A stretch of 64,000 nucleotides of DNA from Octopus sinensis. Lineage: Eukaryota. This document shows, piece after piece, positions 1 through 64,000 of this stretch. The notes beneath the pieces were generated by a model. That model ran no database searches. It saw only the letters and a list, made by a program, of their open reading frames with translations, and had not been told where the DNA came from. How positions within the stretch are numbered: the first letter of the stretch is position 1; every line of letters starts with the position of its first letter. Both the position numbers and the translations under genes were made by a program. Location: the NCBI RefSeq assembly GCF_006345805.1, contig NW_021832126.1, positions 248,001-312,000 of the forward strand, given 5' to 3'.

Positions 1-1118
1 ATATTTTTGTGAGTTTATGGCTTTTCTTATCAGCAAAATGAACTTGAATTGTACCAGGGTGGACCCAGAGTGTGTTCGCTGTTTGTTAATGGTTTTTTCC
101 AAATGTCTCAACTCCCTATTCTATGGAGTGGACTCGGAGTTTACGAGTTGTGTAAATCTTGAGATTAAATTTGTTTTTTACCAATTTCTTGTGTAAGAAT
201 GATATTTAATTTAGTTATGATAATTATTACGAGGCTATTGACTTGTTGGATTTATTCGCTCGAGTTGGCCGCGGTGGAATGATCTCGAAAGACTTGTATT
301 TGATGTCAAGGGTATTGTGTTTGTGACTAAATTAGCAATTTTGGCAAAGTCTGAATTTATATCAAAATGTGCAAAATATTAGAATTCATGAAATTTGGGA
401 TTATGCAAAAAAGCTTGGGGTGTCATTTGAGTTTTTTATTTCCGAAGATATTTGTGGTTTTCTCTGGATGTAACGTTTTTAAGGCAAACGAGATGACAAT
501 ATACTATAGAAAAATATACATTTACAATTTTTGATACTGATTTTTATATACAAAACATATCTTTATTTTCAAAGAAACGAATTTTAAAATTTCCTCTTTT
601 TTATTCAGGCAAGCACAGTTGTGACTGCGCGTATTCCAAAGTCGGGGAGATCGGTTGTCTTCCATTTCGGACTTCATTGACCAGACATTTACTAATTAAA
701 AATCGATCTCGTTTTTCAAGCTTTTTTATTTAAAGTAAGTGTATCTCGGGTTGACTCGGTAAGAATTTGGAGATCCAGAGATAAATGGCAATTATAGTTT
801 ATTATGCGTTTATAGGAGTCGGCTCCCCACGCCTGCGGGATCGAAAAAGGTCAGGAAACGCAGTATTTCTTTTCTTAAACTTTTCAGATACGTGGAAAGT
901 AAATTCCTACAAGTTCATGCTTCAGGAGCCATTTAACGGTCTCCTCAGTAGCTTTTGAATTCAAAACGGTACTTTTGGAACTTCTTGAGGAAAGACTTAG
1001 TTGGATGTATGAGCTTTGGCTTTTTATCCTACTTTTCGACTCTTAATCTTCTACACAAATCTATTTTACATCTTATCTTTTGTGTATTCGATATTTAAAA
1101 AGTTTTCACTCTTTAAAG

Positions 1119-3315
1119 CAGAGGTTTCCAAGCTTTTTTTTACGCGCCTCCCTTAGAGAAAAAGTACAATCTTGCGCCTCCCTTTATATTCCATAATATA
1201 ATACAATTATTATTTTATCAAAAACAATTTTTTAAAACAAAAAGTTAATGAGATAATTTTTTTTCCATCTTGGCGCAAAGTTTTTCAAATCTTGGTGTCA
1301 TCGCAGAGAGTGCTACTCTTAGCTCATTAGTCACTACTAAACGAGTTCGATATTTAGATTTAATTGCAGCTAGTGCAGAAAATCCAGTTTCGCATAAATA
1401 TGAAGTAGCAAATGGCAACAAAACTTTCATTGCTTTATTCGACAAAATTTCATATTCCGTTCTTACATTCAACCAAAAAGAAATTAGCGGTTCTCTCTCA
1501 AATTTTTGTTTCAATAATGTATCGCATGACAATTCTATCAATTTTTCTTTTTCAAAAGTTGTCAATGCAAATTGATTATCTTCTTCATCAATAAATGGAT
1601 TCTGTATCCATTCGAACATTTTACAGTCGAGATCTTTAAAATAGTGAGCAAAATGCTTCAACAAACAATCCAAATGTTCAGCAAATATGTCTTTGTTTGC
1701 TTCAATGTTCACTATGGCGCAAAAGGTGTTTAAAAGTGGAAACATGTCATAGATATTTTTTTGTATATTTGATTTCCATAATACCAATTTTTTCATAAAT
1801 GCTTTTATTTTGTCCTTTTGAGAGAATAAATGTAGTTGTGGTCCCTGCATTGATTTATTCAATATACTCAATTTCCCAAAAATGTCAACTAAATAGGCAA
1901 ATTTGACAATAAAGTCATCATCCCTGAACAACTTTGCATCTTCAATATCATTTTCATCAAGAAAATCTGCAACTTGATCTTTGAGTTCAAACACCCTTCT
2001 AATCACTTTTGCACGAGATAGCCAGCGTACCTCACAATAGTATAAAAGCGATGTATATTTTGAATCCATATCTTCACACAGCTTTGCAAAAAGCTTAGCT
2101 CTTAAAGGACTGTGTTTTATGTAGTTTATAACTTTTGTAATTTGCGCAAAAATATCGTTCAGTTCTGGACTCATATTCTTTGAGACAAGTGCTGATCTGT
2201 GCAGCATGCAGTGCGTCCAGATAATTTCTGGTGCTCTGTTTTTTACAAGAGCTTGAAGACCAGATTTATTTCCTGACATTGACTGTGCTCCGTCTGTACA
2301 AAGTCCAACACAATTGATCCATTCTATGTTATTTTCTTCAAAAAAAGTATCAATTATATTAAAAATTTCATTGGCCGTGCTCCTTCCAGGAAATGGTTTG
2401 CAGAATAATAGATCTTCTATTATTGTACTTTCTTCAGCATATCTGACATATGCAATTAAATGTGCATTTTTATTTATGTCAGCTCCCTCATCAACTTGTA
2501 TAGCAAATTTACAGTTACGTAGTCGAGAAACCAACTGATCACAAAGATCTTCAGATATGTCATCAATTCTTCTAGCGACTGTGTTATCAGCAAGCGGTAT
2601 TTGCTGTAATTGTTTTGCATAGGATTCGCCAAACATTGCTTCAACCATATCGATAGCTGCTGGCAAAACTAGAGTTTCTCCGATATTGTGCGGTTTCTTG
2701 CATTTTGCAATCCTGTAAGAAACTTTGTACGATGCTAGTAAAGCATTTGAAGAGACAGAAACAAGTTTTTTTAACGATTTCGTTTGGTTATCAAACTCTT
2801 CTAATTTTCTTTTAAAAAATTCTTCAGACTTATGGACATGTTCAGAATGCATCGTTTCAAAATGTCTTCTTAATTTGCATGGCCTCATACTATCTGCTGC
2901 AAGTGTTTTGAGGCAAAGCAAACAGAGGGGTTTTTCCATAGAATCAACAAAGATACGTGTGAATCCTAACAATAAGTAAGATGGAAAGTATTTTCTTGTC
3001 TTTGGAGTGGTATTGATTATATTCCAATCATTTTGATTTTTTGAACCATCGTCAAAATCTTTATTATTCGTGAATTTTCTTTTGCAACCACTCAAGAATT
3101 TATTCATGTGTTAAAATTATTTAATTGTCTAATAAATTAAATAAATTTTTGAAAAATATAATTTTTAAATTAATAACTCTTATTATCGGAATATAGTCAC
3201 GTTTTTTACATAGATATAATTTTCTAAAAAATGTTTCTGAAATACTTTTCGCGCCTCCCTTGACACGAGTCAACGCCTCCCTAGGGAGGCGCGCCTCCCC
3301 ATTTGGAAACCTCTG
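1119..3315 (-). mobile_element. Full-length Buster/Charlie-type hAT DNA transposon, copy 1
   Basis: 13-bp TIRs CAGAGGTTTCCAA at 1119 and ending at 3315. Perfect 8-bp TSD CTTTAAAG (1111-1118, 3316-3323) with the central TA typical of Buster-subfamily targets. Confidence 0.95.
1245..3107 (-). CDS. hAT transposase (ZBED5/ZBED8/Buster-like), uninterrupted 620 aa
   Basis: N-terminal Zn finger (CLLCLKTL...LRRHFETMH); catalytic-region motifs QVDEGAD, CTDGA, HCMLH, EVRWLS; C-terminal dimerisation motif FATSYLCETGFS. Confidence 0.92.
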   Translation of the reverse strand: MNKFLSGCKRKFTNNKDFDDGSKNQNDWNIINTTPKTRKYFPSYLLLGFTRIFVDSMEKPLCLLCLKTLAADSMRPCKLRRHFETMHSEHVHKSEEFFKRKLEEFDNQTKSLKKLVSVSSNALLASYKVSYRIAKCKKPHNIGETLVLPAAIDMVEAMFGESYAKQLQQIPLADNTVARRIDDISEDLCDQLVSRLRNCKFAIQVDEGADINKNAHLIAYVRYAEESTIIEDLLFCKPFPGRSTANEIFNIIDTFFEENNIEWINCVGLCTDGAQSMSGNKSGLQALVKNRAPEIIWTHCMLHRSALVSKNMSPELNDIFAQITKVINYIKHSPLRAKLFAKLCEDMDSKYTSLLYYCEVRWLSRAKVIRRVFELKDQVADFLDENDIEDAKLFRDDDFIVKFAYLVDIFGKLSILNKSMQGPQLHLFSQKDKIKAFMKKLVLWKSNIQKNIYDMFPLLNTFCAIVNIEANKDIFAEHLDCLLKHFAHYFKDLDCKMFEWIQNPFIDEEDNQFALTTFEKEKLIELSCDTLLKQKFEREPLISFWLNVRTEYEILSNKAMKVLLPFATSYLCETGFSALAAIKSKYRTRLVVTNELRVALSAMTPRFEKLCAKMEKKLSH

Positions 3316-3900
3316 CTTTAAAGGATCGAAAATATCAAACACAACCCTAACCTTTACTAACCTTATTTTAAAAGTCAATTCTAACTCGAAAAAACGCCTA
3401 TTAAGCCTAGCTTTTACAAATTCCTAATTTTAAAAACCAATAAGATTTTAATATTTACATTAAAAACAAAAAATTTCAAAACAAAGTCAATTGAGCTTTA
3501 TCAGCCTCGAAATATGTACGTCAGCTAAAATATCTCCTTTATCGTCCTCTAGAATATATAAATCCTTGCGAACAGTGTTTCTGGCCCATAAACACATAGA
3601 ACGGGATTTTTTTTAGTACTTTCGTGAACGGTGGAGTTATAATCAAAGATTTTATCTTTGAGAATGTTCTGAAAACTACCCGACGAATTGAACATTTTGA
3701 AACAATCTGAGCAACCTCAGTTCGGGTAACATCGTGATAGCGATTCGAACCTTGTCAAATAAACGATCTCGCCCAAAGTGATCCATATTATGTTCTGAGT
3801 TTAACTTATACTTTCCGACCGCCAAAAATGGCGTTTAGTATCTTCCTGTAGAATGTAAGTTTTTCCGCCTTTAAATCGAATCAGTACCGCAATGCGTAAT

Positions 3901-5816
3901 AATAATTATTTATTATTATTATCGGCAACTGCCGTAGAAACATAATAGTTAAATTTCCACACGTGCGGCACTTGAAACGATTTTCTTGATAATCCTTGTT
4001 CAACCTCCCCTGTTGCATGCTAAGATTCTCATTGCGTCCAGATCATCCCCATTTTTAAGCTTGCGGTTGATTGATTTGAGGTCAGCATCCAGCACCTCCG
4101 GTAGCGTATTGCGCGGACGTCCTCGAAATTTCTTTCCACTCGCGGCAAAATATTCTTCCATAGCCAAATTTGCGGGTGACGTCTGGTCCATCCGTAGGAC
4201 ATGTCCGAACAGTCTCCATCGGGCTTCCATTACATCCAGAATCACAGGTTGCGCTGAGCATTTACGGTAAAGTGCCCCGTTGTTGATCCGGGTCGGCCAT
4301 TGTACCCCACATAATATACGCAGTTGTCTTCGGTGGAAGGAGTTAAGGTTTTTAATTTTGGAAGCAGAGATCCCCCAACAAGAGGAGTTGTATAGCAAGA
4401 CCGGTTTCACAAATGCATTGTAGAGGCGCAAACGAAGCGCAATCGTTACCGGCCTGTTAGCCACCCAATACGTTTTCAGCCTGTTCAACGCGGCCGTCGA
4501 TAGTACTTTCCTCCGGGTAATGTCCTCACTATCTCCGAGGAGTGTGCCCAGTTTTCTGGAATGTCTCCATACATCATCTAGTCTTGAACTCATGCGTGCG
4601 ACTTCCGTGATTTCCGTTTTGGTTGTGTTCACAGTGAGGAACCATTTTCCAAGCTCTGCTGGGGAAACATCAAGTAACCGCCTCAAGGCTGCTGTGTCGT
4701 GTGATACAAAATCCACATCGTCAGCGTATACAATTTCGGTGATTTGCCCGTTATAAAAGAGCCTGAGATCACGCAGAGCCGCCTCCAGGTATATCACGAA
4801 CAGCAAAGGGGAAAGGAAGTCTCCCTGCGCGGTACCCACTGTCGTCGAAAAATTTCTGGATGACGTACTCCCAATTTGTACTGTCACTTCCGTGTTCGAC
4901 AATAGGACTGCTATCATCCTGACGCAGTCCCCGTCGAGGAATCACCGCAAAACACTAATAAGTTTTCCTCGGCGAATTGTGTCGAAGGCTCTCGACATGT
5001 CGATTCCTAGAATTGTAGTCGCACTCTCGAATCTTTGGCAAGTAGCGCTGCGCCACCTGTGTCCCCAGACCACATCAGCAGTAGATCTACCCGTCCTGAA
5101 CCCACTGTGGTTCGAAGACAGGAATTCGTTTGCAGGCTCTTGTATACGGTCTAGCACCACAAGATCAAGGATCTTTCTCAGCGTATTGAGTAGAATGACT
5201 GGTCGCAGGTTATCCACAGGGCCCATCTTCTTATTCGGTTTTTGAATCGGGTCAGAATTCCTTTGCCCAAAGGAAGAAGGTCATTAGTTGTAAACATTTT
5301 GTTTAGTACTTTGGCTATGATTTCCATCAGTGTTTTAGGATCGTATTTCAGTAACTCAGCACTTATGCCATCCGGTCCCGGAGAGCGATTACTTTTCAGT
5401 CTATTCGTAGCTTTCATAACTTCTTCCACCGTGATTTCATTTACCAGGTTTGCCGGATTAGTAGTGATTAGGTCCACCTTTTCTCCGTCAACATTAAAAA
5501 GTCGTTCAAAATGAGTAGCAATAAGTTCTGCTTGTTCCGTAGCATCAAAAATCATATTTCCGTTGTTGTCCTCGATCTTTAGTTTAATCTTTTGCTTCCT
5601 TCTCTTAAGCAACCTCATTGCTAAGAACATCTGTGCACAATCCTTTAGGTTCTCCACTTCTTTTAGCCTGGCATCCAAAACGTTTGCAGTCTCTTCGCTA
5701 TTTAACTTTTTGATCATTTTCTGTATCCTGGTACGTTCCGATTGTAAGGAAAGTTTTCTGACCATATCCGTTGTGTTCTCTAGCGAGAGTCGGAGAGCCT
5801 TCTGTTTTGCAGCCAT
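3901..5816 (-). mobile_element. 5'-truncated, frameshifted RTE-clade LINE (RT and C-terminal region)
   Basis: SPGPDGISAELLK, LRPVILLN, GIDMSRAFD, GTAQGDFLSPLLF, YADD, YNAFVKPVLLY...RWRLFGHVLRM across three ORFs. 3' (TAA)n-like tail at about 3901-3920. Confidence 0.85.
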
Positions 5817-5935
5817 TTATGATTTTGTCCACGTGTCCAATCTCAAGTCAGAAGACGACTTTTTCTATTACGTTTGTCGATGTGGAGAACGTTATATTGT
5901 GGACGAATTCGACATCGATTTATTTCTCCCATTAA
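5817..5935 (+). pseudogene. Fragment resembling half of a CSL zinc finger (DPH4/DNAJC24 or DPH3-like)
   Basis: IYDFVHVSNLKSEDDFFYYVCRCGERYIVDEFDID resembles the first CxC half of zf-CSL. The second Cys pair is absent. Confidence 0.4.
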
Positions 5936-8900
5936 GAGCCCGTGAGAAAACCTCCTCCCCCTCGCTGGCTACAATCGTCAAACAAGAATTGGCCTTGTAC
6001 GATAAGAACTGTTTTTCTATCCGTTGGCTGCGGGACCACCTCGCTAGCTCCGAATTTCCCTCTAGTTCATCATCCCATAATGTGTCCTCTCGCGCGAATG
6101 ATGTCGATCACCTCAACAGAAAGATTAATAGTAAACTTTTTGACGGCGACGTTCGTGGTGCAGTTAGGCTGGTCGCCTCGACAAGTTCCCTTTTGGCCAC
6201 GACCCCTGCTGTTTTGAATTCCCTCAGGGAAAAACATCCCCCTCAGCCAAACGACTTCAGGCCTCAGCCGTCCCCTGCCACCCTCGCTCTCAATCCTTTT
6301 GCTGTCTTGGAAACTCTTGTACTGAAAGCTCTAAGGCAGAGGTTTCCAAGCTTTTTTTTACGCGCCTCCCTTAGAGAAAAAGTACAATCTTGCGCCTCCC
6401 TTTATATTCCATAATATAATACAATTATTATTTTATCAATCCAACAATTTTTTAAAACAAAAAGTTAATGAGATAATTTTTTTTCCATCTTGGCGCAAAG
6501 TTTTTCAAATCTTGGTGTCATCGCAGAGAGTGCTACTCTTAGCCTCATTAGTCACTACTAAACGAGTTCGATATTTAGATTTAATTGCAGCTAGTGCAGA
6601 AAATCCAGTTTCGCATAAGTATGAAGTAGCAAATGCAACAAAACTTTCATTGCTTTATTCGACAAAATTTCATATTCCGTTCTTACATTCAACCAAAAAG
6701 AAATTAGCGGTCTCTCTCAAATTTTTGTTTCAATAATGTATCGCATGACAATTCTATCATTTTTCTTTTTCAAAAGTTGTCAATGCAAATTGATTATCTT
6801 CTTCATCAATAAATGGATTCTGTATCCATTCGAACATTTACAGTCGAGATCTTTAAAATAGTGAGCAAAATGCTTCAACAAACAATCCAAATGTTCAGCA
6901 AATATGTCTTTGTTTGCTTCAATGTTCACTATGGCGCAAAAGGTGTTTAAAAGGTGGAAACATGTCATAGATATTTTTTTGTATATTTGATTTCCATAAT
7001 ACCAATTTTTTCATAAATGCTTTTATTTTGTCCTTTTGAGAGAATAAATGTAGTTGTGGTCCCTGCATTGATTTATTCAATATACTCAATTTCCCAAAAA
7101 TGTCAACTAAATAGGCAAATTGACAATAAAGTCATCATCCCTGAACAACTTTGCATCTTCAATATCATTTTCATCAAGAAAATCTGCAACTTGATCTTTG
7201 AGTTCAAACACCCTTCTAATCACTTTTGCACGAGATAGCCAGCGTACCTCACAATAGTATAAAAGCGATGTATATTTTGAATCCATATCTTCACACAGCT
7301 TTGCAAAAAGCTTAGCTCTTAAAGGACTGTGTTTTATGTAGTTTATAACTTTTGTAATTTGCGCAAAAATATCGTTCAGTTCTGGACTCATATTCTTTGA
7401 GACAAGTGCTGATCTGTGCAGCATGCAGTGCGTCCGATAATTTCTGGTGCTCTGTTTTTTACAAGAGCTTGAAGACCAGATTTATTTCCTGACATTGACT
7501 GTGCTCCGTCTGTACAAAGTCCAACACAATTCCATTCTATGTTATTTTCTTATTTCTTCAAAAAAAGTATCAATTATATTAAAAATTTCATTGGCCGTGC
7601 TCCTTCCAGGAAATGGTTTGCAGAATAATAGATCTTCTATTATTGTACTTTCTTCAGCATATCTGACATATGCAATTAAATGTGCATTTTTATTTATGTC
7701 AGCTCCCTCATCAACTTGTATAGCAAATTTACAGTTACGTAGTCGAGAAACCAACTGATCACAAAGATCTTCAGATATGTCATCAATTCTTCTAGCGACT
7801 GTGTTATCAGCAAGCGGTATTTGCTGTAATTGTTTTGCATAGGATTCGCCAAACATTGCTTCAACCATATCGATAGCTGCTGGCAAAACTAGAGTTTCTC
7901 CATATTGTGCGGTTTCTTGCTTTTGCAATCCTGTAAGAAACTTTGTACGATGCTAGTAAAGCATTTGAAGAGACAGAAACAAGTTTTTTTAACGATTTCG
8001 TTTGGTTATCAAACTCTTCTAATTTTCTTTTAAAAATTCTTCAGACTTATGGACATGTTCAGAATGCATCGTTTCAAAATGTCTTCTTAATTTGCATGGC
8101 CTCATACTATCTGCTGCAAGTGTTTTGAGGCAAAGCAAACAGAGGGGTTTTTCCATAGAATCAACAAAGATACGTGTGAATCCTAACAATAAGTAAGATG
8201 GAAAGTATTTCTTGTCTTTGGAGTGGTATTGATTATATTCCAATCATTTTGATTTTTTGAACCATCGTCAAAATCTTTATTATTCGTGAATTTTCTTTTG
8301 CAACCACTCAAGAATTTATTCATGTGTTAAAATTATTTAATTGTCTAATAAATTAAATAAATTTTTGAAAAATATAATTTTTATTAAATAATAACTCTTA
8401 TTATCGGAATATAGTCACGTTTTTTACATAGATATAATTTTCTAAAAAATGTTTCTGAAATACTTTTCGCGCCCCCTTGACACGAGTCAACGCCTCCCTA
8501 GGGAGGCGCGCCTCCCCATTTGGAAACCTCTGCTCTAAGGGACTTTTCACCTGGAAGCAGTGGTGGCGTAGATGGTCTGAGACCAGGTCATCTGAAAGAC
8601 CTGACATCTCCCACTACCGCCGAAGCAGGTCGGAAACTTCTACGCTCAATTACCAACCTGTGCAACCGTTTCATCTCCGGTTCCCTCCCCGATTTTGCTC
8701 GTGATATTTTCTTCTCCGCCAACCTTACTGCCCTTGGGAAAAAGGACAACGGCGTGAGGCCCATCGCCGTGGGCAATATTTTCCGGAGGCTCTCCGCCAA
8801 ACTTCTGTGTCGAGCCATTGTTCCCTGTTTGTCCTCGAAGTTTTTGCCTGTCCAACTCGGGGTTGGCGTTCCTAACGGCTGCGAAGCTGCTGCCCATTCA

Positions 8901-9370
8901 ATTCGTGATTTAACTGAATCATTTGAGGATTTATTATGTTTAAATTGGACGTTTCCAACGCATTCAATTCCATCAGACGTGACCACCTTCTGGAGTGCTT
9001 TCGTGAATTAGTCCCTTTCGCCTATCCCCTTGTGCATCTCTCATATGCTTCCTCAAGTATCCTTATGTTCAACGATATACATATTTCTTCGTCTACCGGG
9101 GTTCAGCAGGGTGACCCCCTGGGCCCTGTTCTTTTCGCCTTGGGCGTTAATAATATTGCCCACTCTGTCCGTTCCCCAATTAACATTTGGTACCTTGATG
9201 ATGCGACCATTTGTGGCCCTCCCGATGTTGTTTTTGACGACCTCCGTTTTATTATTCCTTCCCCTCGGCCATATCCTTTCTGACGTCCAAGTCACCGAAA
9301 GTCGAATTTGATGATTCTCGGTGCTCCCATGGGTCCTTCTGCCCTTGAAGACACGTTGTCTCGTAAAATA
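5936..9370 (+). mobile_element. CRE-like (REL-type) non-LTR retrotransposon ORF remnant, split by hAT copy 2
   Basis: KLFDGDVRGAVRLVAS...LREKHP; removing the hAT rejoins LKALR/DFSPGSSGGVDGLRPGHLKDL; RPIAVGNIFRRL, KLDVSNAFNSIRR, GVQQGDPLGP, WYLDD. Confidence 0.85.
6337..8532 (-). mobile_element. Buster-type hAT transposon, copy 2 (near-identical to copy 1, with many small indels)
   Basis: Same TIRs CAGAGGTTTCCAA; 8-bp TSD CTCTAAGG (6329-6336, 8533-8540). The transposase is broken into several ORFs. Confidence 0.95.
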
Positions 9371-9384
9371 AGTCTGGTAAAGAA

Positions 9385-10313
9385 GTGTGTCAAAACTTGA
9401 GTTCTTTGTTTCGCCTAAATGGACCATGCAAATTTCTTCAATCAGAAAATGGGTCTGAATTAAAAAATCAAGAAATAACACAACTATGCGTTGATTTTAA
9501 CATCAAACAAATCCACGGAAGGCCCAATAATCTTCGGGCTCAAGGAATTGTCAAAAGATTCAATCAGACGATAACCAGGAAGTTGTCAAAAATGATGGAC
9601 AACAGTGAAAAAAAGTGGGTTGATAAATTAGAAAATACTGTATACAGTTATAACATATCTGTTTATTCATTTTCTAACGAAAGTCCTTTCTAAAGATATC
9701 GAGGAATAAAGGGAATAAATTCAATAATCCATGGTTATTATCTTATGTCTTAGATAATTTAAGTGATGAGTGCGTGACTTTGGAAGAAATGGATGATTTG
9801 GTTAATTGTTCGACTCCAGAATCGATTGAAAATTCTCGTAATTTGATTTAAAATATATATTTAGATTATTCCCAGTCAGACAATTTGTTGCCAACTGCGA
9901 AGAGATTCAATTTCGAAATTAACCCAATTGATGAAAATTCGATTTATTACAAAGCTATGAACAGGAGAATGAATGTTCATAATAGTAAGTATACTTTTAG
10001 CGTGGGAGATAAAGTAAGAATTAAAAACATTAATAAATAGGTACGGGTTAAAAAGGACTTTGGAACAAATCTTTCATTGCGACTGGATAAGTTTGAGTCT
10101 CCGTATTCTTCCGCTGCAGAAATAATTAATATTTTATCGAATAATCGCGTTGAAGTAGTTTTAAATATTTTAATTTAATAGATAAAAAATTCGAAAGGAG
10201 AAATATCGACAGTACTAATGACCAGACTAAAAAACAGTTACCAAAATTTTACTCTTTGTGGTTTTATTAATAAAATGAATTGAAGTTAATCTTAATTCTA
10301 GGTCAATGTAACA
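9385..10313 (+). mobile_element. Retroviral-type integrase core remnant (Ginger/TDD-like or LTR-derived)
   Basis: FLQSENGSEL...IHGRPNNLRAQGIVKRFNQTI...W...VYSYN; downstream VGDKVR-like motif; ends in TGTAACA at 10307-10313. Confidence 0.6.
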
Positions 10314-10389
10314 GGCTGCCCATAGGTATCGCGTGGCCCATGTGACATAACTCGATATAATTAAGAGTTAACACAGTCATCCATCCCAG

Positions 10390-10920
10390 GTGGACCCCGA
10401 CGACATAATTGACGTTGCGTTGCCTCTCACGATAGCAACAGAGATCAACTGGAGAAGCTACCAGGTCTCTCATGTGTGTTGTGGCTTTTTAATGTGGCTA
10501 AGTTTCTTTAGGAAGCAAAGCGATTTCTCACTTATTCCTCCATTTGTCTCGATCACAATCAGATAAAACGTGAATCGGTCTCGCAGCGCTTCGTATTTTC
10601 TCTCCTTTTCCTTCATTGTTTTTTCCGCGGCATGCAGTGTGTCCACTGGGCTCTGGCAATGTTGGACGGGCAGAGAGTGTTGACACAAGTTGAGTTTCAA
10701 ACTAGGGGTTTCCCCTTTTCAAATGGGAAAATTGTGATCCCATCAGGACGTTTTCTATCTCCTCTGTCAAGGCCAACAGGTTCAAGTACGCAGGGATATT
10801 CTGCAGACTCCTTGACAATTCCGTTGATCGCGTTGTGTCTTGGGAATTGTCCTGCATTTCTACAGAGAGGGCGTGGTGTCCATAGCAGTCTGCAATGATT
10901 ATGCTTTTTGTACACACAGC
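10390..10920 (-). mobile_element. CRE-like restriction-like endonuclease (REL) C-terminal fragment
   Basis: RHNAINGIV...LEPVGLDRGDRKRPDGITIFPFEKGKPLV, then ERKY...IETNG and ISVAIVRGNA in adjacent frames. Confidence 0.8.
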
Positions 10921-11775
10921 CGTTGTAAATACAGGTTGGCGAGGACCAGAGGTTTTACTGTACGCATAAATTCAGCGTAACGAGCCAGATATTTCTGTAA
11001 ATGATAAATCGAGTGAAATAAGCTAAAAGTAAGAAATGCCAGAAAAAAGATTTTTTGACTGCTGATGCGGACAGTATCGTCGTCAAGGTGGGTTACGACA
11101 CTATCAACGGGGAGTGCGTTGATCCAAGCTCACTCGATTTACATCTTCCAGTCACTAGACAGGCACGTCTGTGTTGGTTTGAGTGGTTCTGAAGCCTCTC
11201 ATATTTATCCTCGCAGATAATCCTGTCTTTCTGTCCCGGCATTATCCTCCTAGGATGCTCCATGTCTGTGATTTCAGATGATTCTTTTTGGAATTGGAGA
11301 ATCATTCTGATCAGCAGTCGGCTGGAGTCCAAAGGAGATAGATATCCGACTCATTATTCATTATTAATATGTTTATTGGTTTTTCAAGTCCTTTCTTATA
11401 CCAAGGAAGTCGATTTGAAGGCATTTATAAATGCTGATAAACATTATTAAAAGTGATTAGTGAATTTTCTTATTTGGTTTTTATATAAAGACACTATTGA
11501 TGGATATAATCTGCTTATTTTTTTATTTTCCGGTCAAGGTGATGCTGCGTCATCTCGGCAATTATTTTTACTGCAATGGCTTTCTAAAACATATATATAC
11601 ACAACGAGATGGAATTTATTGTGTGTCATTGTCCAATACTTAACAAATTGAAGATGTTTTGGGCTAGATTCGCCCTTAGGAGGGCCATTATGGTGAAATT
11701 CTATGCCAATCGATTTTTGAATCGATTTTCGAAATTTCTACGTTTCCTGAAAACGCCAAATTCTTTGATGTCAAT

Positions 11776-12335
11776 TTCTAACGCTATTTTTGTAGCGTTG
11801 GAAAAACCATTTGTTGTACTAAATTTTGGAAATATTGAGACTCACGAAAACAATGAAATGAGGTCAAAAAAAATGTTGCTCTATTAAAACAAAAAACAAA
11901 CTAAAGCACGGTCCCCCAGTCCAATTGTCGAAAATCTTGGTATACTGAATGGCCATACAAGCCAAGTGTTTTACTTGGTCTTTGACAGGGAAGAATCTCC
12001 AGTAACTATAAGTTTTTGTAAAATAAAAACCTTTACCTCGCATAATAATAAGCATGAAAACCTCCAGAACCAATTGCACAAACCACTTTGATGCACGGCG
12101 TAATTCGACGCCAATCGATTATTGAAATGTGACAATCAAACCCATCATAACATACAAGAATTACTTCCTATAAACTAAAGGAAACTTTAATTTATAATAT
12201 ATTCGTCGTCTAGTCGGAAATTTTGTACAAAGTCTTGGATGTCTTTTTCTAACGCTATTTTTGTAGCGTTGGAAAAACCATTTGTTGTACTAAATTTTGA
12301 AAATATCAAGACTTACTAAAACAATGAAATAAGGT
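11776..12335. repeat. About 90-bp direct repeat pair roughly 470 bp apart
   Basis: TTCTAACGCTATTTTTGTAGCGTTGGAAAAACCATTTGTTGTACTAAATTTTG occurs at 11776 and 12247. Confidence 0.8.
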
Positions 12336-12619
12336 ACCAAACTAGCGCCCATCCATTTCTTACATTTCCTGAAAATGATAATATTGCGTTGTTTGCGATT
12401 TTGAAAACTTTGGGAATGTAATCAATGACTAAATTAAGTAAATAATCATAATACTTTCCACAGGATTTTTTGAAGGATCAACTATTCTAGTATCTCCACT
12501 CAAAATGACGCCTCCGATATAGCGTATTGCAAGGATTGTTGTTTTGCTTTGCATTTTCTATAAAAAATACTCAAAACTATACAGTACAATTGATATGACT
12601 CCACAAGAAGAGGTGGGAG

Positions 12620-13950
12620 AACAAGATCGGGGAAACTCAGAAACTCCTTGTTGGACTCCAGAACACGATGGAATATAATTAATATTGGCCGTGCACCAGA
12701 CTGGATTGTTTTCCATATGAGCTATGAATATAGCTGTATATTGGTGGGTAGTATGTGAAGAAATTAGAGGTGCACCGATTAATCGGCCGATAATCGGTAA
12801 TCGGCAAAATCTGCCGATTAATCGGTAATGTAATTATTTTCCGAAATACAATTGTATACAACAAAACGTTAAAAAAACAAAATTTCAGGAATAATATTTT
12901 CCGAAAAATATTTTCTGGAGGGAATACAATAATTTGGAATAATATGATTTAGTAATCGAATGAAACCAATATCACCAACAAATGAATAGGGTAATAAATT
13001 AACTGCAATCATTTCTCCAATTAATTTATGAATTATTTTTGATTTATGATCGTCAATATTCCACATATTTTTCTTTTCTATAACTTGAGTAAGTGTTAAC
13101 TGCTTCAATTGAGCAAAAGGTCGTTTTTTCTGTAACACAATTTGTTCTTCCGCTAATTGTTCACTATGATAAACCCTAAGATGATTTATCATATTAGATG
13201 TTGTAAATGTCTTTCGCGTTCGTCCTCCTCTTGATATTAAAATATCGCATAATTTACATACGCAAAAAAACGAATTATCGTCTGAGACATCAAAAAATTT
13301 CCATACAACGCTCGACATGTTAAACAAAATATTTAATTACATTTTTAATAAAATAAATTACATATAAATATATTTTTATGTATAATATAATGGCCGATTA
13401 ATCGGTATCGGTGAAATTGGCCGATAATCGGTAATCGGCAAAATTCAAAAATGGTTATCGGTGCATCACTAGAAGAAATCCTCCAGAATTGTATTACGTC
13501 GTATCGAGTTGAAGGCATTTTTAATATCAATTTTGACGATTACGAAAGGAATGTTCTTGTTCTTGTCGGTGAATGTTCGGACAGCATGAACTGTCGCCTC
13601 ACAATTATAACGGAGAACATTACGTGTCGAATTGTTTTTGGCATTGTCCCTGATAGCATCCTGTTCATTAGTTTGGTGATAGCCAGCACGAGCCTGACCC
13701 CAGAGCCCCGTGTTACGAGCGATAAGATCTTTGAGGTGACCCGGAAGGAGCCCATCAATCCACCACTGCTGCTCAGGACGAAAGAGAGAATCCCATTTGT
13801 TACGTCCTCTTCAAGTAGAATGGGTAATTGTCTCGGGCAAGGTGAAAGAGCGGAGGTTGTTGGGAGAGTTGGGTGGCACTCAACAGGTGATGCATAGGAC
13901 TGTTCAGACGGCTCAATTATACGGTGTTGATCTGCAAGGGTCCTCACAGC
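12620..13950 (-). mobile_element. Degenerate CRE-like RT fragment interrupted by an Ac-type hAT
   Basis: LSSSGGL(D)G, VKIDIKNAFNSIRRN on the right of the hAT, and SCSGVQQG on the left. Confidence 0.7.
12765..13471 (-). mobile_element. Internally deleted Ac-subfamily hAT with BED zinc finger ORF (12869-13327)
   Basis: Imperfect TIRs TAGAGGTGCACCGAT / TAGTGATGCACCGAT; 8-bp TSD GAAGAAAT (12757-12764, 13472-13479); subterminal AATCGG repeats; BED finger WKFF...CKLC...HLRVYH. Confidence 0.9.
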
Positions 13951-16422
13951 AGCACGGATTTTACCCTCCGAAAGTTTTTGACGGATCGCACTTCTTAGTC
14001 TCCGAGTATCAGAGATAGTTGATTTCTTAAATATAATTTCAATTGAATTAAAAAAATTTGTGTTGCTTAGATATTATTATAGGCACTTTCGCGCTGTCAT
14101 GGATCATGACAAAGCTTGTGTAGCACAGGAAACAATACGAATACAGTGAAACCTCTTGAATCCGCCGCTTCTCGAATTCGCTTATTTTAATCAAAAATTT
14201 AAAATTTCCTATGAATGATTCTTGAATCCGCTTGTTTCTCGAATCCGCTCCTCAGGTATTATGAAAAATAATTTTTAATTAACATTTTAAAATTTTTATT
14301 ACACGTTAAATTATATTTTTGTGATGCGTCGTTGTGTTAGACCAGTGATTCTTAACGGGGGCGCTGGCGCCCCCCTGGGGGCGCTGGAACATATTAGGGG
14401 GGCGCTGGAATTTTAATTTTTTTAATTATTAAAATTTTATTAGTTTTTGTAAATCATTATCACGTGCTTTTCTATTAATTCTAAATTCAAATTGTCTTGT
14501 GTGTACGTAAAAAAATTATTCACTGATAATATTTATAAATATTTGTTAATTGTATTTAATATTTTAGAACTTTTTAATAAATATTTTAATTATATTTTAT
14601 AGATGTCTGATAAAAAAGTAAAACGACGTATATATTCGGATGAATACCTAAAGTTTGGAGTGATACCCTACGACCATAACAATTCACTTCCAATGTGTCT
14701 TATGTGTAAAAAGGTCTTTACAAATGAAGGAATGAAGCCTTCAAGAATGCTAAATCATCTTAAGATTTGTCATCCTGACAAACTTGATGCGGATATCAAT
14801 TATTTTTCTAATCTGAAATATAATTATGAAAATCGTCTTATGATTAATCAACTATTTACAAAAAATTCGAAGATGCTTGAAAAGGCCTATTAGCATCATA
14901 CAAAATATCGCAATTGATAGCGAAATCAGGAAAACCTCATACTATTGGAGAGTCATTAATATTACCAGCTATCAAAGAAGTGTTAAATTCAATGGTTGAT
15001 TGTGATTCTGAACAAATAATTTCATCAATTCCTTTGAGTAATAGTTCTGTTTCTTCCAGAATTGATGAAAAATTACAACTTTATGAAAACCATATAAGAA
15101 AAAGATTTTTATTAATTTTCCAAATCTACAAAAATTTGGGGTTATTTTTTTGTAATAATATTTATTAGGTCGAAAAATTAACGGATTCTGACTGTGAATG
15201 CTTTTGCTTGCATCTAAAAATGTTAAAAGATGACATGAAAATCCGCTTTGAAGATTTAGAAAATTTAAAATTTTTTGATTGGTATATAAATCCATTTGAA
15301 ACTGAAAACGTTAATTATCTCAAGAAATAACAGAAAATTTATTAAATCTGAAATATGACTTTGAAGCTAAAGTCATTTTCAACAAATATGGATATCAACA
15401 ATTCTGGGTTACTCATAGAAAAAAATATCCTTATTGTGGAATGAAATTGAAACACTTATAATAGCATTTCCTTCAACATATCTAGTTGAAAGAGGATTTA
15501 GTGCAGTCTCTAATATTTTGACCAAAAAAAGAAATAAATTACAAATTGTGAATAGAGGAGATTTGAGACTAAGTCTGTCGACTATTGAAGCTGACATAAA
15601 ACGATTGACAATTCCCATCAAGCACAAGGCAGTCACTAAAATTTTTTATATAAAAAATTTTGGTTTGTGAATACCCTTTTTAATTCTAAAAAAATAATAA
15701 GTAACTAGCTCGGCAGCTCGCTTCGCTCACCGCGACCTAGCTCCTGCGGAGGGCCTGTTTTCATCAAACAACTATAAGTTTATGTAGATGTATAAAACTA
15801 CCTGGTTTAATGTAACCCTATTCTATCGCCTGTTGATAAACGATGTTTGTCGTCCGTCCTTCCTTGGCATATATGAATAAATTTTCTCTTCTGCCTACCC
15901 TCGAGCATCCCACATACAGCTGTCCATGTGAAAAGCACTCACTCTCTAAAAATAACCCAACTACCTTTAATGACTGTCCCTGGGCCTTGTTTATTGTCAT
16001 TGCAAAACTCATCCTCAAAGGAAATTGCAAGCCTTTTAAATCTAAATGGTAATTCATCAGAAATTATCGGAATTCGTGGAATATAAACATCCTCACCACC
16101 TCAATACTACCTGTTAATATCGTCGCCTCTATTACGTTAGCCATCTTTCTTCAGCTTCATTTTTCCTCCTTCGGTTATCTATTTAAAAAATTATTTTTGA
16201 ATAATAAAAAATATTAGGAAAAAAGAGGCATACAGAAAATAAATTCTATCTTTACGAAAACTTCTTTTCTTAAGGTCGTCTTCCCTCTTTCGGTTATCTA
16301 TTGAAAAATTATTTTTGAATAATAAAAAAATTTAGGAAAAGAGGCATACCGAAAATAATTCTATCTTCACGAAAAACTTAACTAAATAGCTATATTTTTA
16401 CGCAAATTCTTCTGATTGCGCT

Positions 16423-16730
16423 GTCAATTGGTGGTAAATTGTGTTAATGATTGTGCTAATGTGGTTTCAACTATCAAAGTGTTTTTCAAAATCAGTTAAT
16501 TGCACACTCTATTCAAGGTCGTGCGTCAATTGGTGGTAAATTGTGTTAATGATTGTGCTAATCTGGTTTCAACTATCAAAGTGGTTTTTTTCAAAATCAG
16601 TTAATTGCACACTCTATTCAAGGTCGTGCGTCAATTGGTGGTAAATTGTGTTAATGATTGTGCTAATCTGGTTTCAACTATCAAAGTGGTTTTTCAAATC
16701 TGTTAATTGCACACTCTATTCAAAGTCGTG
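16423..16730. repeat. About 103-bp tandem repeat, 3 copies, inside the Helitron
   Basis: GTCAATTGGTGGTAAATTGTGTTAATGATTGTGCTAAT recurs at about 16423, 16526 and 16630. Confidence 0.9.
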
Positions 16731-16944
16731 CAATCTGTGATTGCACATTCTGTCAAAGTCAAATATGATAATAGCTTTAATTTTGATTCATGGTCGATAA
16801 TGATATATGCATTAATTTTAAAGAGAAAAACATAGGATGAATTGAATTTCTTTATCGCGAATAATTGGGAGTTCATCATTGTTAATATTCTCGCTGTCGT
16901 TTTCATCAAGGATATCTTAATACGTGAGATTTTTGCCTTGAAGG

Positions 16945-17915
16945 TTTTAATGGACCTCATCATGAATGTCGAGGACATTCGCGTTGTTCATTTAATCAAA
17001 ATGCAGAAAATAATTTTTTGATTTTTTGGGGGGGAAGGTTTTAAGGACTTCATCATGTAAGTCGAGGACATTGTAGTTGTTCATTTTAACCAAAATGCAG
17101 AAATTTTTTTTAATTTTTTTTGGGGGGAAGGTTTTAAGGACTTCATCATGTAAGTTGAGGACATTGTAGTTGTTCATTTTAACCAAAATGCAGAAAATTT
17201 TTTTTTAATTTTTTTGGGGGGAAGGTTTTAAGGACTTCTCATGTAAGTCGAGGACATTGTAGTTGTTCATTTTAACCAAAATGCAGAAATTTTTTTTTAA
17301 TTTTTTTTGGGGGGGAAGGTTTTAAGGACTTCATCATGTAAGTCGAGGACATTGTAGTTGTTCATTTAACCAAAATGCAGAAATTTTTTTTAATTTTTTT
17401 GGGGGGAAGGTTTTAAGGACTTCATCATGTAAGTCGAGGACATTGTAGTTGTTCATTTTAACCAAAATGCAGAAAATTTTTTTTAATTTTTTTTGGGGGG
17501 AAGGTTTTAAGGACTTCATCATGTAAGTCGAGGACATTGTAGTTGTTCATTTTAACCAAAATGCAGAAAATTTTTTTTTAATTTTTTTTGGGGGGAAGGT
17601 TTTAAGGACCTCATCATGTAAGTCGAGGACATTGTAGTTGTCATTTTACCAAAATGCAGAAATTTTTTTTTAATTTTTTTTGGGGGGAAGGTTTTAAGGA
17701 CTTCATCATGTAAGTCGAGGACATTGTAGTTGTTCATTTTAACCAAAATGCAGAAAATTTTTTTTTTTAATTTTTTTGGGGGGGAAGGTTTTAAGGACTT
17801 CATCATGTAAGTCGAGGACATTGTAGTTGTTCATTTTAACCAAAATGCAGAAAATTTTTTTTTAATTTTTTGGGGGGGAAGGTTTTAAGGACCTCATCAT
17901 GTAAGTCGAGGACAT
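16945..17915. repeat. About 93-bp tandem repeat, 10-11 copies, inside the Helitron
   Basis: Unit AAGGACTTCATCATGTAAGTCGAGGACATTGTAGTTGTTCATTTTAACCAAAATGCAG...T-run/G-run; copies differ mainly in homopolymer length. Confidence 0.93.
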
Positions 17916-17946
17916 CGTATTGCCAATTTGAAGTTGGTGTGCACAC

Positions 17947-17977
<31 letters not shown>

Positions 17978-19063
17978 CACAGACAGACAGACACACAGAC
18001 AGACACACACCATAACCATTTTATTATTAAGATATTCGAAAATATTAAAATGAAACAATTGGCGAAAAAATTGCCAATAAATCTATAATTGAAAAAAAAT
18101 AAATTAATAATAGGGGGGCGCCTGAAATTTTGAAGCTTCGAAATTGTGTCAAAAGGGGGCGCTGACTTAAAAAAGGTTAAGAACCACTGTGTTAGACTTT
18201 CTATCAACGAAAAAATTTCTATACTACGTTATATTTCTGACAACCCATTTGTTTCTTCACCTCAAATTTCGAGGATTTTTTCTTCACGATAAAAAAAGAA
18301 AATTTTTACCGAGAACTATAAACGACCTAAAATCAAAATCGGACCTTTTGAATAGGACTGCTATCAAAAAATTAAACATAATGAGAATTCCAAAACTCAA
18401 ATTTAATGAAATTGATGTAGTGATGATAACATGGATTGACTCAATGGAATCTAATGGACCAATTCAATCAGATTCGATGTTAATTGCAAAAGCTCCTAAA
18501 TTTGGAAAAATGATCCAGAATTTAAAGCAAGTCGTGGGTGGCTAGAAAAGTTTAAATTACGAAATGGTATCAAGTTAAGAAAATTTCATGGAGACAGTGG
18601 ATCAGTAAATCATGATGAAAAATTTATTGCTGATTTTAATGAAACAATCAGTTTAAAAATTGAAAAATATGGATTGGACAATGTCAATAATTCAGATGAA
18701 ACTGGTGTTTTTTACAAGGCGATTCCTTCTAAAAGTGTGTGCACTAAATCAAGGCCTGGAATAAAGTTGTCGAAAGATCGATTTTCTTTACTATTATGCG
18801 CAAATTGTTTTGGTTCCGATAAAAGAAGGCCTGTAATGATAGGAAGATCCAAAAGTGCAAGATGTTTTTAAAATTTCAACATTGGAAAATATTTTACCTA
18901 CACCAATTCCAATAAGACATGGATGAACCGTGAAATTTTTAACAAGTGGCTCAGTTATTTTGATTGTGAACTTGCGAAGAAAAAAGAAAATTCTACTTGA
19001 AATAGATAAATGATCTTCAAAAATATTATAAAATTTTTGAATATAAATAATTTTATGTATTCA

Positions 19064-19592
19064 GTCATTTGTATATTTTTTTTTGTCTAACGAGACTTTT
19101 TTTCAAAATGGGGAATAAGTTATACACGAATTAATAAAGAGCCTGGAGGTCAGCTCAAAGTCGCCGCACTGCGTATTGAGTGGCAGTTTCCGCGGAGCAC
19201 TGCGACCGAGATTCGCTGGAAGAGCCAGCTCGTCTTCCTCCGGTCGTTGGTCTTCTTGGCAATTCTCCTGGCAATGTCGGCAAGAAGGCAAGTCGCAGAC
19301 CTGCCGACAATTCCAGATGTTTCGAAGGCGAGGGGGATAAACTCGTAAGGAAAGCGTCCTGACGGGATGACTACCTTCCCTTTCAGGGAAGGCAAGTCCC
19401 TGATTTGGGACGCAACTTGTGTTGACTCGTTCTCCGCATCGGTGTTACTCAAGTCCATCACTAACCCGGGTTCTGCCAGTGCTCAGGCTGAGGAGGCTAA
19501 GAGGTCGAAGTATGGAAATATTTCGGACTCTTACGAGTTTGTCCCCCTCGCCTTCGAAACATCTGGAATTGTCGGCAGGTCATTTGTATATT
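19064..19592 (-). mobile_element. Short CRE-like insertion with 5' inversion, poly(A) tail and 14-bp TSD
   Basis: TSD GTCATTTGTATATT (19064-19077, 19579-19592); T-run next to the left TSD; REL C-terminus on minus (19150-19349); upstream REL part KRPDG...WDATC on plus (19351-19581). Confidence 0.88.
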
Positions 19593-20147
19593 AAAAGAAA
19601 TATTTAATCTATATTGTAAGTTCATGTTTCAACTATAAAATATTATTTAAATTGCCTCTCGAATCCGCCGATTTTGGGACCGACCAAAAAATCGGCGGAT
19701 TCGAGAGGTTTTACTGTAATTAGTTTATTCCATTTCCCGCGATCTTGGGCGACGTCCCGTAGTGCATCGTGATCGTCCCCGTCCTTCAATTCTTTACACT
19801 CTTTAGGTCTTTTTTCTAATTTTATACGTTGTCGATTAGTTAATTTGTAAATTAGAAAATTAAACTTGAAAATTATAAAATTAAAGTTTTTTTGGTATAG
19901 ATTTGAAGCTTCTTTAAATTCTTCGGGAAAAGAATTAATGTGCCGAATACAACCTCTACGAGAAATTTCATAAAACATGTGATATAAGAAGCTTATTTTC
20001 TAATTGAAAAAAATAAATTAAAAAATTTTGGCCAATTTACTAAGACAATCAATTTAAAAAAGTGAACAGTTTGAAAATCAATTTTCAATTTATTAAAACA
20101 ACGTAAATTGAACAAAAGATAAGGAAGAATAAAATTGACTAATAAAA

Positions 20148-22209
20148 TCAAAATTCAAACAAATCATTAGGAGCAAGAGCACTGTAGTCAACTAAAGCTC
20201 GGGGATCATTAGTCCTATAGAAATAACAAAAATTCAAAACTGATATCGCCGAGAACCACGTTCTTCTCTGTGTCTTGTCCCCTTCTCTACTTCCCTCGCA
20301 GGTCTATAAGCAGTGGTGGAGGATGGATGAAGAGGGAGACTGGGTCTGAGCGGATCACGAATGTAGTTATTAAAGTAAATAACCCGACAATTGGAAAATA
20401 TATAATACCTCTTCCTTACACTCGGCTATCTTGTCGCCATACTTATTGAATATATGTTTATGCACAAATTCTGGCCCTTTGAACTTTTTCCCACTCAGAG
20501 GACACAAAAACTTTTCTACTGCCAACTCCTGAGTATTCTCATCAAGAAACTTGTTCACAGCACTGCCAGTCTAACGACATAAACCACCTCTCCTCGTCCC
20601 TCAACCCCAGTTGGCGTGCCTCCTCATCACTCAAACGAGTACAACACTTGAAAAGTGGCTCCAACCGCTTCCTTGCTTCATCCAACCAGTCCTCCACTAC
20701 TACCACATCCAACATTCCCACAACCCTGTTCAGAAATAAACGACTCCGACAGAGTAAAATCTGAAGGACGGACATGAAGAACGAGACACTTGCAGGGCAT
20801 TTGGTCTTCCAGGACATACTCCACTCCCTTGTAAAAGTCGACAGAGTAGACGACTCGAAGGTATAGAATGAGTGTATCCAAATACTCCAAAAGAGACATA
20901 TCCGTGACTTTGGCCACGTCTCTTTTCCTCAAATACTCGCTAGTCTTCAATCCGAGGCACTCCACCATTCCAAAATCACCCGAATCCACCACAAACCGGT
21001 CCATATTCTGCAAAAACGGATTACTCTGTGTATTCAGAACATACACACCACCTCACTCCACACACCCCAATAGGCGTCCAGCACAGCCACAAGTCGAGCA
21101 CAAGCCAACAAATCAGCCCGAACAACACGACTACAACACGAATTGGGAGTGACAGGCTTAATTCTGTCTGCATACATATTGTGCTCAATCACCCCCGACA
21201 ATTCACATTCCTTCAACTACACACTCCTCAACACTGCCTTACTCGCAGTTGATTCACATTCCAACATATGTCTTTGATATTCACTGAAGACTGGAATGTC
21301 AACCACGTGCGTCTGAGCCACCTTCGGTTGGGGGATGGGTCTTGGAGAGCACATCGAATAAACCCTTCATATTGTCTCCCCAACTACACATATTTCACTC
21401 AATCCAACCGCCTCCACTTCTTTCCTCGTTATGTCAGGAGTTATACTTCCAAATGACAGTGCTTGGTGGCGGTGGAGTCCTGGCCACTCACCTTTGCCAT
21501 TCAAATCCTCTTCTCCCCCATTTTTAGACATGTTTCTGACTATTTAATAACAAATTCACTTTTTGGCAACACTTTGGCTTGGATCGAGGATATTGAGATC
21601 ATCATGTGTACCTCCCTCCAGTAATATGACAACTAAAGTCTCAAAACAGCCAAATACCAGCGTCCAGGAATCTCTCAATGTCAGAGGAGTTGTTTATCTC
21701 TAAACTAATGGGGGATGGTCTCCAATTTTCCCACAGCCACTGGAATATCCTCAATCTCTCCTCAATTGCCTTCTTTCTTTCAGTTTGAACCACGACGGAG
21801 TCTTTTGGGTGATACTTTTGCCGGAACCTTAAAAATGAGTTGAATGGGACAATGCCATTCTTCGTTTTTGTGATTTTCAAAAAAGTTTGAAACAAGTTTG
21901 TTCTGAAAGTTGTCTTTAAATATTGTGTATTTTCTTTGGGCTTCAGCGTCGTCGATTCCGTCGTCTTGGGTGGCCAGAAATTGTTTAAATGTAAGTAATT
22001 GTGGTTTGTAGTTCTGCTCACTGTCGTGTGGCTTGGATCGCTTGAAGGAATGTTCGTCGGAAGAACCGGAATATCTCGTCCGTTTACGACTGTGAGATAA
22101 TTTGTGGTCTCTAAATATTTATTTGTTTAAATTCTTGCCTATCGTTTCGATAGCGATCACGGGATTTATATCTATCGCTATCCACACTGTCATTGCTTGA
22201 CCACGTCAT
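20148..22209 (-). CDS. SRRT: Serrate RNA effector ARS2, multi-exon with micro-introns
   Basis: After splicing: TFKQFL...[82 protein letters not shown] at 22209, stop at 20148-20150. Some internal exon boundaries were not resolved. Confidence 0.93.
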
Positions 22210-22667
22210 TTCAAAACACTTTTTTATTTTATTAAATTAATATTTATAAATCTCAAGAATTTAAAAAAAGGCATTGGTAAAAAATATTTAAAAAATCGTG
22301 ATCTAATTATGTTTCACATGTCTATATTCATCTCTTTCTGACAAGATTTCTGTAAAAGTAATTCAGACACAAATTGTACAAACCCCAGCTGGAACTGATC
22401 AACCTATCTCATAACTTTTCTTACTTCTTGTGTACGTGGAGTCCTACATTGGTGAATATCTGATATAATTTGTAGAAAGTACAACTTATTTGATTCCCGC
22501 GTCGGAGATGCAATCAATCTCATCAGATTTTTTATTATGATCGAAACACGACTGGACATCTCAAAAACATGCTCTTTGCTGAAATCGAAAATTCACTTTC
22601 TCCCATTCAAAAAATTATTTTTTGTATCGAATTTAAGCGATGCTAAAAAGTGTTAATATATATTTAA

Positions 22668-22973
22668 TTAGCAGGAGAGGATAAGATGGAATGGCAATTC
22701 CCGCGCAAGATGGCGTTGGAAAAGCCATGTTCGTTCCCGATGATCATTTCTCCTTCTGCTTGCCAAGTCCCTCAGTTTAATAAGGAATTTTTTAGTTCTG
22801 GGACCAAGGACTCCCGACCTCTCCACTGCGATCGGGGTAAAGATATGACGGTGTGATAATGCACTGTATTTCTTGATTTTTAGCTTTTCTGCCATTATTT
22901 TTTTAGTTATTGGAGTATACCTTTTTGTAATTTTGTGTAATATATCTGGCTGGGAACTATCAGTGTTGTACAA
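22668..22973 (-). mobile_element. CRE-like REL 3' fragment
   Basis: KKY...FTPIAVERSGVLGP...DHRERTWLFQR. Confidence 0.75.
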
Positions 22974-23780
22974 TATTATTTTGGTTTATAAGTTTGACCA
23001 GCAAAAGCATTTCAAATGAAAAGGCAATTTTTTAATTTGCTAAATTTTTTAAATGAAAAAAAGTTGATGAAAATCTCACAAACGAAATTTCGAGATCAGA
23101 GGGCTCCGACCCGGAAGATTCCATATAATCTAATCAAAACGAATCTCATTATTGGTTTAAACTTGCATACAAAGTGCTTCTCAAAAAAGGTCAGTTCGAC
23201 TGTTTGAGGCCCAGGTCTGATTTAGCAGGAAATAAATCACTCGACAATAATATGGCACAATCAAAAAAGAGGCAGTATCGACAAATATTCCTCGCGGCGA
23301 CACTGATTTCCAAACGGCCTAAATAATTAATTTCACTTTCTGGTTAAATCGACGTGTTGAGTCTACTTCCTCAGACATTGATCGAATTGTATGTTTTATA
23401 GAATTCAGATTTATCTGGTCTGTTTACATTTTATGATTGAGGTTATACCAATATTATATATATCATGTTATTTTGGCTATTGACTGCAACTTAGTGCTTC
23501 TCATATCCAAAATAGTTGTTCGACTTGCAACCCTTTAATAAAGGAGTCCTCGATGAGTGCCGGAATTTAACTTGAAGCATCGAGAGTTATTGCGGTCAAA
23601 CTGTACCTCACGAATGCCTTTTACTCTTTCAGTGCACGTGTCCTAATATTTATGGTTATTAAGACCAACTCATACTGATGAGAAGAGCAAATTAATTATT
23701 CAATTTCATGATGAAAAAAATGATTGAAGAAAAAAATAAGAAAAAAGATACCAGCACAACTATACCATTTTCAAGTCAAT

Positions 23781-25480
23781 TTAACATGGGAGGGATAAAT
23801 CAACACAAGAACGAATGCTGATGCCCCCGTAACGAATAGGTAAATTAACCCGTCGCATGTCTGAAGGTTTGAATTTGATATTTACGAGAAGCTCAAGAGC
23901 TTCGGAGACCATGTTGTCGAGACGAGACAAGTGATTTTGTTCGAGAAAGCACGGCGATGAGCGCATGAGATAAGTTAGCTTCGGAATAAAGAGATAGTTC
24001 TTGAGCAAGAAAAGGCCTAAATGGGATTCAAGTTTGGAAATGCGGGAGATTAGAGTTTCCAATTCTTCGAGCCTGTCACATAAAGCCTTCTTCGTGGCCT
24101 TGCTGATGGTTGGGGAACCCAGAATAACTAGATCGTTAGTAGGTGTGAGCCTTAGCCCTGCAATCAGACCGCGTAGGGAAGAAAATGTGTGAGAAAGAGC
24201 CCCCGAGGATAGCGAAATATTTACGAGTTTGCACTTACGACCATTTAAAGATAGACCGATCTCCGCGAAACCAGACGTGATTTTGTTAATGTCCTCCATA
24301 ATGACATCCAAAGGTCCTCCAAAAGTAACATCGTCCAAGTACCAAAAATTGACATTGGACGCAAGGTTGCGTGCAATATGGTCAACAGAGAGGGCAAACA
24401 GCAATGGCCCCAGAGGGTCACCCTGCTGGATACCGCATTCGGACATAATTGTTTCGCCATGAAACAGGAGGCAGCTTGGGGAAGAATATGCAAGATTTAC
24501 GATTGGCCAGAGCTCTGGGCACCGTTTTGAGACCACCTCGAGCATGTGGTCACGACGGACACAATTGAAAGCATTACTGACATCCAGTTTGACAATAAAC
24601 TCACAATCGTTGGGTTTAGAATGTAGTTGTCGGGTACCGTATAGGCACCCTTAACGCCAACACCGTACTGGAAGGGTAAGAACTCCGAACTCAGAGTTGG
24701 AACCACCCTGAATGACATGATTTTGGCTGAGAGCCTTCTGAAGACGTTGCCGATAGCAATCGGTCTCACACCGCCCTCGGCTTTCTTCAGGGCAATAAGC
24801 CCCGCAGAAAAGAGAAGCTCCCTTGCGACGGCTGGGATCGTGCCGGACACAATGCGCGAACAAAAACGGGTGATGGAGGATAATAAGTCCCTACCAGAAT
24901 CGAGGGTTAGGGGTGATACGAGATTTCGGAGATGGATGGGCTTTAAACCGTCTAAACCCCCGCTGCTGCTGGGAGCAAAAGACCCCAGGGCAGCCGAGAC
25001 CTCGGCCGGTGTGATCGGGATAGGCGGGACCGTGTCCAAAGTCGGAATTGCTCGTATATCGGCGGGAGTGCGAGGGTGTTTACTTCGGAGTTGATTTAGA
25101 ACAGTGTCACACCGGGGAGCCACTGAGGAGTCCGACGAGATTGCACGTACAGCACCGGAGATGTCCCCCTGGAGGAGTTTGCTTTGAACTGCTCGATATA
25201 GGCGCATTTCAGCTGAACCGCTTTGTTTGGGAGACGGCTCATTACTAGACGGAGAACAAGGGACGGACAGCCAGTCAGAGTTGAATTCTGAATGAATAAA
25301 GGATAAACAGCGATCTTTGATCCGCTGAGCGGAAGAAACGTGTTTGGCATCACGTGAGCGAATTGATGTAGAATTAAGGCAGACAGGGAAGAAACAGAAT
25401 AACTTGAACTAGGTTCCAAGAGCGTTGGATAACAGTGCCTGGTCGATCAAGACCGAGAGGGGTTTAGCCACGGTAAGTCT
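23781..25480 (-). mobile_element. CRE-like RT ORF remnant with a frameshift near 24600-24650
   Basis: LLQGDISGAVRAISS, LRSKHP, SSGGLDGL, RPIAIGNVFRRL, VKLDVSNAFN, GIQQGDPLGPLLF, WYLDD, LPIRYGG. Confidence 0.88.
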
Positions 25481-26394
25481 GGCTGATTTTGGGATTCTGG
25501 CAGGAATGATTGACTGACTTCGGAAAGCTAATAGAAGTTTCCCGGACATTACACTATCCTCAACTAACCTATCCTCAGCCATTTCATGGACAGTAGACTA
25601 CGATCTTAATTCAGATCACAATCCAATCATCATCACGATCAAAAAAGCCCTTCCCCGTACGAACAAAGCTATGTCCTTTTTCAATTACAAGAACGCAAAC
25701 TGGGAGGAGTATGCCAACTTCACCGACGCACTGCTGCAAAACTTTGATACTAAACTGTTCAAATCAATCGACGGAGCTGTCAAGTACCTAAATGAGGCGA
25801 TCTTGCTGGGTAGAAAACTATTCATCCAAAAATGCACTTTCCATCACTTCGAACAAAATCTCGACCAGGAGACAAAAATCCTTATCAGGAAAAGAAACTT
25901 TCTTAAAAAGAATCCAATTTCTATTCCTGGAGGAAGAAAAGAAATAAAGAACCTAAATGATACAATTTCTAAGAAACTGAAAGCATCCCAAAGAAGAAGA
26001 TGGGAAAAACAAATCAAAACGCTTGATAAGGAAAAATCTACCCAACACATGTGGAACACACTCAAAAAGTTCAGACCCGCCAACTATTGCAAAGACTCCG
26101 AACAGAAAAGTCAACCTGAATTGAGTAAACTCATGAAATTCTACGCCGGAATCAGCCACAAGAATTATCTAAAGATAAACGCACATTATGTAAACAATAA
26201 ACCAAAGAAATCAAGCCCACGGACCTATATATCCCCTGCAGAAGTTGCAGCAGTGATTACCAGTACAAAATCATCCCTATCCTGTGGACCAGACTTGATC
26301 CCAACAACCTTGCTAAAGCACCTTGGTCCCATCGGAATTGATGCAATGACTAACATTTTCAACTATTCCGTTAACCAGAATCAAATACCAAATA

Positions 26395-28477
26395 CAGTCG
26401 GACCTCGTTTTGAGCCACTTAGTGGCTCATAAACCGAGGTTATATCATAAACCGAGGTTAATAGCTTGTATCGTAACTAATAATCCTAATTAACAGTACT
26501 TTAAGTAAAAAATAGTTCACAAAAAACAGATAGAAACAGTTCACAAGTTATACTTTTTTGAAATAATGCGTAATCTTTTCTCCAAAACGATTTTTATCCC
26601 GTAAATTAATCATTATTTTTTTCCTTAGGGCATAGAAATCATTTAATAATTCTGGAGAAAGTTTGCATATATTTTCCTCCATATTATTAATAAGAGTCAG
26701 TAAATCTATGATGTCTGTTGATTCAGGCCCATTATAAAAATTTATTTCGCTTTCAAGCAATTCTTCGACAAAGACTTCGTTCACCATTTTTGTCACGTCC
26801 GTATGAATCTTCGAATTGATATTTATTGTTTCCTCCCATCTACACTCAAAAATTTTTTTCCAACAATTTTGAATTTGATTTGAAGTTACATTGGCCCAGG
26901 CTTCAGAAATTAGTTGTATCACATTCCGTAAATTGAGACTTTTGATTGCTTCCAAAGAATTGCTTCTATTTTCACAAATGCATACGAATTAGATAAGTAA
27001 ATTACTGTAATTTGTCTTCAGTGTTTTAATTATGTCCATATCCAATGGCTGAACTAACGATGTAGTGCAGGGGTTCTCAACCTTTTTAGCTCAAGGGCCA
27101 AATCGATAATTAAGATTAGCTTCGCGGGCCACAAAAAAATATTTTATATATTTTTATATTTTCCATTTTACTAAATATTGATTCGCATAAATATGTAGAT
27201 TCATATATGCATTGTGTGTTATATTTTTGAATTTTTCTTGAGGAATTAATTCGTAAAAATTAATAATGGACGCATATTTGAACAATGCCGTCAGTTCAAA
27301 TATCATGTTGTAAATTAATGAGTTCTAGTTGAAACTTTGCAGGCGTATCCTTAATTTCCACGCTGAATGGAGTTGCGAATATTTTCATTAAAGGAAGGAA
27401 TTCTTTAAAATTCTAAAAATTAAATTTATATAAATGTACCCCAAAACGTGCTTCAACTTGATTAATGAAATCACCAATTATGGATATGTTTAACCTTAAG
27501 AATGAATAATTAAATTTAAACATTATTAAAAAATTAAAAAAGTTTGTTACTCTAGAGGGGCCGCAAAAAAATCCTGGGGGCCGCATTTGAGAACCGCTGA
27601 TGTAGTGTTTTTAGGTAAATATAAAAATTCAATGTTTGAATAATCGGATAGTCTATGAGAACTAGCATTATCCAACAACATTAATATTTTTCGGTTTTCA
27701 GAAAGCATTCTGGTATTTAATTTAAAAACCCAGCTTTTAAAAATTTCAGTTGTCATCCACGAATTTTTAGAAGAAGAGTACATGACGTTAAAAACATCAG
27801 GATTGAATTGTTTTAAGCACCGAAGGTTTCGATATTTGCCGACAATTAAAGGCTCCAGTTTCTCTCCATTATTCAATGATAATTTTGAAGCGAACATGGA
27901 CCCAATTTTCTTAATGGTCGGTCCAGATAAGGGTACTTTTTCAAGTCGCAATTTGTGAAAAATTTCGAAAACTTTAAGATCGAGATTTTTAAGCTTTTCA
28001 GAATCACTAGTTTGCTCGGATAAATCAGAATAAATTGTTCCATTATCAAGAAAAGGGAAATCTTTTTTTATACGTGAAATTGTAGCCCTGCTAACTTTGA
28101 AAATTTCCGCAATTCTGCGCTCTAAAAGCTGGTTCCGTTTAATATATTGGGCTATTTCGAGTTTTTTTGTGATCAATTTTCATTTTAGGCATCTAGAAAA
28201 CATAGAACAGTGGAAAATACTTCAACAAAGATAACAACGTGACAAGGAAAAAATTCTTTAAAATAAACGATAAAATATACAATAAAAATAATCATATTAC
28301 AAAATATTTAGTTTATAGCAATTTTTAGATGGCTCATAACGAGGTCTATTTTTAATTGATTTTTACAAACCCCTTAGGAAAAAAGCAGTTTCAAAAAACG
28401 TGGCTCAAAAATAGAGTTTGTATCATAAAGCGAGTATGGATCATACCCGAGGTCTGGCTCATAACGAGGTCCGACTG
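26395..28477 (-). mobile_element. Internally deleted pogo/Tigger element
   Basis: 23-bp TIRs CAGTCGGACCTCGTT(T/A)TGAGCCA with TA on both sides; HTH_psq start, SWMTTEIF, LLDNASSH, NTTS|LVQPLD. Confidence 0.9.
27068..27599. mobile_element. 532-bp Buster-type hAT MITE inside the pogo transposase
   Basis: TIRs CAG(G/C)GGTTCTCAA; TSD ATGTAGTG (27060-27067, 27600-27607) with central TA; GGGCCGCA subterminal motifs. Confidence 0.9.
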
Positions 28478-30484
28478 TATATGGAAAAATTCTCTTATAC
28501 GCCCAATTCTCAAGCCGGGTCGACCGAAGAACGTCCCCTCCTCCTACAGACCCATTTCACTTCTATGTTCATTTACAAAGATTCTTGAAAAACTAATTCT
28601 CGATTTGATCACCCCTATTCTCCCCCTTACTCATATCCAACATGGCTTCAGGAGTAACTTCTCTACCTCGACACATCTTACCACATTAACCCAGTTTATA
28701 ATGGAAGGTTTTGCAACTAGACCTCATCTCAAATCAATTGTATGCTCACTCGATCTTCAGAAGGCCTTTGATTCGGTCTCTAGAAAGATACTGACCCGAA
28801 AAATATTCGACCTATCGATCGACTCGAACATAAAACTCTGGCTTTCGAATTTCCTCAGCGGAAGGAGAGGGCGTGTATGCCTGAATGGAATCAAATCAAT
28901 CTCGAGATTACTTCCAAACGGAGTTCCCCAAGGCTCCCCCTCTCTCCTGCTCTATTTAATTTATACCTATCCGACATTCCTAACCCTGAAATGGAAGACT
29001 CAATCATTCTCGCCTACGCTGACGACCTACTCATTGGATCACGTGACCAAGACCTCTCGAAAGCTTCCAAAAGAACACAAGATCTCTTATTCCAAATTCG
29101 AACTTGGCTATGTCAAAACAGGATGAACATCTCCCCCGAAAAATCGTCCACTACCTTATTTACGTCGTACAAGAGACTTGGAAGCCATACTGTTGATCTT
29201 TTTCTGGACAACGAAAAGATCCCATTCACGAAGAACCCTAAAATCCTGGGGGTCACTTTTGCCACCCACATGTGTTTTACTGCCCATTTAGAGAAGGCCA
29301 TCGGATCCAGTCAGAGAAAAATTGGACTAATCAAATCGATTTTTGGTGGACTAAAGACACCGTTCCCGGCTCTCGGCACTCTCTACAAACAATTCATCGA
29401 ACCAACAATTGGCTATGCCTGCGCAGCTTGAGGTTCTAATCTCTCATGGTCTAACCGCCTTAAAATTGAGACTACACTATGCCGAGCCGCGGCTAGAATA
29501 ACGAAAATTTCCAAACTGAACAACATTACTCCAACTCCGCTTGACCAACTTATTAAGAAAGATGGAAAGGGTTTCTTAGCCATCCAACAAGACCACCTGC
29601 CAAAAAACTTCAAAAATCAGAAGCACATCACCCCAATCCAATTCCTCACAAAAACTGCTCCCGCCCGTCCCGCACTTGCGTTGGGTCCAGAGTCCAACAT
29701 CGGGAAAAGCTGAGAAAGATTTTGAGGATTGTTGGAATCACCCAATTAATTACCCTAATTAACTGTTGGTGATTCTTGGGTTAAAATAAAAAATAAAATT
29801 ATCTTAATTTCTTAATGGCAAACCTAATGCCTAATAAATTATGCCACTTGTGAGCACTCTGTTGATTTACTTTGTGGTGCTCTCTTAATTATTTGCTACA
29901 CTTTAATTTTTTTATAATTGGATTCAGAAGGAATAATTCAGGATATATTTTCTTTTAATGATTTAATTATTTGAAAGTTCATCATTTTTGTGATATTTTT
30001 CGATTTTATTCCTTTAATCTCCTTTTTTACTTATTTATACTGTTTGTGATATTTTTCGATTATTTTCTGTTAATCTCCTTTTTTACTTATTTCTTATTTA
30101 TAATTTTTGTGATATTTTTCGATTTTGTTTCTTTAATCTCCTTTTTCTACATACAAATTTCATGGCCAATTTCGAGAATCTTTTAGACTTTCATCTTTTA
30201 GACTCTAAAAGAACCAATACCTGTAAAAATGAGAAAATGAACTTGCCAGTCAAACAAACATTAACTTTTTAATACAAAATAATCAATAATCCATGATTAA
30301 TCGTGAAAAGCGTTATGTGCCAGCTGCAAGGAACAAACAAAACTAAAATCATTAGTAAAAAGGATATGTTTGATTTTACAAAGAGCAATGTTGCGTAAAT
30401 ATTGATTTTTTCTTCCTAATTTACTTCCTAATATTGAACTAGAAACAAATAACACCAAATTGAAACAAGAAAAATCATCAAACT

Positions 30485-30912
30485 ATGTCCCAATCTGCGG
30501 CATACAATGACGGGTCGGACTCATATACGAGTTTTTCGCAAACATCGTCCCCATATACGATTTTTAAGCATTTTGTGTGCTCATATACGAATCTTTCGCA
30601 AACATCGTCCCCATATACGAATTTTAAGCATTTTGTGTTGCCAAGCACACTCCCATTGAGTACAAAAGTGCTGGCGGATTTCGCCCGCACTAAGCGGTGG
30701 CAAAAACATCTGGGCACCGCATCGACAGGGGACGGGTGTTTTACAATCAGTGGATTGAAAAGCAATTTCAGAAATTCTTTAAAAGGAGCTGAAACATTTC
30801 GAAATTCCGGGCTTTCTGGGTTATATTCATAGGTTCCCGCTTTTATTCCCTTGAAAATTCTTTTAAAATCTATATATTGAACTAAGAAAAATATTATTAA
30901 CAAAGCAAACAT
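30485..30912 (-). pseudogene. Possible Ser/Thr kinase C-lobe tail fragment followed by a 60-bp duplication
   Basis: IFKGIKAGTYEYNPESPEFRNVSAPFKEFLKLL resembles the CAMK-group region before subdomain XI. No catalytic motifs were seen upstream. Confidence 0.3.
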
Positions 30913-32476
30913 TCATTCATATGATTAAAAGGATGAAAGAGATTCATGATTTATTTATTGAACCAGAAAACCACCGTCATAGCCAAAAGAAAGAAGAATT
31001 CAGGTGATCCCAGCCTCCCTCAGCAGTTCGCACAGCCTCTCCCGATGTTCCGCCGTTGTCCCGACGCATTTTCGGTACGGACGGGGATTTTCCGGACGAA
31101 CTTCTCGTAGATGGATTGCAGATGACTTTATGATGTTGTCCCAGGCTTTTGGGATAATCTCTTTATCGGAAAAAGTATTTAGCAGGTTTGCCGCTTTCAA
31201 CCGAATTTTGTCGATTTTTGAATTTGTCTTAATTTAATTTCAAGACAAGATAACGATGCAAACATAAGAAAAATTCCTTTGTTTGATGGAGTCGAAATAA
31301 GAAAATTCAGAGTTCTGGAGGAAGCAAACAATATATATAAGATCCAAAGTGAAGATGGGGAGATAATCGAGGGAGTTCATCATTCCAGATTATTTATATT
31401 AAAATTAATGGATAGGCCTAAATCTAATAATTAAAATTAATGGATAGCCCTAAATTTAATAAAATGTCAAACAAGTTTGCGTTAGCGCAAATTTATACGG
31501 TATGTTGGTTTTATTGAAAGAATTTTATTGGATTTTATCAATTTAATGTTGGCGTTTCATTAACGGCGTGTTTCATTAACCGACCGTGACATTTTCTTTC
31601 ATAAGGCAAATTCAAAGATCGTCGAATTATCCTCTGAGCCACCATAGTCGAACGAGACATTTTTTTGATCCTTTTAGTCCCAACTACTCAAACAAATAAC
31701 AACAAGCAAACTGTGCATATTTAAAAATGTCTCCCTCACATTTTCTGCAGATTCGGCCAGTAATCTCTTCCTTACAAACCTCAGACGCATCTCCAGAGCT
31801 TCGAGACCTATAAATTATATCAGAAAAATGTTAAACAGTCACGTTCTTCCTTAAAGAGAACTACAAAAGAAGATTTGGAGACCTTCAAACATGTGACCAC
31901 ACTGAAAAGTGAGGGTTTTCGTAAAATTTACTTGAGTTCTCCGAAATGATTCAAAAGTGACTCCATTCTGTAAAAATCGGGAATTTCGTAGACCTCAATG
32001 GCCAGGGATATCACGGAATCTTCGCTTGATTTATTATTTGTTATTTTTAATTCGTTTAGTTGGTCTGTGATTTCATTCACTGAAGACTCATCCGTCATTA
32101 GTATGCACCACCAGAATCAAAATATAATAAAATGTTAATTGATCATTTTAAAATATTAATGATTTAATTTCAATAAAAATAACATTTCAATAGCTTTTGA
32201 GATTAGTTTCTTAAATATTTAATAATCCTTATTGTTTCAAAATTTCCTAAAATCAATTGATTAGTCTACAAATGTCGAAAAAATCAAAGCAAAAAATTCC
32301 GTTTTATTTCCGCCTATAAAAAAAATATACTACTAACCTACAAGTATGAACATGCACTCACTCAAACTAATCAAAAAATATTTCCAAAAATGTGAAATGA
32401 CAGTCGACATGGCGACAATCAATCAGTCGTCCGGCAACAATTAATATTTAAGCAAAGAGCACGCAACAGGCCAGAA

Positions 32477-32746
32477 ATGTCGGACAAGAAGGCAGTAGTC
32501 AAATATGGAGACATGGGTGAGAATATGCAACAGGATGCCATCGACTGCACCACCAGGGCCATGGAGAAGTACAACGTGGAGAAAGACATTGCCGCCTTTG
32601 TCAAAAAAGAGTTCGACAAAAAATATTCACCCACATGGCACTGCATTGTTGGCCGGAATTTTGGAAGTTATGTAACCCACGAGACCAAACACTTTCTTTA
32701 CTTTTACTGTGGACAAGTCGCTGTCCTTCTGTTCAAGTCAGGGTAA
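32477..32746 (+). CDS. DYNLL: Dynein light chain LC8, intronless, 89 aa
   Basis: MSDKKAVVK...[34 protein letters not shown]...LLFKSG. Confidence 0.98.
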
Positions 32747-33879
32747 TTTTGACAAGCACTAATAACGTTCTGTTTTAGTAAATAAACTTAATTCTAGAAA
32801 AATGTTACTATGACAATATTTAGACCACAAATGGCGTTTTTAATACTCATAAACTCAGAAAATTAGGAAATATTGACAAAAATATTAAATTATCTATCAA
32901 TGACGCCTTTTCCCGGGGAGTAAAAGTTTCCGATGGTGGACTATGTTACTTTTTATTAATAAAACTTGTCTTTTTATTAGTTCGAGGGAGGAATGGGCTT
33001 TCTTTAGTAGTTCTTGGATTGTTTTGGGGTCCTTGATGTCTTTGTTGGCGTGGAAAGTATCTCTGATTTTACGGATGGTGTATTCACTGGTGATAAAAAT
33101 AGGTTAATTAACCGAAAATTATAATCATGGAATCTATTGGCTTCCTTTAAAAGTTGTCTGTACAATAAAAGAGCACACATGACTTATTCGAAAATTTAAT
33201 TTATAGTTTTTAATAAGTATTTTTAATCATCATATTATTAATTAATTATTATATATTAGTGTATCAAAAGATGACTATTAGTTACTAGGGACATAACAAC
33301 AACATAAATGTGGATTTTCAAATTGTTGACCTGAATCTGCTGATAGTCATTCTTGTGACCCATTTCTGTATTCAGCTCACACACTTTTCACAATTTTCCT
33401 TATCACAGTACTCAGAATATATTTCTTGATTTCATTTTTTGAAAATTTTTATAGTTTTTGTAGAACTTTCTGACAATTTTTGCGGGATTTACAGGTCCGT
33501 GTGGTCCGTACAGCACTACGACCACATTTTTTGGAGGTTTGCCCCTTCGCTGGTGAACCACAATTTTATAAAAAAATTCAGTTACTCGCAAATTTCATTA
33601 AATCGCCATTTTTGGCTTGGTCTCAAATTTGGCAAGTATACGAGGTTTGACTGTATTTTGTTTTTAAGAATTCTCAAGTGTTTGTTCTTGCCGTCGAGAT
33701 GTCTGGTTTCTGTGGCAAAATCGATTAGATTAGTAGGAGAATTTCACATTTTAAAGAAAATGTCGACCTCTCTGATTATATGCTTTTCTCTTTCTTGGAA
33801 AACAAATTTAAATTATGCATAAATACTAATTATTTTCGAGTGCCGAATGTCGGGTCCATTTAGTATATTTATCATTTAG

Positions 33880-34200
33880 TGCCCTGCATATGGGATTCAT
33901 CACAAATACAAAGATCTGCGTAAACAGAGTGTCTCCTTGCAATATTACCTTCGGAATTTTCACTTTCCAATATCCCTTTGTTTAAGTTTTATCTTGACTA
34001 TCCAATTTGTAACAAGATCTTAATAAAGTCTGAATCAACAACTTTTTCAGCATTCATAAACGTGGAAAATAATTTAGGTGGTGAATAAAATCTGCTGCTG
34101 ATAAACTCCGTGGAAAGAAGTAAACCTCTTTAGAACCAAGTTGTATACTCTATCAAACCCACTCGGTTTATTATTACTTTCCTTTTTCCACATTTATACG
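33880..34200 (-). mobile_element. Highly degenerate non-LTR RT relic
   Basis: KVILQGDTLFTQIFVFVMNPICRAL resembles the RT QGD motif. Confidence 0.4.
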
Positions 34201-34479
34201 TCTTTTATTCCTGTCGTGTTGATTCATTCTCTTACTTCAGTATAATGATTCTTGTTGGTTTCTTTGTGTCAATTTGCCTAAGACTTTATTTCATTTAATT
34301 TTTATTGTAAGTACACGAAATAAGTGATTATCCACCTCAAGGTATTGGATTCCAGTCGTTTTAAACCGAGTCATCTTCCATTTATTTATTTATTAAATCA
34401 CCAAGACCACGCTAACAACCTAACAAACGTCACGTGATCCCGATGCACTCAACCAGGGACCACGAGCCCAAAGCGAATT

Positions 34480-37400
34480 AAATGACAAGAAAACCGTCTT
34501 TTATTGAGTATGCGCAGTTCAATGATACACGCAAACACTCATTCAGCAGTCTGTACAACTTTTCCAAAATATTCGCCCCCAGTTTATTGAACTAAGACAA
34601 TGACAGGACACAATACGTCATTATATAATTTTGAAATGGAGGATATAAACAGAGGACTCCGACTTTGGATGTGATTCATCAAATCACGTGCCCTTGTGTG
34701 GATGGACTCCTCATCTAGGAAATTGGGAAAACAGCATTTACGGGTGTGATTGCTCATGAGGTAGGACAAATGGGCAACTATTGGCTCCGAAACCATCTGA
34801 ACCATAACCTCGATGATCCCAATGAGACCGTCGTGTGAGACAGAACAGTGCCAATCAATCACATGATATGCCCTGTGCACACTCGTCAATTAAATGCTTA
34901 CCAAACCAGCCAGTCACAGGCGGGATTCCCCAGAACGCAAGCAGACATAGCATGGGCGATCGACCCAGCAGCATCGTCGTAGTAGAGAAGATAAATACAC
35001 TTCCCCACATAAGCACGGGCCTTATAGGGACAGTTCACCCGTGACGCATGCAGATAACCAACGGCAATAAATTTAAGCAGTTGCATATTATTACTGAAGG
35101 GTGAGCAGTGAATACTACTCTTCCAAATTATGGTTTGTCTCCAAAATATAGGAAAATATGCCCCATGCTTTCGGGTCGTATGCAGGGTCATCAATACAAT
35201 TTTCCAGAATATCCATCCCCAAATCCATCCTGTAAGAATGAGTGGAAATATTTAAAACTCGCCGATAAGATTATAAGCACGCCCTGCCACCCGTCTGTAA
35301 TCATAATAAACATCATCCTCAGGATCAAACACGTCCTTTGTGCAGTTGAGGATATCTGCCAGCTTTTTCTTGGTCTCTTCACTCTGTGCCCCATACTTGT
35401 AAATTTTGCAATAACAGCGAATGTAATCAATGGTCTGCAAAATCGAGGTTTCTCCGGGGGTATATCTCATTCTAAGATGCCCACAAAAGGGAAACTGTTT
35501 TAATATCTCAAGAGCAGTGACAAGGCTATATCGTTTTCTGCACAATTTGGCCACCAAAGCAGTACTCGAGTCAGTCGCCCTGTTCAAATTTTTCAATACC
35601 AAGGACTTAAATGAAATGGAAAAATTACATGTTCAGGAGATGGTGTAAGCACAGAAGTGGCAATGCGAGTAATCAGCTTTCGATAGGTCTCAATAAGTGT
35701 CCAATCCGCACAGCTGTCGACCTGAGAATATTGGCGATCCCTATCATGGAACATTCAAATACAAACATCCAGGCCTTTTGTAAGTTGGTTAGCCCCTTGC
35801 TGGTATGATTAATCCAATCGTGGCCTGACAGGATTTGGTTGAAAAGAGTGACCCCCTCTGTCAGCTCGATCAAAAGTTGGAATCCCTAGTCGTACATGCA
35901 AGTGGACACCCACCATGATGTACTGACTGTGCTGCATTGTCGGACGGAAAGGGGTACATCGAATTGTCTCATGGAGAGAAGTCAGACCATTTCTACAAAG
36001 CGTCTCACACTGAAATAAGATGAACAGACTACCTCTTCGAGGGCATTCTTGGAGGAAATAATTCCTTCTTCTACAGATGACAACTTTTGTGAAGCCTTCA
36101 ACACAAAGACCCTCCACGGATTATGGTCAGAATAACGCTCCTCAACATCGGGCAGGAGTTCATTGAATTTGTCAACTGCACCCAATCTCCAACACGCCTC
36201 CAGGGCCTCCAGTCCAAAATATCGCTCATTCTCTCCTTGAGGCAAAAGAGGCTTCCAACGGTTCAATTCTCGTGCAGCACTGACATTATCCACTAACAGT
36301 AAATACCTGATCCACTCCTCTTGAATCATCTTTACTTCTCGGTGTTTCTTTCCCTTGACAGTGCGTGCCTTAATGTCCACCAATGCTTTTTGGAGTCCCT
36401 ACGGCATATCACTACCACACTACCCCATATAGACCAGCTTCTGCAGAGTCGATTCTCCCTGTTAATTTGTAGAGGAGTCCTTCACACGACTCGCGATATG
36501 TCGAGTTGTATAGCCAGTAGGAATAATACAAGTCGTCCTCCCGCAGAACACGGTACATATACAAGAGGGCTTCCTCGATACTCTAATAAGCCAATCATTC
36601 AATAAGACGACAATCACGACAGAGTCCTTTGGAGATATGGACGCGTCGAGTAGTTTATTGGACAAAGCAGAGTCGACTCTGGCAGTGTCGAACATGTTCT
36701 CCAATATAAGCATGGCATCGTAATGCAAGTGGAAATCAGTCCCCAAATGCTGAACACACTTATTATGACAAATAAACTGCAATGGCCAGTGGGTCAAAGT
36801 CGAATCGCACATCAAAGCGTATGTACATTTGGAATAAAGTGCGGATCACATTTGGTTGTATTCCCTTCTGATAAGAATGATATCCACTGCACAAAAAGGA
36901 CTGGGAAATCTCGATTAGTTTCTGCAATACATTCATTGATAACAAACTTGCTTATCCTCGTCTTCAAAACGTCGAAAAACATTAGCAGTCACATTGAGCC
37001 ACAGGCGGTGAGAGAATTCAGGACTGAAGAAACAAAACTTGCCCACTGCATCAAGAAAGACGGAGGTCTGAAACATGGGAACAGTAATTACCAACACTGA
37101 ATTTAAATTCCTTCAATGATGAAATAAAACTGTAGTGATTAGTCAGCAAATCATCAAGTCCTGTCTCTGGATCCCTCATCACTCCATCATTGAACAAAAT
37201 CTCCCCCAAAGGGACATTAGTTGGAATGTCATCCATTACATTGTATGCTCGCTTTAGGACAGAATCCCTCTCATGTGACTTGCTCTCCTGAATGACGGAC
37301 ATGACCGAGGGGAAGGTTGCCAGTTTGGGAGTAACCACCAGAGGCTGATCTTGGCAGCATCTAAGCAGCAACTGCAGACACAGCGGAATCCAGTAATAAG

Positions 37401-40400
37401 TTCCCATCGGTTCCCAGTTTATGTTATTCGTGAAGCAGAACAAACGGGAATAAACGTCCTTTTCATAATGTTGGTCAAAATACTACAAATAAATACAAAT
37501 AGACGACCGCTTGAAATTTAAAGCGAATTTCAGGATCTGAAAACTTCATTCCAACGAGAAAAGCCCCATCCAGGTGGCGGGAGTATTCATCCCGGTTGAA
37601 TGAGGAATCACTGAAACATGGAAATGGACAATACCTATATATGTGGTACACAATATTCATCAATCGAGTAAACAAAGCATTATTCTCGATGTAATGATCT
37701 TCAAAACTCGCCGCTAAATGATCGATGATATCACAGGTATCATCGAGGGGAGGGAATAGTGACTGGGACTGGCTAGACTAATTAAATGAGTAAAGGGGAG
37801 GTCTGACTGCGTTCAATATCCACGTTTCAACAGCATTCAATATCGAAGTCACAATTTTGGTGTCATTTGTCCCTAATATTAGTTCTTGTAGCATAGTTAA
37901 GAATTGTCGCTGGTTTTCGGGATTCATAACTCCACAACGATGCTTGATTATGTGTATAGCAGTCGAAATTAAATCAGTGACTACACACATTCGAATGCAC
38001 CATTACTTGACAGAGCTGAGTGCAACCCTTCGCACTGGAAACGCTGATTATCGATGAAATAAGTGACAAGTCTTCGGGCGCATCGCAATGCCTGAGGCAA
38101 AAATAGATCAGCGTAAGTCGGATAGCACTCCATCCCAATCTTTAGCAAAGATAACGAGTTATATATCACATTGATAGAGGATGTATTCAACCTAGAAATA
38201 AAGACGCCACTCAACATCTCAGTGTTCACGAAGGCATCACTCAAAAACTTGTTGAAGGAATTGTTAAGTGTTTGCAGTTCTTCAAGTTCGTTCCTGATGA
38301 GGACGACTTTTGAGTTGGAAAAGACTTCGGGAAACGTGTTCATCAGTAATCGGACCAAGGCATGGACTGACTTTAACACGACAATCGCCGAGCAATAGCG
38401 AAAGCAGTTTATAATGGCAGGATTTATTGCTCTTAATATTTGTAGAAACTGGGCCTTTTCCTAGAGGGTAGTAGAGTGTGAGAAATACCAAGTGGACAAT
38501 GATGATGGTGAGGACACTCACAATGTAGGCGAACGCGGGCTGAGAGTAACTTGTCTTCTCGGCTTCTGAAATCGCTTCTTCGAACCACTGAACGCATATT
38601 TCGGAAGAAATTGGTGCCATCTTTAGTTCCACGTACACTTTGAGAGAATCCAGACATCGGCTAGACATCAAATCTACAAAATATAACTCAGAACAAACCC
38701 GAATTTTCAGAAGGGTAGGAAAAACGAATCATGTACTTCAGAATTTCGTTGTAATTATGTTTGGGAATATTTCGCGGAGTCGACTACAAGAAATGACAGG
38801 AAAAGTGGACCTGAATTGAATCATCCCGAATCCACCTGATTATCATTTCAATGAGGTCCATCGCCAGTTTCCTGTGCTCCATTGACGTCTATATGTTAAT
38901 TAGGCACATAAAACATTCTTAGACGTTCCAATATTAGAAATCACGCTAACGAAGCCAGGAAACAATCTTCCAATCACAGGATAGAACAATCTCTGATGTC
39001 GGATTATCAGTTGTCTTGAATAAATCACGTGGAAATTACAGAACATGAAGAATCTGTCCTCCATTATACTCTTCGTGCATAAGTTGTTCGATCCATTGGA
39101 ATAAGTAATCCTAATAGTGAATGAAGGCCACGAACGTTGTTTCCTTTATCATTCACCATAATTGGAATTAGCACATCCAAAGCTTCCCGCACAACTGACT
39201 TGCAACCCTGATAATGCGCCTTGATTAGACCATTGCAAATCTTGGCGTGATTACAACTTGAAACTGATTTATTTGTCAGCTTTGTAAATTTGAATTTGGC
39301 AATGCAGTGGGCAAACAGGAGATATCGATAGTACTTGCAGACCAAGTCAATATTCGAACCCGTGTAGTTGAAGAAATCGCAACAATAGTTCAACAACTTC
39401 TTTAGTCGAAAGTCGAGTACACCCAAACCACTGTGGTATAAAGAAATGATAAACCTGATGGTATCCGGGAACTCTTCGTCGTTCTTGGGAGTGCAAAAGT
39501 AGTGATGAGCGTTCTGGATGAGTAGTTTGAGCATTCGTCCAATTGATATTTGGAAAAATGTGGAAAAGGCGCCCGAATGATTTCCATTGAATACCTACAA
39601 GTCAATTAAAAAAGGACAATTCGCAGAAATCTGTCGAAAGGGGAGTTGGTGTAGTCATCACTGCAGCAAGGAGGACCGAACAGTTCAGAAACATTGCCCT
39701 TCTCCATCTCTACTCTGTAGGAGTAGAAAATGACATATTTTAACACCTCGGACATATTTATTACAATAGCACCCTGCCTCGATAGTTGTCATCAATGTGA
39801 TCTTCATTTTTCAACTCTAGAAAACTCTCAAATGCTCTCTTCTTCCACTCGATGGGATATGTCTGACACACTAACCCACAAAAAAGCAACCTCGGGGACG
39901 GTTGTGTTGAGAAATGTTTTGAAAAAGTCAAAAACTCGAAGATAATTGCTTTCGAAGCAGACGAGCATGTCAAACAAAAGTTTAAAGTCATCCCGACGTT
40001 CCCTTGGAGTGTTAGAAACAGCAAATACTGGTAGCAAGGCAAAAGTATTTTGATAAGACTAAGCAAGTCCTTCCAACACAGTGGGTAAAACCACACCTAA
40101 ACCAGTCGACAAATAAGCTTACGAAATTTTTATTTCGAGTTGAAAAATCTGAATTTGTCAATAAACCGGCAAGAGTTTCAAGCTACTAATTGAGGTCATA
40201 AATATACCAAAGGAGGGTGATCAACCACCCACGTGATATTTCGAGATATAACAATTCGAATCAGTTTGAGGATAAAATGAATTGAGTGCCAGGCGCCCTC
40301 CGAATTAATCTGATCGCTGTTGGAATTGTGAACTGAAATCAATGATAATTGACAATTGACAAGTTCGTTGATTCTCCCAGCATAGTCCATAACAATTTTG

Positions 40401-43400
40401 ATTACGTTCTGACACTCTGGGTGTTTAAATGTTTTCTGTCAATACACAAAGACAAACAACCATCATGAAATTCATATGCTGCTGAGAACGAGCGGGGAGA
40501 TCAGTGAGGAGGTAACTGACTGCTTCCGCTGGAAATCTACAAAAAATGTAGCGCAGGGGAATCCTCAGGTTATCACTTTCCTGGACAATATGCCTATCAT
40601 AATTAACCTGGATGAACAGCAAATGTTCAAATTTAAGTACTATTCGGACTAGAACGTCAATAATCGAAGGATTGAGAGTAGATATTTTCCCAATCATTCT
40701 GAACTGTTCAAGGCACCGAGCAAAATTCTTTGAATGTTAAAAAACAGGAACCTCTGTTTCGAAGGGGTAGAATACGGTACTCCTCTGATTAACAATATAG
40801 TCCAACCCCTTTTCTAGAGTTATCTTGGCAGTAAACATCACAATTAAACTATAAAGTGTTTAATCATCGCCTCTGTTATGAAAGAAGGGAAAAGATGGGC
40901 AAGGTTGGTGAAAATCTCAAAGCTGTCGGTATCGGTGGTAAAAACATTATTCATCTTTGAATACTGCTCGTTTATCATGTTTTCCACCACTTTATGGTCG
41001 TAGTTAAAAATCTCGAGATACTAAAAATGACTGATAAATATACCTTTGAAGTGCAATAAAAGGCGCATTCTCGGATCGGCACTTCCTGGTGTACCAAATA
41101 CATGCAAAAGAGTCCAAAAGTCCTGTGCTTGCAAAACTCGGCATTGCTTAAGGCAGAGAGGAATCCTGTCAACTGTTACGTAATCACTACTCAAAAGAGA
41201 TTTGAGACATTCGATATACAGTAGTCATCGGTTAATTGCATATCGGTTAATTGCATAAATCGGTTAATGGCATAAATTCATGTTTAAAACCATAACTTAT
41301 ATGGTTTCCATTGAAAAAATATCGGCTAATTGCATATCGGTTAATTGCATAAATCGGTTAATTGCATACTCTCATTGGGAACATTTACTATTTTTTCTTA
41401 TAAAAATTTTCGCATAATTGCATAATTATAATTTGTAATTTTAAAATTTAATTATTATTACACATGTCATCTTCGTTACGTCGTGATCTTACACTTTCTC
41501 AAAAATTGGAAATAATCAATTTGTTTATTCAAGGAGGTCAAACTCAATCAGCTCTATCTGCAAGATTCAACTGTTCTCAGTCTCAAGTCTCACGGATTTT
41601 GAAGAATAGAGAAGAAATTATGCTATTGGCTGAATCTAATTGCACCAATTTGAGTCGAAAAAGACGACGCGATGGGAAAGAAAAGAACGTAGAAACTGCA
41701 TTGTCCGTTTGGTTTGCTCAAACCAGGACCAAAAATGTACCAATAAATGGTAACATACTAACCCACAAAGCTACTAGCTTTGCTAAAACAATGAAAATGG
41801 ATGACTTTATTCCTACTTCAGGTTGGCTTCAGCGTTGGAAAGAAAGAAACAACATATCATTTAAACGCATTTACGGGGAGAAAAAAGATTCCGATATAAA
41901 TGCTGCTGAATACTGGTGCCAATGGACATTAAAAGATCTTTTAAAAGATTATACACCGGAAAACATTTATAATTGTGATGAAACAGGACTCATATTCCGA
42001 GGTTTACCCGACCGGACACTATCATTTAAAAATGAAATACCGATTGGAAGTAAAAAAATGAAAGATAGAATAACTGTAATGGTATCCTGCAACATGACGG
42101 GTTCGGACAAACACCCATTGATGGTCATTGGGAAAAGAAAGAATCCTAGGTGCTTCAAAGGAATCAAAACACTTCCAGTTAACTACGTTGTCAATAAGGT
42201 AGCATATCAATTTCAGTAGAATTATAGAATGCATGGATGACATCACCCATTTTTAAAAACTGGTTATCATGTGTTAACAAGAAAATGAAAATACAAAAAA
42301 GAAATATAGCCATGGTCCTTGACAATTGTGCTGCGCATCCAAAAGATGCTGGAGAAAATCTATCAAATGTTAAATTGTATTTTATTCCACCAAACACATC
42401 CGCATGCATTCAGCCATGTGATATGGGGATCATAAAAAGTCTAAAGCACAACTACAGATTGGCATTTTTACAAAGAGTGATTGCCGTAATTGATTCAGAC
42501 GATGCCTGTCTCAAATCTGTTGTGAATTCTATCACTCTTTTGGATGCGCTACACATGCTCAAAATGGCTTGGAGGGAAGTCAAAATAGCAACAATTTACA
42601 ACTGTTTCCGTAAGGCTGGATTCCATGAGAAAGTGGGGGAAAATATGTTTAGTGACATTGAATGTGACGAAATAACGATGGATGTTGCTAATGAGGATGA
42701 AGAATGTATCGGAATCATGTCCGATGAAGAAATATGTTTAATGTCAAGAGATATTTCTTGTGAAGACGATGAGGACGATGAAGATCCCATACCCGTGAAA
42801 ACAACCAGTTCGGAAGCTATGGGTGCATGCAGATTAATACGCCAGTTTCTTACTAACAGCGATTTAACAAGTGAAATGGATATGGACAACTTCTATGAAC
42901 TAGAAAAAAGCGTCCTACGCCTTTGCCAGAAGACTAGACAGTCCAAAATTAATGATTTTTTTAAACGTTTTTGATTATTTTCTTTTCTTGACTATTAAAA
43001 AAATTATTGATTTTTATTAAAACATCGGTTAATTGCATATATCGGTTAATTGCATAAGATTTTCCGTGGACAAATGTTATGCAATTAACCGATGTTTACT
43101 GTATTCGTTCATTTCTTTAAATGAGTTCATGGCTGTCAGGCGTTCTTCGGGATCTTCCAAAATGGTAATGACCAGCTCGACACATTTGCGGTGGCTTTCC
43201 AATGAAAAGTCATAAGCACACAAATGAGAAATCCTGGGGAGAAAGAAAATAATTCCCTCCTGCAGGATAATCAAAACTCAAAACAATCAAGCCGACTCGG
43301 ACGTAAAAAGGTTCATTGAATATCCACGTGGGGAGAGAATGAAGACGGTGCACTATTGTGTCCTTATTCTCAACAATTGCATCCATCAAAAGATCAGGCG

Positions 43401-44009
43401 ACTTCAAATAAATCTCCGCAAGCAGACTTTGGCTCTGTTTTGGTCAACTTGACAAATAACCAGTTTGCGAGAACTCGGGTAAACAGAGAAGGCCTCGTGA
43501 ATGAGTGTCTTCATCACCAGCATAAAACTATCGAAATATCTTTTATCCTTTATAGCAGCAGCCTGCGCATTCTGAATAACCAAATGCAAAATATTCTGAC
43601 CAAACATGTCGTTAATGGACGCCTGTAACATTAACTCCCCAAATACAACCACTTCACTTAAATTACCCAACACAAAAAGTAGAGCCTTGACGCACTCCAA
43701 AGAATAGCGAATGGTAAAGTCAGGAATGAAGTTGAGCATGAGGCGGATTCCCCGACAACTGCAGGTGTGATACCGCAAGGACATACCCTCCAAACTTGGA
43801 AGACAGCATGTCTCCAAAACACGAATTGTAACTCTTTTCAAAAAAGTAGACGAAAAAAGACAGTTTAAGAGCCTACAATAATGCCAAATCAAAACCCTCT
43901 CCTTAGAACGACAGACACACGAGGCAGTTTCAATGAGATTGAAAATATAAGACTGCACGGAAGTAAAGAGGGAGTGGTCGAGAGTCAGAGCCTCGAGAAA
44001 CGCATCCAT
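34480..44009 (-). CDS. TRRAP: TRRAP/Tra1, central HEAT and FAT regions only; many micro-introns; one exon interrupted by a Tigger-like element
   Basis: KALLFVLGNLSEVVVFG, EGIIFF...HLCAYDF, KAHYQGCKSVVREALDVLIP, KAWGIF, GYLHASR...KARAYVGKCIYLLYYDD, RARDLMNHIQSRSP and LYRLLNEC match TRRAP blocks in the expected order. Ends are approximate. Confidence 0.85.
41219..43101 (+). mobile_element. Full-length pogo/Tigger element inserted in a TRRAP exon
   Basis: 23-bp TIRs CAGTAGTCATCGGTTAATTGCAT / CAGTAAACATCGGTTAATTGCAT; TA TSD at 41217-41218 and 43102-43103; repeated ATCGGTTAATTGCAT subterminal motifs. Confidence 0.95.
41464..42974 (+). CDS. pogo/Tigger transposase, 493 aa after removing a 29-nt intron (42199-42227)
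   Basis: HTH_psq, CENP-B HTH (SGWLQRWKER), DDD motifs NCDETG / LDNCAAH / QPCDMGII. Splicing the GT...AG intron joins the two ORFs in frame as VVNK-NAWMTS. Confidence 0.88.
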
Positions 44010-44326
44010 CAGCGCACACGTTAACGTTCTACTTAAAGAATGACTTTTGTGCTCCTTTTATTTGTCCGAATTGAATCAGTTAGCCAGTTCTCACAAGAGG
44101 GATTTGTCTCAAAAGTAGCCGAGAGTATTCAGGAAATGGACCAAAGTCGATTTTGGAACATAACAGCCCACATTTGTAGTGAAACAGTATAGAACTGTCC
44201 ATTCTCTGTTAGGCCTCAGTCGTACTACTGCATGATGACGTGTCTAAACTAGTGAGGATATACACGTGAGGGACTGTGATTTAGTCAGGTAGATCCTCCT
44301 CCACGACACACCTCCACCCACTGGAG

Positions 44327-47297
44327 GTGGATGCCAGGATTGCCCACGTCTGCCCCTCCACCAATGATATATGGATAGTGGACAGTGCCCCTCATTCTAC
44401 TCTCCTCAGACTGAAGGACTGCCATTCCCTCAGCACACAGTCCACTCCCTTCAAAATCGACATCCTCCTCCCCCACCCTGAGGACTGTGACACAATGGTG
44501 GCACTGAGTGATATAACACGTGACAATTATGCACGTGTTGGACATGTCTGATTATTATAGTTCATGTTTCTGACTGAGAATGGTGGAGTGACGTGGAGTC
44601 TGCTTAGCACTGATGTCTCTCTCGACAGTTGTGAGTGGAGGGGACACTCCAGTCTGTACTTCCTGAGGGATATTGAAGGTTGTCTGTCCTCAGTCATAAC
44701 TAAGGGGACACCCACCTAATCCTCTGCCGTATAAGGGACATGTGTCGGACTATCACCAACAATGTCACCAGGAATCACTTCCTCATTGGAGGGGCATTTG
44801 CCTACTTTGAAATAGATCAAAGGTATGAGGCATCCTCATAGCAGTACTGCCCACTACACCATTCCACTGTGGAGAGACCACTCGATTGTCCTCCCTCAAT
44901 TCCTTCCCTCCCCTCCTCAGGTTCCCGCCCTCATTTTGTCCTAGAAAGTACTCCACTTTGAGGGGGATGGGGCCAGGATTATATTGGCGGCACTTCAAAG
45001 GGTTGATGACGTCACTGCTAGTTTATATGTGTCTGATTCAAAGGGAAAATACTTCAAGAAAACAGTGACAAATATAATTAGTGAACCCGTCCTTCAATTC
45101 ATTAAAGTAATCATCGGCCATGACTTGCCAGTTGTCGACCACTGTCCTCGTCAATCAACGTGACTCCTCGGGAAACATGTTGACTTTGATATCTACGAAC
45201 ATGGGCAGCACATTTAGGAGGATATCATTAAACCTTCACATAGGAAAGGAGAATGTTCTGAGTAGTCCCGACTGTCCAGGCTTGCTTATTCTCTACGGTT
45301 ATTGCTGTGTGGGGAGGCTGGTAGGAATGAAGGGACCCCACTACGACCCAAACATCCCACATCACGCCTACATATCTACCGATGGGGGAATTAATTTTAA
45401 AAAAGTATATTAATTAATAATTTAGACATCATCATTTCGACCAATAATTGGTTTCCTTGATGGTGGGTCTGTCCTCATTGCAGTGAATGCGACGATTGTT
45501 GGGCAGAGAATTAACACTATTTTGTACTTTTCAATTGCCATTTGAGTTATTCTATCAACTACGGGGAGAGTTGGGAACACAAGGACACTCCTGGAGACAT
45601 TGTCCCTCTCAGATTCGAACAGATTTCTCGTTCTTCCTCAATAAGGTACATTTATTAGGATAATTAGACTCTTTGCATACAATGCCACCAGCAATCGACT
45701 TTTGATCATCACTTTAAATCTCCAAGCTCTATTGGGACGAAAATGCTCACAAAAGGATATATTAAATAATGTATTATATTTTAATAATATATTAATTAAT
45801 AATAAAATTTATATAAAATAGGCTCATGTGGGGACATGTCATTATGGGGTATCCTATCCACTCGTTTATCGACAACCACATCTCCTATGCAGAGTGGCCC
45901 ACCTAATGACCCCAAAATACTGCAACTGCACTGCAGAGGACTACGAGTGGTATAACTAGAATGTAATATCAGTGACTCGTCTCCAATCCTATCAGAATGT
46001 ATTAACAACGTGTCCAAATTCAACTACAATTGCTGGGAAGGAGAACCCATTCGTTCTAATAACGAGTTCCCCTCTTGGTATATTTCAGTATTCGTCTAAT
46101 TCCGGGGAACATGTGCGTGAATGACCAGACCGGGGATATGAATGCCCCTCCCTGTCCTTTCCAGCCCCCTTCCAACGTAAGCATAATCACTTCGGGGTAC
46201 AAATCAGTGTTCAGAGTGCTCGAGCAAGTCAACTTTATGGTACTCCAATATAAGGTGGGTGGGGAGTGCCATGTGGTAGGGGTGGCGGTCCAATATCACG
46301 TGTGTCTGGGATTTTGGGGATGGTTACATTTTGAGGATGGGGGAGGGGTGTTATAGTGTGAGGCATAAGTATGTGGACGGGGGTGACTACTCGGTCGGCG
46401 TGTGTCTCTCACACAGACACCACTCCCTGTGGGTGAATGCCTCGATGGATGTCACAATTATTGGTGAGTGTAGTACTGTGGTAGTGTAGACACACAGTTG
46501 TATGGCAGTCTTGAATATGACAAGGATATTTTTATAAATGAAATGTTTACTGTCCGAGTACACTCCAGTCTACTGAGTGACCACAAGGATGTAAATTCAA
46601 ATGATTTTATTTATAAATATATTTTTAATGATGAGGTGATTAATATACATATATTTTAGTTATTGAATAACTCTATAATCACAGACACGAATACATGTGA
46701 GTATATATATACTACTCCTGGCCAGTATGTAGGTCACGTCACTACTTACTCTCACTACGGGTCTCACTCCAGTGAGTTCGTGGTTAATGTGCACGGAGAG
46801 CCCCGGATATATGAGTTGACGTGCTCTCTGTGTGGTGAGCAACAATTTGTGACCCACCGGAAATATGTGATTGACGACTTGTACCTCCAACTTGCGAATG
46901 TTTGTGATTGGATTGAATTAGTAGTATTTGAAGCCGAATTACTTTCGTGTAGAAATGGATACTACTCGTGGTGGTGTCATTTTGGTTATTAAAATAGACG
47001 AGTCAACCTCCTCCGTATTATTACTTATATTATTTATGGTTGGGGGATGTGAAGAGGGGACTAATGTTGAATTTGGGGAGTAGAGAGTGTGTTTGTGGGG
47101 AATATTCGAGTGGATATTCGTGGAGATATCTCATCTCCGGATTGGTCGTTGCCATTGTGCTGGTTGGAATAATCCTCATATATTTGTTCTACAAGTATAA
47201 TGACTGTTCTATATATAGGAAAACGTGGATATCACGACTAGTGGGTAAAATGAAGCATCCTAAATATTTCGAATATAGGTTAACCACAATAGATTAA
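44327..47297 (+). CDS. VPS10-domain receptor (sortilin/SorCS-like), multi-exon
   Basis: BNR-like repeats (ISTNMGSTF, ISTDGGINF), 10CC-like IPGNMC, PKD-like YIYTTPGQY, transmembrane helix LISGLVVAIVLVGIILIYLF, short tail with a Tyr motif. Start codon not resolved. Confidence 0.8.
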
Positions 47298-48064
47298 AAT
47301 TTATTTAAAATAATAAATAGATTTATTTAAAATATTGTTTTTGTGTATTGGTAGTAAAGACACGCTGAATAGTAATAGTAGAATGTGTCCCTGTCCACGT
47401 CTGTCTCGAATTGGATTAGTCTAAGCAAGTCAGCTTCGATTTGATTTCTATATATATTAAACATATTACATTCTATGTATATCCAGGTTGGTTATTTGTG
47501 TCCAATCTTTTATTTTGACTTCAAAATCCTCATAGTTCTTGACTGCCAGAATACACGACCCCACCAAAATGTGTTTCCAGTTGTGTTTAGTCAGGGACGT
47601 CCGTCGTGTGGCTTTGGTCAAATAAATCTGTCGTGATACCACACAACCACCAGTGATATCAAAACGTGTTCAAAATTACAATCACAAAACAAAGTGTCCA
47701 CAAAAGTAGCAATTTGGTAATAAAATAGGCCCTTATTTTGGCGGGAACAAATGTAGATTTGGCGGGCTGGTTTAACTCCTTTTTGGTGAGTCAGTTCATA
47801 GTCGATAATATCAGTGATGAGTGAGCAGGCAGCAGAGGACAACAAATTGGATGTCTAGCATTAGGGCGGGAAAATATTCACTTTAAAATTATAAGTCTTT
47901 TGTTTGATTTGGTTAGAAAACGTGTAGTTGATATTGCCCATGATAAAATATTAAAATGATAATTTATTTATTTTTATTAAATAATTTACATTTAAATATA
48001 ATTAAACTGACGCAAATATAATTTTGTTTGTTGTGATGAGTAAATTAATTGTTAATATTATTCT

Positions 48065-48499
48065 AGGTTGATCAATCGATGCACCCAATAGGCGGAGACA
48101 AGTGAGGCGGAGACAAGTGAATCCCAATAGGCGGAGACAAGTGAGGCGGTCCAGGACAGGGGAAGAGGTCTTCGGGGGTGAAGGAACGGTATGTTTCGAA
48201 AATGAGTGGATGATGTCCCGAGCGAATCTGAGGAAGCTGGACACGGAGATATCTGCCAAGTGATTGCTTTGAGGAGTGGACCGGCGGGGGGGAGAGTTGA
48301 GAAGTTTGTTGTTTTTAAGCATCCTGATAGCACGAGAGGAGATGTAGTCATGGATTAGTTTATTCGCAGTTTTCCCATTGTTGGTTGAGAGTATTTTTGA
48401 AAGACATCTACATTGATGGGCCAGATTAGAAATAATGTGTCTTTTGTTTTCTGGAATAGAGATTTTGTGACTTGGATGAGAAAAGTCTTGTATTTCCTG
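48065..48499 (-). mobile_element. LINE 3' fragment, same family as 55100-55780, with local tandem duplication
   Basis: Near-identical to about 55205-55580; RVQL(A/P)QIRSGH motif; CCCAATAGGCGGAGACAAGTGAGGCGG duplicated. Confidence 0.75.
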
Positions 48500-48690
48500 T
48501 AGGAACTGGAGTCCTCTCCTCGTTCAGGCCAATCTCACTCATCTCTGTCCTATCAAAAATCCTCGAAAAATTTGTCCTGAAATCAATCTACCCTTTCCTC
48601 ACTCTATCAAAGTCACAACATGGCTTCCGTCCGCAGCACTCAACAACTACACACCTATCTTGTCTAACAAGATTCATTGCAACTCCCCTC
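48500..48690 (+). mobile_element. LINE RT N-terminal fragment abutting the satellite
   Basis: SSFRPISLISVLSKILEK...SQHGFRPQHSTTTHL. Confidence 0.85.
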
Positions 48691-51600
48691 CAAATTCAAT
48701 ATGGGACTTTCAAGTTCAAAGTGGGATTTTCCAAATTCAATATGGGATTTCCAAGTTCAAAGTGGGATTTTCCAAATTCAATATGGGATTTCCAAGTTCA
48801 AAGTGGGATTTTCCAAATTCAATATGGGATTTCCAAGTTCAAAGTGGGATTTTCCAAATTCAATATGGGACTTTCAAGTTCAAAGTGGGATTTTCCAAAT
48901 TCAATATGGGATTTCCAAGTTCAAAGTGGGATTTTCCAAATTCAATATGGGATTTCCAAGTTCAAAGTGGGATTTTCCAAATTCAATATGGGATTTCCAA
49001 GTTCAAGTGGGATTTTCCAAATTCAATATGGGACTTTCAAGTTCAAAGTGGGATTTTCCAAATTCAATATGGGATTTCCAAGTTCAAAGTGGGATTTTCC
49101 AATTCAATATGGGATTCCAAGTTCAAAGTGGGATTTTCCAAATTCAATATGGGATTTCCAAGTTCAAAGTGGGATTTTCCAAATTCAATATGGGATTTCC
49201 AAGTCAAAGTGGGATTTTCCAAATTCAATATGGGATTTCCAAGTTCAAAGTGGGATTTTCCAAATTCAATATGGGATTTCCAAGTTCAAGGATTTTCCAA
49301 ATTCAATATGGGATTTCCAAGTTCAAGGATTTTCCAAATTCAATATGGGATTTCCAAGTTCAAGGATTTTCCAAATTCAATATGGGATTTCCAAGTTCAA
49401 GGATTTTCCAAATTCAATATGGGACTTTCAAGTTCAAAGTGGGATTTTCCAAATTCAATATGGGATTTCCAAGTTCAAGGATTTTCCAAATTCAATATGG
49501 GATTTCCAAGTTCAAAGTGGGATTTTCCAAATTCAATATGGGATTTCCAAGTTCAAGGATTTTCCAAATTCAATATGGGATTTCCAAGTTCAAGGATTTT
49601 CCAAATTCAATATGGGATTTCCAAGTTCAAGGATTTTCCAAATTCAATATGGGACTTTCAAGTTCAAAGTGGGATTTTCCAAATTCAATATGGGATTTCC
49701 AAGTTCAAGGATTTTCCAAATTCAATGGGGATTTCCAAGTTCAAAGTGGGATTTTCCAAATTCAATATGGGATTTCCAAGTTCAAGGATTTTCCAAATTC
49801 AATATGGGATTTCCAAGTTCAAGGATTTTCCAATTCAATATGGGATTTCCAAGTTCAAGGATTTTCCAAATTCAATATGGGACTTTCAAGTTCAAAGTGG
49901 GATTTTCCAAATTCAATATGGGATTTCCAAGTTCAAGGATTTTCCAAATTCAATATGGGATTTCCAAGTTCAAGGATTTTCCAAATTCAATATGGGATTT
50001 CCAAGTTCAAGGATTTTCCAAATTCAATATGGGATTTCCAAGTTCAAGGATTTTCCAAATTCATATGGGATTTCCAAGTTCAAGGATTTTCCAAATTCAA
50101 TATGGGATTTCCAAGTTCAAGGATTTTCCAAATTCAATATGGGATTTCCAAGTTCAAGGATTTTCCAAATTCAATATGGACTTTCAAGTTCAAAGTGGGA
50201 TTTTCCAAATTCAATATGGGATTTCCAAGTTCAAAGTGGGATTTTCCAAATTCAATATGGGATTTCAAGTTCAAGGATTTTCCAAATTCAATATGGGATT
50301 TCAAGTTCAAAGTGGGATTTTCCAAATTCAATATGGGATTTCCAAGTTCAAAGTGGGATTTTCCAAATTCAATATGGGATTTCCAAGTTCAAGGATTTTC
50401 CAAATTCAATATGGGATTTCCAAGTTCAAGGATTTTCCAAATTCAATATGGGATTTCCAAGTTCAAGGATTTTCCAAATTCAATATGGGACTTTCAAGTT
50501 CAAAGTGGGATTTTCCAAATTCAATATGGGATTTCCAAGTTCAAGGATTTTCCAAATTCAATATGGGATTTCCAAGTTCAAAGTGGGATTTTCCAATTCA
50601 ATATGGGATTCCAAGTTCAAGGATTTTCCAAATTCAATATGGATTTCCAAGTTCAAGGATTTTCCAAATTCAATATGGGATTTCCAAGTTCAAGGATTTT
50701 CAAATTCAATATGGGACTTTCAAGTTCAAAGTGGGATTTTCCAAATTCAATATGGGATTTCCAAGTTCAAGGATTTTCCAAATTCAATATGGGATTTCCA
50801 AGTTCAAGGATTTTCCAAATTCAATATGGGATTTCCAAGTTCAAGGATTTTCCAAATTCAATATGGGACTTTCAAGTTCAAAGTGGATTTTCCAAATTCA
50901 ATATGGGATTTCCAAGTTCAAGGATTTTCCAAATTCAATATGGGATTTCCAAGTTCAAGGATTTTCCAAATTCAATATGGGATTTCCAAGTTCAAGGATT
51001 TTCCAAATTCAATATGGGATTCCAAGTTCAAGGATTTTCCAAATTCAATATGGGATTTCCAAGTTCAAAGTGGGATTTTCCAAATTCAATATGGGATTTC
51101 CAAGTTCAAAGTGGGATTTTCCAAATTCAATATGGGATTTCCAAGTTCAAGGATTTTCCAAATTCAATATGGGATTTCCAAGTTCAAGGATTTTCAAATT
51201 CAATATGGGATTTCCAAGTTCAAGGATTTTCCAAATTCAATATGGGATTTCCAAGTTCAAGGATTTTCCAAATTCAATATGGGATTTCCAAGTTCAAAGT
51301 GGGATTTTCCAAATTCAATATGGGATTTCCAAGTTCAAAGTGGGATTTTCCAAATTCAATATGGGATTTCCAAGTTCAAAGTGGGATTTTCCAAATTCAA
51401 TATGGGATTTCCAAGTTCAAGGATTTTCCAAATTCAATATGGGATTTCCAAGTTCAAGGATTTTCCAAATTCAATATGGGATTTCCAAGTTCAAGGATTT
51501 TCCAAATTCAATATGGGATTTCCAAGTTCAAGGATTTTCCAAATTCAATATGGATTTCCAAGTTCAAGGATTTTCCAAATTCAATATGGGATTTCCAAGT

Positions 51601-53098
51601 TCAAGGATTTTCCAAATTCAATATGGGATTCCAAGTTCAAAGTGGGATTTTCCAAATTCAATATGGGATTTCCAAGTTCAAGGATTTTCCAAATTCAAAT
51701 GGGATTTCCAAGTTCAAGGATTTTCCAAATTCAATATGGGACTTTCAAGTTCAAAGTGGGATTTTCCAAATTCAATATGGGATTTCCAAGTTCAAGGATT
51801 TTCCAAATTCAATATGGGATTTCCAAGTTCAAGGATTTTCCAAATTCATATGGGATTTCCAAGTTCAAGGATTTTCCAAATTCAATATGGGATTTCCAAG
51901 TTCAAGGATTTTCCAAATTCAATATGGGATTTCCAAGTTCAAGGATTTTCCAAATTCAATATGGGATTTCCAAGTTCAAAGTGGGATTTTCCAAATTCAA
52001 TATGGGATTTCCAAGTTCAAAGTGGGATTTTCCAAATTCAATATGGGATTTCCAAGTTCAAAGTGGGATTTTCCAAATTCAATATGGGATTTCCAAGTTC
52101 AAAGTGGGATTTTCCAATTCAATATGGGATTTCCAAGTTCAAAGTGGGATTTTCCAAATTCAATATGGGATTCCAAGTTCAAAGTGGGATTTTCCAAATT
52201 CAATATGGGATTTCCAAGTTCAAAGTGGGATTTTCCAAATTCAATATGGGATTTCCAAGTTCAAAGTGGGATTTTCCAAATTCAATATGGGATTTCCAAG
52301 TTCAAAGTGGGATTTTCCAAATTCAATATGGGATTTCCAAGTTCAAAGTGGGATTTTCCAAATTCAATATGGGATTTCCAAGTTCAAAGTGGGATTTTCC
52401 AAATTCAATATGGGATTTCCAAGTTCAAAGTGGGATTTTCCAAATTCAATATGGGATTTCCAAGTTCAAGGATTTTCCAAATTCAATATGGGATTCCAAG
52501 TTCAAGATTTTCCAAATTCAATATGGGATTTCCAAGTTCAAAGTGGGATTTTCAAATTCAATATGGGATTTCCAAGTTCAAAGTGGGATTTTCCAAATTC
52601 AATATGGGATTTCCAAGTTCAAGGATTTTCCAAATTCAATATGGGATTTCCAAGTTCAAAGTGGGATTTTCCAAATTCAATATGGGATTCCAAGTTCAAA
52701 GTGGGATTTTCCAAATTCAATATGGGATTTCCAAGTTCAAAGTGGGATTTTCCAAATTCAATATGGGATTTCCAAGTTCAAGGATTTTCCAAATTCAATA
52801 TGGGATTTCCAAGTTCAAGGATTTTCCAAATTCAATATGGGATTTCCAAGTTCAAAGTGGGATTTTCAAATTCAATATGGGATTTCCAAGTTCAAGGATT
52901 TTCCAAATTCAATATGGATTTCCAAGTTCAAGGATTTTCCAAATTCAATATGGGATTTCCAAGTTCAAGGATTTTCCAAATTCAATATGGGATTTCCAAG
53001 TTCAAAGTGGGATTTTCCAAATTCAATATGGGATTTCCAAGTTCAAAGTGGGATTTTCCAAATTCAATATGGGATTTCCAAGTTCAAGGATTTTCAAG
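48689..53098. repeat. About 4.4-kb satellite of 41-bp and 37-bp units
   Basis: Long unit TCCAAATTCAATATGGGATTTCCAAGTTCAAAGTGGGATTT, itself two related 20/21-bp halves. The short unit lacks 4 nt. A minor variant carries GGGACTTTC. Confidence 0.98.
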
Positions 53099-53994
53099 TC
53101 GGTTATTCAGTTTCAACACTGCAGTTCAGTTATAAAAGAGTCAAACATACCAACCCAATTGTACGTTTTAGATTATTCAATAAAATGATTGAACTCTATT
53201 TGAATGCTTGTTTTCAAATATTCAATTAGCTCATAATTTTCATTATATCCATAATCAACAAATTCACTCTCTCTTAAAAAGTGTAATTTCCCGCACTTCG
53301 AATGCTGATATGAATCGATAAAAAAGGAAATAACATGATTTCTGACAATTTGAGACACTTTTTAAAGTGAATTTGAAAAAGAAATGAGTGTTTTTTGATC
53401 ACATTCACCGCAAATATGTTTCATCTTGCCGCTAACTTACAATTGGAAATAATTGATTTTAGATATCACTCAGATCTGAAACATCATGATAAAAACATTC
53501 TACAAGGAAGGAAGTAAATTAATTTCTCAATTAAACCATGAAATTTATTAAACAAAACCAATGAAATTTATTAAACCAATTATCAATAACCAAATAATTT
53601 GGCTTTTTCTTGGTAGTAAAGAAATGTTGCGACGTTATCTGGTTCGGAAAAAAATTTTGCGAGCTTATCTTTTTTCGGAAAAAAATTTACGACCTTTTCT
53701 TGTTCGGATTTTGAATACATTAAAAAATGGTCATCTCCATTCACAAATCTTAGGCAACGAATATGTCCGCGATAATCCTCACAAAGTACAACTGTACTTG
53801 GGGAAGCTTTTCGAATGAGCCTGCCACAATATACGCATCTTCCAAGCTCTTCACCTCCGAATGTTGCTGCTGTGACTCTCTCGTGGAGACGGTTGTTATT
53901 TTTTATATTCACGCTGTCGCTAAATGACAGCAAATGTTGAATTTCAGGACTGGAAAATGTGAAATTACATCGCGGAGCACTCAATTTATCATGA

Positions 53995-54358
53995 ATTTTC
54001 AATAATTCTTCAAGCGTATAACCTAACAGCGTAATTAAAAAACAATCAGCCTGTTGTGTTTTCTCTTGAGTCAAGATCAAATATATTAATTTTCAATAAT
54101 TCTTCCTCCGTATAATCTAACAGCGTAATTAAAAAACAATCAGCCTGTTGTGTTTTCTCTTGAGTTAAGATGAAATTTATCACTAATTTTCAATAATTCT
54201 TCCTGCGCATAATCTAACAGCGTAATTAAAAAACAATCAGCCTGTTGTGTTTTCTCTTGAGTTAAGATGAAATTTATCACTAATTTTCAATAATTCTTCC
54301 TGCGCATAATCTAACAGCGTAATTAAAAAACAATCAGCCTGTTGTGTTTTCTCTTGAG
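53995..54358. repeat. About 96-bp tandem repeat, 4 copies
   Basis: CAGCGTAATTAAAAAACAATCAGCCTGTTGTGTTTTCTCTTGAG at 54027, 54121, 54218 and 54315. Confidence 0.92.
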
Positions 54359-55099
54359 CTAAAATTTAATTGCATTTAGTACAAGTACAACAAAAAAAGG
54401 AAACAAAATTTATTAAAATAATTTTAATATATATTTACAAAATTATTAGAAAAATATTACAACTTAATTTTATAATATTTAGAATTACGTCTCCTAAATG
54501 TTAATTATTTACTATTTTGAGTATTGTGGCAGGCTCGTTAGAAAAGCTTCCCCAAGGCATTGCTAGATTTGTTACCTATAATACACACAATTACACCAAA
54601 TGAAATATTCAATCCACTACGGCAAACAAGATTGACAGGCCGAAACATTGAATATTTTTCGTGCTTAAAAAGTGTAATTTCCCCCACATCGAATGCTGAT
54701 ATGAATCGATACAAAAAGAAAACAACATTATTTTTGACAATTTGAGACACTTTTTGAAGTGAACTTGAAAAAGAAATGAGTGTTTTTTGATTACCATTCA
54801 CCACCAATATGTTTCAACTTACAACTGTAAGGAAAGAAAGGAAAAATATTTATTTAAAAAGAGGCACAAAATTCGTTTGACACCCTTGCATCAAAAGTTT
54901 CGGTTTCTAGAGCTTTTTGTTTTCAAGACTCAATTTTCAACTTAATTTTGAATAATCTCTCAATTCAGTGTTGAACTGATATGCATCAGCCTCAAATCTT
55001 TTGAAGGATTCAGTTTTTTCTATGTAAAGATGATCTTTTTTGTGAATTCGATCTTGTCTTTAATCTTTTTATCAATCTTCGCTAAACGAATTTCAGAAG

Positions 55100-55780
55100 T
55101 TATTGTTAGTTAGTTATGTTACCCCGGCTTCACTAACACGTAGGAAGCCGGCTGCAATCAGGTAGCGAGACGCGAAGATCGGGCGCTCCCAGAAATCCCG
55201 AATTCCAATAGGCAGAGACTAGTGAGGCGGTCCAGGACAGGGGAAGAGGTCTTCAGGGGTGAAGGAACGGTATGTTTCGAAAATGAGTGGATGATGTCCC
55301 GAGCGAATCTGAGCAAGCTGGACACGGAGATATCTGCCGAGTGATTGCTCTGAGGAGTGGACCGGCGGGGGGGAGAGTTGAGAAGTTTGTTGTTTTTGAG
55401 CATCCTGATACCACGAGAGGAGATGTAGTCATGGATTAGTTTATTCGCAGTTTTCCCATTGTTGGTTGAGAGTATTTTTGAAAGACATCTACATTGATCG
55501 GCCAGAGTAGAAATGACGTGTCTTTTGTTTTCTGGAATAGAGATATTATGACTTGGATGAGAAGAGTCTTGTATTTCCTGGAGTTTTGGATTCTTTGGAG
55601 TTTTTGGAGGTTTGAATAAGACAAGTTTCATTCCATGAATCAACGATGTGGGTCACCTTCACGTGGTGTTGTTTGGATGCTGTGATTACAGTAACTAAAA
55701 GACCCTCAACAATCTCCCCATCCGATCGTTGTCACCATCTTTTTGCCTGCAATTGAGCGAGCACAAAGCTCTCGCTCCCA
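55100..55780 (-). mobile_element. LINE 3' end with degenerate C-terminal region and TAAC-like tail
   Basis: RVQLAQIRSGHH motif in a frame other than the listed ORF; tail ATAACTAACTAACAATAAC at about 55100-55120. Confidence 0.7.
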
Positions 55781-55985
55781 TGCTCCCCTTTATAAAATGT
55801 AACAAAAAGTCGTTCAAATCATATAAAGGCGGACTGGCTAATGCAACGGTTCTTGATCGCCTTTATCAAATGAAACAGTTTGGCAATCCCCCAGGCTACA
55901 TATATATCATAAACATAATACTAACTAGTTTATCTGAGTATTTAATTGAGGACATAAAAAAATCATATAAATTTAATGCTAAATA

Positions 55986-57680
55986 GGAAGAAGACTATAT
56001 TTTTACGATGGACATGAAAAAATGCACATGTATGATATGCAATAAAATTATTTCATTACCTAAAAGAGGAAATCTTTGTCGGCATTTTAATTCATTACAT
56101 TCCGAGTTCAACCAAGACTTTCTCTTAAATTCATTATTACGAAAAAAGAAAGTTGAACAATTAAAAAGATTTTTTTTCACAACATAAAATTTGAAAGACT
56201 TCCTCAATTCGTCCAGATCTGCAACAATTGCATCATCGCGAGTCACACGTCTCCTAGTAAAGCACAAAAAAACCTTTCACTGATAGTGAAATTTTAAAAT
56301 CTTGTTTGTTGAAAATTGTTGATTCACTATTTGATGATATCAAAAATAAACAGGAAATTTCAAAATGTATTAAAAACCTGCCACTCTCAAAACAGTTTGA
56401 AGAACTGAAAGTATTTCAGAAAATCTTTTTCTCATTTAAAAAAGAATCTGCAGAAATGATATGTTTTTCCCTAAAGTTTGACGAATAAAACGATGCGATT
56501 GATATTGCTCACTAACTGTGAAAGAAGAGCTATTTGCTATCATAAATCTAAAAGAAAGAAAAACTGGTGAAAATATTTATAATTCTTTTAAAAAGTTTTT
56601 GTTATCATTCTAATTATTACCGTAAATAAAGAAACTTGCATCCATAACAACAGATGGAGAAAAATAAAAATGGAAAAAAATGGATTTATTGCATTTTGTC
56701 GGAAAGATGTTCATTTTAGGAATTTTTTAACATATCATTGCATCATTCACCAACATGCATTATGTGAAAAAATGTTAAATTTTAACTATGTTATGTAGCC
56801 TACCTTTAAAATTATTAATTTCATAAGAGCAAAGGCGTTACAAAGGAGATTATTTCGAGTTTTTCTACAAGAAGTTGATGCAATCTATGGCGATCTATTT
56901 TTACATTGCGACACAAGATGATTAAGCAAAGGATTAATTTTCACTCGTTTCAGAGAATTATTATCAGATGTTAAAGAATTGTCTAAAGAAAACAACAAGA
57001 ATTGGCATTTTCTTGAAAATTTTGATTGATTATTGGCATTTTTAACTGATATTACCACAAAACTGAATGACTTAATTTAGAATCGCAGGGAAATAATAAA
57101 TATATTTTCGATGTGGTCAGCTCAATAAATGCTTTCATAATAAAGTTGGAAATATAGATATCTCAAATCCGAAAAGAAAATTTTACTCATTTTCAAACAT
57201 TGAATATGAATTCACAAAACAACTTGCCGATAAAAATCATTATCTCAAAAATTTGCAATGGTACTAGAAAATATAATAAATGAGTTTAAACACAAACAAA
57301 TTACAATATTATGCAGTTTCTTAGCTTGGAGAAAGACATCGAAAATGTTTCAGAAGAATTTAAAACGATTTTTGACGTTGAACCAAAACATATTGAAATA
57401 GAAATTATAAATCTAAAAATTGATCTCATCTTAGAATCAAATTCTATTGTCGACATGTAGAGATTTCTGTCTCTACAAAAATATCCAATATTGATTGATT
57501 CGTATAAACGAATTCTTTCATGCTTTGGAAGCACATATTTATGCGAAACATTATTTTCAAGCATAAAAAGTATCAAACTTCAATACAGGACCCGTTTAAC
57601 GGATAACCATCTTGCGGATTGCATGAGGATGGCACTAACCTCATATAAGCCAGAATTCAAGAGAATTACAATGCCAAAAA
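55986..57680 (+). mobile_element. Decayed hAT transposase (SPIN/GTF2IRD2-like)
   Basis: CMICNK...NLCRHF..LH, ITTDG, HCIIHQHALC, FGSTYLCETLFS...RTRLTD, with many stops. TIRs were not identified. Confidence 0.8.
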
Positions 57681-57948
57681 TCCCATTAACTTTTAATTAT
57701 AAAATACAACTTTTGTTATTAAAATATAAAAATCGGTCGTCAAAAAATCGCAATATGAAAAGTAGCTCGTCAGTAAAAAATATTAGCCTCTCCTGGAGTA
57801 GTGTATTGAAACGTGCTGCAGCCGTTCCTTACGCTTCTAACAGCTCACGCTATTAATAGTTTATCAGGCTATAGGTAATAGTTCATCAGAACAAAATTTG
57901 CACCAGAAAAAATCATTTAATTTAACAATGTACTGATGTAAGGAACAA

Positions 57949-58858
57949 TTAAACTAATATAAAATCATCGACAAAATGTGGTCTTGTAGACACCTCAATG
58001 GGCCTTGTGTATGTCAAAAAACTTGTAATTTTAATTTGAGACAAATTCTTGTCCCCCATTGTAGACCTGACGACTAACGTGGACTCAAGTCTCTGAAAAG
58101 TCAAAGCATCAACCTGGGCAATCCCCACCAACAATATACCCAATCTTGGAACGTCAATGCACTCTCAGGAGTGACCTCCTCGATCACTTTGAACGAATAA
58201 TAAGTAAATCTATCAGTCAACGGAATCCCAAACACAAAATTAATATGCGACTAAAACTTTAATTTCACAACACGACCGAATAGGCGTTCTCTTTGGCCGA
58301 ACTTGTAGCAAAGGCAAGGACATTGGGACTGTGGATGTGGTCAATCATGCCCTGAGCACCACACGAATCAACCACAATCACCAACTTCCCATATCTTCAT
58401 CAATCAAACAAGAAAACCTGTTTTTAGAATACATATGCTCGATCGTGTCCCCCAATTCACGACCTTCCAAATTCTCGGAGTATCTGACCCTCAAAAACTG
58501 ATCATTTCCGTGACCTAACACTATCGGGGACTCACAACCTCCCAGATATATAAACACATTGCTTTTTGACGTCGACTCCAATCTTCGATAGTAGGGACCG
58601 TCCATGTGGCCAGTGAGGATCCTCGTGAAGAGCTCCTTGGAGAACTAGGAGGTCGAAAAATGAGAGAACTGCAGATCCGTGGTAATCCACGTCGATTGGT
58701 TCGCCACTGTAAAGTTCGGGCTCGTCGAAAGAACAATACATTTTGGCGGGAAATAAATTTCGGGAGTGACAGGCCATGTCATCTCCGAACATGAGGATTA
58801 TTCGGCTATTTTGGTTGGTTTTATAATTACTTGTCGGGGAATCCTGACTTGCGGGCAT
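57949..58858 (-). CDS. Hypothetical multi-exon gene, product unknown
   Basis: Chain of overlapping minus-strand ORFs with gene-like composition, directly downstream of FAM50. No family recognised. Confidence 0.4.
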
Positions 58859-59150
58859 GTCGGTAGAATCTTAAGGCGTCGACGGAATGGCGGTAATTCC
58901 TGTAATTGACTGATGTGGATGCAATTACTATCCATGGGTCATTTAAAGTGTCATAATTTAAGTTTATTTTATCATAATTATTCATCAAACAAACCTATTT
59001 TATAATAATAGGTTTATTAACCTGATATACCCACAGCATAATAATTAAAACATACATACAACACGTCAACAAAAATAAATATGTATAATTAATTCTAGCA
59101 AATTAAAAAAATATTTATTATCCTAAATCCATAAAAAATAATTAAAAAAA

Positions 59151-60081
59151 TTATTCACACCTATGACGAGCCGGGTCATAGGACTCCCACCGATCAGCCG
59201 GATAAATATGCCTGTGCTTCTCAAACCAATCCCGAGTACAGACCTTAGTCATATCATCAATATAGGGGGCAGGGGAGGACTCAGCACTACCAGTCAGTCA
59301 CTCACATCACCCAAACAGCAGTCCTGACCTCCCATATGCCTTCGATACAATCAGATCATAAAACGTGTAGTAAAATGGGACAATCACATCATCCCTTACA
59401 AACATTAAATTCTCACTGCTGATTGTCCTGAGCTCCACAAACTCCTCTCTGAGCACTTCGAGGGCACTTTGGAGGAACTCCTGGACTGACATGCCCTTCT
59501 TCACGTTGACTTGTTGGTGGTGACCCTCCCCGTCCCAGTAGCTGTACTCCAGTTCTAAATACTCGCTCTTTGTGTTCTCCTGCATTTCCTTCCATTCTTC
59601 CACCAGACTTTGAATGAGCTTGTTTTCGGCCTCTTCCCGCTCAATGTCGGGGAGGAAACTCGTGTCCACTGCTGGGTTCTTCCCTTAAGGGGTAGTTTGG
59701 GGGAATACTCAGTCTCTTGGGGGGAGGGGACTCCAAATCAGACTCCTCGTCCACTTGGAATGAAAGAAGGGATTTCTAAGTGTTGGATTCAGTCTACTTG
59801 ACAGGTTGGGACTTTTTTGGGCAGTTGGGGGGACTGTTGGGGGGATGTTTTGGTGGTGACTGTCTCCTTTTGATGTTTCTCCATTTCGTCGAAGGTCAGT
59901 AGGCCTGGAGGGTTAGAATTTGGAGGGGACCGATTGACTTTACTTTGTCTTGGATGACATCATGGCGTTCAAATTTTTGGTCAATGTCGGGGACTTCGTC
60001 TGGGATTTTTCTTTTGATTTTTAATTCCTGGGTTTTTTTGTTTTTTGAGGTTTGGCGACCTGAGTCATTATAGTTAACCAT
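59151..60081 (-). CDS. FAM50A: FAM50/XAP5 family nuclear protein
   Basis: IDQKF, DTSFLPDIEREE, YSYWDGEGH, ENLMFVRDDVIVP, YGRSGLLF; last exon WFEKHRHIYPADRWESYDP. Confidence 0.93.
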
Positions 60082-60391
60082 TTATCTATCACGATAATAG
60101 CGGCAAGTACCACATAAACAAGATTTATTTTTATTCTAAAATTATTATTTCAAAAATCACTTATGATTATTTAAATTAAATTATAATAAATATGTAATTT
60201 CAAACTCAGTATTAATAGAAAATACAATATCAGAGATAATTCTTGTAAATTATTTAATGTCCTTTTACAAGCTTGTGTATTGTGCAAATCAAAACTTTTT
60301 AATAAAGTTTATTAATGTATAAAATAATTAAGTTTTTAAGTGGAAAACGTTTCAATTTAATAACATTTGATTTGACCTAATTACAACATAA

Positions 60392-61460
60392 ATGAAATAC
60401 CAGTCATTGGAGAATAGAGAAACAGATTGGAGAAATGTTTTTGATACAAAATTGGAAGGATTAAACAAAGAAATAAAGATTGAGATTACAGATTTATTTA
60501 TCAATATGTTTCATGACCTCGAAATTCGTAATTCGGAATTGGCTGACTGTCGACGTGAACTCCACGACCAACAATCAGAAAATGAAGAATTATTAAATCA
60601 ACTCAAAATTGAATCGGTTCAAAAAGAAATAGAAATTCAAGTTTTTTCCAAACATTTCAGTTTTAGAAAATGGCACAACTTGAACAAATGTACAACAACA
60701 CTCAGTTTGAGTTGGAAAATCAGACTAGTCTTTATAACGAAATCAAACATTCGCAAAAACACGACTCGGGTTTAAAAATTTGTCGATTTTTAGCTCGAAT
60801 CACATCCGAGGCCTATTTCAGCTTAAAAGAGAGTTTTAATAAGCTTTTGGAGGACCACCATCGTGTAATCAAATTTTGAGTATTTTGAGTTACGTGCGTT
60901 GTATTTGGCTCAATTTGAGAACGAGTGGGCCTCAGTTGAGAGTGAGGAAAAGCAACAAGATTGTCTAATGTCTTCTCAACACGACACGTTTTCCCTTTTA
61001 GACGATCAAACAAATATTAGTCAAAACATTGATTTAGAAAACGAAAAAAAAGAATTCCAGTTTTTCCAAATTGCCCCAACAGGTTTGAGTTATTTTGCAG
61101 ATTTTTTAAAGATTTTGACCAAGGAATATCTCTCGGGAATATCTCCCAAGTACCGTTTTATATTTATTGTAGAATTCGATGGGCACTCAGACAGATTTTG
61201 CGAATGAAATCCCTCCAACAATGCACAACGGAGGTTGAAAATCGGATTTTAAGATTATTTTAAACGTTGTTTTAAATCTTTTAGCTATATTACAAGATGA
61301 GATTAACTCGCAGTGTAAAGTTGAGGTTAAACCGGGTATTTGATTTATCATTAATTTAGAAATCAAATATTTGTTTGCGGAAGAGAAACGTGTAGAACCA
61401 AAACAGAAAATTCTAAAAAAGAAAAGTCTGAGTGATGAAACTACAAATTAGGCTCTTTTG
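60392..61460 (+). CDS. Hypothetical protein with N-terminal coiled coil
   Basis: Successive plus-strand ORFs rich in E/Q/K/L, separated by short AT-rich gaps. No family recognised. Confidence 0.45.
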
Positions 61461-61734
61461 ATAGGAATGCTCAATTTAAAAATAATGGAACCAGGACTAG
61501 TGCGTTGTTTTCTGATTTCGGAATTACTTACAAGACTTGTTCAGATTCAGGTTTAAAAAGTTGTGAATGTATTTTATAGAAATGCCACCGCCGTCTACAA
61601 ATGTTTAAACTTTAATTTGATTTTTGTAGATCAAAATGAAAAAATTTTAATAAATTTTAACTAAACACAAAACATAACTAACACTTGCAGTTTTTTTCTG
61701 GACTAATCTAATCAGATTTGGACTAAATGTCTTT

Positions 61735-64000
61735 TTAATCAGCTTTTACACTTATGAGAGAGGCCTCGTATTGCCTCCGCAGTTCTTTGAGGTATTCCCT
61801 CATTGCTGTCTCGTCCAACTGAGACTTTCCCTCGCAAATTTCGAGGAGTTTCAATGACAGTCTCATCTTTGCCCTTTTTTCAACCACATTTGATAATCCC
61901 GATAAATTTGGCAAATTCTTAAAAATCAACAATTCAAATACTCTTGAATCGATTATATTTTTTGAAAATTCCCGCGCTTTTTCAATAATTTCCCGCGGTA
62001 GACTGATAGTGGAGGCCAAGTCGATTCCATAATCAGAGGAAGTGACTCGTCCTTTCTCAATAACATACTTATAGATGAGAGAAGGTCTTCCGTGTTCTTT
62101 GATGGCCTTAAAGTGATAACTTGGAGTTTATTGATCGAAATACTTTTCAACATAAGGACAAATGTCTTCCAGTAGACAGATTTCTTCAAAGTGTGCCGCA
62201 ATCATTACAAAGCACTGCCCTATTACGTAATATTTACTTTTATTGAGACAAACTCTTCCAAAATGGCCACACAAATGCTGGCTCCAGCCAATGGGTCAGT
62301 GGCTGTGTTTTAACAATGAGTGAATACCACAGCACAGTTCATCAATAAACAAAGCGGATGTGTGATTAGATGACTTAAGCAGGCATGCAATATCATTCAT
62401 CTGTGCAATTAATTACTATAATGACGTCATTTTGAAATGTAGAACGAGCTAAATTGTCATCAGATCTGCCATAGTGGAAGAATATTCTATCAGCTAATTT
62501 AAAACAGGCGTATTCCGCTGGTACAAATGACCCAATTTGTGCCATAATTTGAAGAAGAGCCACCTGTCTGAGATACGTGGTCTTGCCACTCTGTGTCTTA
62601 ATAAATATAAATACCATATTAAACCCAGTTATGATCTGTATTCTATTCCTCTGAGTAATATACTACAATATATATAAATACATACAGTGTGATTAGAAAT
62701 TAGTTTGTCGCCTTCTAGACGGTCCAGAATGGGATGTCGACCACACTTGACCACAGTAGAAGAAGAGAACTCAGGTCGGACTGGAATAACCCAAGCAAGT
62801 ACTGTAGTCAGACAGAGTGGAGGCATGGGCAAGCGAATAAAGAAGATCCATCTCAGCCACGGTCTCTACCAGTTCATATAGACAGCCTAAATGTGGACGA
62901 ATATCTTCTATAGTGGGGACAATCACACTGGTTTAATACTATCAGGCTATACTTTAGACTTTGAATATATCTTTCATTAATTGCTTCTCTTAGACGGACA
63001 TTCATTTTCATTAAATCGACTGTACTGCACGTTATTGAGTTTTTTTTCACATAAACTTTCACAAAAATACGAGGAAGGTCGATTGGGGGTGAAAACTGAA
63101 TATAATGTCCTCTACTTTCACTGTAGTGTAATCTGTGGCCTGACAGATCCCATTCGGCCATCAAACAGTCCACATATTCTCGAATATCCTGAGAAATCTC
63201 TTCACACGTTTTGTGAGTCACATCAAACATGACATCCAAATTGGCCTTCACTTTTAATGGCTCGTCTCCTCCTTCTTCTAATATTTTTTCGAGGGATTTT
63301 CCAATCAGTTCAAATCCCTCATTTTTTAAGACTTTTTTGTGTTCTTGGAGGATTTCTTCCCTTGAAATATTCCCCAAACATTCCTCCAGTCTTGGAAGGA
63401 AACTTAAAGCCACTTTTAGCCCTTTTAAACAACCGAAAAGTGCCTTTGCCAATTTGACTTTATCCTTACTAATAGACCTAGTAACAATAGTGGAAATAAT
63501 TTGTTCGAGTGGCCTAAATTTGGGCAGAATTTCTTGAAGAGAAAAGAAGACAGTCTGATTATGAGACAACTCCTCGACCACATCTTGTCTCTTTATAAGA
63601 ATAGAATAATCAGGTGTTGGCTGAAGGATGTTAGCCTTAAGAAGTCTTTGTCCTGAAATAGTCCTGGTATGATTGAGGACTCTGAACAGACTGGGACCCC
63701 TATCCCCGTCCTTTAATGAATACAGCAATTCTAAATTCCTGGCTGTATGACAGTCTGAGTGTCTATTAGGAGTGTTTACCGATAAGAGTAGTGCCTTCTA
63801 CTGATTTGTAGGTCACTTTTAGAGAAGAACGAGCAAAGGCTGTGTTGTGGACAGAGTTGAGGAAGCTTAGAAGAGCACAGGTGGATGCCAGGGCATAATA
63901 TTTGTCCTCAATTTGGTCTTGGATATGAGCACTCTCCTGAATGGCTAAATCTTTGATCATTTCGTATCCTTTTGTGTCAGAAAAGAAGGATCTGTCTACA
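61735..64000 (-). CDS. MSH4: MutS homolog 4 (meiotic); 5' end lies beyond the window
   Basis: [12 protein letters not shown]...[26 protein letters not shown]...[32 protein letters not shown]. 25-nt intron at 63755-63779. Confidence 0.9.

Follow-up and report, generated by a model that had tools for sequence, protein, structure and literature searches.

The locus described here raises the question of whether a DNA transposon that lies in a coding exon of a Tra1/TRRAP-like gene, a gene that is expected to be essential, simply disrupts that gene or is removed from its mRNA through a splice donor in the transposon's own terminal inverted repeat (TIR). An earlier note on this DNA had proposed the latter, as an intron being born from the element, and had named two alternatives, heterozygosity of the insertion and a dead TRRAP duplicate. 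The answer that we favour is that the element is probably a young, possibly heterozygous disruptive insertion and not an evolved self-splicing arrangement. An autonomous-looking pogo/Tigger element (Tc1/mariner superfamily) would recently have been carried by cut-and-paste into an exonic TA, antisense to the Tra1/TRRAP-like gene, and the insertion allele would be disrupted at the DNA level by a stop 7 codons into the element. The assembly would have caught a recent insertion allele, perhaps one that is heterozygous, or polymorphic among pooled animals from a TE-rich population of high heterozygosity. The coordinates are collected in Table 1, where positions refer to the window, that is, the whole 64-kb stretch of DNA that was analysed; in sequences, a slash marks an element or exon boundary.

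Table 1. Features of the transposon, its insertion site and the host gene in the window
Feature	Position	Strand	Basis or content
Tra1/TRRAP-like host gene	34482..44009	-	empty-site model of about 2,256 codons, 31 predicted introns
Next native predicted intron, 23 nt, phase 0	41021..41043	-	host-gene model
Native predicted intron, 25 nt, phase 1	41166..41190	-	GTAGTG...GACAG; own donor at 41190 intact
Remnant of interrupted exon, downstream of element	41191..41216	-	IECLKSLL and first base of Arg
TA target-site duplication, left copy	41217..41218	.	boundary sequence and terminal-pattern search
pogo/Tigger-family DNA transposon, 1,883 bp	41219..43101	+	TA duplication, TIRs, transposase domains
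Left terminal inverted repeat CAGTAGTCATCGGTTAATTGCATA	41219..41242	+	24 nt
Presumed transposase binding sites, 16-nt motif ATCGGTTAATTGCATA, six subterminal copies	41227..41368	+	
Transposase exon 1	41464..42198	+	CENP-B_N, HTH_Tnp_Tc5, start of DDE_1, first catalytic Asp (NCDETG)
Predicted transposase intron, 29 nt, phase 0 (GTAGCATATCAATTTCAGTAGAATTATAG)	42199..42227	+	DDE_1 split and homologue alignment
Transposase exon 2	42228..42974	+	rest of DDE_1, acidic tail, TGA stop
Motif ATCGGTTAATTGCATA, three right-end copies (two direct, one inverted)	43024..43093	.	motif search
First in-frame stop (TAA) of insertion allele	43077..43079	-	7 codons into element (...NEYSKHRLIA, then stop)
Right terminal inverted repeat CAGTAAACATCGGTTAATTGCATA	43078..43101	-	24 nt
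GT inside right inverted end (TAC A/GTAAAC), candidate phase-1 donor of the earlier note	43098..43099	-	score 1.7 bits
TA duplication, right copy	43102..43103	.	minus strand: first two bases of Tyr codon TAC

The element itself, which the earlier note had described as a 1883-bp Tigger-like transposon duplicating the TA of a Tyr codon, is real, as the paired TA at 41217-18 and 43102-03, the TIRs and the transposase domains all attest. Its boundaries read TA/CAGTAGTCATCGGTTAATTGCATA...TATGCAATTAACCGATGTTTACTG/TA, with AACGAATACAGTAAACATCGG and CCGATGACTACTGTATATCGAATG as the insertion junctions. The two TIRs match at 22 of 24 positions (27 nt at 93% if the TA and one flanking base are added), the left one departing from the family consensus CAGTAAAC... 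at 2 bases, and the full terminal pattern occurs twice against a chance expectation of 0.00. Inside the ends lie arrays of the 16-nt motif, for which 0.07 matches would be expected in the 64-kb window and 12 are found, nine of them within the element; these subterminal copies are presumed to be transposase binding sites, and those of the right end form a local 22-nt hairpin (43041-43062 with 43072-43093). The transposase gene lies on the plus strand, so that it is antisense to the host gene. Its product has Pfam matches to CENP-B_N (5.3e-08), HTH_Tnp_Tc5 (4.6e-14) and DDE_1 (1.8e-10 and 2.3e-28), of which the first DDE_1 piece stops at profile position 51 and the second restarts at 50; the two exons likewise abut without a gap when set against homologues (...NK/NAWMT...). 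The second exon carries the second and third catalytic Asp (LDNCAAH, QPCDMG), and all three, NCDETG included, align with conserved columns. The transposase is thus apparently intact and the element apparently autonomous.

We turn now to the insertion site. Joining the flanks with a single TA gives a 123-codon ORF that runs across the site as ...KEMNEY-IECLKSLL (empty-site k-mer GAACGAATATATCGAATG), which bears out the claim that the insertion is exonic; the insertion allele keeps about 302 of its roughly 2,256 codons in frame before the stop. The 25-nt intron that had been proposed just downstream, at 41190-41166, is supported as a prediction by its length and ends, both typical, and by codon usage. 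The last of these was used in place of homology support, PDB searches with both pieces flanking the insertion having returned nothing meaningful. The exon that this intron opens scores 0.18 per codon, where the in-frame mean is 0.20 ± 0.10 and the read-through alternative reaches -0.01; the native junction would read CTTTTGA/GATTCC. A minimal-intron model that reads through the 25-nt intron and uses a 42-nt intron instead is disfavoured by codon usage and by intron norms: the 29 confident TRRAP introns measure 23-31 nt, and about 50 introns predicted in three genes of the window all fall within 20-56 nt.

The identity of the host gene as Tra1/TRRAP-like, also asserted in the earlier note, holds. 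A Tra1_ring (PF20206) match of 305.7 bits (E = 8.3e-91) covers profile positions 1155-1677 in its best stretch, and the pieces that match Tra1 are colinear. Vertebrate TRRAP aligns by tblastn in colinear order for residues 1170-2382 of 3025 only; the FAT region (residues 1976-2382) is included at E = 0.003 to 7e-06, without a Pfam FAT match, and the last ~600 residues find no tblastn match anywhere in the window. Pfam matches to FAT, PI3_PI4_kinase and FATC are likewise missing from the minus-strand ORFs (40 aa or longer) in the interval 26000-37100. The host gene thus has no detectable C-terminal PI3K-like pseudokinase/FATC part. A reverse-transcriptase fragment suspected of interrupting TRRAP at 33500-34000 was discarded, having neither Pfam support nor a nucleotide repeat there.

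Such a gene might be a dispensable or decaying TRRAP-like copy, either a shortened paralogue or a pseudogene, in which an insertion is tolerated. Besides the undetected C-terminal domains and the unmatched vertebrate residues, this reading draws on the way in which the gene is boxed in, with a VPS10/sortilin-like gene starting head-to-head with it upstream (about 44040) and LYR and dynein-light-chain genes lying downstream (about 33200-32400), and on AATAAA signals that follow the host-gene stop at about 34481. On the other hand, once the element is set aside the gene has an open frame of 2,256 codons, its 31 introns are short and clean and its codon usage is typical, which is unlike a long-dead gene, and dicyemid genes are generally shortened and fast-evolving (PMC6736024). 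We consider a decaying copy unlikely. Searches of public data for this locus, for an allele with the empty site or for transcripts gave nothing: exact-protein look-ups with the dynein light chain and with the ORFs of TRRAP and of the transposase found no match in a collection apparently devoid of dicyemid read-derived proteins; the 302-aa upstream TRRAP piece, compared with a large protein database, retrieved neither the same locus nor an empty allele nor transcripts; and the TRRAP model had no tblastn match in five loci that we label L001-L005.

The population in which the insertion occurs matters for its interpretation. The genome looks like that of a dicyemid mesozoan (Dicyema type), whose hallmarks it bears. 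The window uses the standard genetic code and has metazoan genes and TEs and a dicyemid-type composition. The GC content of the window is 37.0%, and DNA from pooled specimens of Dicyema japonicum had a GC content of 36.7%, with 1.24% heterozygosity and 48.9% repeats (PMC6736024). Contigs that hold the transposase matches labelled Octopus sinensis also carry introns of 22-28 nt, and there is evidence that several contigs and their NCBI proteins under this label (GCA_006345805.1) are dicyemid parasite DNA. A ciliate germline sequence eliminated from the soma (an IES, TA-bounded with TAYAG-like ends, in a genome of tiny introns) was considered and rejected, because it is the standard code that yields the long ORFs and because genes and TEs alike are of metazoan kinds. 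Identity above 90% to the transposase is found only in NCBI-annotated copies of this element, the nearest non-dicyemid transposases being only 38-52% identical. Since the matching Octopus sinensis contigs are dicyemid DNA and the next relatives are at most 52% identical, there is no evidence that the element passed horizontally from the octopus to the parasite, and this candidate too was set aside. Were TRRAP essential and the parasite a selfing one, a recessive lethal would be purged fast, which would argue for some tolerance or rescue and against a plain insertion.

The other copies speak for a family that is young and apparently active, to which the window element would be a recent addition. 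Among L001-L005 there are three further independent copies, with identities of 95.7-98.9%. The one in L001, also TA-flanked, is a deletion derivative with a 680-bp internal deletion; that of L003 has damaged ends; and that of L004, separated from the window copy by 18 substitutions in about 1.8 kb, has a transposase interrupted by a Q>stop change. The TIR consensus CAGTAAACATCGG is present in L001 and L004, and among the copies sampled only the window copy has an open transposase. Given a divergence of ~1% from the closest sampled relative and two changes from the consensus at its left end, the insertion need not be a mere few generations old. An NCBI 'endosulfine' model on L001, considered as an example of a long dicyemid intron, looks unreliable and was uninformative.

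With an apparently intact transposase and TA boundaries at which a single TA restores the ORF, it could also be supposed that the element is removed from somatic DNA, either by its own transposase followed by homologue-templated repair or by programmed chromatin elimination, which has been reported in dicyemids, as with the TA-bounded IESs of ciliates. Excision of the Tc1/mariner type normally leaves footprints, however, and there is no evidence that other copies are eliminated. Dicyemid somatic genome rearrangement and circular DNAs have been reported (Noto 2003, as it is cited in PMC6543705), but the circular contigs are mostly 600-800 bp long and largely mitochondrial-like, and the conserved domains on them are only those of mtDNA-encoded proteins (PMC6543705). 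We regard somatic removal as very improbable.

The proposal of self-removal by splicing starts from correct observations. Read along the TRRAP strand, the junction is GAA TAC A/GTAAAC; its GT (43099-43098) has phase 1, as has the native 25-nt intron, and joining 43099 to 41166 would give GAATACA/GATTCCTC, an in-frame E-Y-R-F-L that lacks only the 8 codons of the exon remnant 41191..41216. The GTAAAC donor that the earlier note had pointed to in an MSH4 intron at 63779 is present as well, in a predicted intron of 25 nt; this sequence thus opens at least one predicted local intron, which counts against a plain insertion. The spliceosome would then join the TIR GT to the native acceptor at 41166 and make a functional TRRAP mRNA by way of a newly born 1,934-nt intron. 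Such events have precedents, DNA transposons being spliced out in the case of maize Ds/dSpm and of introners. Dicyemids also have some longer introns, to judge from a mean intron length of 38 bp (PMC6736024) above a median of 27 bp (PMC6543705).

Several points nevertheless make this route quite improbable. First of all, the splice-donor-like GT is part of the canonical TA/CAGT terminus, which stands at both ends in all copies sampled and is thus generic to the family and to both orientations. Second, the phase match is not beyond chance: 36% of the 336 exonic TA sites in the host gene are in phase with the next acceptor, and 7.1% (about 1 in 14) are both in phase and within 30 nt of it. The acceptor next to the insertion is 27 nt downstream and matches in phase, a coincidence, short deletion included, that is expected for about 7% of host-gene TA sites. 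Third, the TIR donor has a position-weight score of 1.7 bits and ties for the lowest among 29 local donors (1.7-7.6), the native donor scoring 5.0, although this counts for little because splice-site motifs in the lineage are generally weak (PMC13644364). Fourth, the proposed intron is about 70 times as long as is usual for local introns, and the native donor, which is intact and lies 25 nt from the acceptor that both would share, should outcompete the TIR donor. Finally, the surroundings of the TIR donor are unfavourable: a strong local hairpin begins 5 nt past it, AATAAA hexamers occur on the TRRAP strand from 43018 onward, and the first AG lies 106 nt away. The element has no acceptor of its own at its 3' end, ...GACTACTG/TA, where the last AG lies 77 nt inside.

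The earlier note had also suggested looking for sibling copies that lie in exons the same way round. In the small sample of three independent loci none could be placed in an exon, L001 having non-coding flanks when its empty site is rebuilt and L003 and L004 having no intact end from which to rebuild one. The idea of an intron being born is thus not supported, given a generic GT, a 7% chance expectation, a weak donor, the length of the intron and a competing native donor; self-removal by splicing appears unlikely rather than refuted, and the two alternatives that the note had itself put forward, heterozygosity or a defective copy of TRRAP, account for the locus no less well.

Should there be any rescue of the mRNA, SOS splicing through pairing of the inverted ends, a route absent from the earlier note, is more plausible than a spliceosomal intron of 1,934 nt. 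This process is independent of the spliceosome and depends on AKAP17A/CAAP1/RTCB; its trigger is ITR pairing, whatever the sequence (PMC12779559), and it would yield a mixture of junctions close to the TIRs, part of them in-frame, and so buffer the insertion. Here a DNA transposon occupies an exon, and its ends can pair in TRRAP-sense RNA, the predicted end-to-end duplex having a computed energy of -42.9 kcal/mol against -20.0 ± 4.3 for shuffled sequences (z about -5). In C. elegans and human cells SOS splicing removes Tc1, Tc3, Tc4 and HSMAR2 from 90-100% of host mRNAs (PMC12779559), but it is so far known in no spiralian. Furthermore, at 24 nt with 2 mismatches the TIRs fall well short of the 54 nt of Tc1, the right end may fold on itself into its 22-nt hairpin instead, and the process is imprecise, exonic insertions still being purged (PMC12779559). 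SOS splicing at this locus is conceivable, if unlikely. That the mRNA is repaired and the insertion has become fixed or tolerated, whether through the TIR GT and the native acceptor or through SOS splicing, we consider distinctly unlikely.

Comparison with known systems places the favoured reading, a young disruptive insertion, in context. Drosophila pogo and human Tigger share with the element the TA duplication, CAGT-type ends, CENP-B_N and Tc5 HTH domains, a DDE_1 domain (D,D,D) and non-autonomous deletion derivatives; the element here differs in the ultra-short, host-style 29-nt intron of its transposase gene, in its subterminal arrays of the 16-nt motif and in being only 38-52% identical to the nearest non-dicyemid transposases. 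Maize Ds/dSpm are likewise exonic DNA transposons with cryptic donors near their termini, and their imprecise, sometimes in-frame removal results in leaky alleles. They, however, use both donors and acceptors in or near the element in a genome of long introns, whereas here there is a donor alone and a spliceosome tuned to 23-31 nt. The IESs of Paramecium and other ciliates resemble the element in their TA boundaries, a TA-YAG-like end, Tc1/mariner origin, exonic position and a precise removal that would restore the ORF; the window, in contrast, has the standard genetic code and metazoan genes.

Introners, known from Micromonas, Aureococcus, dinoflagellates, fungi and others (PMC9860276, PMC12130899), are also DNA transposons in coding sequence, and as with them a terminus of the element could supply a splice site. 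They are short and non-autonomous, have many genic copies, bring both splice sites and are removed near-precisely (PMC9860276, PMC12130899). The element here, in contrast, is apparently autonomous, has no 3' acceptor and would need an existing neighbouring intron; splice sites at both boundaries, many intronic copies (among the three siblings sampled) and a host-like length with host-like signals are not found. The exonic Tc1, Tc3 and Tc4 insertions of C. elegans that undergo SOS splicing are similar in that an element of the Tc1/mariner superfamily with pairing inverted ends sits in the coding exon of an animal gene. Their outcome, earlier read as cryptic splicing, is mRNAs that lack the TE and are partly in frame (Zhao et al., Nature 2025, PMC12779559). 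SOS junctions are rarely GU-AG (PMC12779559), whereas the earlier note had proposed a canonical GT-AG event. The element here also has much shorter TIRs, and it lies in a spiralian genome whose introns measure about 26 nt.

As it stands, the event is most likely an ordinary one, that of an active cut-and-paste transposon in an exon. The meeting of a 1.9-kb insert with a spliceosome of ~26-nt introns and weak signals nevertheless bears on how introns may be gained from transposons, and SOS splicing beyond nematodes and human cells, if true, would bear on how animals buffer exonic transposon insertions. If the TIR-GT route were true, it would mean a 1.9-kb intron derived from an autonomous pogo element in an animal lineage with about the shortest introns known; if the SOS route were true, it would be the first natural spiralian case, and in a gene expected to be essential. 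Two by-products may be of more direct use: the evidence for dicyemid contigs and NCBI proteins that stand under the Octopus sinensis label, and a seemingly intact, autonomous pogo family in dicyemids whose transposase gene has a host-style intron of 29 nt.

The element interrupting the TRRAP-like gene is apparently an intact, autonomous pogo/Tigger transposon, judging by its ends, its domains, the seamless join of its two ORFs and its catalytic residues. Reading of both strands of 40900-43400, together with an inverted-repeat scan, places its ends at TA followed by CAGTAGTCATCGGTTAATTGCATA and at TATGCAATTAACCGATGTTTACTG followed by TA. This full terminal pattern occurs twice in the window versus 0.00 expected, and the 16-nt motif ATCGGTTAATTGCATA is present in six copies within the left end and three within the right (12 matches in the whole window versus 0.07 expected). 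The transposase ORFs join without a gap across a 29-nt intron (...VVNK/NAWMTSP...), the DDE_1 match breaking off at position 51 of the profile in the first ORF and restarting at 50 in the second, and three catalytic Asp residues align to conserved columns in related transposases. The same ORF break (VNYVVNKVAYQFQ, then stop) is seen at L003, one of five sampled loci (L001-L005) bearing other copies of the family in the 'Octopus sinensis' assembly GCA_006345805.1. The Tigger-like element with a TA duplication described in the earlier note is thus borne out by ends, TA copies and Pfam domains. Its right end (43041-43093) also contains a 22-nt self-hairpin of 95% complementarity, formed by the terminal repeat with an inverted subterminal motif, which might compete with end-to-end pairing or hide the nearby GT.

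Features of the window
Feature	Position	Strand	Remarks
pogo/Tigger element	41219-43101		1,883 bp
TA duplications	41217-18 and 43102-03
Transposase ORFs	41464-42216 and 42228-42971	+	CENP-B_N, HTH_Tnp_Tc5, DDE_1
GT-AG intron in transposase gene	42199-42227	+	29 nt; predicted; ultra-short, host type
TRRAP-like gene	34482-44009	-	Met 44009, stop near 34481
Native intron at insertion exon	41190-41166	-	25 nt, phase 1; predicted; length and ends typical
VPS10/sortilin-like gene	about 44040-47294	+	head-to-head with TRRAP-like gene
LYR and dynein-light-chain genes	about 32400-33230		directly downstream of TRRAP-like gene
Other transposon remains	18171-18868 (+), 26551-28179 (-), 55960-57853, 1-10000, 23784-26429

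The host gene is a minus-strand series of ORFs matching Pfam Tra1_ring in colinear order, with 305.7 bits (E = 8.3e-91) for the spliced model downstream of the insertion, and residues 1170-2382 of vertebrate TRRAP (from a representative search) are colinear with it in tblastn. The TRRAP identity proposed earlier therefore holds, but for a gene without a detectable kinase/FATC part, which Pfam profiles did not match in minus-strand ORFs between 26000 and 37100, nor tblastn with vertebrate TRRAP anywhere in the window. Since this part is missing and genes flank both sides, 'TRRAP' is best taken to mean a TRRAP-like HEAT/FAT protein of reduced length. The locus may represent a reduced orthologue, a truncated copy or a gene that has been split, and that it is essential is assumed. 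The missing kinase/FATC part would suit an insertion into a dispensable or truncated copy, whereas the empty-site model, with the flanks joined through a single TA, speaks against this, being otherwise a clean ORF of 2,256 codons with 31 predicted introns (29 confident, 23-31 nt, median 26). Across the site itself runs a 123-codon ORF (...KEMNEY/IECLKSLL), so the insertion is indeed exonic, and the insertion allele reads ...NEYSKHRLIA before a stop at 43077-79. The MSH4-like (61741 to at least 63797, minus strand) and sortilin-like (44285-47294, plus strand) genes run without a break, and their introns measure 20-33 nt apart from a single 51-nt one; neither gene is interrupted by a transposon, and the exonic insertion is thus the exception in the window.

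The earlier note proposed that a GT in the terminal inverted repeat (TIR) is spliced to the native acceptor at 41166, removing the transposon from the mRNA. Reading both junctions confirmed its premises: the GT at 43099-98 is preceded by TAC A and is in phase 1, as in the native intron, and joining 43099 to 41166 gives GAATACA followed by GATTCCTC (E-Y-R-F-L), with eight codons lost. GTAAAC is likewise the predicted donor of the 25-nt MSH4 intron at 63779. The native intron is a prediction, because protein database and PDB searches of the flanking pieces detected no homologues of the region; codon usage in the exon it opens is 0.18 per codon versus 0.20+/-0.10 for in-frame windows, and -0.01 for the read-through alternative.

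The sequence evidence nevertheless argues against self-removal by splicing. First of all, a CAGT terminus with its GT lies at both ends of every copy, so that TACA/GT is on offer whichever way the element inserts; the coding model contains 336 TA sites, 36% of which would be in phase with the next acceptor, 7.1% being both in phase and within 30 nt of it. Second, the TIR donor scores 1.7 bits, the lowest of 29 local donors (native donor, 5.0), which counts for little because splice motifs are weak in general in the lineage (PMC13644364). Third, the proposed intron would be 1,934 nt long, versus 20-56 nt for all of the roughly 50 predicted introns in three window genes, and the native donor, intact and 25 nt from the shared acceptor, should win the competition. 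Fourth, the TIR donor lacks a nearby AG to be joined to (the first lies 106 nt away), and no acceptor lies at the element's own 3' end; the last AG is 77 nt inside, and the element is thus, unlike introners, not built with its own acceptor. The 5' end of the proposed intron also looks unfavourable, with the 22-nt hairpin starting 5 nt past the donor and, from 43018 on, AATAAA hexamers along the TRRAP strand. Finally, none of the other sampled copies could be placed in an exon: the rebuilt L001/L002 empty site is non-coding, and those of L003 and L004 are not rebuildable. A spliceosomal event is thus possible but unlikely. SOS splicing, a spliceosome-independent removal directed by inverted-repeat pairing, is a rival: in C. 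elegans and human cells it clears exonic Tc1, Tc3, Tc4 and HSMAR2 out of mRNAs, with pairing of the inverted ends as its trigger, and GU-AG junctions are rare in it (PMC12779559). The element's two ends can pair at -42.9 kcal/mol versus -20.0+/-4.3 for shuffles.

The genome of origin looks dicyemid. The window has 37.0% GC, long ORFs under the standard code only, abundant LINE-, hAT- and pogo-like ORFs and introns of about 20-30 nt, agreeing in GC, repeat richness and tiny introns with Dicyema japonicum (36.7% GC, 48.9% repeats, introns averaging 38 bp, 1.24% heterozygosity), whose DNA came from pooled specimens from one Octopus sinensis (PMC6736024). The window's introns also fit the reported dicyemid median of 27 bp (PMC6543705); among sequenced animals, introns as short are found elsewhere only in myxozoans (PMC13644364). 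The contigs of L001-L005 (VCDQ01013470.1, VCDQ01002209.1, VCDQ01003768.1, VCDQ01013287.1) share the pogo family and a hAT-like repeat with the window, and one carries an SLC12-like gene whose GT-AG introns are 22-28 nt long, so these too look like parasite DNA within the host assembly. The transposase has its closest proteins, at 94-99% identity, in NCBI entries that carry the name Octopus sinensis, and the 'tigger transposable element-derived protein 4-like' proteins so labelled are probably the parasite's. DNA-level removal of the element in somatic cells is a further rival, somatic chromatin elimination being reported in dicyemids (Noto 2003, cited in PMC6543705), although nothing ties it to this element. 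TEs account for roughly half of the window, including two further pogo-like ORF sets (HTH/DDE_1), a hAT-like element that shares 82-86% identity with one in L003 and several LINE-type reverse-transcriptase ORFs, assigned by the look of their translations alone. A 4.4-kb satellite at 48689-53095, made up of ~114 units of 37 bp (94% matches), has no stop in any of the three plus frames for ~1,500 codons and so mimics huge ORFs.

The most likely reading is a recent cut-and-paste insertion that disrupts this TRRAP-like allele and that the assembly picked up from a pooled population rich in repeats and highly heterozygous, the in-phase GT being a coincidence of the generic terminus. Among the other copies, that of L001/L002 is an internal-deletion derivative, that of L003 has damaged ends and adjoins a hAT-like element, and that of L004/L005 is 98.9% identical to the window element, with a truncated right end. 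Copies and flanks are identical between L001 and L002 (same contig, ~30 kb apart) and between L004 and L005 (different contigs), which hints at haplotypes left uncollapsed or at recent segmental duplications. Over ~1.8 kb, 18 substitutions, a single-base indel and a difference of one motif copy separate the window element from the L004 copy, a divergence (~1%) comparable to reported D. japonicum allelic heterozygosity (PMC6736024). The L004 transposase has a nonsense mutation, and only the window element is open among the sampled copies. These few differences and the open window copy point to a pogo family that is young and probably active.
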